Positions 1 through 64,000 of a stretch of DNA of 64,000 bases are shown here, one piece after another. The notes below the pieces were generated by a model, which ran no database searches, had not been told where the DNA came from, and was given only the letters and a program-made list of their open reading frames with translations. Origin of the DNA: Yuukianura sp. NJ FZ-2021 (taxonomy: Eukaryota); contig CM102287.1 in assembly GCA_046563655.1 (NCBI GenBank), positions 2,604,001 to 2,668,000 on the forward strand, in the 5' to 3' direction. A program made the translations under genes and the position numbers. Position 1 is the first letter of the stretch, and each line of letters opens with the position of its first letter.

Positions 1-2
1 AA

Positions 3-758
3 TTCAAAGATCGGCAGGAAAATGTGTTGACCTTGGATGACCTCGCGGGGCTTCCGAATTTTCCAAAACTCAAAAATTTTGAAATTTGTGACCTGGAGAA
101 CCGTTGTCCAATGGGCACTCTGCGCCTGTTGGTTCCGCCCCCAATTCAAGACGAACACCAAAGTCACATGACTTTCTTGACTGCAGTGATGCAAAAAGCG
201 CCATCTTTGGACAAAATCAAAATCAGCAGAGTTGACCGCTACCTGTGCCCGATTCTGCAGCACATTCCAACTCTTTTCTCAGAAATGGATAGAACACCTC
301 CAGCACTGACCCTTGACCTTCACTTTATGCTGAGTGGTCACCCTAACCTGTACTCCAGTCACTGGGATTTCATGAATGAGTTGACCCGTCAAGGCTACAC
401 TCAACTGACTCAACTCTGTGTAACGATTTTAATACCGACGTTTACTCTGATGCTAGATTTTTGGGACTTCGTTCACCTTCAGGCTCTGCGACTACAAAAA
501 CTGGCACTCTACATTGTTTTTCTTGACGCGAACCTCTTTCCTTGGCGGTTGTTACGGTTTCCGGTCATGCCGAACTTGACCTCATTTGACCTCGTCGTGT
601 ACAACTTTGGGGACTTACCGCTCATGCCGATTGACGTCAACCCAGCACTTTTTCCCAAACTGGGACCCTTGACCACAGAGTACAACACTGACTTGATTCC
701 AAGACTTCGGTTCGGTCAGGTTGTAGTTACGAGCAACTCAAACCGAAACGAACAGTGA
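3..758 (+). CDS. 3' part of a Leu-rich, probably F-box/LRR-like uncharacterised protein (starts left of the window)
   Basis: The frame is open from position 3 to TGA at 756-758. It has degenerate LRR-like segments (FPKLKNFEI, APSLDKIKI, LQKLALYI, MPNLTSFDL, FPKLGPL) and AATAAA at about 848 and 865. The family is inferred; no F-box is visible in the window. Confidence 0.55.
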   Translation, partial: FKDRQENVLTLDDLAGLPNFPKLKNFEICDLENRCPMGTLRLLVPPPIQDEHQSHMTFLTAVMQKAPSLDKIKISRVDRYLCPILQHIPTLFSEMDRTPPALTLDLHFMLSGHPNLYSSHWDFMNELTRQGYTQLTQLCVTILIPTFTLMLDFWDFVHLQALRLQKLALYIVFLDANLFPWRLLRFPVMPNLTSFDLVVYNFGDLPLMPIDVNPALFPKLGPLTTEYNTDLIPRLRFGQVVVTSNSNRNEQ

Positions 759-2483
759 CCTCGAAATGAAAATTTAAAAAAAAATTTGAAAAAGTTGTGT
801 GAAGTGTCGTCGCATAATTTGGGGCCAATTTCGACTCCCCACTTTTGAATAAAACCGGAATTAAAATAAATTTTTGTAAAACTGGTTCATAAATTATTCG
901 AAAGTTGCGTTAAAGTCAAAAAATTGTCAAAACATTTGGTCAACCCCTGCTGGATTTTGGGTTTTATGAAACATTCCTACGAGCATCAGCCACAGCATCT
1001 TCAGAGATGAACATCAGTAGCAGCATCCCTGGTCCATCATCTGAACTGAAATGACCTCACAAGACGCCTTCCGGAGTGGCCCCATTGTCATGCTCCTCAT
1101 GTCCACTTTTAAGTGTCACACTTTTATAAGGGTCCACCAGTCACTAGGGTACTTAAGTCCCCTCGAAATGTCCAGTATTCAAAGACTTCAAGTACCTCCG
1201 GAGGTCATAACTTTAGAAAACGACAATCTCGTGACCTCTGACCTCCCGGACACAAAAGTTTTATAGAGTGACGATGATAAAAGTGACAAGATTGCACAGA
1301 AGCAACTGTTGATTCAAAAGTGAAGACTTCTTTTTCCATTGAATTCGGCCCCAATTTTGAAAAATTTTCACTCCTTCTCCAAAGATTGTCTTTTTCGGGT
1401 TCCCTTTTTTTAACCCCGAGAAACTCAAATGTCAAGGTCACTTTTTCAAAATTTAAAAAGTGAAATGCTCTTTTTAAAAATTTTGAATAGATTTTAATTC
1501 GTAGTAATCAAGTGTAAAATCTGTTTAGTCAGCGTGACCTGTTAGAATTGTGTTCTCCAGAATCCATCTGCTTGTGACTTGTAATTAGCTCTTCACTTTT
1601 AGTCATCCAAGCGTTTGACATTTGAATTGTCCCGCTCTCTCTCTGCGTTTCGCACCGAAGTTTGAATTGTCCCGTTCTCTTTGCATTCCTCTTCCACTGC
1701 AGTTCTGTGTTTTGTATTTTAATTCCTCATTTGGAATCTCATTTCGAAATTTGAGATGATTCAATTTGGAAATCGGAATGAGAGAGATGAGAGTGGAGTC
1801 ACAATTACTAAAATGTCAATCAACTCCCGCCTCAGAGGACAGATCATTTATTCACACTCTCATCTTCACAAGATCAGCAGCATCCATGGACCAAAACTTT
1901 CTTCTCATGCTGTACATTTAAATTAGATTTGCTACACTCTTGAATCCATAAACTCCTAAACTTAATCCTTTCCATTTCAAATGTCTGTCAAATCAAAACT
2001 TCCCGCTCTTTTTTTCATAACGAAATGAGTAATGATTCTTGAAGTCAAAGGTCACGGAAATCTCGATTTCCAATTACATTTTATCCAATTTCACCCAAGG
2101 CTAAAAGCCATTCCTCTGTGATTTCAAAATTTAAACTTAAAAAATAGTTTTTCGAAGTTTTTCATTTTTTTGAAATTGAAATTTTGAAAATTTGCAGTTG
2201 TTGGCTGTCCTGCACCCCGGGGCGTTTTGCCAAGAGAGAAAGTGACAGACACAGAAATTGGAGATTTGTGAAAAGTGACAATCTGTGATCTCCATCTTGA
2301 TCTTGACAGAGGAAGGGAAGGAAGCGTTGGAGCATAAGATTCTCTGGAACAAGTTTTTTAAAAAGTTGTGTTCAAACAGAGCATCTTATGTGTTTGAACA
2401 GACTTTATCTGTGAAGAAGTCTGTTGAGACTTAAGACTTGGTTGGAGGAATTCCCTTAGATACGATTTTCTGTAGGGCTTTTC

Positions 2484-2787
2484 GTGCACTTCTTTCATGA
2501 TTGGTACGACGCTCAGAAAACTACGACCACATTTTTTGTAGTAGCAGACGCTGCTAACTAACCCAGCGGACACCTTTTTCACGAAAACTTAATCTTTCCT
2601 CCAGAAATCAAAGGATTTCTGGAAGATGTTTCAGAAATCATAGAATTTTGCCTTACTTTGCCTCCTACGGCAAAGCATAACAAAATTCGTAAAAAATCTG
2701 CCTGCTGCATTAATTAGCAGCGTATGCTACTACGGAAAGTGTGGTCGTAGTTTTCTGAGCGTCGTATGAATCACGCAGGAAGTGCAC
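2484..2787. mobile_element. Degenerate inverted-repeat (MITE/foldback-like) element
   Basis: Arms of about 77 bp at 2484-2560 and 2711-2787 are reverse complements, sharing the core TACGACGCTCAGAAAACTACGACCACA. The spacer is about 150 bp and contains small hairpins. No clear TSD. Confidence 0.6.
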
Positions 2788-5563
2788 CAGAAGATTGGGT
2801 CAAAGTTCATGATTTTCTTGTTTACAGTTTACTGTTCACAGACTGCGTAACTGTAAGCTGGGGCGACTTAAGAATATAGTGGGAATTTTGATTTTGAAAA
2901 TTCAAAAGAAGGCAGTTTCGTTCTTTGTTCTTTCATTCACAGTCTCGTCAGTCAGTTGTCAGTAAGACAGCGATTGGCGAGTTATCATGGGTTGTGCAAA
3001 ATTTCAGTCGTAAAGAATCCATCCGTTGGGGTTTTTCATGATTACGTGGTGTGTAAATTCTGAATTCTCAGTCGTTGCCATGTCTACAAAACGTTCTTGG
3101 GCGTTATTTTTATTGACCTCCTGTCTCTCCTTAAGTGACAAAGACATCCCACTTCCTCCTGTTTCCTTTGTACTTCAAAATAACTTCCAGCCTCATTCAT
3201 TCCGAATTAGTCATCTTCCCAACTTCTAATTTCAGGAAAACATTTTCAAAAACAGCACACAAAACAAGAGTTAACTTAAACAAACTTCATTTTGGTCGAA
3301 CACAAAACCGGCGAAAAAAAATTTCAGCAATTCCTAATCCTCACCAAATTCAAGCAAGCTAACAAGTTACCATTTTGACCCAATCCGATTTTTAAGGAAA
3401 TATTTCAAATTTTTGGTTTAAAAAAATCACTAAAATGTATTTTCCTCGTTCAGGAAAAATCAAAATTTTTCAAAATTGCATTTTTTAAAAACACCATCAC
3501 ACTTTCTAACTTTCTACAGTATACTTTTGGAAAAAGTCAGGATTTAGGCTAAAAAATTCACTAAAGTGTAACCTCCTCATTCATGAGAAATCAAAAAGTT
3601 TTTGAAGTGAGCACTTCGATATTTTTGAATTTTGATTGTACGGGACAAAAAGGCGGGTATTTTGGAAACTAAAAAGGCGTGACCCCTTGTGACACTTCAG
3701 TTCATCATTTATGGAGATTCCATGTCCATGGTGGCCCTTCGTCAATGGATCATAAAATCCGGTTCATGTTTCTGAGGGGGGACTTAACAATGATGGAGGA
3801 GAAAGTAAATTAATTGAAACGCCATTAATCAAGGGCCCCCCTCCATTGTCCCTATCATAGTCAACCTAAAAATTCTGGGAATTCAGCAACAATGGACCCC
3901 AGGATCTGCTCGTCCCTTTGTTAATGGCCCAGGGGATGCACAGGAGCCCTTAAGGGTCCAAGGGACAGTTGCCATTTAAAGTAAATAGAAAATAACAAGG
4001 TTCGGTTCAAATTCGGATGAATAGAAAGTGTAAACTTTTAGGAAAAAGCGTGAGAGAAAAGTCAGTTTTATTGTGGGGCCGAATTCAACTGAAAATTAAA
4101 AGCCAATTTTAACCCTAACCGAGTAATGTCAAAACCGTAAACACAATGAGAGGCACAAGCACAGCGAATCTTTCCAAAACCAATGAATCTTTCCAAATTT
4201 TGAACAATTCAAAATCAAAATGTCCTTTTTTGTTCTTTTCAAACAGAAGTCAGGTTTTTTGAAAATTCTAAAACTGGTTTCAATTCCTGTTTTGAAAACG
4301 GTGTTCCGCATCTGGTGACCGGCGTGACGTTGGGCGACTGAGCAGAACGGAAAGAAGTGACACTTCCAATTAGTCTCCAAATTACTCAAAAACTAATTTA
4401 GAACAAATGTGGCTTAACTCAGAACAGAATTGGGTTCCAAACATAAGATTTCCATTTCAAAAAACAAGTTTCAAAAAGTGACCTTCTGACCTCACTTCCA
4501 AAAGCTGAAGCTCCACTTTTTCTAATTTGGGAAACTATTTTGGTTTCTGGTTTCTGTTTCAAAAAGCTTTTAAAACAGAGTTTCTTGGGAAAAAAAGTTT
4601 TAGAAATCGGGTTACCCCAAATCGTGACAAATTCGCCAAAAATTTAAGAAATTTTGCAAGTTAAAGTAAAAACAGTGACAAGCTGAAAAATAATTTTGAA
4701 AGCCTGCTTCTGTTTTGTCTTCGGAGTGCGAAAAAGCTTTTCAGCTGTTTCATAAATCTTGTTTTAAATTTTGTTCTAAAAGTTATTATGACATGTTCAA
4801 GTAAGCGTAGGTTTTAACTTTCTCGCTTCATCCAAATTTGATCCTTCAGTCCTCAACATGGTGATGAGCACGAGAGCCCTTAAATAGAGCCCTTGAAGTC
4901 TTATGGCAAGGGGCCCTTAAGTCCTCAGATTTGTCGACTTCAAAATTTGAAAATTTTACTCCCGCAGAGGAAGAGGACTGAAAATGGGTCCTTCTTTTAA
5001 ATTTCAGCAGCGGTTTGTACAAAAGCTGTTCTGTTTGAACATGTTTTTTAAATTTTGAACACAATTATGGTGGATTTAGAAATGTTCACAGTTTGTAACT
5101 GCAGAAGGAGGTGGTGGCCAAGTTTTAAATTTTGGACGAGATACAAGTGGCTTTTTGTAATCCGGGTTCCAGTGATCTCCGCATGTTCCTCTTTAGATTT
5201 ATCATCTTCCACTTTCAGTTCATCTGGCACATCTTCACTTTTCAAACTTTTAGAACAGCATTCAGTGTTCTAAATTTTTAGAACAGGATTTGAAATGGTT
5301 TGGTGAAAGTGAGTGGGACGGAAGAGGGAGATCAAAACAAAATGACAAATGTCAAGCAAGTGTTAAAACCAACACTTACCCTCCTACGATTTGTCGCATC
5401 ATTGCATATTACAACCTACGACGACTTCAAAAACTACTTTTTCAAAAAATTAAGCAAAAAAAAAATGTTGGAAAACAATTTTTTTTCGGGTGTGACAATT
5501 TTGACGTTTCGAAATTAGCTTAATTTCCGGGAGATTAAGGCCAGTTCACAACGGTTTCTGCAA

Positions 5564-5662
5564 AAACAGAAAAAAACGCGAAAAAAAATATTTAAAAAAA
5601 CGCGTTTTTTTAAAATATTTTTTTCGCGTTTTTTTAAATATTTTTTTCGCGGTTTTCTGTTT
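5564..5662. repeat. AT-rich near-perfect palindrome with an internal duplication
   Basis: AAACAGAAAAAAACGCGAAAAAAAATATTTAAAAAAACGCGTTTTTTTAAAATATTTTTTCGCG...GCGGTTTTCTGTTT, centred on ACGCGT at about 5602. Confidence 0.75.
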
Positions 5663-7344
5663 CGTGTTTTTAGTTGTATGTTTTTTTTGGATTGAATTAA
5701 ATTTTTTCCAGTTGGTTACTTTGAGGATTGAGTAGGTGCTGGAAGCCTAATGACCACCCGAGTAGTTCCAGACCATAAATCTCTCTGCTGAGAAGCTGCC
5801 TTAAGGAACCCTCACCTTCAGGTAACACAAACATTAAAGTTGTGAAGGGACCCCTTAACCTTTGTCATGAATCTTCCCTTAGTCTATGTCTTTTGTTCAA
5901 GGATCAAAATATTGGTTCACACAAAGCACACAGAAATGCTGCGGCTGCAATGGGATTTCCCGCTTCAAAACTTTTGCTTAGCTCAGCGCTTTGCTTTTTT
6001 AAAAATTCACCGCAAGCTAAAATCAAACAAAAGAAAATTCAATCTCTGCACCTTGGAATTTTTAAATCCAAAGGTGCTCAACCATCGTCAAATTTTGAAA
6101 ATTCAATTTCGAAATTTTGAAAATAATCTCAGAAATGCTTAAAAGCTGGTTGAACAATTTTGCTAAAATGAAATTTAGATGAACATAAGACCGTCAGTTA
6201 CCGCTTCTTTGTACATGCTACTCTTCTTTCTTTTTTTTTATTCTCAAGATTTTTGCTTCATTTTAAATAAAATTTCAAAAAATAAAAAATTTGAAAAGTA
6301 TTTTAAAAGTTGGCTAGAATGGTATTATGATTGACGAGCAGTTGTCTGTTGAAGCCAAAAAGTAATGAATGAGGTGTGCCATTAAGCCAAGGGTCGCAGG
6401 GCACCCTTAGCTTCTTTTTCAAAAACACTTTTTCAAAAAAAAAAAAAAACTTTTTCAAAAAAAGTTACTTAAGACTTGTGTTTGAAGTCTACCTTTTTTT
6501 GAAAGTGGAGTATTTTCTAAGAAGTTAAGAAAATGATTTATGACTTTCAGAACCTAACCTCAAGGGCCCCCCTTTTCAATGCAACTTCCAAATCCGGATG
6601 CCTTTTCAAAGGGCCCCTCCGAATTCAAGCTCAAATGACTCTGAAATTGGCCTGTTGTTGTCCAACGTTGTGACAGGAGTTATGTCCACGATGGTCACGG
6701 TTGGAGGTGACACAGGTCACCCAGGTTGTGTCCATTGTGTCACAGAGCCCTTAAGGGCCCTCCTAATGTCATCCTGGCATAAGAAGGGCCCTTAAGCTCC
6801 GTATTACAATTTCCTTTATCCTAATCCTACCTTATGCTAAAAGATGTTAAGGTGCAGAGGGGCCCTTAAGTCCCAGAATTCAAAGAATAGGAAGATTCAA
6901 AAGACTGGAAATTCAAAAGAAGTTTTGGTGTACAGTAAGCGAGTTCAATCGATTAGAAATTGTTGAATGCCTTTTTCAATAAGATCTCTGTGCTGCTGGT
7001 TGAAAAGAGAACCGCGGCGGTTTGAAAAAAGAACGCGGCGGTTTGCGGTGGTTGAGATTCACCTTGAAATTGGTTTTTATTCAAAGGAAGAAGACGTGTC
7101 TGTTGAGACTCCTTTGTTCCTGTGGACATGCTTCAAATTGGAAATTGCCTCTCTGCTTCTGCGCATGCTCAATGAATAAATTTCCCATACAGTCACTTGT
7201 CTGTCATGTCAGCCGATTTTGACAAATTGTCTTTTAGAATTTTCAAAATTTTGACTAAGATACCGAAATTGGGTCACGGCTCCAGATTTCGACGCCGTCG
7301 GTGGGTCCGGGGCTTAACACTCTCATTGTTTTAGAGTTCCCGCG

Positions 7345-7545
7345 TTTTTAGTGTTTTAGTGTCTCACAGTTTTCAGTGTTTTCTTGATTCGAGTGTTCTA
7401 GTGTTTCGCTTTTTCAGTGTTTCAGTGTTTCCCTGTTTCCAATGTTTTAGTTTTCTTGTGTTTTTCTTTTTTCATTATTTTAGTGTTTTCCTGTTTTCAG
7501 TGTTTTGTGTTTCTGTGTTTTCAGTGTTTTTAGCACTGTTTTAGC
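7345..7545. repeat. Degenerate simple tandem repeat (TTYAGTGTT-like)
   Basis: Many copies of tttagtgtt/ttcagtgtt, T/G-skewed. Confidence 0.7.
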
Positions 7546-10500
7546 ACAATTAAATTGCAACGTGTTTAGAAATCTGGAGAGGAGAGAAAGCTAGATTAGG
7601 TTATGGTTAGGCTAAGGTTGTGTTAATGAAAGTTATAGTTTGGTTTCACACCCTGGGAATGAGTTGTCGTAAGTAGTTCTAAATTAATTAAACCTTGGAC
7701 CAAGGGTTTTAGAACCTGATACAAGGAGGAAACTAATTAGTTTTAAGGACGAAGGCCTCTCAAGGGGCTCCACAATGCTCTCCAATCATGCCTGGATGCT
7801 TGGAGGGAGTAACTATGCTTTCTCTCAGCACTTGGAATTCGGAGGGAGTAACTATGCTTACTAAAAGTTCATGAGTAACACCGTCGAGATGCATTTTATT
7901 AAGCAACCAAATGTGCACTTTTTATTACTGATGCTCTCCCTCCGGAATTCGGTCCACACTTTACGGTGCCAAAAGTTCTTTCTCCGACGGTGAAAAAATT
8001 TGGTGAAGTTGTGAAAAAATGTTGACCTTTGACTTTGGAATTTTGAGGTCAAAATACTTGCTGCCTTGCGATTAAACGCTGCTGAATATTTTTTGACCGC
8101 GTGACCTGGAAAATCGTCCAACATTACGAAGTTTCATTTTGATCACGGTTTCGGGAAAGTTGAAATTTTTTCTTGAAATGAAGTGATCAAATTCCAGAAA
8201 AGTTCTTGGAATGTCTTCGCACTTAAAGTCTTCATTTGTTCCAGATTTCGAGGGGACCCTTTTAAGGCTTTAAGGGCCCACAAAATTTATGAATCTGGCG
8301 AGTCTCGTTTCTAACTAAAAGGAGGAAGGACAGACGAGAAGCGACAAAATGTAATTTAGTACAGTGAAATTCAAAACAAGGAAATGTCACCCTCATTTGT
8401 CCTCAAACGACAAAGTTTTTGTGGAAGTCATTTGTATGCTTCCTCCAATTACAATTTCCATTAGGTTGGGCATTAGGCTAAGGACATACACTTTTCATTA
8501 GGTTAACTTTCAAATGGAAAACAATTGTAGTTAGATGTCATTAAACTAAACCACATTTAATGGAATTACAACTCCACTCTGACACGATAACAGAAGAGAG
8601 TAGAAAAAGAGAGGAAAAGAGAGAGAAAACTTAATGAAATTCTAACCTGATTTTCTCTTTCAAAATCTTCATGATAAAAAAAACTTTCTCCAACTTTTTT
8701 TTTCTCCGACTTTTTTTTCAGGTCAAGTTATGCTAACATACCTCGGTTTACTCCAATTTTCTAATTTTTGTTCCCAACCAACTTTTTCTTTCATTTTTTT
8801 TTTGGAAAAACCCACTTTCTCTGGCTTTGTTTTCACTTTGGGCTAAAATAAGATGTTGACTTGCCCTAGAGATACGGAAAAGCGTTCACTTTGCGGAATG
8901 AAAGTGGTGGAGGTCCCTGGGGAGCTCTTTTTTCTTCTCAGAATCCAACGATATGAGAAACCTCATCTGAGTTAGGCTAAGGTTAGGCTAACGTTAGGTT
9001 GCGGTTAGGTTAGGCTAGGAAATAAATTAAATATTAATAAATCCAGGGAGACTGACCATAAATTAGGGGTTAAGGAGGACGTAGAGCAAAGCCCATAACC
9101 TCCCGCCCTTTGTCTTCTTTTTACTCAAACTCTCTTTCTCACAAATAAAATGCATCATCATAAATTCATGAATGAGCAGCAAGAGATGAAAGAACGGACG
9201 GAAAACAATACGGAACAAACAGGTTCCTCCTTCTGCCAAAAGGAACCTTCCAGCTCCTTACAATTTTCAAAAATTAGTCACTCAGAAACAGAATATCCAA
9301 GCAGCATCTTAAGATCATGATCACCAGCATCCAACATTCAACATCCAGCATCTAAAATTCAACATTCAGCATCCAGCATCTCTGATCTTTCCTCCTTCTA
9401 AACCGAGATGACCGCACAAGACGCCTTTTGGAGTGTTAATCCAAAAACGGTTTTAAACTTTTTCATTGAATTCGGTCCCAATACTTTTGAATTTTTTTTC
9501 TCATTGTTCAAAAGTTTCTATTTCTGGAATGAATGTTTAGAATTGAGTTGATTTTTGAAATTATCGAGTATCTCCGCAGTATTTAGTATCTCTGCAGTAT
9601 CTGTTATCGTGGGAAGTGTGAATTCTCACACTTTGTGCTGAATTGAGAATAGTTGTGAGATTCTATTGTTGTTTTTGTGTTTTGTTAGGGTGTTGTTGAC
9701 TCCTTGGAAGGATGAGTCCTGGGGTGGGATAACAATGAATCACGTTTAGAATTGCTCAAAAGAAGAAATTGGTTGGAATGGACGCATTTCCTGAGCAGTG
9801 GGTGCCATCTTATTGTTGTCCTAAAGTCAGATCTGTCTTTTGTTCAACTTTTTTTGTTCAAATTTTGACCAAATTCAAAAAAGTGGAGCCGGAACCACCG
9901 GGACGGTGTGGTTTAGCATCGAGGAGGGCCAGGGGCCCTGTTGACACTGGACAAAAACAAGACTCAGTGGGGAACGTTTTTAGTTTCATTGTTCACTTTT
10001 TCAAAAAAGAATCAAAAAGTAACAAAAATCTGAAAAAAAAAGTCAAAGATACACAGATGACATTTCAAAAAAAGTTTCGGACTCACAAGTAAATTTTCAA
10101 CAAAGAAAACCGGAAACAGATTCAATTTTTTAAGCCAACTTGAATTCTCTTTTTGAAAAAGTTTGAACTTTTCTTGATTTTCATCTAAGCGTTTTCTCTT
10201 TTTTGTTTAATATTAAAGCGTTTCTGTTTAATTTGCATCCTAAGTACCCCCAAGTAGATTTTTGGTGAGGGGCCCTTAAGGGACTAGGCTAATTGTTAGG
10301 CTAACTTTTAGGTTATGTTGTTAGGTTAACTTCACGTTAGGTTGTACAGGAGGCAGATGTAAGTTGTTTGGCGAAGGGAAGGAACAAAGGAGGAGTTTTC
10401 CAATACGTTTTTCAACTGTAGCAAACAGAGGGTTTTACCCGGCTACTTTTCTTCAGTTTCTCTCCAGAAGTCACAAGAACCACACGTACAACAAGAGCTT

Positions 10501-10804
10501 AACAAAAGTTTTTCAAAAAGTTTAGAAGATTTTAGAAACAAGTTTTTTAAAAAACTTTTTCCAAAAAGTGTCAATCACAAAATACTAAACAGTTTTATAC
10601 AAAAGTGAAATGTGAAACCCGCAACCTCCAATTTTTCAATTCTCCTAATTTTGTTTTCAAACTCTCCACTCACCTGGAATTGAAATTCAACTTTTTAAAA
10701 ACTTTTTGAAAAGTTTGGTGTGAACAACTTTTTAAAAAAAGTGAGCAAGTTTTAAAAATGTTTTCTTTTGTGTCTTGGCATGGAAGAAAGTAAGTCAAGT
10801 GAAC

Positions 10805-13800
10805 ATGGGTTCCTCTGGGTTTCTCTGTTTGACTTTCCTATTGTTCCTCCCTGCAGTCTTCAGTGGACAGCCACATTGTTCGTGGCTTCCGGCCCCACCA
10901 AGCCCCACCAAACTTTCACTCAAGTGCGAACTCCGGAAACTCACTGTAGATTTTTTGAATTACACCGTCCCACCACCAACTTCCGACCAAATCAAAGCCA
11001 CCTCCGACGTCTCTCTACTTTGCAACGCTCAACTTCTGTTCCAAAGTTTTTTCGATTCCAGCCTTCCGATTTTCCGATTTCAAAATTTGGAGTCCCTTGA
11101 AGTCGAAAATTGCAAAATCCGAAAAATCGAACCACTTCTACTGTCCAAATTTGGATTTCTGAAGAGATTGGTCCTCCACAGTCACAATGGTGATTGGAGT
11201 GGGGCGGTGGGGCTTGAAGTGGCTCAAGGTGGGTTCGATGGCCTGGTGGGGCTCAAGTGGCTCGATTTGGCCCACAATAACATTTGGACTTTACCGGAAA
11301 ACTTGTTTTGTGGACTTGGTTCTCTGGAGAGTCTTATTTTGAGTTGGAACAAATTAACTCAAGTGTCATTGACCAATCAGGAGACAGAAAAGTGCCCATT
11401 GTGTGAATCACTTGTGAATTTGGACTTGGCTGAAAATTCAATTCGGACAATTGGGGAAAACAGTTTTGGAAATTTGAAAAACTTGAAAAAGTTAAAACTT
11501 GAGAGAAACGCGATTGGTCAATTTGAAAACAGAGCGCTGATTGGTTTAAATCAATTGCAACTGCTGAATTTATCCAGTAATAGAATTGCATCACTTCCCC
11601 AAAATCTGTTTCAAAATAATCAACTTTTGCAAGTTTTGGATTTGGGTAAGTTTCAAAAAACTTTCACTTTTTAAAACTTGAAAATTCGATTTTTTTTTTA
11701 AATTGGTGAATTTTTGGGTGAACTACGATTTTCAAATTTTTTTTATAGGAAACAACTTAATAGCGGAATTAAATGGAGCAGAATTCAGCGCCTTGGAAAA
11801 TTTGAGACAACTTAATCTCCAATCAAACAGAATTCGGTTTATTTCAAACTCAACTTTTTTGAATCTCCCGCGTCTCGAAATTTTAGTTCTCGAAAACAAC
11901 CAATTAGAAACCATCGACGCACAACTTTTTATCGCGCAGACGCAGTTGCGACATTTAGATTTGTCGCGGAATCGTCTAACGGCACTCCATTCTTCACTTT
12001 TTCAAAATATATTTCAACTGCGCCAACTTTATTTAGACTACAACCAACTACGTCGAATCGAAGATCCTACTTTTCAGAGCAATTCAAATTTAAAAGACCT
12101 TGGACTTGCCGCCAACTTACTTTCTGAAGTACCCAGGGCCCTTAACTATGCTTCAGGACTGGGGGCCCTTGAAAGCCTTGACCTCGGTGAAAACCGGATT
12201 ACACAAGTATCCAACGACTCTTTTAAATTTCAAGGTCACGTCTACGGCCTTCGCCTCGTTGGAAACCGGCTAACTGAAATTCCGGCCGGGTTTTGCTCAT
12301 CCCTAAAAAAACTGCATGTTTTGAATTTGTCCCAAAACCGAATTCAGAAAATTTCAAGTTCGGCTTTCACAGGATGCCCGGATTTGAAGGCTCTGCGGCT
12401 CGACCGAAACGATTTAGAGGAATTACCGCCCCTTTTAGCTCCGCAACTTCCATCTTTACTCTGGTTGAATGTTTCGGAAAACCGAATTCGGAGAACAAAT
12501 TTTTACGATTTTCCGACAACTACCGAATGGCTGGATTTGAGCCACAACAGACTCGTTTTTCTCGGCGGTGTTTCGACTTCAGTGTCCTTGATGAATAAGG
12601 GCTTCAAGGGCCCTGTCCAGTACAATCTGCGTGTGCTGGACATTTCATTTAACAATCTGACTCATCTCGACTCCAGCACAATTCTACCGAAACTGGAAAC
12701 ACTTCGTGTCAATTTTAATCAATTACGCTCTGTTGCATCCGATACTTTTGGAAGGGCCCTGAGACTTAGAAGGGTTGAACTAATCGGAAATCAATTGAAT
12801 TCGCTCCCTCTGTCATCCCTTAGACTTCCCTTGGATGGACAGGAGGGTGACTTTTCGGCTGATTTGTCAGAAAATCGGAAAACTTCTGCTGATTTCTCAG
12901 AAAATCAGAAAATTTCGGCTGAATCTGAAGGAAATCGGAACTCTTCGGCTGATTTTCCAGGAGATCGGAAAACTTCGGCTGATTTTCCAGGAAATCGGAA
13001 AACTTCGGTTGATTTTCCAGGAAATCGGAAAACTCCGGTTGAAGTCCTCCTAGGCGGGAATCCTTTTGTGTGTGACTGTTCCATGGAGTGGTTGACTTCG
13101 ACCGGACTTGGACCGATGTACCCACGGGTCGTTGACCTGCAGCAGATAAAGTGCAGATCAGTGATTTCTGGAGGAACAAAGGAACTGATAGCCCTTCCGG
13201 ACATGAATCCAACTGACTTCCTCTGTCCCTACTCTGCCCATTGTTTTGCCCTGTGTCAATGCTGTGACTTTGAAGCCTGTGACTGTGCCCAGTTCTGTCC
13301 AGACAACTGCACTTGTTATCACGACGCTTCCTGGACAGCCAACATCGTCCAATGCTCTGGATTAGCACAAACTACTCTCCCTTCCAGAATACCCATGGAC
13401 GCTTCTCAGATTTTACTCGACGGAAACAATTTCAGAGAATTAGGCAGCCACATCTTCATTGGCAAGAGAAACGTTCGTGTTCTCTTTTTAAACAACTCGG
13501 GCCTTGAAACCATTCGCAACAAAACTTTTAACGGGCTGAGGGCCCTTGAAGTCCTCCGACTCGATTCCAACTTTTTGCAAGTTTTAAATGGTCATGAGTT
13601 TGCAGATTTGCCAAATCTAGAACAACTTTATTTGCAAAACAATTTAATCTCTAGTATTGCTCCAAATACTTTTGCAAATTTGAGGGCCCTGCAAATCCTC
13701 AGAATTGACGGAAATCGTCTGACGGAATTTGCAATTTGGGATTTAAGTGCCAATTTCAATTTGAATCAACTCAGAATCTCTCAAAATCCTTGGTCCTGTT

Positions 13801-15470
13801 CATGTCAATTTCTTATTCCGCTGAGAACATGGATTTCGTCCAAGATAGACAAAGAAGATGAGTCTGTCGTGATGGATTACGAATTGGCATCCTGTCAACT
13901 CATCCCCCCTCACCCCGCCCCCACAAGTACCCCCGATGGGGGGTCGTCAAGGGCCCCCTCTGATGGGGGGACTTGGACCCTCCCCCTTAACTCTGCATGT
14001 TCTGGACATGGGCAGGGAGATATTACGACATACTCTGAAAATGGAATTCTGGAAGATGAAAATGAAAAAATGGCAATTCATCACTCGCAACATGAAATTT
14101 CAAAAAGTTTCAAAAAATTTGAAATTTCAAATTTCGCAGCAGGAGAGCGTGGAACGCCTGACGAATCGGCAGAATCGGGGATTTCAGGAAAAGCGTTTTG
14201 GACTTTCACTTTTGCCGTTTCAGCCATTTTGGTCGTAATTTTCATAATTGTGGTGGTCACTAGAATCAAAATTTTTGAAAAACTGAATTTCAGTTTTTTT
14301 GGAATTGTGCAAAATCGGAGTCGTGTCGGATCGGCGGAGAAAGTTGGCGAGGATTCGTCTCAGTTTTTGTCAGATCCAGAAGATACTAAATTATTTGACG
14401 CCTACTTTCTCTATAATGACAGTGACGAGGATCTGGTGACACACAAAATCACTCCGAATCTGGAACTTTCTCGTCTTTTGCTGCATTATCGCGATTTGTG
14501 TCCTGGAGAACTTCCTGGACAATTTCCTGGACAAGGACGGAGTGACTTGGCCTGGAACCCTGACATGACCTTAAGTGCAGCCGAAGTGTCCAGAGCAATT
14601 GTCATTGTCTTGTCCAAATGTTTTCTGGAACAAGAACTTTCAAATTCAGTTTCCCGCTTGGCTGTTCAATTAGTAATTCATCGATTCAGTTCCAAAGTCA
14701 TTTTCATTCTGATTCCACCGTTGGATTCAACATTTACTTTTCCAGCTTTTTTTCCTGGACTAAAATTGTCTAGAACGACCGTTCTGGACTTTCTGGATGC
14801 CGACTTCTGGCCAAAGTTGAGACTTCGGCTGCCCGGAGGCGATGCTGCGCAGGCGCAGAGAATCCAGCTCCAAGTTCCAGTATACTCGCAGTACCATCGC
14901 AACATTACGCCATATCAACTTCAAGTACCCCATGCACCTATCTACCAAGGGACCATCGACTTCAGTCCAAGTACCCCCCACCCTTACTACTCCGCTTCAC
15001 CCGAACCCACTTGGCGGAGACCCTGCCCCACCATTGAACCCACCTACAATACTTCGTTTGCCGAAAATTTCAAGTTCCACCAACAACAGATTCAGCAGAG
15101 CCACCAAGGTGGCACAAATCCAAGGAATTCAAGGAGAAATGTTGTGCCTACAAGTGCCCTACCGGAAAATCAGCCCCACCGCCAGTATCGTCCTATGGTT
15201 CGAGCTGCCCCACCACAATCTAGAAATCTGCCCCACCAAACTGCTTCTCCAAACAGCCCCACCCACTGCTCCACCACTGACAGTGGGAATGTCAATGGAA
15301 GTTGCAGTAGTGATGAACTGGAAAATGAACATGTCTATTCAACATTGGATTCTCCGCTGCAGTCGCCAAACGATTTCGAACTTATCCGAGGATTGGGCAA
15401 CCCCCATTCTGAGCCCCACCAAGACCCACCAAGCCCCGCCCCACCAAAACGCACCATGTATTTTGTATAA
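10805..15470 (+). CDS. Long Toll-family receptor (Tollo/Toll-6/7-like), about 1520 aa; exons 10805-11645 and 11749-15470
   Basis: Signal peptide MGSSGFLCLTFLLFLPAVFS and many LRRs. LRRCT (NPFVCDCSMEWL) is followed by the long-Toll Cys cluster ([39 protein letters not shown]), a second LRR block with NPWSCSC, a TM segment (FWTFTFAVSAILVVIFIIVVV) and a TIR domain (KLFDAYFLY, LHYRDL, FWPKLR). A phase-1 GT..AG intron at 11646-11748 joins the two ORFs in frame (LDLG|NNL). Confidence 0.93.
12855..13040 (+). repeat. Coding minisatellite, about 6 x 30 bp (SADFPGNRKT)
   Basis: The unit TCGGCTGATTTTCCAGGAAATCGGAAAACT is repeated in frame just before the LRRCT of Toll 1. Confidence 0.9.
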
Positions 15471-16388
15471 GTAAAATAATTACTAATTTATTTAAAGTTT
15501 AACATCGGTTAACCTTTTTTCGTTTAACTTAACTTACTTTAACAAAATTTTGCAGTTGTGTTGATTTGGCGAAATTTCTAGAAGACTGAATTTTTAAGAA
15601 ATTTTCGAGTTTAGCTTCTGTTATTCTTTTTGAGACGGATTTCGTTTCTGAAATAAGAAATAATTTCAGTTTACGCTGTCCTTGCACCTTTAAAGATAGT
15701 TATACTAAAAGTTAGTATTCGTGCTTAGATTAAGTCGATTAGATTAAGGTTAGGCTAATTTTGACTAACCTATTGATGACCAATGAACTTGAGCTAATGG
15801 AGCCCCCACTAGTCAATAATTGTTTAAGATCCCAGTTAATCCTAACCAGTTTAAATCAATCTCATCTTGGCCTTAATTGTTTGAGGAAATGAATCCCAAA
15901 TTACTATCATCTCTCTACGCTCCACCATGTAATTTTCAAATTTTAATTTTCCATGTTCAAATTTTCAAATTTCCTAAACAACATCTCAAAGTTGCTCTCT
16001 TGTAACTGCTGATGCTGCCCCAATCTCTTCAATCAGTAAAATAAACATTTGAATTGCAATTTTCATGGTCCGACTTTACATAAAAAAGTTTTTTCATCCC
16101 CTCAAGTCCTTTCTTAAAACAAAATTTTAATTTTTGGTCGTGTACTGTAGTTTGGGTGGTCATTTTAAAATTATTAAAGTAAATAACAGCCTAATCACCT
16201 TAAAAACTTAAATTTTTGCTAACCCGGAACAGATTCGGCTAATCCCACTCTAACGAATTGGGTCCCAGATTTCTCAGAATCTCAGCTTGCCCCAAAATGA
16301 AAACTTTAATTTTTACTTTTTAAATTTTCTCAAGTCACGGGTCAAATTACCCCATTTGATCTAATGTCAGTTCAAGGTCAGAGGTCAA

Positions 16389-16454
16389 CATAGTTACTCC
16401 CTCCACCACACATAGTTACTCCCTCCAAAACATATAGTTACTCCCTCCAAAACA
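16389..16454. repeat. 3 x 22-bp tandem repeat with core ATAGTTACTCCCTCC
   Basis: Copies start at 16389, 16411 and 16433. The same core occurs reversed at 7802 and 7841 and forward at 62444. Confidence 0.85.
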
Positions 16455-19400
16455 TGACTCTGCGTGATTCTGAACACCTTTTCATGTTTTGTTGAAAATG
16501 ATGATGAAAAGGTAGTCGTTTTGAGCCGCATTTGAAAAGTCTCCACTTTGGTGGTTGTGGCGGCGGTTGGTTTTAAATAGACGGTGGATTTATGATATTA
16601 TCAAAGTTTCTCAAAGTGGAAACATGATTTAGGTGGAGAATATGGTGGGGGAAACAGGCCCATAATTTGTAAAATCTTTTACCACTACTTGCTTCATTTT
16701 TATGAAACTTCCGAAATTTCCTTAACCTAACTCCAGCGGAACCTCTTAAATCCAAATTTATTTTCCCATGTATCATCCTTCTCCCACTGGAACTCAAAAT
16801 GGAACATTCTTGGAGGATTCGTCTGAATTTCCACTTCACTTCCTTCGACACTCTGCAGAGTCTCTTCTCTGTGCTTCTTTTTAGTACATGCATAGCATTT
16901 ACAACAATTTCCTCATCACTATAAAAGAAACCGAAACCAAAAAGCTTCTTTTCATACGAGACAAAAAGGTTCCTTTTGAGTTTCCGCGTAACTCGTGTTG
17001 CATGCAACACGTTCAGAAAACTCCATTCTTTCTCGCACGAATTCTCATAAAAATCATCAAATTGGATCAGAAAACAAGAAGAAGATGTTCCATTTTAAAC
17101 ACAAAACAAAAAAGAAAGAAAGTTCAACCGAAATTCCGAGGAGGGCAACAAGTCACTGCCAAATTTCAAAAAAAAAATTCTTTTTTTCAAAAACTCAAAT
17201 TTTGGCCAAAATTTTTAGGAATTAGACACTCAGCATCATGCTAAAAGCCAAACTTACTTTTTTCCGAAATGTAATTTCTAATCTTTTTTCTCCACTTTCA
17301 CTTTTTTCATTTTTTTTTGTGCCAAAAAACCAAATGGTTTCCGTCAATCACTCAAGTTTTTTTATGTTGCTGAAATGCGTACTTTTTTTTATCGCCAAAA
17401 TCTCACATGTCATCACTCAATCAAAAAACCCGAAAATCGGTTTCTACCCGCCTTTTTTTCCTTCCCGGGCACAATCTACTCAATTTCAAAAAATGAACTT
17501 AATTACATAATTTACAATTTTTTTTTCCAATTTCCCCTCATACTTTTTTCAAAACGTGCGTGTTTTGACGGAAATGGATCTCACAGGATGAAGTCATTGT
17601 TTTTGCCCAAGCCAAGGGCCCATTTCTCCCTTCTGCCTGAGCTCAAGGGCCCCCCTACTCATCGACTAAGGGCCCTTTTTAAAAAACGAAATTTAGAAAA
17701 TCGTTTTTTGAAAACAGGAAGGAGTTGAAGGGGTAGTGTTTAAATTATGCATGGCGGAGAGGAAGTAGAAGCCATTTGCTTGTTCAATTGAAGGGAGACA
17801 TGGACTGGTGATCATCATGATTTTTAGGAGTTCATTATTTGCTCTGCAGCCATTTCTGTTTTTTGTGACTTGTCTCAGGAGTAGTGAGTAGAATTGGTAA
17901 GTGCCCCTTAAGTCTCTCTTTTTATTTATTCAGCACCACACGAATCACCAACCACTGCAAACTCTAAAGTGTCCCCTCCATTGTCATCTCCAACAAAAAG
18001 AAATCTTTGATCAACAACATCACAACGATAGAAAGAGTCTTTTCTCTTCTGTTTGTTTTTACTTTGACAAAATTGGCAAAGTCACTTTCGCTTTTTTAAT
18101 TTCCCGAAACAAAAAATTTCTCAAGAGTTTCAGTTTAATTGCATTTTGACTCTTTTAAAACACAAGTTGAAGCGAGTGACCTCAATGACCTCTTCTGCTT
18201 TTTTAAAAAGCTGAAAAAACACTCCATTTTTCAGAAAAGCACAATTTTTTCAAAAAAAAAAGTTGCATGAAGCTTTCAAAAGTTGCTGAAACTGTAGATT
18301 ATATGTGAAAATTAGACAAAAACAAAGAAATTTAGGTTTTTCCTTTCAAGAAAATGAGTTTCCGTGAAATTTCTTTCTTCGTAGTTAGCATTTTTTTTTG
18401 TTAATTTTGTTTTGTTTTAGTGTTTGAAACGTAACTGTTAAGTGTGGTTACTTATTGTTTTGCGTAATCAAAAGAACAATGAGACTTAAGTGTCTTAAGT
18501 GGGTGCTATCTTCTTTTATGCGTGTGGTCTTTCAGAAAGTCTTCAAATTTCAAAATCATTAACACTTTTCAGTACTTAAATTCTAAAAAAACATTTAGAT
18601 TTGTAATCAATTTTAACATTAGTTAGTAAACTTTAGTTAAAATTTCACTTTTTGTAAAGTAGAATTTTTGCATAACTTCGCCAGCGTTTTAATTTTTTCT
18701 GAGTTTTTCTCTCCTTTCCTGACTCATCTTTTTGCATAAAAATTTTGAACGACGTTGAATCAAAACCGGATCTGAATCATCCAAAAAATAAAAAAATTTG
18801 CATTGCTTTTTGTTCTCGAGTTTTGGCAAAAGTTGATCAGAAAGGTACGTAGTTGTGTTTTTTATAATTTGATTTTGATTTGTCGTGTTTTCGAAATAAA
18901 TTGGCAGTTCATGAAGCAAAAAAGTGGAATTTTGTTTTTTTGCTTTTCAATTGGATGTTCCAGTCAATTGAAGAACTGAGGAGCTCATTTGTGTAGTTTG
19001 AGTTTTATTGCTCACAAAACAAAAGACTTAAAGTAATTTATGACACACGAAAAGTCGACCTGAGCAACAAGCTGCTCGCCTCTGCTCAATTTCATTTTCA
19101 AAAATTTGATTCAAAAAAATTAAACAGAAAAAAACTCGTTTCGAATTTGAATATTCCTGAAACAATGAAAATCCTACCTCACAAACCACACGCCCATTTC
19201 AAGCATAATTTTAAAAATGAAAGTAAAAGTAAACTTTAGAAAAGTAGAAGGAAAAAGTTTCAAAAAAGTAAAAGTAAAATTCAAAATTTTGAGTTTTTTG
19301 TTAGACTAAGGTTAGGATGACACACGGTGATGTCAGTTTTTTATGAAAATTCCACAGGTTATGATGTGATGTTTACACAGTTGTCTCCATTGTTCTCATT

Positions 19401-22400
19401 GTATTGTTGTTTTTTATTACTCTTGAATTACTTTATGACTCAAAGACTAAGTTTTTGTTAACTTTTGTTAAGTTATTGTTGTTTAAACTTAACTACTTTA
19501 TTAGTCATCCTCTGCTTGGAATTTGTTAGATCATAAAAACTATGATGGCCAATCCTACCGAGAACTAAAATTTAATTGTTCTCTTGAATCGTTTCAGATT
19601 TCATTACTTTACCTTCAAAAGTTAATGCTCAGTTAACCTAACAAGAGGATTAGGTTATGTTAGCCTAACATAAAAACCTAACTTGCGCCGCTGAGAAACT
19701 GTCATCCGATATTTCTTTGAACTTTTGTTTACCTTAGCCGAAGAGCCATAACTTTTTTCATAATTTTCAAACTGAAAAGTAATAAAATATTCATATTTTT
19801 ATGAAACTCCACCTCTTCAACGGATTTTCACATTTTTTATGAGTTTTAATTTTTATATAAGTTATGTTTTTATTATTATATCTTAATAACTTAGTCAAAA
19901 ATGATGAGGGTGAGAGATGAAGACATTTTGTACACTGCTGTTTGATGCATCAAGCATCAAAGGTAAAATTTCAGATCAAAATGATAAGCAAGGTTCAAAT
20001 TATTTCAAAAAAATTAAGGGTCCAGGGCCCTTAGCCCTTCATTTCGAGTAGAGCGATTTTCATTTTTTTTTGTGAAACAAGCTGTTACATCGTTTTTTCA
20101 AAATTTTGAAACAAACTGTTACATTTTAAGAAATGTTGAACAAGCTGAGCTTTCTGGTTGAACTTCACCGGTAAATCCCGAAATCCTGCAACTCTGTTGA
20201 TCATTTCGATAAGATTTGATAGAGCAGAGCAGTTGGGACTTACTGTTTGAACAAAACAATTTTCAAAAAAGTTTTAGAAAACAGAAATTGTCTTTATCTG
20301 TTGAAGAGAGGACCTCAAGGTCTCCGCCCTTTGCAATAATATCTCAAGGGCCCATCTCCCTTAGAGAAAGAGGCGGAAGGGCCTTGGTTCTTGAAGAATT
20401 GCTTTGGAATTAGAAATTGAAAGAACTTTGTGTCCTTTTAATCCGAACTTTCAAAAGAGAGCCAAGGTTTAAAATTTGAAAAGAAAAATGGCGATAGGAA
20501 TCAAGATTTTAATCGAAGCAGAACAAGGAAGCAGTGGCTCCAATTTTTCTTATTTTTCTGCGCTCCAATCTCTCAAGCGTCTCTAATTTTCCAGGTGGAG
20601 TGTCTTCATTTGTTCAAAATTTCGAAAAACAAGGTTTCAACATTTCAAATTTTCAAAAACAGAATTTCACTACATTTTCGAAATGCACCCAAATGTGACA
20701 GAAGATTCTAAAATCAAGATTTTCCAGAAAAAAGAAAAAGAATTTGGAAAAACAAGACTTTCCAAAACGTGAAATTTTTGAAGACGAAGAGGGGGCCCTT
20801 AGGCTTCCTGAAAGGGGGGCCCTTGTCTCCGGCGACATTTGAAGTTTCTGTTTTTTAAACTTCCAGTGGAGGGTACTTTGAAATGGATTTGTGATCGGTG
20901 ACAAATCAAGTGTGAAATTTAGAAAGTAAAGAAAAATGTTTTCTTTTGTAGCTCCGAGTGAAAGTATTTTGTGAAGTGGAAAGAAAAACTTTGAAAAGTT
21001 TTTGAAAACATTGATCTCCTGAGCGGTGACCTTTGACCCTACGGCATTACTCATTTCTTAGACAACACAAAAACCGAAATTGAATCTTCACGGGATGAGG
21101 TTTCTAAAAATACCTTCAAAGTGTTTGGCGGTATTGAGTTTTTGTGTCGGAATTTGAAATTTGATTGACACTTTCGTAATTGTTTTCCTTGCGTACTACG
21201 TTTCACCACTGCCAACACCCCTTCAAAACTTAAACAGGTGAAATTTTGAAAATTAAAACTTTCTGAATTTTCTGTTTCTTAAACTTAGATTTTTCATACA
21301 TTAACTTATTAGTCATTCTCACTTAACTCACCAAAGTCAATACTAATTTGTGTTTCAGAATCTTGAGATTTTAGTAACCTGATAATTTTGATGACTTTTT
21401 CTAAAAGTGTTTCAACTTCTAAAAATGTCAAACACTTTTATGCTCTCTGTTTGAACAGAAAACCAACCTTTTATACTGAAAGTAAACATTCAAAAAGAAA
21501 CAAACAAATCATTAGTGTAACTCAATCTTCCACTGAATAACTCAACGTCTTCTGTCCACTTCTGAAATTTAAAAAGTTTGACCTCTGACCTTCCCACTTT
21601 TCAAATGCAGAGGTCACGAGGTGATATTTTTAATCCACTGAAAGAGGCAGATGTTGGACTTGAAATTTATTTTTAGAATTGAGAAGGAAATGAACCCATT
21701 TCGAAAAATAAAGCGGAGAATTCGTGTTACAAAGTGGCTTGTGCACTTTGTTTCTGAGCTGCATTTTTTGTAAAAGTAAAAGCAGCTGATAAATTTGCCA
21801 AGTTGTGCTTTTTAGCATCAACCAAAGTCACTTTCTCGCAACAGTCGATTAACGCTAGTCGGTTAAACTAAAAGTGTTGCAAAGAACAACTAAAAAGCTC
21901 TCCTGGTTCTAAGAACTAAAGTTCAAAAAAAAATTTAAGAAAAAATTTTGAAAAGCGATTTGGCAACTTTTTTGGCGCTTCGTCAGCTCTTTCCAGAAGA
22001 ACCCGGAAGATGCAGTGAAGCTTGAAATGAGGAATTGAAGTAATTAAAATTTCAGTTTTATGATTTAGAATTCGAAATAGGAGGCAGGTTGAGGAAATCC
22101 GGTTTTGTAGAACTTCATAAAATAATGAATTAATGTAAAATAATGAATTAATGTTGTATATAAATGAATTCCAATAATGTTTTTTGGCTCGAGATCTTGA
22201 ATCTGAGGAATCAGTGGATTAGTGATGTTGGAAATAATTGAATGGATTTAGCATGTGATTCATGAGGCAGAGCAGAGGAGGGTTGAGTTTAATGGGTGTT
22301 GACTGGTTGTTCATGTCCTCAGACGTCAAAATTTATTGGCGCGGATTTGTGCACCTTCCAAATTTATGGACGCCGATTTGTGGACGTCAAAAAAGTTGGC

Positions 22401-24478
22401 GTTACAACCTAATTCTGCTACGCTGTAAATCTAATACACTCAGATTTTAAAACTCAACCGTGGCGGAGTAAAGACAAATCGCGTGCGAAAGCATTTCAAC
22501 AAAAACCGCCAATTGAGACAAAAGTTTAAAAAAAAAATTGTAACAAAAATTGAGAAATTTGAAATTTTTCTCAATTTCAGAGTTTAAAATCTAAAAATTT
22601 TTGTTCTCTAGGCCATACAAGGTCACTGGCTGGAGAAAATCAATGTCTGTTTTGCAAAAACTTTCTTTTTTGCAATTTTTTGTGTAGTCAAGTGGGAATT
22701 TTCTGCGAGATTTGTTCCTTTTCGCTGAGAGCTGAAGATGGTCTGCACTTTTTCGTGCTTTTCCTCTCTTTTGTGCTTCCAATCAACTTTCTCCTGATTT
22801 CTCCCTCCATAATTCATGTCTTCCACTCCAACTCTTGGCGGAACGAGTGATAAATTGTCTCGAATCTTCTGCTGCGCTCCTGATGAGACAAACTTCATAA
22901 AATCCTCATCAACCCTTGGAAGAAACAAAGTCACGTCGAACAGAAGAAGCGAAGAAAGTGTAATAAGTGACACCATTGCACTCGCTCAACACAAGTTCAC
23001 ACTTCCCCAGTGTCAAAAATAACACGAAACTACAAAACACACGTTCAAGTGACAAAGTTAGGCTAACCTTGGAGTTAGCCTAACCTGCCACTGGATTCAA
23101 TTGATGATCCAGTCTGTACCTTGTCACTTCCTAACAGCCTGCTCCTGCCAATGTCAACATTTAAACCCAACTAACACCGAAAAGCTCAGATTACGGAAAA
23201 ATTTCCAGAAAAAAAACTACTTTGCAATTTCCACCACAGACAATACACGCAAAGTACGATTCACGCCAATGACAATACATGCCAAGAAAAATTCTAAATT
23301 TACTCAAAATCGGCGAAAAAATACAGAAAAGCGGAGAATGATTCAAATGGAGAAAATTTACCTTGGAGGAAAAAAGTGTTTTGCAATTTACGCCAATTCA
23401 AATTCACGCCAATGACAATTCACGCGAATATAAATTCACCTTAAAACAGTGTAAATTTCATTAAATTCATTAGAATCGGCGAAGAAACGAGTAAAAAGGA
23501 AAATACTTAAAATGTATTGAAAAAAAAAAGTGGGTAAAATTTACTTTGGAGGAGACGAGTATTTACGGCCGAGAAAAAGTCGAAAATTTACGTCGTGTTT
23601 TGATTGTCGTCAATTTTGTTCAATTAGTCCAAAAATTTTAGTTTGAGCTCGTTCCAAGTTTAGCTTTTTGAAAGTTGAGCTTTTTCTTGGAAATTGGTGT
23701 GTAATCACTCTATTTTGTGTAGGATTTTTACACCGTAATTTTGAGTTGTTGGTTACTCACCCCTCAATTTCCATTTGGTTTTAAGTACTGTGTGTTTTTT
23801 AGAAAAAGAACAAGGACTTTTTTAATGCAATTTGAGTAGAAAAGGGCTGCTTTGAGGCTTTGTTGACAAGGAGTTAGGGTAAGTTAAGTGCGTTCTAAGC
23901 GTCTCTCGTTATGTTTTCTCAATTTTATTGTGAATGTGTCCTCCTCTGGTCATGATTCTTGTTTTTGTAACCAGGATTTGGACAGGTAACGTCTTCCCAC
24001 AGTTACGTAATTTACGACACAGTCTAGGCGGATCCTGGAACCAGAATGAAAGATTTACTTATTTGTTCAGACTTTTCTGACTTTGGCAAAAAATGGAATT
24101 GACTTGAGAGGAATGTCTCTGGAAATGTTAGGCTAAGCTTTAGGATTAGCAGGTTAGGAAGTAACAGTTACTAAGCTAAGAAAAGTAGAATTTTTAAAAT
24201 TAGACACACTCTGAGTACAGAGAGAGAGAGGCCAAAAGACAAAGTCAATTTAAATACCACACGAAAATAGAACTTTAGACACACTTCTGACAAATTTTTA
24301 AATCAAGAAAATTTCAACTTTCACCAAGACAAAATTTTTGAATGAAAGTTTTTTGTAATAAAAGAAAAGAGAGAAAACTTGATTCGTCGGAAATTCTGGC
24401 AGCAGCGCAGCGCAGAATTGTCGAAGCAAAGTTTTTAAAAGTTTTCAAAAATTATTGCTGTTGGACGGTTTCTGCGGG

Positions 24479-24492
24479 AGGTCAAGAGGTCA
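24479..24492 (+). promoter_or_regulatory. AGGTCA-AG-AGGTCA (DR2-type nuclear-receptor-like element) upstream of cluster gene 1
   Basis: The identical 14-mer also precedes gene 2 (about 26807), gene 3 (about 28024) and gene 4 (about 29311), each about 20-25 bp before a 5'-UTR intron donor. Function is inferred. Confidence 0.45.
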
Positions 24493-24641
24493 CGCTTGCC
24501 CAACTTTGAAGTATGTAATTCCTAAATTTCTAAGCTTCTGTTCATGTTTTTTTATTAACTTTTAATATTTTTGTGTCGTAGATCGATACCGTCGGGTCGT
24601 TTCGGTTCGGAATCGTGTCGGTTCGGATCATTGTTGGAAGA

Positions 24642-25550
24642 ATGAAGCTGCTCGGTGCTTTTCTTGCCGTCATCTGCTTTAGCAGCAGTGTCCAATCAAT
24701 GCAAAAAGAATCTGTGTTCAATAAAGACTCAATTGAAGAAGCGGCTTTTTATGAGGGTGATCTTGGTTGTGGGAAGCGAGAGGTGTACTCTAAACAGAAG
24801 AAGTGGATGAAAGCACAGAAGAGTGACTCTGGCTTTTTCGGGAAATTCAATCAAACAGTTTACTTGAACAAAATTTGGCCGACTGCTGAAGATCTGACCA
24901 AAGAATGTTGTGAATGTTGTGACAAGGCCAAGGACCAAAAGTGGGATAAAGATGTCACCGTCCTGACGAAGTGTAATGAGGAAAGGATCAAGGAGATCGT
25001 GGCAAAGGGAGTCGAGATGGACCGTGCTAAATCTGGAGCGGCGACATTGGATTTCAATGTCGCCGTGACCTTGACCTTGGCGACCGTTCTTGGAGGAAGA
25101 GACAACACTAACGCAAAGGTCACCGCTTTCCTGCTCGTCTTCTGCTGGATCTCAGGCAGCAGTGCCCAGCAGCGAGAGAATTTGTTTCCGGTAGGAAGTG
25201 GAGGTTGGCAGGCCGATGTGAACGCTAGACAAGCCTGCAGCGGCGGCAACCCCAAGTACTTTGAAAATACTAAGCGAGAGGTTGAAGCGTCTCCAGAATT
25301 TCCTGCTGGCTTCCCATCCAAAAACGACTTGATTACCAAAATCCTGCCGACTGCTGAATATCTCGTCAAGGAATGCTGTGATGGTAAGGAATTCAGCAAA
25401 TGTGACGATGCCAAGGTCAAGCAAATTATACAAAGTCGACTAGGAAGTTCAGCCACTTTTTCTACCAACAACGTCGCTTCAACTTCCAAACAAAGTGGAA
25501 TCGCTGGAATCGCTGCTCTTCTTGGAGTAGCAGCAATCAACTTTTTCTGA
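24642..25550 (+). CDS. Cluster gene 1: 302-aa secreted, probably GPI-anchored protein with two homologous Cys domains (A+B)
   Basis: Signal peptide MKLLGAFLAVICFSSSVQS. Domain A is GCGK...KIWPTAEDLTKECC...TKC. A double hydrophobic linker follows. Domain B is ACSGG...KILPTAEYLVKECCDG...SKC. The C-terminus is a Ser/Thr spacer plus the hydrophobic tail GIAGIAALLGVAAINFF*. Likely 5'-UTR intron at about 24511-24581. Confidence 0.8.
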   Translation: MKLLGAFLAVICFSSSVQSMQKESVFNKDSIEEAAFYEGDLGCGKREVYSKQKKWMKAQKSDSGFFGKFNQTVYLNKIWPTAEDLTKECCECCDKAKDQKWDKDVTVLTKCNEERIKEIVAKGVEMDRAKSGAATLDFNVAVTLTLATVLGGRDNTNAKVTAFLLVFCWISGSSAQQRENLFPVGSGGWQADVNARQACSGGNPKYFENTKREVEASPEFPAGFPSKNDLITKILPTAEYLVKECCDGKEFSKCDDAKVKQIIQSRLGSSATFSTNNVASTSKQSGIAGIAALLGVAAINFF

Positions 25551-25734
25551 GATTCCTCAAACACAAAATATTATTTCAATATAATTTACACTAAAAACTG
25601 AAATCTAAATTTTCAAAAATTCTAAGAACTTATGAGAAAAATAAACTTCCATAAATCCATTTGAATTTTGAGCTGAAATTTTCAGGACTTATTTTGGAGT
25701 GATCAGATTTTGTTCAAATTAAGGAGGGATAGGA

Positions 25735-25983
25735 GGGATCCCCTAAAAGGCGGAACGCGGAAAAGGCGGAAAGCCGCGCACTATACGAGGAAAAGGCGGA
25801 TTACCGCGCACTATACGTTTAGGTTAGTTAGGTTAGGTTAGGAAAACCTAACCTAGCCGCGCACTATACGCACTATACGCACTATTTTCCTCGTATAGTG
25901 CGCGGTAATCCGCCTTTTCCTCGTATAGTGCGCGGCTTTCCGCCTTTTCCGCCTTTTCCGCGTTCCGCCTTTTAGGGGATCCC
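25735..25983. mobile_element. 249-bp foldback MITE, Mutator(MULE)-like, with a TTAGG-repeat core
   Basis: TIRs of about 85-90 bp beginning GGGATCCCCTAAAAGGCGGAACGCGG, built of sub-repeats. Perfect 9-bp TSD GGGATAGGA at 25726-25734 and 25984-25992. The centre reads TTAGGTTAGTTAGGTTAGGTTAGG-AAAA-CCTAACCTA. Confidence 0.9.
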
Positions 25984-26965
25984 GGGATAGGAGGCAGCGT
26001 TTGTTTACGATTTGGTGTCAGCTATTGCCGTTAGTAACAAAGCAAAATCACTGCTCAAACTTGCAAAAGTCGGCACTGTTTCCAATGGTTGACAAACCAA
26101 AGTTTTTCGTAGGATAGTAATTCAAACAACCATGGGTTCAACAACAACTTTGTGCCCATGGAGACGGTTGAATTCAGTGCCGATATTTGCAAATTGTTGA
26201 ATAATGTCAGAATTACATCTGTTTTGTCTTATAACTTTTTTATTATAAGACCTAAAAATGCGTTTGAGGTGTCTAAAAATCCGAAAGACCATGGCACATA
26301 AGTTATATTTACCAAATTCCCGAATTTTTGTATCATAACAGGCTTAGAAAAAAATAAACGTTGTATGCAATTTTTAACCTTATTCCAGAACAAAAAGGCA
26401 AATTCTGAGAAATATAACTTATTCTACTGATAATAACGAATTTTTAGAGTCCTCGTACACATTTCTACGTTATTCCTGTGAATACTTATAAGGCCCTAAA
26501 GTTAATTAATTTGAGCCGAAACGAGACTCACCGTTGCCATGTGTGATTCCTTCTTAAACCCGATTTTTTTAGAATTTAGTGTAAAACCAAATTTTTTACG
26601 ATTTATGATTTTTACGAATTTAAGAAAAAGTAACACTCCATGATAACCTGATTTGAACTTTGAAGTGAAATTTTTGTTTAAAGAACAAACAATTTGAGAA
26701 ACTATTCACTCAAAACTTCTGTCGTCAGTTTGAAACACTTGTAGTTTGGATCACGTAAGAAAGTGGTCTTCAAAAGCTGCTCTTGTGCAATTTACGTTTC
26801 TGGAGGAGGTCAAGAGGTCACGCTTGCCCTACTTTGAAGTAATTCCTAAATTTCTAAGCTCCTGTGCATGTTTTTTGTTAACTTTTAATAATTTTGTGTC
26901 GTAGATCGGAAACCGTCGGGTCGTTTCGGTTCGGAATCGTGTCGGTTCCGATCATTGTTGGAAGA

Positions 26966-27513
26966 ATGAAGCTGATCGGTGCTTTTGTTGCCGTTGTCTG
27001 CTTCTGCAGCAGCATCGGCGAAACAATGCAAAGTAAACTGCCGCAGTACCCTAAAGGCGCAATGGAAAACGCGGCTCTTCACGAGGGTGATCTTGGTTGT
27101 GGGAAACCGGAAGTGTACGCAAAAGAGATGAAAGAGATGAAATCACATCCGGATGACCCTTCCTATTTTCCGAGATACAAAACAGCAGACTATTTGGGCA
27201 AAATTTGGCCGACTGCTGAGGATCTGATCAAGGAATGTTGTAACAAGAGCGAAACGTGGAGTCATGATTACACCGTCTTGACGAAGTGTACGACTGAAAG
27301 GAGATCGCGGAGAAGGGGGTCAAGATGAACCGTGCTCCTCCTGGATCTGCATCTGGAGCGGCGACATTGAATGCCGCCTGGGTTGGGACCTTGAATTTGG
27401 CGACCGTTTTTGGGGGAAGAGACAACACTAACGCAAAGGTCACCGCTGTCCTACAAAATGGAATCGCTGTAATCGCTACTCTTCTTGGAGCAGCAGCAAT
27501 CAACTTCTTCTAA
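26966..27513 (+). pseudogene. Cluster gene 2: domain-A-only paralogue with a frameshift (ORF 26966-27328, 120 aa; ancestral tail continues in another frame to 27513)
   Basis: Signal peptide plus HEGDLGCGK...KIWPTAEDLIKECC...VLTKC. Relative to gene 1, 7 nt (ATCAAGG) are missing at about 27300. It may be a pseudogene or a secreted truncated form. Confidence 0.7.
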
Positions 27514-28193
27514 AAATTCTTATACACAAAAATTATTTTTATACACTTTATTACGCTGAAAACCGATTTACAAATGTTCAAATATGTTATGAACTTTCGA
27601 AAAAACAAAACTCAAATTAACAACTCGATTTGAATTTTAAAATTGAAATTTTCAACACTCTGGAGTGATCAGATTTTACTAAAAATTAAAATTTTACTAA
27701 AAGTAAATTATTACTTACGTTATTATAATTATTAGTAAGTAAATTATTTACTAAGTAGTCTCAATTTTTCTAGAATTTATTCTAAAACCAAAATTTTTAC
27801 GATTTACGATTATTACGAATTTACGGAAAAATAAAATAAAAGTAAAACTTCATGACAACCTGAGTTAAACTATGAAGTGAAATTTTTGTTTAAAGAACAA
27901 ACAATTTGAGAAACCATTTTCACTCAAAAATTCTGTCGCCAGTTTCAACCACTTTGCAGTTTGGACACGGAAGAAAGCGGTCTTCTTCAAAAGTTGCTCT
28001 TGTGGAATTTGTGTTTCTCGAGGAGGTCAAGAGGTCACGGACTAATCATCTTCAACTTTGGTAACAAACAACACTGTTAATACAAATGTGTAACTTTCAT
28101 TTATGTTGTTCTCTACTAAAGTGCCGATCTCTGTCTCTAGATCGGTTACGCTCGTTTCTGTTCGTGCTGCGTGTTCCGATCATTGTGGGCAGA

Positions 28194-28667
28194 ATGAAGG
28201 TGATCGTTCCTGTTTTTGGGGGAAGAGACAACACTAACGCAAAGGTGATCGCTGTGCTGCTTCTGCTTTGTGCTGATTTGTGCTGGGGTGCAGACTTGTT
28301 TCCGCCATCAAGTAAAGGTTGGCAGGTCCTAGCCAATGCTAAGGTTTTCTGCGGCAACCCTTCAGGGCTTGACACTCAGAAGAAGTCGTATAACGCGCTC
28401 CCTGACGGTCCAGCGAAGGACGACTGGAATAAGAACATTCTGCCGGCTACGGAATTCGTCATCAAGGAATGCTGTGATGGTAAGAGCTTGAGCAAATGCG
28501 ACGATGCCAAAATCAAGCAACATATCGAAAGTCGTCTCGGAAGTTCAGCCGATTCAACTAAACCCGCAACAGCCGATTCTGCTAAAGGCGTCGCTTCAAC
28601 TCCCAAACAAAATGGAATCGCTGTACTCGCTGCTCTTCTTGCAGCAGCAACAATCAACTTCTTCTAA
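28194..28667 (+). CDS. Cluster gene 3: domain-B-only paralogue, 157 aa, predicted GPI-anchored
   Basis: MKVIVPVFGGRDNTNAK is followed by the signal-like VIAVLLLLCADLCWG, then FCG...ILPATEFVIKECCDGKSLSKC and the hydrophobic tail GIAVLAALLAAATINFF*. Confidence 0.8.
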   Translation: MKVIVPVFGGRDNTNAKVIAVLLLLCADLCWGADLFPPSSKGWQVLANAKVFCGNPSGLDTQKKSYNALPDGPAKDDWNKNILPATEFVIKECCDGKSLSKCDDAKIKQHIESRLGSSADSTKPATADSAKGVASTPKQNGIAVLAALLAAATINFF

Positions 28668-29474
28668 AAATTCTTACACACACACAAAAAATATTTTCAT
28701 ACACTTTAAGGTAAAAACCGAAATCCATATTTTGAAAAATGCTGACTTATAATTATGAAAAAAGAAAATAAAATTCTTTGATAACTCGATTTGAATTTTG
28801 AGATGGAAATTTTCAGAACTTCTACATCTTTTGTAGTCATCAGATTTTGTTTAATTCTTTTTAGTTCAAAAGATACTAATTATAATTTAATTAAATAATT
28901 TTTTTTTAAATTGAAAAGTTATTTCTACTAAAAATTATAACTTTCACTTGGTTTAGGCAGGTTGGCTAATTAATTTAATTAAAATCCCGATTTTCTGAGA
29001 ATTTTCGATAAAATCCAAATTTTTTAATTTTTGTAGAAAGAAATCCCGGAATTATCGCCTTGACAACTGGCTTGACCAAGAAAAATAGAATCCAAATAAA
29101 AATTCAAAATTCACAAAAACATGAGAATTTTGTTACCATGACAACCACTTTGACGGAAAACACTTTTTAAAAAACAAACAACTTCTTCCAAAGGTCATGA
29201 CCTCCGTGGCCGTTGAACTCCAAATCCGTCAGTCTTCATCCAACTTCCGAGGTGAGCGGATCATTCTACAAACGTCTCCTGAAGTTCCAAGCTGTTTTTG
29301 TGTTTCAACGAGGTCAAGAGGTCACCACTTTGTGTCACTCCTTTCCAGTAAGTGCACCGATACTGCCAGCATCTACTTTGTGCTGTTCGGTTCTAAATTT
29401 TCGTTTTTTTGGACTTTTAGGTCGGAAATCTTGAGTAGCGGTTTGAAGTCGTGCTGTTCCTGAGTGAATCGAGA

Positions 29475-29765
29475 ATGAAGTTGGTTGTGTGTGCTGTCGT
29501 TGTGCTGTGCTGCTTGGCCAGCATCCATGGCCAGTCTACTGCTCCGCCTGGTGGTGAAGGGACGGCGGGCCCTACGATGGCCCCGGGCAGTGGCACCACT
29601 GCTGCCGGAGGAGGTGGAATGGACGGCACTCCTGCGCCGGGTGAAGGTGCTGGTTCTGGAAGTGGATCTGGATCGTTCGGGGTCACTTTCAAACCGAATC
29701 TGTTCCTGACTTCCGTCGCTGTGCTGGGAGCAGCAGTCATTGGGGCCAACGTCAAGTCCATCTAA
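29475..29765 (+). CDS. Cluster gene 4: 96-aa Gly/Thr/Pro/Ala-rich small protein, predicted GPI-anchored
   Basis: Signal peptide MKLVVCAVVVLCCLASIHG, a low-complexity core and a C-terminal hydrophobic tail. 5'-UTR intron 29348-29420 (GTAAGT..TTTTAG). Same GAATGAAG start context as genes 1-3. Confidence 0.8.
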   Translation: MKLVVCAVVVLCCLASIHGQSTAPPGGEGTAGPTMAPGSGTTAAGGGGMDGTPAPGEGAGSGSGSGSFGVTFKPNLFLTSVAVLGAAVIGANVKSI

Positions 29766-32664
29766 ATTCAACACCTCAACAATCAAAACACAAACTTCAA
29801 TTCAAAAAGAACATAAGTCAACCATAAGTTGACCATAAGTAATCAAAAATACTGCCATACTGCGAAAGTACAAGTACAATTACAAAAAGTTACGAAAATA
29901 TTAACTATATACAAAAATAAAAATACAAAATTACATTTTTGAAAATATTTCAAAAGTTGGAGTCAGCATTTCTTGTTCTTTTAAAATAACTTCAAAAGTT
30001 GTAGTTAGCATTTCTTGTTCTTCTAAAAATATTTAGATTTTAAAAGCCTTAGATTTTAGAATTTAAATTTTGAAAGAAAACAAAAAATTTTTAAACTAAA
30101 TTGTAGAATTTCTAAAATTATTGTAGAAAATTAGTGAAAAATTGGAGAATTTAGATTTTAAAGACTTTTGTGGTGGTTGTTTGTACTGGATTGTTACATT
30201 TTCACTGGCAGCATTTTTGGGAACTGGAAACTACTGACAGTATTTTTGGCATCTGGAGTACTGGCAGTACTTTTTGCTTTGTTTGGACAGTTGAGTTGTC
30301 ACTTTTGATGGAGGTGTGGGTTCGAATCCACTTTGGAGAGGACCACCAAACTCGAAATAGTTGACATTTGAAATTGCACTTTTATTGTAAAAGTTACAAC
30401 TTTTAACTACTAAAATGTGGGAGGTCAAAAGTTGCATGGGTGGCAATTGATTGTTTCTTCAAAAATTGTCAATTTGGGCAGTTATGACCTTTGACCTCGG
30501 CGGTTTTTAGTCTAGAAACCATTGTTGGAAAATATTTTAGTGTGAAACACCGCTCCTCTTCTGCTGTAATAAAATGATGAATGTCTTCAGATTGATTTAT
30601 GAGTGCAGTTTGAGTGGAAATGACTCAATCTCAGTTTATTCGGAAGTTTATTTCACTTTTGGTCATAAATCTGTCAAAGGTCAAGGGTCAAATAAAACCA
30701 AAGTTCCAAGTAAACTAAAAACATAAAACAATTTAGACATAGACTAACAAGTTGTTTTGGCTCGGAAAGGGGCGTGGCCAAGTGACATCCAGTGACAAAT
30801 GACCTCATCAGTGTCAACTTTACGCCAGTCCTGCCCAAATTCATAGCTTAACTTTTTAATTTTATGAAATTGTGATTTTAAATCTGGTTAAATTTTGAAA
30901 CTGTGTGACAAATGATCCTAAATCGGTGTCTTTTGGATCTAAACATTTCAATTGTTTTGTGTAGATGGAATGTGATAAGGTTTAGAATGTCCCTGTGTCT
31001 CCAGTTTCACAAATTGCACAAGCATCACAGCATGAGACACCTACTGCTAAGGGACAGGGGCCCTGGAGGGCCAAGACCACTGCCACAATGTCACTTGGCC
31101 AAGGGGACCCTTAAGGGCTCTCCAACTGACTCCAGTGGAGGAGCACTGTGTCTCTCCAGGGTCTCTCAAATATTGTTATGTGTCTGCATTCCTCTGGACC
31201 AAGCAGGATCCACTACCATCTTCCACCGCAGTAGTCCAAAACATAATCACACTCAACTTACATCCAACCACTTTTCAAAAACATCAAACTCAAATTTAGA
31301 AATTTTAATTTCCACTAAAAAGTTACATTTTTTGATAAACTTTTACGCCATTTCAAGAAGAATTTCCAGAAATTGTGAAATTTTACGTTGTGTGATTTAA
31401 AAAAAAGTTTAGCTGGCATTTCACTCTGACATAAAAAATTAGTGAAAGTTTTTTCTTTTTTTCTTTTTAGTTTTCTAATGACAAATGAGTCCAAAAATTT
31501 GAAATTATGGAATTTTGCTCACGATTTGACTTGATTAAATTAAATTCAACTTTTTTGAAATTGGCTTAATTTTTAACTTTTCAAAACTTGATCTGTCAAC
31601 TCCTCGAACTGAAACTTTAAGTCAATCGACAATTGATTTCCTTCTGTCTTTTGCTCTTTTGAGTTATTAGTTTCCGTCAAAGTTACTAATGATTGTCATT
31701 ATTTCCTGTAGTTTTTACTAAGTTATTCAACCTAACAATGTTAGTGTATTCTGCCTAACTTAAAGATGTTATTGCCTAACCTAATGTAGTTAAAGGAGGG
31801 TGCGGTGACCTTGTGGTCCAGGTCATTTGTATCTTTCAAATTGATTCTCCTGTGATAAATACTTCAAAGACAGCGACGACAGGATTTTCAACAAAGCTGA
31901 AACTCCTTCTTTTCAAAATTCTACAAACTCCTCACGTCCTCTTCAAAATTTCGGCGGCGCTTCACGATCAGCTCAAAAGTTTTTAAGGTGTCGAATTTCA
32001 CGTGACCTTTGACCCAAATTTTCAAAAAAAGTTAGAAAATATAAAAATTTTATATTTCTAAAAATTATTTAGAAAATTGTGGAGAAATTGTAGAATTACT
32101 GGAATGAATGGCGTTAAGTTGTTGCATAAAAAGTGACGAAATTTTTATTGAGTAAGTTCAAGTTATTGTGCATTTTCCGTCATGAATCGGCATAAAATAG
32201 TTGTGAATGTGCAGATAAGTACCCATGGGTACTTAGGTTGTCCTGTGAAAACAAAAGGAGAAATTACAGGGCCTGTCCCCTGTCCACGTCAGAAAGTGAT
32301 TGTCAAAGTGTCATAATCATGAGATGATGACACTCTCCGTTGGAGTTAAAGCTAAGGACCCCCTCCGGGGGGACTTCAAAAATGTAAGAATATTTTAAGT
32401 ACTGGCGGTGACTTGACAAAAGTTGGACTTTACCAAAAACGGCCTTCAAGGGACCGTCCAAAATTCAATGAAGCTCAAAACGGCTGCAGCGGCTCGTGAA
32501 AAAAAAATCATTTGTAGACAGCACGATGACATTTTCAAAAAAAAAAAACTTCAAATACTTGTATTCGTGAAGGGCCTCTTGCGAGGGCCCTTTAAGGGCT
32601 CCTTTTTTAACAAGCTTCGCAAGTACTGAACAGAATCTAAAAAATTCGGGCTTGATTCTGATTG

Positions 32665-32678
32665 GTTGTCCAGGAAAC
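32665..32678 (+). promoter_or_regulatory. RFX X-box upstream of TTC25
   Basis: GTTGTC-CA-GGAAAC fits the GYTRYY-N1-3-RRHRAC consensus. It lies about 190 bp upstream of the ATG of a ciliary gene, next to a reverse CCAAT (ATTGG). Confidence 0.6.
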
Positions 32679-32867
32679 GCAAACTTTCCAGACTATTGAC
32701 GTTTAGACTTGACATTTCAAGACGCCTTCAAGATTTTCGCAGAAAAAAAATCGTCGGCAGTTGGATTTGTCTAAGTTTTTGTACATAGCACAGTTTTTCA
32801 AAAAAGTAGCAACTTTTTTGTGTAATTTTTTTTTTAAGTTTTTTAAAAGTTCGTGTCAAAGGTCAAA

Positions 32868-35156
32868 ATGCTGTCAGTCATTGATGAAAACAAGAAGCGT
32901 AAGCGACGTCGACGATGTCCTGTTCCGAAGTCCACGTTTACGACATTCATGGACGAAGGGTTCATGCACTTCAGAGCTGGTCGCTACCGCAAGGCTCTCT
33001 TCTGCTACGATCGGGTAAGGGTCATTGACCTCCAGGTCAAAGGTCAAATCAAGGTCAAAGGTCAAGGTCAAATTTTTGAATCCACTGCTTTTCAGGCCCT
33101 GGAGCTGAATGCCACCCACCGTGGGGCCTTGGTGGCTCGAAGTCAATGTTATTTGAAGCTGGGCGATGCCAGTTCAGCGCTTCGCGACGCTGAAACGTCG
33201 TTTGACCCCAAGAATCCCTACATCCTTGGTCTTTACCAATACGCTGAAGCGCTGTTCAGCCTCGGCAGCTTCGAAAAGGCGCTGATCGCTTTTAGCTACG
33301 GTGTGAGAACACGGCGAGACATGGATGGATTTAGAATCGGAGTTCAGAAGTCCATTGAAGCCATTACGCAGGCCATTGGAGACAAAGCGGCCACGCAAAT
33401 TGAAGATTTCTTTGACATCATTTCTCTCGTGGACGAGCTTGAAGCACTCAAAAACGGTAAGGTCAAAGGCCAAAATTGAAAAAAAGCAAAAACTAGAGAT
33501 TAAAATTCAAAATTTTTTGGAAATAGCAAAACAGGAGCATTGTTGCATTCGGCCGAATCCGGAAGAGGAGGAGATGAATGCGAAGCGTCTGAAGTTGAAA
33601 CCGCCGTCGAAGGCGCGAAGTGGTTGGGTGGCACGAGAAGTGTTGGGTCAAATGTTTTCAGACAAAGACTATTTGACGAAGTTCATGCAAAGAGCGGACA
33701 TTCAAAGTGAACATGGATCTGGTCAAGCTTTACGCAGAAACGCAACGGAAGCTCTCGGATTTCTGAAAATCCGGGAAGAATTTTGGCGTGCCCAGAATCC
33801 AATGTATTCTCGCAAATACGGGCTCAACTTTAACAACAACGTAAGTTCAACATAAAAAAATCACACAAGAATTTCAACCCCCAAAAAATTTCCGAAAACT
33901 TTTTTCAAAATGTTCTAAAATTTTCAATTTGAAATTTTCAGATGGTCCTCCAATATGAAGAGCAGGAACGTCTGCGTCAAGAGCAAAGTCGACGAATCAA
34001 AATGGACGCTGCAGAGGGCGCCATCGTCAAAAATTTATCGCTCATTCAACATGGTAAAAATCCACGAATTTTAAAATTGTCAAAGAAAATTTTAAATTCT
34101 TCAAAAATTTCTTGAAATCACAAAATTTTCTCTTAAATTTTTTCTAGCTCTGGCGATTGGTCGGCCACATGACTGTAAGCACTATGTAAAATTGAAATTA
34201 ATCGATTACTAATTACTAATCGATTAATTTCATGATTTTAAGGTACTTTGGAGTGCGAGAGAACGTTGCGTCAAATGAAGAAAATCACGAAAACTGTTTT
34301 GCCGCGTCGCACTGAATTTGTGTGTCAAATTTACCACTACAAAGGCCTAGCTCTCATTGAACAAAAAAAATATGACGAGGCTGTAAACGCTTTTCAAGTT
34401 GAATTTGACCTTGCTACGGCAGAGTAAGAATTTTCCAAAATTTCAAAACTTAAAATCTGACTTTTAAATTTTGACCTTTGACCTCAGGAAAATGACTCCA
34501 GAGAGGTCACGTGCCTTGGACTGCTTGGCGAAATGCTATGCCTACAAGAAGTGTTGGGCTGAAGCTGCTGACATTTGGGAATCTCGTCTTTCTCTTTTAA
34601 AAGATCATGTCGAAAGAGCTTACGTGTTTCACGAAATTGGTCGGTGCTATTTTGCCATGGCTCGGACTGACATGTCAAAGTAAGTCACGAGGTCAAAGGT
34701 CACGAGGTCACTTTTTGAATCTCGTTTTTGTTTTTAGGCATTTTGCAATTCAGAGTTTGGAAGAAGCCGAGAAGATTAGCGACGATATCTGGAGTGCAAA
34801 TGCCCACATTTTATTGGCTCAAATCGATAGTAAGAAATTAAATTCTGAGACCTCAAAATTTGAAATTTGGAATTCATTTAGTGACTAAAATTTTGTTTTT
34901 TGAAATTTCAGTTAAGCTGATGCACTTGGAATCAGCGGCAAGTCACTTTGAAAAAGCAGAGAAGCTTCTTCGTGTTACGCAGGACAAGACGATGTTGTCG
35001 CTGATCGCTGAATCTCTGCAGTGCTTGAAAGTTTGGATTGAAAAACGCGAAAAACTGGAACCGGAAGCCACAGAGACGAATTTGTCCGACGAGGAAGCTG
35101 AAACACACTTCGTACAAGCTGAAAAACCGAAAGCTCCAAAACCACCGTCAGCTTAA
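32868..35156 (+). CDS. TTC25: Tetratricopeptide repeat protein 25 / outer dynein arm docking complex subunit 4; exons 32868-33014, 33096-33456, 33527-33840, 33942-34053, 34148-34174, 34243-34423, 34488-34679, 34738-34828, 34912-35156
   Basis: N-terminal TPRs (STF..EG..ALVARSQCYLKLGD..ALRDAE..AEALFSLGSFEKAL..FRIGVQKSIEAI), the central motifs LGQMFSDKDYL and FWRAQNPMYSR, and C-terminal TPRs match the TTC25 pattern. All GT-AG introns keep the frame. Confidence 0.88.
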
Positions 35157-38100
35157 AATCAAAATTTGAATTTTCCCGGACTTTTCAAAAAACAAAAAAA
35201 AAATCAGCGCCAAGCGCCATTTTGTTTCAAAATTCTGTCATGTACAATGCACAACCAATGTAAAATGTTTCCCAGAATAAAAATGTTGCTTCTCCTAAGA
35301 TTTTTCTAAAAAATTTGCAAAATCGCTTAAGATTTTTGCACTAAATTGGCAATTTGAGTGTCCCGCCCCTTCGGGGCTTAAAGGAAACTTTTTTTTTTGC
35401 AAAATATTTTTGTTGAGAGGTTAATTAAAGAGTGCGAATTATCTCATCACTCAATCTGCACTCAACTCCTTTGTTAAACACGAACTGGATGGACTTGTTT
35501 TTCTTTTGCAAAAAATTACAATGTTCGGATGTGGATAAAAATCATCCCACTTCCACGATTTTTTTTTTGTAAAGTCCATTTTGTGCAAAAATTGGCATGA
35601 AACTCAAAATCCTTTTGCAAAAAAGTTTGCGTGAGCTCTGAAAACGTCAAAAGCTCCACTTGAGCAACTTGAGGAATTCATAAACAGCTCATCACGAACT
35701 TTATTTGCACTTTGTTATTTCTCTGCGCATGCGCAGAAGAGTTACGCTAACTCCATGACGGGTGGTAGGCTCGTTAGGTTGAGGTAGAAGGGGAGGTCAT
35801 GTCATGTCACTCACATGTCAACGCTTTTCAAGTCACTCATTTCCTGGACCCTTCATTACAAAAAGAGCCCTTAAGGGCCCCTCAACCCTTTCCTTATGGA
35901 ACTTTCTAATTAAACAATGCTCTCAATCCGGGGCGGGCGGTTTTAAACGAAAGGCTTTTCGACTTTTAGGAAATTTTGACTCTTTGAAACTTCAAAATTT
36001 TGAAACTTAGTAAAAACCTTTTGTTCAACAAAAGTATTCACCAAAATACTTTTCAAAACTTAGCCGCTACTGATCGACTTACTAAGCTTTTTCGTTTTGA
36101 AAAACCACAATTTGAAAAACAGCATCTGGTGAATCCACACCTTCCATGTCAGGAGCATCTTGACACCAAAGATGCTCCCACTCAGAGTAAAGGGTTAAGT
36201 TTTCAAAATTTTGATTTCAATTTTTTTCTTTTTTTGAAAAAATGTGGTTCACTCGTCTGCTGTCAATCATGAGAGCTTAGAAAGTCATTTCAAACGTCAA
36301 TTCAAAACAGCCGCTTAAAACCTGATTTTCACTTTAGGTGTTACACTTTTAACAGATACGTGGACTACTTCAAAATTTAACATTTTGAAAACCAAAAAAA
36401 TAAAATAAAATTGGAATTTAAAACTTGAACTGAATTATAGAAATTGAAAATTTTTCAAAATGATGTAGCTAACGGTTAACTATATGTGTATTGATTCTCA
36501 TTTAGTTAGCAGCATTGAGAAAAAAGTGAACATAGGTTGTGAAAGACATTTTTAAATTTTGAAGCTTCAAAATTTTTCAATTTTTAAAATTTGAAATTCA
36601 GTTCCAGCTTCAGCATGGTTATTTGTTTGACCTTTTTGCTTCACAAAAAGTTGGCGCGGAAAGGCTAAAATTTTTGTAAAAATTGGGTTAATTTGGAAAA
36701 GTTTTCCTGTAAATTATCGACTCGTGATGATTGTTATTACTGGTACTTTGCCTTTCACAAAAAACCAGCCCAATTTCTTCTGTTTCAAACAAGATCCAAT
36801 TTAAGGGCTCCTTCCAATCCAGCATCTGCTCAACGGAGGAGCCCTTAAAAAGTAGACTTAAGGGATCCGATTTTTATTTAGTTAGGGAAACGATCTAATA
36901 AGCATCTTAGAAATTAGTTAGTCCTGTGCTCTGGTGGTCGTAAGTACATGTTCAAGGTGGTCGGTTCGTCAAGGGACAGGGGGACCCTTAGCAGGGCCCT
37001 GTCACTCTCCTCACCAAAAGTCATGTCAAAGTCAACTGGTTCCTCATGACATTAATCCCTTACCACACTATTATTAAGGGGTCAAATTGAAATGGATTCG
37101 TGAATGGACTAAGGGCCCCCTCTGTACAGCTCAAAGTTAAGGGCCCCCAGTTCGCACTGCTCAAAGGAGGAAATAATCGGAGGATTTCGAGAGAAACAAT
37201 TGAGGGCGGATTTTTAAGAAGTTTGAAACTTCTTTTTTGAAATTTTGAAGAATGAAGGGGCGGGGCCCTTAGCTTCGTGGTCTGGTGGTTTAAGGGCCCC
37301 ACGAGGAATTTTTGAATTTTTTGAAAGGAGTTAAGTAGTGGTTTAGGAGAACAAAGGAATAGGATATGATTAACCTTATTAAACCCTTATGGGAAATTGG
37401 GTAGCCCAGCCCCTACTTATGCCCACTCCGTGTGGGATCCAAACTAACCAAATTTTCAAAATTTTGAAACCTAAATGAAGTTTCCAAATTTGCAAAACTT
37501 CAAATGAAACAAAATTTTGTGTAGCATCTACTGCGGTATTTTCGCAAGCGGCACTGAAGTTTAACAATTTTCGGAAATTTTGAAGTTCGAGCCTCTTAAA
37601 TTTTGGAATTACAAGAACTTTTACGGTATTTTTAAACCAATTTTTTTTGTAGACTTTTTTCAGTGTGAGTTGTTTTGTCGTTTCCACTTCCAGCACAATT
37701 AATTTTGAAACTGGAAAATTCTTCCATTTTTAATAGGATTTTTACAATCGAGGATTTCATTTTGAAAACAAATAACAACCGAGTGAGCATAAAATTTTGA
37801 AGAAACAAATTTTATGACACAAAATAAATTTCTAAATTCTCATTAAACTTTTTTCTTCTTGAAATTTACTTGTGAAGCCTTCTGTCTGCCGAGTTTTTCT
37901 AAAGTAGTTTTTTTGTTATAATAAAGCAATTATTTGAAAACCTCTTTATAAAATAACAACTTTCCATCTCTCCCGGATAAAAAAGTGATGTTGATTCCAT
38001 GAGGTTAACGTTAGGCTAAAAACCTAAACTAACAAAAAAATAAGCTACTCATTTTGTTTCCAAATCTTCACTGAATCTTCAGCCTCTCAATTGCCCTTCA

Positions 38101-41100
38101 ATCATCTCAAAACTAACAAATTATCCGTCTTCCTTTCAAGAAGCTTTTTTTACCGTAATTTATCCAAGTAGAAGCCCGGGAGCGTTATTTCGGGAAAAAA
38201 GAGAAGCAAATGGTGTTGTGTGAGAAAAAATACAACTTTTTCATTTTTGAACTTTTTTTTTTCATTTTTTGAACTTTTTTTTCATTTTGTGTGAAATTTT
38301 GTGAAGTGACGAATGGGCAGTGGGCGATGGTTGACGAATGAAGTTGTTTTTTAAATAAGCGGAAGTCCTGTCAGCCATTGCTCAACTCAAGCATGCAATC
38401 ACGAACCACAAAAAACGACAATTACTTAGACAAAGCTTAAATAAACAGAATTTTAGTTCAACAAAAGTTAGGTAAACAAAGGTAAGACAGGAGTCAAGCA
38501 GGCAGAGGAAGAGGACACTTAAGGGACCCCTCTGGAGAATTTTTTTAAACAGAATGTTTGTTTTCTGAAATTACGTATTGAAATTGTGCTTGAAGGGCCC
38601 TCCCCTTGAGACTTTTGGAAAACAATGGGTTGGTTTGAAGTGGAAAAACAAACAAGGTTTTTGAGTAGCCACTTAATTACGGAGGCAGTTCCTGTTGCGG
38701 TCATGTCCAGACAGGCAACGAGGAAGGAGGGCCAGTCCAAGCATGCAGCACGAAAACTTTTTCAAATTTTCAAAGAAGAATTAAAAAAAAAGTTTTTCGA
38801 AAAAGTTCAAATTCACTTTTTCTAAAAAAATCCAAGGTGAAAGTTTGCTACATTTATACGCCACTCAGAATATTCCAGGAACAAATTCTGTCATTTTAAG
38901 CCAAATTCTAAAGTTAACCACTGTCCACGCTCGTTCAAAACATTTTCAAAATTTCCAAAGTTTTTAAAATTTTGAAATAGTCGCATGACCTTGACCTTGA
39001 CCTGTAGGAGTGCTACTTTTACTTGTTCATAGTTTTTTACTACCGTAAGGCGGAACATGAAACAAAATACTGCTCGTTTGACTCATGTACCAGTCATGTT
39101 TCGTCGATTGTTTAAAAAAGGGGCGTGGCTTGGCCTTTTGTTTTAAAAAACGTGAGAATGGAATTCCGTAATGTTCAAAATGTTTTATGTCCGTCGTGAT
39201 TGTTTTAGAAAGAAGTTTAGAACAAGAAGTCTAAATCCCCACTCCAAGGCACCCATAAGCCACTTCATAATTCAACCGAATCAGATCACTTGATCATTCC
39301 AATTAATTCTACACAATTCCAAGTACCCCCGAGGGGTACTTAAGCAGAGGGGTACTTAAGCTTTCCACCACATTCCTCACAGATCCTAAGATTCAGAGTC
39401 TTAATTTCTGTTTCATTAATTTCAATTCAGAAGAGTTAAAAAGGAAATCATGGATTCAATTTGTAATGAACCACTTTTTGAACTTTTTTTGAACATTAAT
39501 CCCGGGCTCCCTTCATCTTTCATCTTCATCAAGAAGGTTACTTGGAAGTGTCAAAAAGTCTCCCTTAAGTCCCCCTCAGACTTGTGTTAAGGGACGCTTT
39601 AAGTCCCTTACACTTTGTGTTAAGGGACTTTTTTATAGTTTCTTGAATTGTAAATGAAGTCGGAATGACTCGTCAAAAATCGGGATTAAATGGGATCCAT
39701 TACGGTACTAATGGATGAAGGCTCAATTACGCTTCGCAGTGTAACGAATTCTGAAAAAAAAAAGTTTAAAAAATGTTAAACTTATAGAAAATTATTCTTT
39801 TTTCAAAATTTTGGGATTGTACAAATTGGAACAAGGTAATTTCCACAGTTTTTGACAAAGTAGCGAAGATTACATCTCAAGAATGCCAGCGTTTGATATC
39901 TTCAAGATCAGAATTTTCAAAAAACTAGTTTGTGAGCATGCGCCTTTCAAAATTTAAATTTTTCATTCTCTCACTTTTTCTAATCAAAAACTAAAATCTT
40001 CACTGTAAATCGTTAAAAAACTGAAATTCAGCAGAAATTTTAACACCAGGAATTAAAATCTCAAGGATTTCTTTAAGTTACACAAAAAATGTTGGTTTAA
40101 AGTTCAAAAAAATGTGAAAATCTTCCAATTTTTTCCGGTTTTACCGTTATCTTTCGCTGATGAACTGAAAACTGAAAGTTGGCTGACGCTGGTAGCGTTA
40201 CGCTGTTTTTGTGTGTTAATCCTGCTGATGCTAAGTGTGGTTGACATGGTGCGTGTCGTTTTCGGATCTGTCCAAGATCCAAGCTCAGCGCTGATTTAAA
40301 CCTCCACGCTACTCACAAACTTTTGCTCCATCAGCTTCACTTTCTTCTTGTTCCGAAGACACGAAGGCACCAACTAAAGCAACACGTCCTGCATCTCACA
40401 TCTTACATTTTGGTCCATCCGCAGCATCCGCATCTTCAGATTCTCAGATCTCCTAAGATTCTGATCCAGAAAACTTTTCAGTTATAGTGCAATATTTTAG
40501 GTTTTGGGATTATAGACTCCTGGGTTTAGAAGTTGCAGTGCAGTGATGAAGTAATACCCGGGTGTTTTCCCGGGTAGAGTTGATTTAGAGCTCTACGTGC
40601 CTCTCATTGTTTCTGCTGGATCTTCTATTTTTAGATCACATCTCAACCTAATGCTGAAAAGAGGCAATGCACAGCCATCGCATCACTCAACGCACAAATT
40701 ACATCTTCACAGATACTCACAATCAGCACAAAAATAGAAATTAACACAAATCTCTACCACCAGCAGACAAATTTCGAAATTTCGACAAAAAAATTAGACT
40801 TTCAAAATTTCAAAATTGATTTTTCTTCCAAAATTTTGTAACAGTATCCGTCGCACATCTAAAAAAAGTGTTTCAGCTTCAATCGTCCACTTCCTGACAT
40901 TCTGAAAAAATTGAGTCGCGTTTAAGCTAAACACAAAAAGTTTGGAAAAATTAAAAAAACTGAAACTGAAATTTCAGGTTTCTCCATATTCAATGCAACG
41001 TTTCTGAAACTCTTGAGAATAAAAACTCTTTAAAATTTTCGTTTCCAATTTTTTTTTCATTTTTCCTCTCCCTTCACAGTAACAAACAAGACAATTGAAA

Positions 41101-41950
41101 GTGAGTCGAACGTGATGATGGTCCGTAGCATGCAATTTGGAAATGATTCAATTTTTATTTCCAATTGCATATAAATTACATTTAATTCTCAATTGTCTCT
41201 CTTTCAAATATAAAATCCAGAGCATATGGCTCTCTATTTTATTTAAATAAGGTATAAATAACATGGTATTAAAAGAATACAAACAATGTATAAAGTGAAG
41301 TTGAATGTTAAGATGCAGAAGAGTGAAGATGAAGATGTGTGGTTGACTTTTGCATAAGAAGTCAAGAGATGAAGTTTTTTGTTGGAGTGAAGTTGATTAC
41401 CCACGTCCAGAGTAATCCTCAGAGTCTGAGTAATCATAGGAATAATCAGAGTCCTTTGCCCTCTCTGCATAACAATCAACTTCTCAAATCCACTTTAACA
41501 CAAACAAAGTGGGTGTGCAACTATATACTTCTCTCTTTTATACTTATACAAAGTCAGAATTTTATAGAAATCATAATTTAATTTTATAAAAAGTCATAAT
41601 TTTATAGAAATTATAATTTTATTAGTTTTATAAATAAGTTATAAAAAGTCTTGGGGCTGGAAGTATTTTAGTCTGTTGAAAAAAGGAAATGACTAGTTGA
41701 AAATAACAACTCCTCCCCCTCTCTTTTCAAATTGCAAAAAGTTGCAAAAAGTTGCAAAAAATTTGCAAAAAAACTAATTGCATTGCAATAAGTACTCCTC
41801 GCGAATTCCAAACTTCCGAATCTTTTGTCTGCTCTGACTCGTGCAACTTCGCTTAAATAATTTTCACGCCAGTTAAATTTTTTTCTATATCAAGCCCAAC
41901 AAAACAACTTTTAAATCAGTTTCGTGTCGGTAGTTGTATCGGATTTTTCG

Positions 41951-44900
41951 TTATACAAAGTACATGTGACCTGATGACGGACTTTCTGGAAATTGGATTG
42001 ACGCACTTCCGTCATGACTCTGACGACGCATGGCGACATTGGCGACATTGTCGCCGGTGACATTCAGAGGTCCTGGCGACTGCAGCGGAGTGTCCAGCGT
42101 CGAGTAAAGATGCTCCTCAGACGCCAAACTGCCCAAAGTATTTGTACTGTCAGACAGATTTTGTTCTGTCAGAGGCGGATAAGTACAGGAGATCGTTGAA
42201 ACTGAATTCTGATGTTCATGGGAATGGTCAATCCCGTGGGGTTGAACCCCGATCTGAAGAACCCCATGAACCCCGGAGCTTTGAACCCCGTGGGGATGAC
42301 CTTGACCCCCGCAGAACATGATTGGCTGATGGACAGAAGTTGACAACATTCCAGCGTCATTGAATCCCTGACTCACTCGTCGATTCGCCGGAACAGCGTG
42401 ATTTTGGTGGTGACAGTGTTGATGGTGGGACCAGATCGGCGGCTTCTGACCGCCAAGTCCATGGTGGGGCCAAGGCGGCTGCAGATTTTGGTGGGGCCTT
42501 TGGTGGCTCAAGATTTCGTGGACGGAGGGTAACGTTTGCGGATGGTGCTGGACTTGAGCCACTTCACTTTTCGATGGAAACGGCAGGAGTCTGCGCAGTT
42601 TTGACTTGAACTGCGGATCTGTCCATTCCAGAAGATTCGGAGTTCCGGAAGTCAGACTTTTCTGGCGATTCAGACTTTTAGTGGCCCCAGACCGATGCAT
42701 CGGCGAATCAGCCGATGCTGCATTCAGTTCCGGGAAGATTGTCACCAGAGACGACAGATTTTGTACGGAAAGAGGCGGGAGTAAGATGAAGATGAGTTTC
42801 TTTTGATGTCGACTTAGCGTTAATTGAAGTGCTCTTCTGAAATCTCCGTTATTTGTCCACTCTCGCTCCAGAAAAGTTTTGGACAAAAGAATCACAATGC
42901 GCTTACTCGCTTCTCCAGCACTCTCCATCATCTCTGGATTCCAAGCATTCTCCAGTCCCACACACAAGTCTCGATGAAAACAGAGGCGAAGGCGATTCTT
43001 GTCTTCCTCCAGTTCTGGAATTAGCTTTTCTCTTAACAGCTCCTCATCTTCCCAATTGTACACAAAATAAGCGTCAAACAGCTTCTCACTCTCAGATTCT
43101 TCCTTGTTTCTGATTGGTCGATTCATAGATCCAGCATTACTTGCCTGGAATCCAGACTTTTTTCGGAGGAATCCGAAAATTCCGACTTTTCGTCTCCCCT
43201 GACACAAAAGAGAAAGTTCTTTCCGGAAAATCAAAATTAGTCCAATAATCAGCAGAATTCCGACGATCGAGCACAAAACTATTGCCAGCATCACGGAAGT
43301 ATCGAAGTCCATTGTGCCAGCATCTCCAGCATTCCTGTCCGCCAGCACATTTTGAGCAGCATTCCTGCCCGGCAGCACATTTTGATCAAAATTTTGTGTC
43401 CCAACTGCCTGTTTTTCTGGAATTTGTGCCAGAGCGTTGTTCACACCATCATCTACTATTGGGATTCTGTCCAACTCATTATTACAAATTGAGTCGAGTG
43501 TCTGCTGTATCTGAGGAAAAGTGTGGCCCGAGAGTGTCTTCGGCTGATTCTGAGGAATAGTATGACCCTCTACAAATATTTGGCACTTGGCCAAATTGAA
43601 ATCTGCCACAATTTTAGTAGGTTTTGATTCTATCCAAGAGCGAAATGGTGTCACGAAATCACATTCACAAGACCAAGGGTTCCCTGAAATCCAGAGACCC
43701 TTCAAGTACCCGTTTCCACTCAATTCCCAAACATTAAAATCAACCAATCGATTTCCATCAATTCTTAAGTCCTCCAGAAATTTCAAATCTGCAAAAGTCT
43801 CCGAAGCTATGGATTCCAGTCGATTGTTCTGGAGAAACAATGTTTTAAGGGCCCCCAGCCCCTTGAACTCCCAGCCATCCAGGGATGTTAGTAAGTTGTT
43901 TTGGAGGTGGAGGACTTCAAGGGCTCCGAGTCCATTGAACGTCTTGTTCCTGATTGTTTCTAGTCGAGTGGCGTTGAGATACAGGCTTCTGAGGTTTCTC
44001 TTGCCAATGAAGACGTGACTGCCTAATTCTCTGATTCCGTTGCCATCTAATCGGATTTCGGTGGCTTCCATTGGAATTCTGGGAGGGAGGACTTGGTAGT
44101 CCAAATTGGAGCACTTTATAATGTTGACAGACCAAACGTTGTCATGGAAACAGGAACAGTTCAAGGGACAGGAAAAGTGACAGTCACAAAAGTCAAAGTC
44201 ACAGCAGTTGCACAAAGGGAGACACTGGCTGGTGTAGGGACACAAAAACTGGGAGGGACTTAGGTCCTGGATGGGAACTAGGGCACTGGAAGCATTTGTA
44301 CTGGCAGTATTTGTGCTGGCAGTATTTTGTGTTGTACATTTGACTGAGTCCATGTCCATGAGGTGCGGATGTTGACGAAGAATGGCCAGTTGATATTGAT
44401 TGAGACGCGGCAGCCATTCCATTGAACAGTCACAGCGAAACGGATTTCCAGCGAGGAAAAGCTCTGGAAGCGATCGAGACGCTGGAACGCTCGGGAAAGT
44501 GAAAGCTGACAGCGAAATCACTTCCAGTTCATTTCCGATCTGACACAAAAAAAAAATATTGTCTTTACGTCTTCAATTTTTCAGAATTTCTTCAAAAAAA
44601 CAACAAAAAACAAAAAAAAATTCATCATTTTTGAGCTAATTTATAAAAATCTTACCAATTCAACGCGCCTGAGGTGCGTAGAGCGACTAAAAGTTCCAGG
44701 CGCAACAGATTTTATCAAATTGTGGTTGATTCTGAGCGTTTCCAGCGATTCTGGCACAGTGTCAATGTCAATTTTAGTTAGTCTGTTGTGCGACGCGTCT
44801 AAGACGCGTAATTGACTTTTCACGGCGCGCATTTGTCCGCGCCCTTCATTTCCCAGGAACTCCAACAAATTGTAACTCAAATCCAGCCATTCTACTGTTT

Positions 44901-46704
44901 TTGGTAAAACTTGGTTAAAATCTACTCTTCGAATCCTGTTTTCCGAGATGTTGAGCCACAAAAGCGTGGGAAGTTTTTCAAGGGATGCTGGCAGTACTTC
45001 TAAATTGTTCGTATCCAGTCGAAGGGCCCTTAATTCCGGACATCCCGAGAAGGCACTTGCAGAAACCCGGTTGATCCGATTTTGTGCTAGGTTGAGTACC
45101 CTTAGACGCTTGAGTGCCCTGCAGAATCCAGGGGGTACTTCATTGATCCGATTATCAACCAGTCTCAGTCCATAAACCTCCTCGAGTCCACTAAACGACT
45201 CATTCGTTACTCTTCCGATTCTGTTTTCTCCTAAATCTAAACTTCGCAAGTATTTCAATCCTGTTTGAACAGCAGTCGGCACTTCACGTAAAATGTTGCC
45301 GGAGAGTCCAATATCCTGCAGATTTGTGCAATTGTCAAAAGCTCCGGGGGCCACGGAACCAATTTTGTTGTGGTCCAGCAATAAAGTCTGGAGGAGACCG
45401 GTGGTCGCCAGGAGGCGACCGTCGATGGTCGCCAGTCGATTTTTGGACAGATCCAGAAGTTGGAGATTTGTGAGTTGATGGAATGCCTGGGGCGCGATGG
45501 TTTCAATTCGATTGGAGTCCAAATGGAGAGCTTTGAGGTTTTTGAGAGATCCAAAGATTTGATCATCGATTAGAACAAGTTGGTTAAAAGAGAGACTTAA
45601 AAAAACCAAGCTGGAGAGATTCTGGAAAATGTCGGTTTTTATCCAGAGACTTGTGAGTTTATTTCTGGACAAATCTAGGTTGACCAAGTTAGTTAATCCA
45701 GAAAACACCGCTGGAGAAAGTGCAGTGAGGGAGTTGTTCTGGAGAAAAAGTTGTTTCAAGGCGACATTTGAGCTAAAAATTGACGGTGGCAGAGCGACGA
45801 GTCGGTTTGAACTCAAATCCAATGAAATTAGTTCACTGAGTCCAGAAAATGCTGAATCCTGGAGCTCTTCGATCAAATTGTGCTGGATTTGCAGGCGGGT
45901 GAGGGCGGGTAGACCCGCCAAAGCGGAGTTCCCTACCCGCCGGATTGCATTTTTAGAAATATCTAGATTTTGCAGGTTGAGGACACAAGCACTTTGGGAA
46001 ATACTGCCAGTAGTACTGGAAATGCTGGAAATACTGGCAGCATCGGAGCCAAACTCTTCTGGAAGATCAATGAGCCGATTAGAACTGAGATTAAGTTTGA
46101 GCAAATTAGTCAAGTCGGAACAAAAAAGTTGATCTGGAAGACTCCAGACGTTGGAGAGACTTAAGTCCAGCGAAGTAAGGGCCGTGAGCCCTTGAAAGCA
46201 ATCCGGCTCCAACTCTAATCCGATTGAAGGGCTCCAGTCACTATTCCGAGTTCGGATCGTAAGAGCCCTTAAGGCTCCGAAATTCATGAAAATCCCTCGG
46301 GGGACCCTTCGGATTTTGCAGAAATCGAAGGACACTGTGTTGAGATGAACGAGTTCAGAAAAACTTTGGTTGAGTCTCAAATGACTCTCGAAGTACAGTT
46401 TGTCACTACACTTGACATGGAGACTTGAAGTACCCTCCTTCTGGGAAGAACTGAAAGTGTAGTTCCAGAATTCAGTGTTAAGGGTACGCACGTTGCAGTT
46501 GAGGCCCTTAAGGTCACTTGACCTTTCGGAATTCTTAGTTGTGGACCAAACGCAGCCGTGACGACTGAGCTGTTCTGTTTTTTGAGAGTAGAAAGTGGCC
46601 TGAACTTGAGTAAAAAGTAAGATGATGACCGCGATTGTTGTGAAGTGACCTTGACCTTGACCTGGACACAATGCACCATTGTGGAAAAGGCGTTGTTGCT
46701 CCAT
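41951..46704 (-). CDS. Long Toll-family receptor (Tollo/Toll-6/7-like), about 1545 aa; exons 46704-44656 and 44539-41951
   Basis: Signal-like hydrophobic N-terminus, LRRs, NPFRCDCSMEWL, the Cys cluster FLCPYTSQCLPLCNCCDFDFCDC, a second LRR block with NPWSCEC, a TM segment (VMLAIVLCSIVGILLIIGLILIF) and a TIR domain (KLFDAYFVY, SKRIVILLSKTFLEREW). The phase-0 intron 44655-44540 gives RRVEL|IGN, collinear with Toll 1. Confidence 0.93.
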
Positions 46705-47034
46705 TTTTAGTTGATTTGATCCAGAACCAGTTTTACATTTCGTCTATTGTTCTTTCCACATCCTCTGATTCAAAATTGCTTTTTTCTTTTCAAAATTTTA
46801 TTGAAAGTGGAGTCTGTAAAACATAAGAAAGCCATTAGTCACTGCATAAGTTAACAAGAGAGCAATAAACTTCACAACATAAGACTTAAAAAGACAAGTG
46901 TCACTGTCACCTCTGAAACATGTCAAGGAACCTAAAGCCCCAGTGACACATCACAACTGACGTGACCCATGACAACTACCACACGCATCTTCACTCAAAT
47001 GCTAAAGAAATTCAAGAATTTCATCATTCTGACA

Positions 47035-47280
47035 AGATTTTCCGGAAAATCCGACATCTTGAAAGAGATTTTCCGGAAAATCCGACATCCTGAAACAGAT
47101 TTTCCGGAAAATCCGATCCCTGACAATTAAATACCACAAGCACCTTGATTCACGAAATTAAAGAAATTCAGAAATTTAAGAATTTCGTTATCCTTGAGAA
47201 AGATTTTCCGGAAAATCCCACATCCTGAAAAAAGATTTTCCGGAAAATCTGACATCTTGGAAAAGATTAGGAAAATCCGA
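47035..47280. repeat. 31-bp minisatellite with palindromic core GATTTTCCGGAAAATC, arranged in two blocks
   Basis: Units start at 47035, 47066 and 47097, then at about 47201, 47233 and 47264 (degenerate). It lies upstream of Toll 2, probably in a 5'-UTR intron (acceptor near 46814). Confidence 0.85.
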
Positions 47281-50200
47281 ATTCTTAAAAATTACCTGCG
47301 ACTTTTCCGGACTTCGGAAGATGACAGGAGACAATACGCGAATCCGGAGAAATCCGGGTTACTCAAGAATCATGTCACTGTTGAAATAAGTTGATTAATT
47401 TAGTTAATTAGTTAATCACAATCACTTTAGCAGTTAATCAATTGATTGTTCAAAATTTAGGAAATGTTTAGAACAAAAACACAGACAACGCCAACTTAGC
47501 GTCTTTCCTTGTAGAGATTCTGAGAGCAACTGAATCTTGTGATCTCATCTGTGAGAATTTTGCCTCGACAGAGCTTGAGAGGAGGGTGGAATCCACCCGG
47601 CGGGTATCCTTGGATGAAATTCCTATGGAAACCTTATACCTAAGGTCAACTCTATGATAAAGCCTCCTGTTTCTCCTGAGCCCTTAAGGGCCCCCTCCAG
47701 CATGACTATTCAAGAATGTAGAGGGGCTCTTAAGTTGTTAGTTAGTGCAGGCTTCAATTTCATTTCATTGTTGTGTCCAATGTTTTGTAGTCACTTGGCC
47801 ACATCGGATTTTGGAAGGGCTGGCCATAAATAACGAGGCGTAAGGGCCCTTTCGAAGGGCCCTCTGCTTCCTTAAGGGACGCATTATGGTTTTCAGAGTA
47901 ACAACAGACGGAACAAGGACAATGGACACAAAGGGCCCTTGGCTTCCACTGCTCAAGCAACATTTGATACATTTTTGGTTACTGTTTTGTCCAAGTACCC
48001 TTCCAAAAAAAGTGTCGTTACCGTAAAACTTCTAATAAGCGCCTATCTCTGATAAGCGCTTGGTATCCATCAAATCCCAGTGGTACAACTTGAGATTTTA
48101 AGTAAACGCCTGGGCGTGTAAAAGAAGTTTTACGGTATTTGTAGTGTGCAGTGTTCAGATTAGGGAAGTGTGGGCCCTTAAGTTTGACTAAAAGGAAACT
48201 AATCAATCAGGACCAGGAGCCCTTAAAAAAGAGATAAAACACAGGGCCCTTGGTACACTTACAACGACAACAACTACGATAATTTTTTTCAGTGCACGAC
48301 AAATTCTCCGCGGAGAATTTGTTGAGGACGCTTAAATCAAAATTTTGTAACTAGCTTTCTACTGTTTAATTTAAAGAATGGCGTTTAAGAATTCAAGAAA
48401 GTTGAAAGGGAAAAATTTTGATTACGAAAGTTGTTTTTTAACTGAAGAATTTTGTTTCTGGTAAGTCAGAATGTTTTTGTAATCTGTTGGAGCAGAAGTT
48501 TTAAAATTGTATGATTTCCTTTTCATTTGTTTTAAGGTAAGAAAAACTCCAGAGAGGAAAGTGTTTTTCGCTTAAAAGTGAGTGGGCGTCCCACTTAAAA
48601 TGCAAACTAGGCTCAATATCTCACAAAAGTTGCAGCATATGCTTAAAACCTCTTAGGTCCATGTTATTAAACTACGCAAATTTAACTTCTCTCGTCTCTC
48701 GGTTTTTAAGAAAATGAAAATTCTGCAAACTCCGGCAGCAGTCTGCAGAGATTTCAAAAAAAAAAGAGTGAAAGCTAAAGAGAAAAGATAAAAGATCGTA
48801 AATAAAACAATCGCAAAAAAAACACCCAAATGTAAAAACCTTTTTAGCAGTGAGAGTTGGAGAAAGACAAAACTGAGAAAATCATAGTCACTAATTTTTA
48901 TGAGAAAATGAAAATTTTTCAACGACAATGAGCACTCGTATGGAAGATTTTAGTAAAATTTTGAAAATTTTGAGTTTTAGATTTTTTTGGAATTTAAAAC
49001 GGATGTGTTATCCCCTTGGGAAGTGTGAATGAAAAGACACAAGTTATGCATTATTGAACCCAGTTTTCCAGAAGAAAGTTTTGAGTTTTCAGTGTTTTTT
49101 TGAGTGTTTTTGTGGAAGAGAGTAAAAATGGATGTTTGGAAATGGGACCTCGAGGGATTTCCAGGAATTCCCATTACATAATAACACAATTTCCACTCTC
49201 ATATGCTCCACTTTCATTCTCCAAAATTTAAAACACACGAAACCAGTTTAACTTTCACTTTTTTTAAATTTACATTTTCAAATGTAGGCGTAATTCCAAT
49301 TCCCCGCCATTCAAAAAAGAACAACAAATTTTGCATGACAAAGCTATATCAGAAGTTTATCTTGTGGGATATCGGATTTCTAAGTTAGGGTTGACCTTTG
49401 ACCAAATTTTCAAAAATTTTGAAGTTGTTTTTTGAAAACTTGAAAAAGAAAAGTTTTTGTTCGATTTAGCAGCTCATTAGCTCTTTTTTCAAGATTACCC
49501 AAAGTGTTTTCGTTTGAAGATAGCACTGTAACTTGTTTGTTCTGCTTTAAATTTAGAACAAAAGGTTTCAATTTTTTTAAACAACGGCTTAAATCCTAAG
49601 CCAAAACCATTTTCTAGTTGCAAGTCCAAAGGTCAAAGGTCAAAAGTCGTTTTGATAACATAGTTAAGTCTTTTATGACATTTTACAGTGGGCCATTGTA
49701 CTAAAATTGTAAAGTTCCACTGATTAACAACTTATGGCTTTTTCGTTTTCAAAAAAGCATTCTTAACTTGTTTTGAATTTCAGTTTTGAACAATCAGTTT
49801 ACAATCAGTTTTGTTCTGAACAGTTATATGGCTTTTCAAAACGCCTTGCAGCACGTGTTGTCCTTTGACAAACATTTCCGACACTATCTACAAAGAATGA
49901 CTTTTTCAAAATTTCGAATTTTGAAAATTTGAAAAACTTCTATTGTTGGTACACATTCGATTTCAACAAAGTCTTGTCCCTTGACCTCCGCATTTTATGA
50001 CTTCAGCAATCAACCATCAATTTGTTCTTATTAGCCTCCCGCTTCATTCAATTTTCCAAAATTTGTTCCGCATGATTTCAAAATTTTGTCAAAATTTCAA
50101 AATCTCTTTTTGTCGGAAGTACCCCAATTGAACCGTTATATGAGCCCGGGAGCCCTTAAGGCTCTAAAGGCCCATTTCGCACGTATTTTCACACCTCCAA

Positions 50201-52592
50201 ATTAAGTTTTTCCCAAAAGTAGTAAAATTTTACAATCTTAAGCTGTTAAAAGGAGTGCTAAATAGTTGAACCTTTTGTGCTCGTACAACTTTTGTACTTG
50301 TATGAAAAAGTGAGTGCCTCGCCCTAACAGTACAACTTCAGAATACAAATGTGTGTGATTTGGCACAATGTAGAGTGTGTAGTGGGTGGATTTAATTGTT
50401 CTGATTTATCTGAGAATTAGTGAGAACAAGGGTGACATTCCACCAGGAACTAAAGTTAAATTTAATTGTTGTCGTGAGTTGTGAAGGTGGACGTGCGTGA
50501 TTGAACTGTTGATGAACTAAAGTTACAACAGAGTTAGTTAAGTGCAGTTGTAATTGGGCTACTAAATAGTCAACTTAATGATGGACACACCAAGGTCACA
50601 ACTTAAGAGGGAAATTACAAGGATACAAATCAATTGTTTGAAATGTGGAGCACGGAAACTGAAAAGTGACCTTGAGGTCACGTAGAAAGTGTAACTATAG
50701 TGTAACCATAACTTATAGTGTAACCATAACTTTGAAAACAATTAAGTTACTAAGTTAAAGTGAATTGGTAACAATGGAGTAATTAGTTTTACTTTAATTT
50801 CAAGTCCCACCAAGGAGAGAGCAAGTGGGCCCCAAGGGTGGGGCACTTTTTAGAAAAATTAAAAATTACAAGTTAAAAAAAAATGCGAACAATTGAAAGT
50901 TAATTGGATTGTAAAAATGAAATAAATCAATCACATTTGCAAATTGCAACAAGTTGAAATTTTAATTGGTGCAAGTTGTAACAAAAGTGAAGAAATTATA
51001 ATCAAAAGGAAAACTTGAATTTTGAGTTTTGAATTTCAAAAGTTTTGATTTCTAGATAAAATGCAAATGTGGATATTGATTTTATCGAGATTATCTCAGG
51101 AAACGAAGAATTTTGACAGAAAAGTTCATAAAATTTTGGATTTTTTTGAAAAGTGTATTTTTTTGGAAAGAGTCAGCAGAAATGAAAAGAATGTGTGGTG
51201 AGTGAGAGATTCTTTGGAGATTCTCAAAAACGAATGATTTATTTGACTTGATTTCCTCCTCTAACCGATAAAAATTTTGATTTATGACGTTGACTTGTAT
51301 TAAATTTTGAAAAAATTTCCAACATTTCTTGATCTGTCTCCTTACTCACTTTTTTCCAAACCAAAAAAGGAAGAAAAAGACAGGACAATTTTCAAAAAAC
51401 CAACTTTTTCATCAACAAAATGTAAATTCGACACATTTTTTAAAATCGATGTTTTTTTCATCAAAATTTACAACCTCGTGCTATTACGTTGGGTATAAAC
51501 TGAACATAACTTGACCAAAAGTGAACAAAATTTTGAAAAAGTTGGAGATTTTGATTAAACTTTTGAAGAGGGCGTTTCTCATCATGAAATTTTGAAAGTA
51601 ACAAAGTTCCTTTTTCAAAATGTTTAGAAAAGTTGAAGCGATTAAGCAATTTTTAATGTCTTGGGAGTAACTTTAATCTTGAAAAAAGAAGCGTCTGGGT
51701 GGAAGCGATCCGGCAGTTGCTTACCTTAGCAACTGGAGGAGCCCTTGGAAGTTTAAGGGCTCGGCCCTTACGAGTATTTATGGTCCCTTGGCTTCACTTT
51801 ATGATTAGAGGGCAGGGCCCTTCGTTGACATATGACTGATGCAGTCTCCACAGTACCTTTGACCCATGAACAAAAAATTGTGGAAATAATTTTGAACAAA
51901 ATGATGTTCCATAAGGGCCCCCCATTTTTCTAAGGGTTCGCATCTTTGCTTTATAAGGGTACATCTTTAGCGTCAACGGATTCAAAAAGAGATAACTTTT
52001 CCTTGGACTTGTGTTACTCCAAGATACACTTTGACTGTTTTACTTTTGTCATTTTTCAGCTGCGACTGTCCAAGTACCCTTAGATGTACCCTTAGAAATA
52101 CTCTTACATGTACCCTTGAACACAAAAAAAGTATCAAAGATCTAGAAAAATGTCACAGAAGACATACTAAACTGGAAAGATAAGACAAAACAAATGGAAA
52201 GATGTAACAATAGGTTTGCGGTTGGAATTGGTTCACTTTTCGGCAGAACTGCGGAAATGTCAGAGAGAATTTTTTTGAAAAAAAAAATGGTTTCCTTTGT
52301 TTTCCAAAAATTGTGAGAACGAAGGGCCCTTACTTTCTGAAACAGAGGAGGCGTAAGGGCGTAACTCAATCTTAAGGGCCCTTGGTGCACTTCAAGTCCT
52401 GAATGATTGTAACGAACTCTCTTTGGAAAAATGGGTGTACACTGTAATTACCTCATAATTTTGTAATTACAAAAAACAAAAAGTTAATTTGTAATTAACT
52501 TTGTTAAATTAAAATAGTAACTTTACTTAAAACTGAATTTGCATAATATTTTATACGAAAGCGTCACCCCATAATTTCAGGCTGCTGCTTTT

Positions 52593-52656
52593 GCCATCTA
52601 GCGAACGAGAATAGCCTGTTGTAGACGCGGCAGAGAGGATTTGACTACTAGATGGC
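52593..52656. promoter_or_regulatory. Inverted pair of CTCF-like cores (CTAGATGGC)
   Basis: GCCATCTAG at 52593-52601 and CTAGATGGC at 52648-52656 match the core of the insect CTCF motif. They lie between the Toll 2 upstream region and the ZMYM gene. Confidence 0.4.
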
Positions 52657-53539
52657 CCTAGAGCATAATATGCATTGTAGTAACGAGGTATAAACTGTGA
52701 GGTGGAGGTTGGAGGTGCATTTACTAACGTTAACTAGTTGTTAATTAATGGATCAATTAATTAATTGTTTCAAGCGTAAATTTAGAATTAAGCCAATAGT
52801 TGGGGATTGCATTGAAAAAGTATATACCGCCCCTTCTGTATTGAAAAATCACGTGCGGTGAGCCTTCTTTGAAAACCCCACGGAACACAACGTTGCCAAC
52901 TCACTACACACTAACTATTCGCGAATTTTAGCGTCGCAGTTATATTCACGTTTTGGTTTTTTAATAATGAACCCCTCAAATTATCCAATTACAGTTTTAC
53001 CAGATCGTAAAGTTACTGGTCTAAAAATGTGTATTGTTTTAATGAAATATTCCACTATCTCCATGTATTTCACAAACTGAAAGCGATTTTTTTTCATAGC
53101 GGTAATGAAGTTACCAATTTGATGCACTAATTACAACATAATTAACTATGTTCTAAAATTCTCTGTTAACAGCCAGCTTAGTTAAGTTAAAATCAAATGA
53201 TTTTCAATTTTAGTTTTTCTCTACGCGAAAATCTTTTCAAAAAATTCAATTTTGATGAGCGCGCGAGGGTGGATTTGGTGGGATTTGAAGAAGCCGAGAA
53301 ACAGCAGTTTTTTTTAAATTTTGTTTTTAAAAAGTTTACCAAATTCTTTTGCGATTTTTAGAATTGAATTTATAAATTTAATTGATGATAATTTATTTTC
53401 GACATTGATGTTGGTGGCACACGCTAATCAACCCTGAGATTGTTGAGTAAATAAGTAAGTAAAAGTTAGTAATGTAAAATAAGTAAAATGAATTATAAAT
53501 TGACTTTGAATGTTTATATTTGATCCAGAACCGGAGATC

Positions 53540-56500
53540 ATGGACGACGTTGATCACGATGTCCACTCTGCTCTCACACAAATTTTGGACACTTTGGAGG
53601 GCACCGAACGTACGATTAGTGATGACAAAACTTTAGATGAAACTGTCAGGGATGTGACACCGGATGACCTAGCAGAAATAATTCAGAGTTCAAAAGATCT
53701 TAATCTGGACGAAGATGGGACAAAGGAGGACATCATTGGACTGGATCCTTCCAGCCCCAGAGAATCTGCGAAATCGGATGACGAAGACAACATGCCCATG
53801 ATTCGAATGAACAGTAGCATCTTTGAAGCTCAGAATGACGACGACGATGACGATGAAATGGTATAACACCTACTTTTGTCATTTTTACATTCATTTTTAA
53901 ACGTTTGACTTACGTTTGATTCGTTCCAGGATCCAGATGCAATTCAGAGCATGATGCAAGTGGAAATGGGCGAAGGCGAATCAGCTGATTTGAGTTATCC
54001 CAAAGACGATGCTGACGAATCTCCAGACAGACGATTACGTCCAAGACGACACGCTGCCGTCGTCGCTTCAAATACAATCAAAGTACGAATCTAAAACGTT
54101 TTTCAGAGTTTCAGAAAACGTTGATTCTTGATTTTTGGATTTCAGCAAATCTCGAGCCTTGAGAAAGGAGTGGACAGAAGTAAAAAGGGGGATGACGATG
54201 TGGAATATCTGGACAGTGTAATGAATTCCAGTCGTCCGACATCCGGCGACCGTCGAAGTAGCTCCACTGTCAATGTGGCCAATACTTCAGTTGGAAACGG
54301 TGACAAGCATCGGTGCCAGCAGTGCAAAATCGTAAATTGAACTAACTAAAATTTTTATCTTTAGCTTGTTGTTGATGACTCTTTCTAAAATGCTTGGCAG
54401 TATGCTCCCTCGGCAGTAGTCGTTCGGCAGTATGGAACGGACATTCATCTCTGCTCCAACAGCTGTTTCAATACGTTTCGGAATCCTGATCCAACGTTTC
54501 GTCCACTTCCGTGTGCCAAGTGTGGCATGTTGTCACGGGACACGGAAACTTCCAAATTGTACTTCTGGGAAACCATGAATTTTTGTTCAGACTTGTGCGT
54601 CGGTAAGAATTTTAAATGCAAAACTCCGCTTTAACTCAATTCTCACCACAGTTCCTCCGTCCACATTTCGGGCAAAAGGTCAAGGTTAAAAGTCATTCTT
54701 CTTACTTTTCAGGCAACTTTCAACTTCAAATTGGCTCCGTTTGTTCAACTTGTTCCAAGAAAACACCGTGGACATGCATGGGCAAATACTGTGTACGATT
54801 TGGCAGTGACATTCGACAGTTCTGCACCGCCCAGTGTTTGGAATCGTACAAAAGAAACGCCCGAGTCTGTTTCCATTGTCAACTGGACATCAAGAAACTG
54901 GGAAATGTCATTATCGCCAATGTACCATTCAAAAACACTCCAAAAGTAAGATCAAGTTGCTACTTTTTAGTCATCTAGAACAAGTTTTCGAAAATACTTT
55001 GAAAATTTTGAAACTCTGGTTTTGTTGGTTTCAGGAATTCTGCAGTCAGGAATGTGTTGAGCAGTACCGTGACTTGAACAACGGAGTTTCTCCAATGATG
55101 AAACCTCCAATCCTAACGATGTGTCACATCTGTAAAATGTTTAGAGAAGTTTATAAAGAACTTGTGACGTCCATCATGTCTTACAAAGTCTGCTCGGTAA
55201 CGTGTTGGGAAAAAGTGAAAAGTCAACAATCCATTAAAGTCGCAACTAAATGCGAATCCTGTCGGAAATACATCAATATGGACACAATTTCAATTTCACC
55301 CAGCCACTATGTGTCGTCAGAGAAAAAAGCATTCGGATTCTGCTCACCTACGTGCAAAAACGTTTTTGTGTTGAAAACCCGCCAGATTCGTCCATGCACC
55401 ACTTGTCAGGTACAATTTTTCAAAAAAAAAATATTTCTTTTTGAAAATTTTATTTTGATTTTTTTTTACTTAGGTGAAAAAGTACAGTTATGACTTGATC
55501 CAGCATCCTGGCGGATCTACATCCCAGTCCTTTGCTGTCTGCTCTCTCAACTGCCTTCCACGACCGTCACATCACATTTTAAATCTGAAGATGAAACTGT
55601 CAGATCCATCTTATGTTCCACCTCTGGTTCCCATGGTTACCATCGTCACGACCGGCACAAGCACTCCGTCCTTGGCGACATTGTCGTCGTCGTCAGTCGC
55701 TGAACCTTATAGATTTGAGTTACGAAATGGACAACTGACTTCGGAAAGTGGAGATCTTGATGTGAGTGTCCAAGAAGTGCAGATTGACGGCATAAGTTCT
55801 CTGGCCGACGGAACTTTTTATGTCAACGGAGAAAATACTGGGCAGTATGAAGATAACGCAGTGACGCAGTACTACTTGTCCACCGGAGATGGTTTGTCAC
55901 ATGACCAAAAAAGTTTCAAAAAAATCTGAAAAGTTTAAAAAAAAACAATTTTTTGAAAAGTTTTGAAAAAATATTTCTAAGCGTTTGATTTTGTTTTCAG
56001 GAGTGACAGTAAATCAGGGCGAACAGCAATTGCTGCAACTGTCGACCGAGGGAATGCTGCAGATTGGGAGTTTGGCGGAAGTTGGAGCAGCAGTAGGAGC
56101 AGTATTTCAGGATGCTGGAACAGCATTTCAACTGGAGCAAGAGGAGTACGATGAGTCAGCATATGCTGGCTCAGTTGAGGGAGAAGAAGTTGACTTGGAT
56201 GATGAAAGGTGGGCCTCCTGTGAGGAATTTGTGATCATTCGACATCCAGAACCACCCGAGCAGAGGAACAAAGGCTGTCAAGTGAAACCGTATCCAAACG
56301 AAGTGTCGACACAGACGGATTCGTCTGAATTGGCGGATATGCCTCGGATCGAGCCGAAGGTCAAAGTGCTCATTGTCCCTGTGCCTATTCTCATTCCATT
56401 TCCAGTCTACAGCTCCAGTCAGCCTGTTCCAGTTCCTTATCCAGTTGGCATTCCAGTCCCAATTCCAATTCCAGTCATTCTGGACAAAGATGCTGCGGAA

Positions 56501-57532
56501 CCAGAAGTAGAAGAGCCAAATACGGCTGCACTTTCTCCGTTTCAGCCAGGTACAATCTTTGAAAACTCCAATTTTTCCGGAAACTATTTTTTTTATTTGG
56601 AAAATTCTTTGATTTTTTCGGAAAATTTTTTGATTTTTCCGGAAAATTCTTTGATTTTGCCGGAAAATTCGGAAACGCCAGATTTTTACCTTGATTTTTT
56701 TTAGAACATGAAGAAAGTGAGGATAAAGAAGAAGAATTTGGGCCGAAAACTACGGAGGAAGAGACGGACTCTGCTGAAATTCCAGCTTCCGAACCGACGT
56801 TACCGACTGAGACCGATACCGACGGGACACGACTTTCTCGAAACGAAACTGACGGTAAAGCAAACGTTTTTTAGTAAATGAAGAGTTGGTTAATCGATTA
56901 ATCCTTGTGTCTAATTTCTGCAGAAGAAGGAAGAGATGACTCAAATGTGATACGCGATGAGGATGAAGATTCGTCGGACGTCGCTGCTATGCTGGAAGCA
57001 GCCATGTCACCTTTGACCCCTCCTCGTCAACCGGGTAAAAACTAAAAAAGTGAAAACTTTTAACTTTTGAGAAACTTTTAGTCAGGCTTTTGTAAGTTTT
57101 ATATTTGTTTTGTTTACTCCAGAAACTGAGGAGGAACAGGAAAAAGAAGCCAACGAACCAGAAATTATGTTTGAAAGTGGACTGTCGCCTTTTGCCCCAA
57201 CTGACGATACTGCTCCAGGTTGGACCTTTCAAAATTTCAGATTTTTTTTTGAAATTTTGTGAAAAGTGGATCGTAAAAGTTTGATTTTGAGTTAATTTTC
57301 AGACATCGATGCCATTAACCCCGAGTTTGTTCCACATTTCGAAGCTTTTCCGGGGTTTGATGCTGACGATGTTGAGATGATGGACACGAGTGAACCAATA
57401 GATCTGTTAGGCCAAGCACAAACTACTACGGCAGCTTCCAATACTGCGCCAGCATCCAGTACTGCCGAAATACTGGATTCAGAAACTACAGATCCACTGG
57501 AAGCGGACATTTTTAAAACCCTTTGTAACTAG
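53540..57532 (+). CDS. woc: MYM-type (FCS) zinc-finger protein, woc/ZMYM2-4-like; exons 53540-53860, 53930-54082, 54146-54331, 54401-54602, 54713-54945, 55035-55409, 55474-55891, 56001-56549, 56705-56854, 56924-57034, 57123-57218, 57303-57532
   Basis: Acidic N-terminus and tandem CxxC...FCSxxC fingers (YFWETMNFCSDLC, RQFCTAQCL, EFCSQEC, FCSPTCKNVF, CTTCQVKKYSYDLI). It has the RNKGCQVKP..STQTD motif and the ZMYM-type PVPILIPFPVY...PVPIPIPV Pro-rich segment. All junctions are GT-AG and in frame. Orthologue versus paralogue status is uncertain. Confidence 0.75.
56572..56675. repeat. Intronic 21-bp tandem repeat (GGAAAATTCTTTGATTTTTCC)
   Basis: About 4 copies inside intron 56550-56704 of the ZMYM gene. 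Confidence 0.75.
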
Positions 57533-59225
57533 ACAAAGTGAAGACTTTTATATACAAGTGACTTAATCAATTGAATTAATTAGTTTGTGGATTAATTGAA
57601 TTCAATGATACTCACATGACTCGGGGATTCTTGTGTTAAAGTTCTCTTTTGTATTATTTATGCTAAAAAGTGGATAAGAGTTAAAGTAAATTATGGAATC
57701 TATGAAATAAATCAAAAGTTAATTATAAGAATTCGCAAAAGTTAATTAGTTAATTACAGAGTTAATTAGCAAAATTAATGTGTCGAAACTTTAGATATAA
57801 AACAGATTTTGAATGGAAAAAGGACGCTTTTTATGAATGGATTCGAAAGAGTAAATTTTTTACGCGACGCTTCCTCCCTTAAAAACGTAAACGAAATTTA
57901 TGAATGAATTTGGAAGAGTCCATTTTTACTCTACCCTTCTTTCCCTCAAGAATCGTAGTAAAATTTTTATCAATGAACGTGGAAGAGTCCAGTTCAATTT
58001 ACGCGAGACTTCCTCTCCTCAACGTCCATTTTTTTATGAATGAAACTTAAAATTAAAATGAAATTTAATTTTGAAAATTTCTGATTACTGGTACTTCAAA
58101 ATTTTAATAATTCCAGTTTGAATTTTAGTAATTACGATTAATGTGTTAATGATCTTTGGTAAAATGGGTTTAAAACTCACTCTTATTCTTAGTTTACACA
58201 ATTAATTAGTTTAATTAATTAAAAGCAGAAGTCCTTACACAATGAAGCACATTATCAAGAACTCGATGTTCAAAATTTTAAGTTTCTTCAACATTTGAAT
58301 TTCAAATTTTAAACTCTAAGAAAAAGGACAAATGTCTCCACGGTTTCTATTTACAATCTCATAAAATATCAATCATTCCCAATCTCAATTCCTCAGTTTT
58401 TGTTTGTTTTGTAATTAACTAATTAGTTAATTAATTAAAATGACAAATTGGATGGTGATTAAAAGTGAATTAAAGTTAAAGACTAGTTTATGTGTAGCTC
58501 AACCCTAACTGTGTCCTTAGAAAGTGAAGAAGTTAGTTAAAATGGAGTTAATTAGTAATTAACATTGTAATTTCAATAAGTTTAAGTGAATTTGTTGTAA
58601 AGGAAAGCTCGATTTTGAAGTTAACTTTAATTACAATTAAGTTTTATAAGGTTAAGATTATTCTAAATTGTTAAACTTGAATGTTTTAGGATATGTTTGA
58701 AAACATGCTTTGATAAAAGTTGGTGAAAATCTCAATCAAATAAATTAGCTTCATAAAACAAGTGAAACGTGAATTAAATTATTTAGTTGTACTAATTATA
58801 ATTAAACTAGAATTACTTATAATTAACACAAAAACTAAATGCGGAATCGAAAAACCAAAACTTTTGATAAATATCACAGAAACGTTTGGGATAAAAACCA
58901 AAAACAAATTGTAACTTTACACATTTTCTACTTAAAACTATTTAAATTGAGGCTTAATTGATATTTAATGATTGATACTAATTATTTTAATTGTGCCAAA
59001 GTTTAATTTTGTAATTAACGTAGGGATTATGTTTTGGTATTGGTTGCAAAAACTCAGGCGATGGATAGGATACGTTTCAAACTCAAATGATATTCTCGTT
59101 CCGAGGCTCACGACGTGTGACCTGTGATATGTTCTTTCTTGACCTTTGACCTTGACTTCAAGAATAGGTCAATGACCTTGACCTCAGGAGAAAGTCAATG
59201 ACCTTGACCTTTGTCTCTTCCTTGT

Positions 59226-62200
59226 TCAGTCGCTGTGGTTGAGTAGAGTGTTGGTCACCTCAGAGATGGACAGCAGAGGACTTCTGTCCGACTTGTCCCC
59301 GTAGGGTAGTAGGTATCTCCCACCAAAGAGCTGAAAATTTACATAATATATTTAATTATATTAATTGTTTTTAATTAATTATTTTAGTTATTTAAAAAGT
59401 ATAAAGAGTTTAGTTTTAAAACAAGGCCAAAGCCACAACGAGAGCAAAGCAGCTTGAATCAGGTTTGGACTCAAATTGAAGTTTAAAAAAATGTTCCGGA
59501 AAAGTATAAAGAGCTTCGGAAAATATTTTCTCAAAATCGTTTCGGAAAAGTATAAAGAGTGTCGGAAAATACTTTTCAAAATCGTCTCGGAAAACATTTC
59601 CCAATTTTTTTTTTCTTGGAAAGTGAAGGTTAGGGAGAAGGTGAAAAGAGAAAGCCTTTTTGCTGGTAACAAAACACAAGAAGCGACTCACTGGTGCGTG
59701 GGGGGCGGGGGATACACCCATACCTCGCTCCCACTCCCCTGCTCAACCCCGGACCCCATCGACATCGTCACTGAGCCTGGATGGTGGTAGCTCTGGAGGT
59801 ACTTGGCCGCAGCGATTGCGCTGGAAGTATCCAGCGATTGTGCTGTCGTCGTGGACCCCCCGTGGTGCTCAATCGTGTGATGGAGGGGGGTACTCGTCAC
59901 GTGACCATTGGACCCCATGGGGTCTCCCAAGCTACTCTTGATAATAGTCCCCACGCCCCACTTGTGATCCCCACTTGACGTCACGGGGGTTGCGGGGTTC
60001 ATGACTTCAAGTGACCTCAAGGGGTCCCCTGAAGGGCAGTACTTCCTCTCAGGGTACATTGACTGCGGAGTGATGACTGCGGCGCTGTGACGACTCAAGG
60101 GGGCGGTACTTGGACCCCACATTAAAACAGTCTGCCTCTGAGCAGCACTGTCACTTCCGCCGTTGGCATAGTGCATCATGTACTCTTCTCGCTTGACCTC
60201 CGTAGAAGATTTGACCTCGTGACCCCCTGGGGATGACGATGCTGAGGGGTCAAGGCCGTTTGAACCCCCGGAGGACCCCTTGGGGGGTTTCGAACTTGGG
60301 TGAACTTCTAAGCTCTGCTGAATATTGGCGTAGGAGTGTTGAGAATTTTTGTAGTCGAGTTGACCGGTTTTGTATTCGAGCTGACCGGTTTTAAATTCGA
60401 GTTGACCGGTACACCCAGCGTCTTTACCGTACTGGTTGTCATAGATACAGCCACGAGAAACATCGAGGAAACCGTTACCGACATAGGTCGAACCGTACTC
60501 CGGGTAGTACGTACCGAGTGCCCGGTACTGAAACAGTGAAGTACCGTCCAAGTACCGATTGTCGAAATTAGCCGGATGGTGGTAGAAGTTTTGTTGTTGG
60601 ACGTAGAGATTTGAGTCTGGAGTGGGATAGGTGGAGCCATAGACTGAACAGTTGTACGGAGTAGAGTAGGCTGCTTGCTGAATGTGCTGGATCGTGGTGG
60701 GGCCAACGACGGTTGGTGGGGCCGTGGTGGGTTCAAGTGGGAATTCTGTTCCAGCTTGGATTTTTCTTTTGGATCGATTGGTGGCTAGGAAATCTCTGAG
60801 TTGTGTTTTGTATCTGCGTGCTTTTGGTGGGAGAGTGGGTGGGGTTTGCATGGAGGTGACTGCAGTTGAATCTTGGTCTGAGAAGTACGTCAATCCAGCA
60901 TCCAAGTACGACACTTTGAAATCCATTGTTCTCTTCCCAAGCAAATCTCGACCTTCCTCCTCCCTGCAAAAAGTCAAAAGTCAAACGTCAAAACGGCAAA
61001 GTCAAAAAGTCAAAAGTCAAACAGGCAAAGGTAAACGGTGAAAACGGCGAAGACAAAAGTCGAATTTTTTGTTTGTGCTGTGATAATTGTAGGTTTTAGG
61101 GATTAATTAAAGTGAAACTGGAACATTAGAAATAATTTTGTCATAAATTAGAAATAAAGAAGTTGAGTCCGTAAATTTTAAAATCTAATGGAGATTTTTA
61201 AACAAAAGCGGCGATATTTCCAGATCATTTGAATGATTTAAGATTTGGAAAAAGTTGAAATTAACAATGGAAAAAGTGGTGGCTCGTCTTGTGCCTTTGG
61301 CTGAAAACTTTTATGTGCTCATAATTACTACTGTTATTCAAACCACTGCGACCGCACACAAAACACATCTTCAATTTATCATTCTTGTTCTAACTTTTCA
61401 AAAAATATTGTTTAGAGTGTAGAAATATGTACACAAAAAAACTTTTAGTTTAAAACAAACTAGAAGTATAAAAGTTGCACGAAAACTTTTGAGCGGAGTG
61501 GAAGTGTAACGCCGTTCAGAGAAAAAAATTGCCAAGCTAAGCATTCCATTGTGGGTTTTGAAAATAGTTTGCTGGTAGTTCTAATTCTGGTGAATTTTGT
61601 TTTTGATATTTTTGAAATTTAAAATTTTGGATTTCGAAAATTTGAAAGTTAAAAATGTGACTTGCATGAGTGGTTTGTGACAGGAGACGATGAAGTCAGG
61701 TTTGGAATTTTTGTAGATAAGTTTGGAAGTTGTTTGGAGCCATTTCCACTGGCCGTCTTTGCTCTGGAGGCGGTAGGCAATGAGACAAGACCTACCGGTT
61801 TTTAGTACTAAAATTCAAAAAACAAAATTAAATTTTGAAAATTCCTCATTTTTTGAAATTTCATGTTCCGTTTTACATTCTTGATGAGCAGAGGCTACGT
61901 AAGCAAGGTCATCAAAATGGACTAGGTCATAGCCACCCATGTTGGTCAACTCTGCATCTGAGTAGCCCAAGAGCATCTTCCCTCTGTCAAATTCAAAATT
62001 AACACTTTCAAAATTTCTTTTTCAAAATTGACTTTTTTTTTTTTTTCAAAATTTTGACCTGTGATCCATGGAGAGAATGCCGAGATCAAGTTTGTGTTTG
62101 CTGTTGATTGTGACTTCTTTTTGTGGCGTTTCCAGCAGCGTCGGTGGGCCAAACGGCGTACAAAGTGCAAATAACGCCATTGGCTCTTCGCCTGACTTCC

Positions 62201-63216
62201 GATTTTGGCCGTGCAGAATTCTCACCCGTCCACGAATGTCCAGTCTCTAAAAAACCAAAAACCAATTTTCAAAATTGTCAAAAAAAAACACAAAATTTTG
62301 ACTTTTTTCAAATTACAGAATTCATAAGGTTTAGCTTTAAGCGAAAGTTGGACATTGAGATAAGAAAAATCAATGCAAGAATTGATTATTTTCCCCTAAA
62401 ACTCTCTCTCTTTCTCTCGCTATGAGAAAAATTACAAAGGAAAATAGTTACTCCCTCCACTTCTGAGAAAATCCATGTTCAACTAATCTAAAAATCTTTA
62501 AATCTCTACCTACCTTTTGGAAAGAGAAAACATTAAAACATTTTATCCACAAATTTATATTATTCTACTCTCTTTTTAATCTAAAATGGAAATCTATACG
62601 AAACCAAAAGCTTCTCCTTTTATTCCGAAAACCAAAAGGCTCCTTTCCGTAAACCATAAAACAATGTACTAAATTCTCCATTTCCTATGTAACTAAAAGT
62701 ACTCATAAAAACTTGGAAACTTTCTCCCCAATTTGCAAAACCAAGAAAAAATACTTTTTCGTTTTTTCTTGGTTTCTTGGAAGGAAAAAATCCGTTTTGT
62801 TAAAAAATCAGTTTTGTAAAAAGAAAATGGTTTTGTTGAAAACGGTGCTGTGTTGCTGTGAATGCATGACGAAGTTCGGCGAAATCTGAAAAACAGGCTC
62901 CTCTTTCTGTACTTGTTTCATTTTCTTTTTGACTGGTGGAGTGAAGTGACATTGACCTGGCTTCTGACTGTCGAGGTCAAAGGTCAAAGGTCAAGTGACT
63001 TACCAGGAACCCCGACGTGTTGTCCAGGAGACATCTAAATCTGACTGTGAATGACCTCTCCAGGAAATTAGCGTGCTCTGGAGTGTGAATTGCTTCTGGC
63101 AAGGTCATTCCGGACAATTCCGAAGGCAGAAATGCGTTCCACATCAACTGCCGCTGCAACTCTTCACGATCTTCCGAGTGCACCATTTCCCAAATAGACT
63201 GATGCACAATGTCGGA
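59226..63216 (-). CDS. ss: Aryl hydrocarbon receptor orthologue spineless, 3' part (PAS-A end, PAS-B, C-terminus); exons 63216-63004, 62246-62059, 61983-61877, 61807-61666, 60963-59724, 59330-59226; 5' exons lie beyond the window
   Basis: SDIVHQS..VHSEDREELQRQL..ERSFTVRFRCLLDNTSGFL|RLDIRGR..HGQNRK..CTPFGPP..SKHKLD..MGGYDLVHFDDLAYVASAHQE|LLKTG..YKNSKPDF..|EEEGRDLLGKRTMDFKVSYLD are characteristic spineless/AhR sequences. The last exon (PLLSISEVTNTLLN) is less certain. Confidence 0.93.
59490..59600. repeat. Intronic tandem repeat built on TCGGAAAA (about 49-bp higher-order unit)
   Basis: CGGAAAAGTATAAAGAG..TCGGAAAATA..TCAAAATCGT occurs twice plus a partial copy. Confidence 0.7.
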
Positions 63217-64000
63217 CTGCAAAAATTAAAAAGCGGGAAAATTTAAAAACCCGGGTAATTTGTTGCCAATTTGTGCCGGAATTGCAGAAAACTAGAAAGT
63301 TTAGACAAAAAATCTTGAATTGTTTAAAAAAAAAGTTCTTGTGGATTTTATGCTTGCTGTGGTGAAAGTGATTAGTAAATTGTAGACAGTTGATGATTGT
63401 ATTTTGGTTTGACATGCAAGAAGTGTTTGTGCGTTTGTGACCTCCCGTGACCTGCCTCAACGTAAAGTTAAACAATGAATGGAAAAAGTGAGGTTGATTT
63501 GATTTGTGCATGGAATAATGCGTGTTAACACGCCTTACGTCCTTCACAATTTACTCATGTCCACATGCAAGTTCAATAAGAAAACGAAGCCTCACGTTCA
63601 CTAACCACGCATAACACGTTACGTTTTTACACAATTTTAAACCAATTTTAAAAAACAAGACAATTTTTAAAAAAAAATTTCAACCCCTGGAGCAAAATTT
63701 CTTAAAATTTTAGGATTTTGTAGGATTCATCGCAAAAATATGTTTAAATTTGACCTTCACTGGAAAAGTCAAGGTCAAAACTTTTCCTTTTGAGTTTGAG
63801 TTATTTGACCAAATTTTTTGTTTTGTGTTTTGAAAACACAAAATTGAAAACTCTTTTTTGAAAAAAAAAAACAACATTGAACTTGAGAATGTGGGCGAAA
63901 ATTAGTCTCATTAATCATGTTTTCTGTTTTGGGCTTGCCGTCTGTTCTGAGCGCATTTGAAATTCAAACGTTCCTTAAATACTTTTTGATTGTTTCACAA

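Follow-up and report, generated by a model that had tools for sequence, protein, structure and literature searches.

Complementary deletions from a probable two-unit gene in a tandem cluster of candidate surface-protein genes of Yuukianura sp.

In this report, we describe a locus of Yuukianura sp. NJ FZ-2021 (GCA_046563655.1, CM102287.1, positions 2,604,001-2,668,000, forward strand) that is, on balance, best taken for a cluster of four tandem, lineage-restricted genes for small secreted, probably membrane-tethered proteins, shaped by birth-and-death evolution in which units were fused and later trimmed. Its history would be one of ordinary turnover of duplicated genes. Coordinates refer to the window, that is, the whole stretch of 64,000 nt that was analysed, and features are on the plus strand unless stated otherwise. 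Genes 1-3 lie in tandem on one strand, with ATGs at 24642, 26966, and 28194. Common to all three are a motif upstream, the last part of the 5′ UTR (GATCATTGTTGGAAGAATGAAG in genes 1 and 2, GATCATTGTGGGCAGAATGAAG in gene 3), a linker, a tail of hydrophobic residues, and 3′ flanks. An earlier note on this DNA had described them as a triplet of AB, A-only, and B-only genes with a shared 5′ UTR, a GGRDNTNAKV linker, an ..INFF* ending, and common 3′ flanks, and had pointed to similarity between 26560-26830 and 27760-28040. This anatomy stands: in the three-gene alignment gene 2 is without B and gene 3 without A, the 5′ UTR end, linker, ending, and 3′ flanks are found in all three copies, and the two upstream segments are 79-91% identical. 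The alignment and the shared parts identify a duplicated multi-part parent as the source of the derived copies, between which complementary parts have been lost.

Gene 1 (24642..25550) is an open frame of 302 aa. Its A half comprises a first signal peptide (SP1, aa 1-19), the A domain (20-135), the A tail (136-150), and the linker (151-160), followed by a B half made up of a second signal peptide (SP2, 161-176), the B domain (177-283), and the B tail (284-302); hydropathy marks four hydrophobic segments, at residues 1-18, 136-152, 158-175, and 284-302. A and B had been regarded as different domains, but they are homologous to each other: protein alignments match them across signal peptide, Cys motifs, and tail at 28-33% identity (33% with an E value of 4e-9 for the B1 part against A2 in tblastn), and the SP2 DNA of gene 1 aligns with its SP1 DNA at a score reached by none of 2000 shuffles. 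This internal segment homologous to a signal peptide is also the sole signal peptide of gene 3. In each unit, a signal peptide leads into a Cys-containing helical domain, about 100 aa long and patterned C..CC..C, and a hydrophobic tail follows; C, G, I-P-E, KECC, D, and KC are invariant in all four units aligned. On sequence grounds, A and B derive from one unit as paralogues, and, since each carries its own signal peptide, domain, and tail, gene 1 can be read as two complete units fused in frame.

Sequence and fold searches of protein, metagenome, and fold collections found no relatives of the cluster proteins. Pfam returned only DUF1389, for one of the four proteins (E 0.029; score 14.1 bits, cut-off 29.6); a PDB profile search gave two matches at chance level, Foldseek gave none at E <= 0.001, and the best VIA-align Z over 48,161 chains was 5.3. 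By hydropathy, the N-terminus is hydrophobic in genes 1, 2, and 4, and gene 3 has a hydrophobic N-terminal region at residues 13-36. The last 16-19 residues are hydrophobic and close the protein, with S, G, and A residues upstream on inspection. This C-terminal stretch looks like a GPI-attachment signal, and the products are probable surface proteins; having no detectable relatives in the collections searched, they form a candidate lineage-specific surface protein family of a poorly sampled arthropod group.

The two deletions can be located closely. Gene 3 (28194..28667, 157 aa: MKVIVPVF, linker, SP2, B domain, tail) had been said to jump from MK to the linker, and the three-gene alignment confirms this: the ATG and about 20 nt are followed directly by the last 8 nt before the linker, with the junction within 28207-28218, so that alignment columns 300-743 (SP1, A, and A tail) are absent, whereas the codons that open the A signal peptide and those that close the A tail before the linker are retained. 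The predicted core (AF2) has four helices with a pLDDT of about 82.

In gene 2, columns 791-1168 (SP2 and B) are absent, and of the B-type signal peptide just 14 nt are left behind the linker, at the end of which the alignment places the junction with the tail (27452|27453). The proposed jump from linker to tail is thus right as to the loss of B, but it does not lie in one open frame. The ATG-frame ORF (26966..27328, 120 aa) comprises a signal peptide, the A domain to its last Cys, 9 out-of-frame codons, and a stop at 27326-27328, short of the last helix, linker, and tail. The frame is broken by a 7-nt deletion relative to gene 1, at 27302..27303 between two AAGGA repeats (alignment columns 629-635). 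The remainder occupies another frame (27298..27513: A end, A tail, linker with its 26-mer at 27415-27440, 14 nt of SP2, junction, tail, and stop), and the stretch NAKVTAVL|QNGIAVIA, formerly given as the reading of gene 2, belongs to that frame and not to that of the ATG. Against gene 1, the indels of gene 2 are +3, +3, -15, -7, and +12, and the AATAAA of genes 1 and 3 is missing at the homologous place. As assembled, gene 3 is open and gene 2 is frameshifted; with its frame broken by the 7-nt deletion, gene 2 is most likely a pseudogene.

The linker has a 26-nt core (25095..25120 in gene 1) that is exact in all three copies and, with as many as 3 mismatches allowed, has no further match in the window (0 expected, 100 shuffles), while the adjoining coding DNA is only 67-74% identical. 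Its exact preservation in gene 2 is not what plain decay would predict, and the birth-and-death reading leaves it unexplained.

Upstream of gene 1, the motif GGAGGTCAAGAGGTCACG (24477..24494) is the cluster's second-longest exact three-way match and stands 16 nt before the GT at 24511 of a putative 71-nt 5′ UTR intron (24511..24581, GTATGT..TAG). The same GT..AG layout recurs in all four genes, with the motif at 26805..26822 and a putative intron at 26839-26904 for gene 2, at 28022..28039 and 28061-28140 for gene 3, and at 29309..29326 (0/1000 shuffles) and 29348-29420 for gene 4; the 13-nt motif core GGTCAAGAGGTCA occurs exactly before genes 1-4 only. Gene 4 (29475..29765, 96 aa) encodes a signal peptide, a low-complexity body rich in G, A, P, and T, and a hydrophobic tail; its paralogy with genes 1-3 is confined to the promoter motif, the signal peptide, and the 5′ UTR. 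The spacer between genes 1 and 2 holds a palindromic MITE-like insert (25735..25983, no strand assigned) with a 9-bp target-site duplication, GGGATAGGA. Remnants resembling the 3′ UTR lie upstream of gene 2 (26622..26674, score reached by 0/500 shuffles) and gene 3 (27821..27886, 9/500), and a remnant of the tail end and stop region lies upstream of gene 4 (29173..29192, 2/500). Together with gene 4, these remnants suggest a wider, decaying array.

Divergence among the copies is mosaic. Between genes 1 and 2, exon 1, intron, and 5′ UTR are 93-98% identical (94% for the putative introns) against 74% in mature A; gene 3 compared with gene 1 shows only 36% in the intron and 55% in the 5′ UTR, below the 69% of mature B. 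The view that mature domains have diverged more than the flanks therefore applies to genes 1 and 2 but fails for gene 3. With dS of 0.41 in mature A (74% identity) and 0.59 in mature B (69%), the copies show old divergence and are not duplicates created by assembly. The rapid adaptive evolution that the earlier note had suggested for the mature domains is not borne out, as neither pairwise dN/dS exceeds 1 (Nei-Gojobori; A1/A2 0.91, bootstrap 95% CI 0.46-1.91; B1/B3 0.62, 0.35-1.10), these values being averages over the domain that are blind to site-wise selection; that of A1/A2 is compatible with loss of constraint. Genes 1 and 2 differ at 8/150 positions in the 5′ flank against 16 of about 51 synonymous sites in A (Fisher p 6e-6), and, the flank being so much younger than these sites, it looks like a recent gene-conversion tract. 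Far upstream, genes 2 and 3 are 78% identical, compared with 45-47% in comparisons with gene 1, as expected for sister copies. In the tail and 3′ UTR, the three-way identities do not always group genes 2 and 3 as sisters; in part 2 of the 3′ UTR they are 86% for genes 1 and 3, 78% for 1 and 2, and 75% for 2 and 3.

These features would fit the following history. An in-frame, head-to-tail joining of two units would have produced the AB form of gene 1, leaving the A tail and B signal peptide as an internal hydrophobic pair flanking the 10-aa linker. After tandem duplication of the AB gene, a short-homology deletion in one copy would have taken most of SP2 and B (gene 2), and a deletion in another would have left little of SP1, A, and the A tail (gene 3). 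Gene 3 would have stayed an intact single-unit gene with the former internal SP2 as its signal peptide; a 7-nt slippage deletion would then have broken the frame of gene 2, and a recent gene-conversion tract would have evened out differences between genes 1 and 2 at their 5′ ends. The complementary deletions are best read as cut from a two-unit AB template, because gene 2 keeps the start of SP2, and gene 3 keeps the start of SP1 and the end of the A tail.

The deletions that the earlier note took for gene fission or subfunctionalisation are real, but a working split, in which two AB copies divided the parent's work and genes 2 and 3 both function, appears unlikely. It draws on the complementarity of the deletions and the linker kept by both, on the 92-95% identity that gene 2 retains with the other genes in linker core and tail, on the intact A2 blocks GDLGCGK, KIWPTAEDL.KECC, and TVLTKC, and on a G5 run at 27315-27319, 12 nt downstream of the 7-nt deletion, where one added G would restore the frame (net indel -6); the frameshift could indeed reflect an assembly error or be compensated. 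Against it weigh the stop of gene 2 as assembled at 27328, the A1/A2 dN/dS of 0.91, the lost poly(A) signal, and the persistence of gene 1 as an intact AB parent form. Moreover, as A and B are paralogous, the loss of one restores the single-unit form, and two different sub-functions that could have been shared out are not evident. It is rather improbable that the order was the reverse, with A-only and B-only genes first and gene 1 a chimera made by recombination between linker copies: genes 2 and 3 do stand in the order A then B, each with a linker, and one crossover would yield the exact layout of gene 1, but the SP2 remnant in gene 2 and the SP1 and A-tail remnants in gene 3 go unexplained without an AB template, and A and B show 26-31% divergence between gene 1 and the other two genes, so gene 1 is not their recent chimera. 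That the triplet is a mis-joined or falsely duplicated segment is barely credible. The runs that contain at least a third of the words sampled from this stretch (0.37 to 0.66) come from one sample only, but the copies differ by 5-30%, with many private indels, distinct flanks, and a private MITE insert, and false assembly duplications are near-identical.

A further idea, to which we give only a slim chance, concerns gene 1 itself, which might be a natural cellular polyprotein, one frame yielding equal amounts of two surface proteins, each with its own anchor. Tentatively, once SP1 had been taken off, the A tail would serve as a GPI or stop-transfer signal inside the chain, with SP2 as an internal cleavable signal peptide. 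Genes 2 and 3 could then, at similarly long odds, have fixed the two processing products in the genome as separate genes: the gene 2 product might, speculatively, be A plus a tail-linker-tail hairpin, and that of gene 3, no less doubtfully, the linker (as n-region of SP2) followed by B and its anchor. Such processing would account for a linker kept by both deletions and for its 26-nt core being conserved best.

Tandem birth-and-death clusters of lineage-specific secreted proteins keep signal and UTR parts conserved while the mature parts diverge. The present cluster resembles them in its conserved islands of promoter, 5′ UTR, signal peptide, and tail, in mature parts that have diverged or been replaced (gene 4), and in its remnants and likely pseudogenes; it differs in that no excess of amino-acid over silent change was found and in that genes 1 and 2 seem to owe their conserved 5′ flank to a young conversion tract and not to long-standing constraint. 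For the monkey-king genes of Drosophila, gene fission by duplication and complementary degeneration has been described (Wang, Yu and Long 2004, as tabulated in PMC3395120). The two cases share a duplicated multi-part parent and the loss of complementary parts in the copies; here, however, the gene was duplicated in tandem, without retroposition, the parts are paralogues of each other instead of distinct domains, the parent form persists, and one derived copy is frameshifted as assembled.

An internal GPI signal can reportedly still direct anchor attachment in an engineered DAF-hGH chimera (J Cell Biol 1991, PMC2288913). In gene 1, too, a stretch resembling a GPI signal lies in mid-protein, and one resembling a signal peptide comes next; the chimera, however, was a laboratory construct in mammalian cells. 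Viral glycoprotein polyproteins carry two ectodomains in one frame with hydrophobic segments between them, the second of which resembles a signal peptide, and gene 1 is laid out in the same way. In the viral case, cutting at internal signal peptides is described (PMC7926653). Gene 1, in contrast, is cellular, its cleavage is only hypothetical, and the searches run found no sequence or fold similarity to viral proteins.

The locus has no bearing on any long-standing open question. If the proposed history is true, a full cycle from single unit to two-unit fusion and back to single units would have run its course within 5 kb, and, as the junctions are still readable, the cluster would be a clean teaching case of domain gain and loss via tandem duplication. 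The internal anchor signal and signal peptide of gene 1 may, in turn, provide a natural test of internal-signal use in a cellular protein.

The tandem triplet on the forward strand was confirmed within 24000-29400 by sequence reading, ORF listing, repeat finding and a three-copy alignment. It comprises gene 1 (24642-25550, a 302-codon open frame), which carries two cysteine-bearing helical domains, A and B, gene 2 (ATG at 26966), which has A without B, and gene 3 (28194-28667, a 157-codon open frame), which has B without A. The three genes have in common the linker GGRDNTNAKV, a C-terminal hydrophobic tail (..INFF), a 3′ flank of ~190 nt and the last ~22 nt of the 5′ UTR; this end is the portion for which the common 5′ UTR described in the earlier note was seen. 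The resemblance it had drawn between 26560-26830 and 27760-28040 was recovered by repeat finding, at 79-91% match. The 26-nt core of the linker DNA is identical in genes 1, 2 and 3, which share no longer exact match anywhere in the cluster (an 18-nt upstream motif comes second), and it does not recur elsewhere in the window even with up to 3 mismatches allowed (0 expected). The triplet is thus genuine and cannot be put down to chance.

Domains A and B are themselves paralogous. The B half of the gene 1 protein matches the A region of gene 2 at 33% identity (tblastn, E 4e-9), and alignments of the four units (A and B of gene 1, A of gene 2 and B of gene 3) contain invariant C, G, I.P..E, KECC, D and KC, with signal peptides and tails that can also be aligned. 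In addition, the DNA of SP2, an internal signal-peptide-like segment following the linker, aligns to that of SP1, the N-terminal signal peptide of gene 1 (0 of 2000 shuffles reach the score), and hydropathy analysis gives four hydrophobic segments in the gene 1 protein (residues 1-18, 136-152, 158-175, and 284-302). Gene 1 is therefore a head-to-tail, in-frame fusion of two complete pre-protein units, with the linker flanked by the decayed A-unit tail and the B-unit signal peptide. DNA homology between the A and B tails is marginal (95 of 2000 shuffles reach the score). Derivation of the linker from a former 5′ UTR was rejected, its alignment not exceeding shuffles (1835/2000). Candidate introns were likewise discarded, including an in-frame intron in gene 1 that would remove the tail, linker and SP2 (GTGACC..CCCAG, 114 nt; donor unlike the four GTA-type donors of the 5′ UTRs), and an intron after ATGAAG in gene 3, of 45 nt or 93 nt (either too short or not in frame).

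The two shorter genes retain traces of what they have lost. In gene 2, the alignment continues through the A tail and linker into SP2 for 14 nt before passing to the tail (junction 27452|27453), while in gene 3, the ATG and ~20 nt of SP1 are followed by the 8 nt preceding the linker (junction within 28207-28218), in agreement with the loss of A previously proposed for this gene. Short imperfect direct repeats can be read at both junctions, namely CT.TCC and CT.CC in gene 2, and GCTTTTG and CGTTTTTG in gene 3. The SP2 leftover in gene 2, and the SP1 and pre-linker leftovers in gene 3, are what would remain after deletions in an AB template; they are difficult to reconcile with an order in which the A-only and B-only genes preceded the AB gene.

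Relative to gene 1, gene 2 contains indels of +3, +3, -15, -7 and +12, and the 7-nt loss, at 27302/27303, is flanked by two AAGGA repeats. The ATG frame extends for 120 codons to a stop at 27326-27328, with the linker and tail in another frame, and the predicted truncated product would retain the conserved A-domain cysteines but neither the last helix nor the anchor. An AATAAA present at the homologous place in genes 1 and 3 is missing from gene 2. Gene 2 is broken as assembled. The deletion of B described by the earlier note stands; the passage it gave from linker to tail (NAKVTAVL|QNGIAVIA) lies outside the ATG frame. A run of five G lies at 27315-27319, 12 nt downstream of the 7-nt deletion; one extra G would yield a net in-frame change, so that the reading frame of gene 2 hangs on the length of this run.

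A model of subfunctionalisation by complementary degeneration exists. Gene fission through duplication and complementary degeneration, exemplified by the monkey-king genes (PMC3395120), is the closest described process to the triplet. As assembled, the triplet departs from it in one defining feature, gene 2 not being intact, and may depart in another, since its two parts, A and B, are paralogous. The fission or subfunctionalisation initially suggested is only partly supported: the complementary deletions are real, and one of the two derived copies is broken as assembled.

The cluster has a further member, gene 4 (29475-29765, forward strand), in whose product a low-complexity body rich in G/A/P/T stands between a signal peptide and a hydrophobic tail. 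Each of the four genes displays the same upstream order: motif GAGGTCAAGAGGTCAC, 18-23 nt, a GTA-type donor, a putative intron of 66-80 nt ending in TAG, and ~55-60 nt of 5′ UTR ending in AGAATGAAG; these exon-intron models are predicted by reading the DNA. In the window, the 13-nt motif core occurs exactly at only these four places, and with up to 2 mismatches 11 times versus 1.5 expected. GGTCA-related repeats are frequent across the window, which means that the core by itself lacks specificity, and the cluster's upstream motif is of a sequence type common in this genome. Short direct and inverted repeats of GGTCA/TGACC type were observed in introns and spacers at 30480-30500, 30676-30692, 34680-34712 and 59147-59210. 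Gene 4 shares with the triplet the upstream motif region and the DNA of the 5′ UTR and signal peptide (each 0/1000 shuffles reaching the score), as well as the position of the putative intron, and the similarity of its tail is marginal (49-104/1000). Remnants lie upstream of genes 2, 3 and 4: 3′ UTR-like stretches at 26622-26674 before gene 2 (0/500 shuffles) and 27821-27886 before gene 3 (9/500), and a tail end at 29173-29192 before gene 4 (2/500), suggesting lost copies or the borders of the duplication unit. Together, gene 4 and the remnants depict a tandem cluster under birth-and-death evolution. The spacer between genes 1 and 2 also houses a palindromic MITE-like element of 249 bp (25735-25983; with flanks 25726-25992), with perfect 38-nt terminal inverted repeats, a 9-bp target-site duplication (GGGATAGGA) and TTAGG-like repeats in its centre.

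Identity between genes 1 and 2 is 45% far upstream, 93% in exon 1, 94% in the putative intron, 98% in the 5′ UTR, 94% at the start of SP1, 74% in mature A, 67% in the A tail, 95% in the linker, 92% in the tail and 70-78% in the 3′ UTR. For genes 1 and 3, it is 47% far upstream, 67% in exon 1, 36% in the intron, 55% in the 5′ UTR, 81% at the SP1 start, 69% in mature B, 89% in the linker, 88% in the tail and 71-86% in the 3′ UTR; for genes 2 and 3, the values are 78%, 71%, 38%, 53% and 86% from far upstream to the SP1 start, then 95% in the linker, 93% in the tail and 75-76% in the 3′ UTR. Within their non-coding 5′ block, genes 1 and 2 differ at 8 of 150 sites, compared with 16 of ~51 synonymous sites in A (Fisher p 6e-6), which argues that their well-conserved flank is probably a young conversion tract. 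This flank provides no evidence for unusually fast evolution of the mature domains. Nei-Gojobori estimates, which are pairwise averages only, are dS 0.41, dN 0.37 and dN/dS 0.91 (bootstrap 95% CI 0.46-1.91) for the A domains of genes 1 and 2, and dS 0.59, dN 0.37 and dN/dS 0.62 (0.35-1.10) for the B domains of genes 1 and 3. The rapid mature-domain evolution proposed earlier was not borne out, these averages giving no evidence of positive selection while being compatible with selection at single sites.

No family was found for the cluster proteins among the searched collections. Pfam gave no match above cut-off; word-indexed protein searches with gene 1 yielded 3342 candidates of near length (0 at E <= 0.01) and 103 of shorter length (0 matches); and an exhaustive phmmer search with gene 3 against 1.84 billion representatives returned none at E <= 0.001. 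Among metagenome loci searched with the unit alignment, 0 of 125 pattern matches were confirmed, and the exact 26-mer linker core had 0 matches in metagenome contigs. The ESM Atlas top score of 0.80 was at chance level, with no usable match for the B domain alone, as were both matches of a PDB profile search. AF2, with an alignment of only the four units, predicted a four-helix core for gene 3 (residues 34-122, pLDDT ~82; overall mean pLDDT 62.3, pTM 0.52). This fold had 0 Foldseek matches at E <= 0.001 and a top Z of 5.3 in a VIA-align search of 48,161 chains, none above generic helical background. The single-sequence AF2 model of gene 1, built without an alignment, was uninformative (pLDDT 39.9). 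Rfam gave 0 matches across the whole window, and RNA folding around the linker was not convincing (-6.4 kcal/mol, 1 compensated pair). A bacterial promoter and terminator scan was set aside as irrelevant to the cluster.

In this eukaryotic window, the cluster lies in ~26 kb between two large Toll-type genes that face each other, each with LRR and TIR by Pfam (10745-15470, forward strand; 41951-46743, reverse strand). The best match listed for the reverse-strand gene is a springtail protein (42% identity over 63% of the query), followed by insect Toll-6/7/Tollo/18-wheeler proteins, among the best 120 of 200 at E <= 1e-20. Judging from these matches, the host is probably an arthropod of a sparsely sampled lineage. 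The ectodomain ORF of the forward-strand gene contains an in-frame tandem repeat at 12854-13042 (6.3 copies of a 30-nt unit, 84% matches) encoding units like ..SADFPGNRKT... ARAGORN places a tRNA-Leu(CAA) at 42229-42318 (reverse strand), within the long reading frame of Toll type; the call may be spurious or mark a tRNA-like stretch embedded there.

The most likely history of the cluster, which we hold with reasonable though far from complete confidence, would begin with duplication of a single-unit gene and fusion of the copies into AB. The AB gene would then have been copied in tandem, and two copies trimmed by short-homology deletions, one losing B and the other A. Gene 3 would have stayed functional, its signal peptide being the one formerly internal, whereas gene 2 would have decayed after losing B, and conversion would have homogenised genes 1 and 2 at their 5′ ends.

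By inspection, the signal peptide and the protein-ending hydrophobic stretch, with small residues before it, suggest GPI anchoring, and the proteins may be membrane-tethered extracellular helical domains. A hairpin with the linker in the cytosol could be formed in the gene 1 protein by the A tail, the linker (RDNTNAK, carrying positive charges) and SP2. A bolder and rather improbable reading is that the gene 1 product is cut via its internal signals into two separately anchored proteins, which, if true, would account for the survival of the linker in both deletions; for an engineered protein, an internal GPI signal is reported to be functional (PMC2288913). Overall, the locus shows the ordinary turnover of a tandem cluster, in this case of an orphan family, which does not account for one detail, the exactly conserved linker core, and a natural polyprotein with internal signals is one testable bolder idea that emerges from it.

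Follow-up and report, generated by a model that had tools for sequence, protein, structure and literature searches.

According to the rules of targeting to the endoplasmic reticulum (ER), an interior signal that lies behind an N-terminal one is inert, and GPI signals are C-terminal. uPAR has three Ly6/uPAR domains with one signal and one GPI signal, its tandem disulfide-braced domains having arisen by internal duplication, and in viral precursors a true transmembrane anchor precedes the internal signal. The exceptions to the rules on signal position come from engineered chimeras and from viruses. Bunyavirus GPC and other viral envelope glycoprotein precursors carry internal signals that are cut by signal peptidase, as stated in the accessible part of one report (PMC7926653). 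Among engineered chimeras, the closest in layout to the gene described below is THA-HA (signal, HA lumenal domain, signal, HA) of Finidori et al. (1987), whose interior signal, according to the accessible text of that paper, stayed uncut, caused no stop-transfer and was translocated (PMC2114505). In the DAF-hGH constructs of Caras (1991), again as far as the accessible text goes, a GPI signal moved into the interior of the chain underwent processing, and its hydrophobic part could be supplied by a signal peptide (PMC2288913).

The gene in question, gene 1, lies in an arthropod window (the whole stretch of 64,000 nucleotides of DNA that was analysed), which contains Toll genes whose best named matches are springtails. 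It shares with THA-HA the order of the parts, i.e., an N-terminal signal, a lumenal domain, an interior signal of the same kind and a second domain, but the chimera is artificial, its units are identical, and it ends in a transmembrane anchor where gene 1 has a GPI-type tail; in the accessible description it also has neither a hydrophobic run nor a conserved polar loop before the interior signal, both of which are present in gene 1. DAF-hGH resembles gene 1 in having a GPI signal placed mid-chain in a secretory protein and followed by another folded domain; however, in the part of the report available the construct is artificial and uses the proven DAF signal, whereas the internal GPI-like run of gene 1 is suggested by its composition and is followed by a second hydrophobic run. 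The likeness to viral envelope precursors lies in the internal signals and the difference in the true transmembrane anchors that stand before these, as the segments of gene 1 are below that strength; moreover, gene 1 is cellular, with a putative 5′UTR intron and a place among arthropod genes. Proteins of the uPAR type likewise have tandem small disulfide-braced domains between one signal and one GPI signal, but they are without relics of an interior signal or anchor, and their fold differs from the four-helix model of gene 1, for which Pfam gave no family and the PDB no clear match.

Layout of gene 1 and homology of its two domains

All the peptides quoted in an earlier, sequence-only reading of this DNA were located in the 302-residue translation of the open reading frame (ORF), where the order is signal, domain A, a weak hydrophobic run, the polar linker, a signal-like run, domain B and a GPI-type tail (Table 1).

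Table 1. Features of gene 1 and of the neighbouring cluster genes, in window positions
Feature	Positions	Strand	Details and basis
Direct repeat AGGTCA, spacing 2, GGAGGTCAAGAGGTCACG	24477..24494	+	Upstream of all four cluster genes
Putative 5′UTR intron, 71 nt, GTATGT...GTCGTAG	24511..24581	+	Read from sequence
Gene 1 ORF, 302 aa	24642..25550	+	ATG 24642; stop 25548-25550
SP1 signal peptide MKLLGAFLAVICFSSSVQS, residues 1-19	24642..24698	+	Hydrophobicity, −3/−1 residues
Domain A, residues 20-128, 6 Cys	24699..25025	+	Alignment with B, AlphaFold
First internal run AKSGAATLDFNVAVTLTLATVL, residues 129-150	25026..25091	+	Translation, hydrophobicity
Polar linker GGRDNTNAK, residues 151-159	25092..25118	+	26-nt core 25095-25120
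Internal signal-like run SP2 VTAFLLVFCWISGSSA, residues 160-175, then QQ	25119..25166	+	Homology to SP1
Domain B, residues 176-275 (from QQRENLF), 4 Cys, no Met	25167..25466	+	Four-helix model
C-terminal GPI-type signal, residues 276-302, NNVASTSKQS + GIAGIAALLGVAAINFF + stop	25467..25550	+	Hydrophobicity, position
Gene 2, signal + domain A	26966..27328	+	7-nt gap relative to gene 1 causing a frameshift; stop 27326-27328
Gene 2 remainder, shifted frame	27325..27513	+	SGAATL..LATVF, GGRDNTNAK, VTAVL, then tail NGIAVIATLLGAAAINFF; without domain B
Gene 3	28194..28667	+	MKVIVPVF, GGRDNTNAK, VIAVLLLLCADLCWG, domain B, GPI-type tail; without domain A
Gene 4, 96 aa	29475..29765	+	Signal, Gly/Thr/Pro/Ala-rich middle, hydrophobic end

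The AGGTCA repeat, which is probably a promoter element or a short first exon, has four matches in the window at no more than three mismatches (24477, 26805, 28022 and 29309) against 0.02 expected. The putative 5′UTR intron of gene 1 recurs with an unchanged layout in genes 2-4, and its features are like those of the other predicted introns of the window. Gene 4 has both the upstream motif and the intron layout in common with the cluster.

At the N-terminus, SP1 contains the most hydrophobic 11-mer of the protein and has V at −3 and S at −1, which fits the −3/−1 rule of thumb for signal peptidase cleavage sites. A GPI signal, again by a rule of thumb, carries small residues where the anchor attaches and again two residues later, followed by a brief polar spacer and a hydrophobic stretch; by eye, N-V-A or S-T-S followed by SKQS at the C-terminus fits this pattern. 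The tail is hydrophobic to its last residue, has no hydrophilic end and is followed directly by the stop codon, and it holds the only 19-residue window of the protein that reaches at least 1.6 on the Kyte-Doolittle scale, the threshold for a membrane helix (the hydrophobicity and insertion scales used here are crude). It is the most membrane-like segment of the gene 1 protein.

That domains A and B are homologous to each other, as had been proposed from the letters, was borne out by BLASTP of residues 1-128 against 160-302 (E 1e-9; 33/117 identical), with an alignment that begins within both signal segments, and by tblastn, in which domain B of gene 1 matched domain A of gene 2 (E 3.9e-9). In a four-way alignment C, CC and C are invariant, a C..CC..C core being common to A and B. 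The homology extends to the signals themselves: aligned as DNA, SP1 and the internal signal-like run outscore 1999 of 2000 shuffles. The internal run, which equals SP1 in hydrophobicity and had rightly been described as signal-peptide-like, is supported as a descendant of a signal peptide, and gene 1 as two homologous signal-domain units joined in one frame. The earlier proposal had been that two ancestral GPI-protein genes fused; the joining of homologous signal-domain units stands, whereas for a former GPI signal between them there is composition only.

AlphaFold gave a poor model of the whole protein (mean pLDDT 55.0, pTM 0.37), with two helical domains and uninformative on the linker (pLDDT 22-32), in which domain A has helices at residues 28-44, 46-57, 71-89 and 113-125 (block pLDDT 47-80). 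For domain B, modelled from four paralogous units, the fold check proposed with the sequence-only reading gave a confident four-helix prediction (mean pLDDT 85.8, pTM 0.81; helices 12-26, 31-41, 52-70 and 81-96). With this domain as the query, Foldseek against the PDB returned nothing at E ≤ 0.001 (best 0.52), as did a search of BFVD, the viral predicted structures, and VIA-align over 48,161 chains reached a Z of 4.8 at best, none being at least 5. Sequence searches were equally without a relative: an exhaustive HMMER search found no match at E ≤ 0.001 among 1,835,955,588 representatives, a word-indexed search confirmed 0 of 3342 candidates, and a sequence profile search of the PDB gave a best E of 0.037. 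The best Pfam match was DUF1389 (E 0.029, 14.1 bits against a cutoff of 29.6), which assigns no family. In metagenomes, a scan with the single protein produced 214 pattern matches, none confirmed, and the exact 26-mer linker core occurred nowhere; in the ESM Atlas the top score for gene 3 was 0.81, and domain A had no match that could be used. The peptide motifs of the family were not found in the literature searched, and an Rfam gathering scan of the window had no matches. The family thus stayed as unrecognised in sequence, Pfam, profile and (for domain B) fold searches as it had been by inspection.

Selection on the reading frame and history of the cluster

The paralogs differ by a silent divergence of 0.36-0.50. 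When neutral evolution was simulated with 0.18 changes per site, 0.1% of 5000 runs left the full ORF open and 3.4% the linker with domain B; dN/dS was 0.68-0.80, and its shortfall from 1 was not significant (Fisher p 0.42 and 0.10). The gene 1 ORF is kept open by selection. As domain B has no Met, it can only be made by read-through from A.

Among the neighbouring genes, gene 2 is a frameshifted derivative with A only and gene 3 a derivative with B only, and both have kept the linker. The segment after the linker had been described as the same one that serves as the only N-terminal signal of gene 3; it is indeed the only N-terminal signal there, but it is homologous and not identical, and it follows the short hydrophobic stub MKVIVPVF. 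Gene 2 retains VTAVL after its linker and before its tail, and gene 3 retains VPVF before its linker; both have the appearance of deletion products of a gene that was joined beforehand. The joined A-B form probably predates the split of gene 1 from genes 2 and 3. Upstream of the AGGTCA repeat genes 2 and 3 are 85% identical and genes 1 and 2 50%, while downstream of it genes 1 and 2 are 92-93% identical and genes 2 and 3 38-73%; the last 60 nt of the ORF are 87-93% identical among genes 1-3, versus 67-75% in the 3′UTR. To judge from the identities on either side of the AGGTCA repeat, the cluster is a recombination mosaic.

The internal runs, the linker and the fate of the protein

The 26-nt core of the linker has exactly three copies in the window (25095, 27415 and 28221) against 0 expected and does not vary among genes 1-3; no identical stretch of the paralogs is longer than that of the linker (run-length shuffles 197/20000 and 163/20000). 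The peptide GGRDNTNAK has many turn-forming residues and a net charge of +1. At the RNA level, a hairpin at the linker was not found (z-scores −0.27, +1.30 and +0.96).

On the rough scale used, the best 11-mer of the second internal run compares with that of the true signal as −2.16 to −2.37, and S at −3 and A at −1 before QQ make a textbook cleavage site. The first internal run has the small residues S-G-A, which a spacer separates from a weak hydrophobic stretch of 11 residues; S-G-A with the ATLDFN after it agrees, by eye, with the small-residue and spacer pattern of the GPI rule. Its 11-mer, at −0.80, is close to that of the true C-terminal tail, at −0.69, which agrees with the suggested resemblance to a GPI signal; at the DNA level, however, it had no significant similarity to real C-terminal tails (the score was reached by 91, 783, 1798 and 1994 of 2000 shuffles), so that composition is what speaks for a former GPI signal. 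Comparisons of the first run and linker with the 5′UTR were not convincing either (best of nine comparisons, 16/1000 and 96/1000 shuffles). Between residues 129 and 175 the Kyte-Doolittle value of every 19-residue window is below 1.6, and the rough insertion sums of the internal runs are all positive, at +5.35 (GAATLDFNVAVTLTLATVL) and +6.08. Since both runs are below membrane level and have positive sums, a stable hairpin is not predicted, contrary to the membrane hairpin that the sequence-only reading had envisaged.

The best explanation of these results takes gene 1 as a genuine arthropod gene, specific to its lineage and under selection, whose product may be a single tandem two-domain surface protein, uncut in the middle and with a GPI-type tail; to this joint reading a probability of roughly 45% is given. 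The N-terminal signal would target the chain to the ER and then be cut, and the remainder would enter the lumen together with the two short internal hydrophobic runs, which would be too weak for stop-transfer. The interior signal would stay uncut because its chain would already be in translocation when it enters, the C-terminal signal would be exchanged for a GPI anchor, and the outcome would be a surface protein of two four-helix, disulfide-braced domains with a greasy conserved hinge. Against this uncut product, a mere hinge gives no reason why the linker should be the longest identical stretch of the paralogs, and SP2 has retained its S at −3, A at −1 and QQ, with full signal-like hydrophobicity, after long divergence; the S-G-A, spacer and hydrophobic run after domain A also fit the GPI rule of thumb.

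These same features could be explained if gene 1 were a natural polyprotein, one ORF yielding two surface proteins with B anchored through the C-terminal signal, which we regard as less likely than the uncut protein. The GPI transamidase might act at about S130-G131-A132, followed by a spacer and VAVTLTLATVL, so that A would be anchored and the rest released; or both runs might insert as a hairpin with GGRDNTNAK in the cytosol, and signal peptidase would cut between SSA and QQ. The runs match the true tail and the true signal in hydrophobicity, the −3/−1 site of SP2 is retained, the most conserved stretch is a turn-rich linker of net charge +1, and gene 3 uses the homologous linker and run as its only N-terminal signal, so that the segment is competent as a signal. 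Precedents are the processed internal GPI signal of DAF-hGH with its replaceable hydrophobic part (PMC2288913), the internal signals of viral glycoprotein precursors (PMC7926653) and, in the accessible part of a further paper, an internal signal that was cut where that signal had started insertion (PMC2113988). On the other hand, no segment of membrane strength stands ahead of the internal signal of gene 1, the interior signal behind the N-terminal one was uncut in the HA chimera (PMC2114505), and a T. cruzi GP82 signal moved to an internal position stayed uncut, as the available text of that report has it (PMC6513831). A natural cellular case of such a polyprotein was not found in the literature searched. 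Its most specific form, a polyprotein encoded by an arthropod cell and divided in the ER into two proteins, each with its own GPI anchor, through an internal GPI signal and signal peptide, with the hairpin held by the invariant GGRDNTNAK turn, is more doubtful still.

Alternatively, the linker might be removed from the RNA or used there, with ACACTAACGCAAAG/GT as branch point and acceptor, so that the protein would differ from the ORF; gene 3 would have a 45-nt in-frame intron (AAG/GTGATC...AAAG/GT) and gene 1 an alternative or trans-splice acceptor. CTAAC followed by AG does lie inside the 26 nt identical in the three genes, the gene 3 donor matches 7/9 of the consensus and delimits an in-frame 45-nt segment flanked by a 10-nt direct repeat (AAGGTGATCG), and gene 3 without these 45 nt would begin with a classic signal, MKVIAVLLLL... 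However, every one of the 9 introns predicted in the window begins with GTA, is 66-116 nt long and has 7-13 T among its last 20 nt, compared with GTGATC, 45 nt and a single T in the last 20 nt at the linker. In genes 1 and 2 the in-frame donors do not exceed 5/9, those of gene 1 for the AG at 25117-25118 matching 2-5/9, the linker has no stable RNA structure, and domain B has no Met, so a transcript started at the acceptor would lack an AUG for translation. Hexapods, to which the nearest named Toll relatives belong, are not known to trans-splice. Trans-splicing with a leader that brings the AUG is also less likely in view of copepods, whose leader-like sequences, in the accessible text, end in AAG and not ATG (PMC4664967). 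The intron reading of the linker is accordingly disfavoured and seems improbable on sequence grounds. About equally improbable is that gene 1 is a recent accidental chimera nearing decay, or an assembly join, made by deletion or collapse between the linker copies of two genes such as 2 and 3. In that pair the linkers are direct repeats 806 nt apart, and a deletion between them would give an A-linker-B gene; the mosaic of recombination around the AGGTCA repeat, the existing frameshift of gene 2 and the dN/dS values all accord with such an origin. Yet the 302-codon frame is intact although the silent divergence given above separates A1 and B1 from A2 and B3, the VTAVL and VPVF remnants in genes 2 and 3 point the other way, and the exact repeat common to the copies, at 26-33 nt, would be too short to make an assembly collapse likely.

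Significance for interior signals and tandem surface proteins

Gene 1 is a natural, selected gene with both kinds of signal-like segment in its interior. The adjacent A-only gene and the B-only gene that keeps the linker are built-in deletion variants, and the set of genes 1-3 is a test case for how the translocon, signal peptidase and GPI transamidase handle interior signals. The cluster also illustrates how recombination reshuffles tandem arrays of surface-protein genes, and the predicted small four-helix, two-disulfide domain would be a new one without detectable relatives. If the protein is uncut, gene 1 would be a duplication of an ordinary, lineage-specific kind whose hinge is unusual; if the polyprotein is true, it would be the natural counterpart of viral envelope precursors and of constructs that have otherwise been laboratory products only.

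Layout of gene 1 and homology of its two halves

The ORF of gene 1 joins two Cys domains, A and B, through two internal hydrophobic runs separated by a polar linker (Table), and every peptide quoted from it in the sequence-only reading was found where that reading had placed it. An antisense ORF without gene features overlaps it, and is probably a by-product of codon bias on the sense strand. The two domains had been noted as mutually homologous, which was borne out: residues 1–128 align with residues 160–302 at an E-value of 1e-9 (33/117 identical, BLASTP), B1 matches A2 at 3.9e-9 (tblastn; domains are numbered by gene), and one Cys, the Cys-Cys pair and the last Cys are invariant in a four-way alignment of A1, A2, B1 and B3, where the pattern I.P..E...KE around the pair is also kept. 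The BLASTP alignment starts within the hydrophobic segments that precede the two domains, and the DNA of the N-terminal signal (SP1) aligns with that of internal run 2 (SP2) with a score of 27, compared to 14.6 ± 2.1 in shuffles, 1 in 2000 of which was as good. Together, these alignments indicate that SP2 is the descendant of a signal peptide.

Features of the gene cluster and of the surrounding DNA (window positions, or residues of the gene 1 protein)
Feature	Position	Strand	Description
Gene 1 ORF	ATG 24642, stop 25548–25550	+	302 aa, read from sequence
SP1	residues 1–19		hydrophobic N-terminus, MKLLGAFLAVICFSSSVQS
Domain A	residues 20–128
Internal run 1	residues 129–150		AKSGAATLDFNVAVTLTLATVL
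Linker	residues 151–159		GGRDNTNAK
Internal run 2 (SP2)	residues 160–175		VTAFLLVFCWISGSSA, then QQ
Domain B	residues 176–275
Tail			NNVASTSKQSGIAGIAALLGVAAINFF, ends at stop codon
Antisense ORF	24860–25564	-	234 aa
Gene 2	26966–27328	+	signal plus domain A
Gene 3	28194–28667	+	MKVIVPVF, GGRDNTNAK, VIAVLLLLCADLCWG, domain B, tail
Gene 4	29475–29765	+	96 aa; signal-like N-terminus, Gly/Thr/Pro/Ala-rich middle, hydrophobic C-terminus
16-nt unit arrays	23209–23453		CAATTCACGCCAATGA-like
Foldback	25735–25983		249 nt, near-perfect palindrome
Extra 3′-end copies	26617–26706, 27829–27918		88% alike
AAGGTCA examples	33040–33070, 49629–49642, 59147–59211
Toll-type receptor gene	10745–15470	+	LRR plus TIR; one short intron
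In-frame 30-nt repeat	12854–13042		6.3 copies, ectodomain of the preceding gene
Toll-type receptor gene	41951–46743	-	LRR plus TIR; one short intron
tRNA-Leu(CAA) call	42229–42318	-	90 nt, probably false

The family had not been recognised from the sequence, and the searches agreed: there was no Pfam family, no relative in a PDB sequence search or in metagenome scans, and none among 1.84 billion representatives. With four paralogous units as the alignment, the AlphaFold model of domain B (mean pLDDT 85.8, pTM 0.81) has four helices (12–26, 31–41, 52–70 and 81–96), whereas the whole protein models poorly (55.0 and 0.37), with two helical domains still seen and residues 126–179 below a pLDDT of 50. 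Since these models rest on shallow alignments of 3–4 paralogs, the predicted four-helix fold is a lead, not a result. Foldseek found nothing in the PDB at E ≤ 0.001 (best 0.52), the best VIA-align Z among 48,161 chains was 4.8, within noise for helical models, and a BFVD structure search gave no match.

Reading frame, linker and RNA

Silent divergence between paralogs is 0.36 for A1–A2 and 0.50 for B1–B3. When neutral change was simulated 5000 times (0.18 changes per site), the complete ORF remained open in 0.1% of runs and linker plus B in 3.4%, so selection keeps the frame through B; the middle 47 codons by themselves remained open in 47%, and thus carry no evidence of selection. Because B contains no Met, it would be producible only by read-through from A. 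That gene 1 is instead a decaying chimera or an assembly join is very improbable. The dN/dS values of 0.80 and 0.68 do not fall significantly below 1 (Fisher p 0.42 and 0.10), and the family evolves fast except for a few blocks, namely the KECCDGK core (identical over 23 nt), the end of the tail (87–93% identity over the last 60 nt versus 67–75% in the 3′UTR) and the linker, which is identical over 26 nt in three genes and, in genes 1 and 2, over 33 nt. When alignment columns were shuffled, runs of this kind arose in 197 and 163 of 20000 trials. With the amino acids identical, what is left to explain comes down to about five silent sites, and that these agree is, on a rough estimate, no more than mildly unexpected in itself. 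The 26-nt core occurs exactly three times in the window. The strong conservation of the linker may reflect a peptide loop with a function, gene conversion over a short tract, or an RNA–protein site, since ACUAAC resembles STAR/SF1 motifs. RNA around the linker folds no better than shuffles (z-scores −0.27, +1.30 and +0.96).

The linker might be removed at the RNA level, as its end, CTAACGCAAAG/GT, looks like a branch point plus acceptor. In gene 3, the only gene with a fair donor for it, AAG/GTGATC matches 7/9 consensus positions and delimits a segment of 45 nt that is in frame and has the direct repeat AAGGTGATCG on both sides. However, the nine introns inferred in the window (four in the family 5′UTRs, two in the Toll genes, three in a TPR gene) begin with GTA without exception and are 66–116 nt long, with a G+C of 0.21–0.42 and 7–13 T in their last 20 nt, whereas the linker acceptor is preceded by a single T in 20, the gene 3 segment is shorter and more G+C-rich than every one of them, and in-frame donors in genes 1 and 2 match at most 5/9 positions. 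Such splicing is accordingly given little credence.

Hydrophobic segments and the fate of the product

The sequence-only reading had envisaged a membrane hairpin cut by signal peptidase into two surface proteins. On a rough, position-independent hydrophobicity scale, the best 11-mer sums were −2.37 for SP1 and −2.16 for SP2, and −0.80 for run 1 and −0.69 for the tail, i.e., SP2 equals a true signal peptide and run 1 the presumed GPI tail, in line with the sequence-only reading, but the 19-residue sums are all positive (+4.2 to +6.1) and a Kyte-Doolittle value of 1.6 over 19 residues is reached by the tail only, so that the two runs are not expected to form a stable two-helix hairpin. By rules of thumb, SSA/QQ fits a cleavage motif and the S-G-A small-residue stretch after A a GPI-type site.

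The product of gene 1 is best read, at a probability of roughly 0.45, as one uncut tandem two-domain surface protein of the GPI type. Processing into two proteins is considered less likely. The closest analogue is an engineered signal–HA lumenal domain–signal–HA chimera, whose interior signal was ignored by signal peptidase and translocated without stopping transfer (Finidori et al. 1987, PMC2114505), which counts against cleavage at SSA/QQ; the internally moved signal of T. cruzi GP82 was likewise described as left uncut (Cordero et al. 2019, PMC6513831). The same study found that a signal can tolerate extra residues ahead of it, a point of relevance to the N-terminus of gene 3. On the other side are an internal signal that was cut when itself initiating insertion (Perara and Lingappa 1985, PMC2113988), bunyavirus precursors, in which signal peptidase cleaves at internal signals (PMC7926653), and DAF-hGH, in which an internal GPI signal was processed at the normal site and its hydrophobic domain was replaceable by a signal peptide (Caras 1991, PMC2288913). 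If processing occurs, a route via the internal GPI-like signal is more likely than signal peptidase alone. No natural cellular protein giving two GPI-anchored products was found in the parts of the literature that our search covered.

Origin of the cluster and its host

Genes 2, 3 and 4 lie downstream of gene 1 on the same strand, and GAGGTCAAGAGGTCAC precedes all four (4 matches in the window, 0.02 expected), as does an inferred 5′UTR intron of 66–80 nt. The gene 4 protein is unrelated to the others and has no Pfam match; its gene shares the upstream motif and 5′UTR intron layout of genes 1–3, so the four genes may be regulated together, as a cluster that encodes small surface proteins. The motif is a direct repeat, at spacing 2, of AGGTCA, the nuclear-receptor half-site. 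The heptamer AAGGTCA occurs 58 times in the window, where shuffles give 13.0 ± 3.6; its copies frequently form short arrays or lie within introns, and arrays of a 16-nt unit lie upstream of the cluster.

Relative to gene 1, gene 2 has a 7-nt gap that shifts the frame into a stop; its shifted frame reads SGAATL..LATVF, GGRDNTNAK and VTAVL, the first five residues of SP2, then directly the tail NGIAVIATLLGAAAINFF. Gene 3 retains the last residues of run 1 ahead of its linker. Because both keep partial flanking runs beside the linker, the simplest reading is an A-linker-B gene ancestral to genes 1–3, from which genes 2 and 3 would each have lost one domain by deletion. Conversely, the linker copies of genes 2 and 3 are direct repeats 806 nt apart, and a deletion between copies such as these may have created gene 1. 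The proposed fusion of two tandem GPI-protein genes is supported in kind, as a fusion or duplication, by the A–B homology, signals included, but none of 13 comparisons convincingly matched run 1 to a former GPI tail or a translated 5′UTR. Upstream of the AGGTCA repeat, identity is 50% between genes 1 and 2 and 85% between genes 2 and 3; from the repeat to the ATG it is 92–93% and 38–73%, respectively. These values show the cluster to be a recombination mosaic with its break at the repeat (24477, 26805, 28022 and flanks). The longer spacing between genes 1 and 2 is due in part to the foldback there, possibly a small inverted-repeat element; its arms measure 64 nt (98%) and 38 nt (100%). The spacers ahead of genes 2 and 3 hold extra copies of the family 3′ end, which resemble relics of family members since lost.

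The window DNA is metazoan, and the cluster is flanked by two Toll-type genes. Springtails provide the best named relatives of these two (Folsomia, with 42% over 63% of the query, besides Orchesella and Allacma), and insect Toll-6/7/18-wheeler comes next; we take the host to be an arthropod, probably of a poorly sampled hexapod-like lineage. An ARAGORN tRNA call inside one Toll ORF has no Rfam tRNA there. The gene 1 family is a lineage-specific tandem array of genes for small, probably surface-located proteins; in gene 1, targeting signals have been retained under selection in the interior of the protein.
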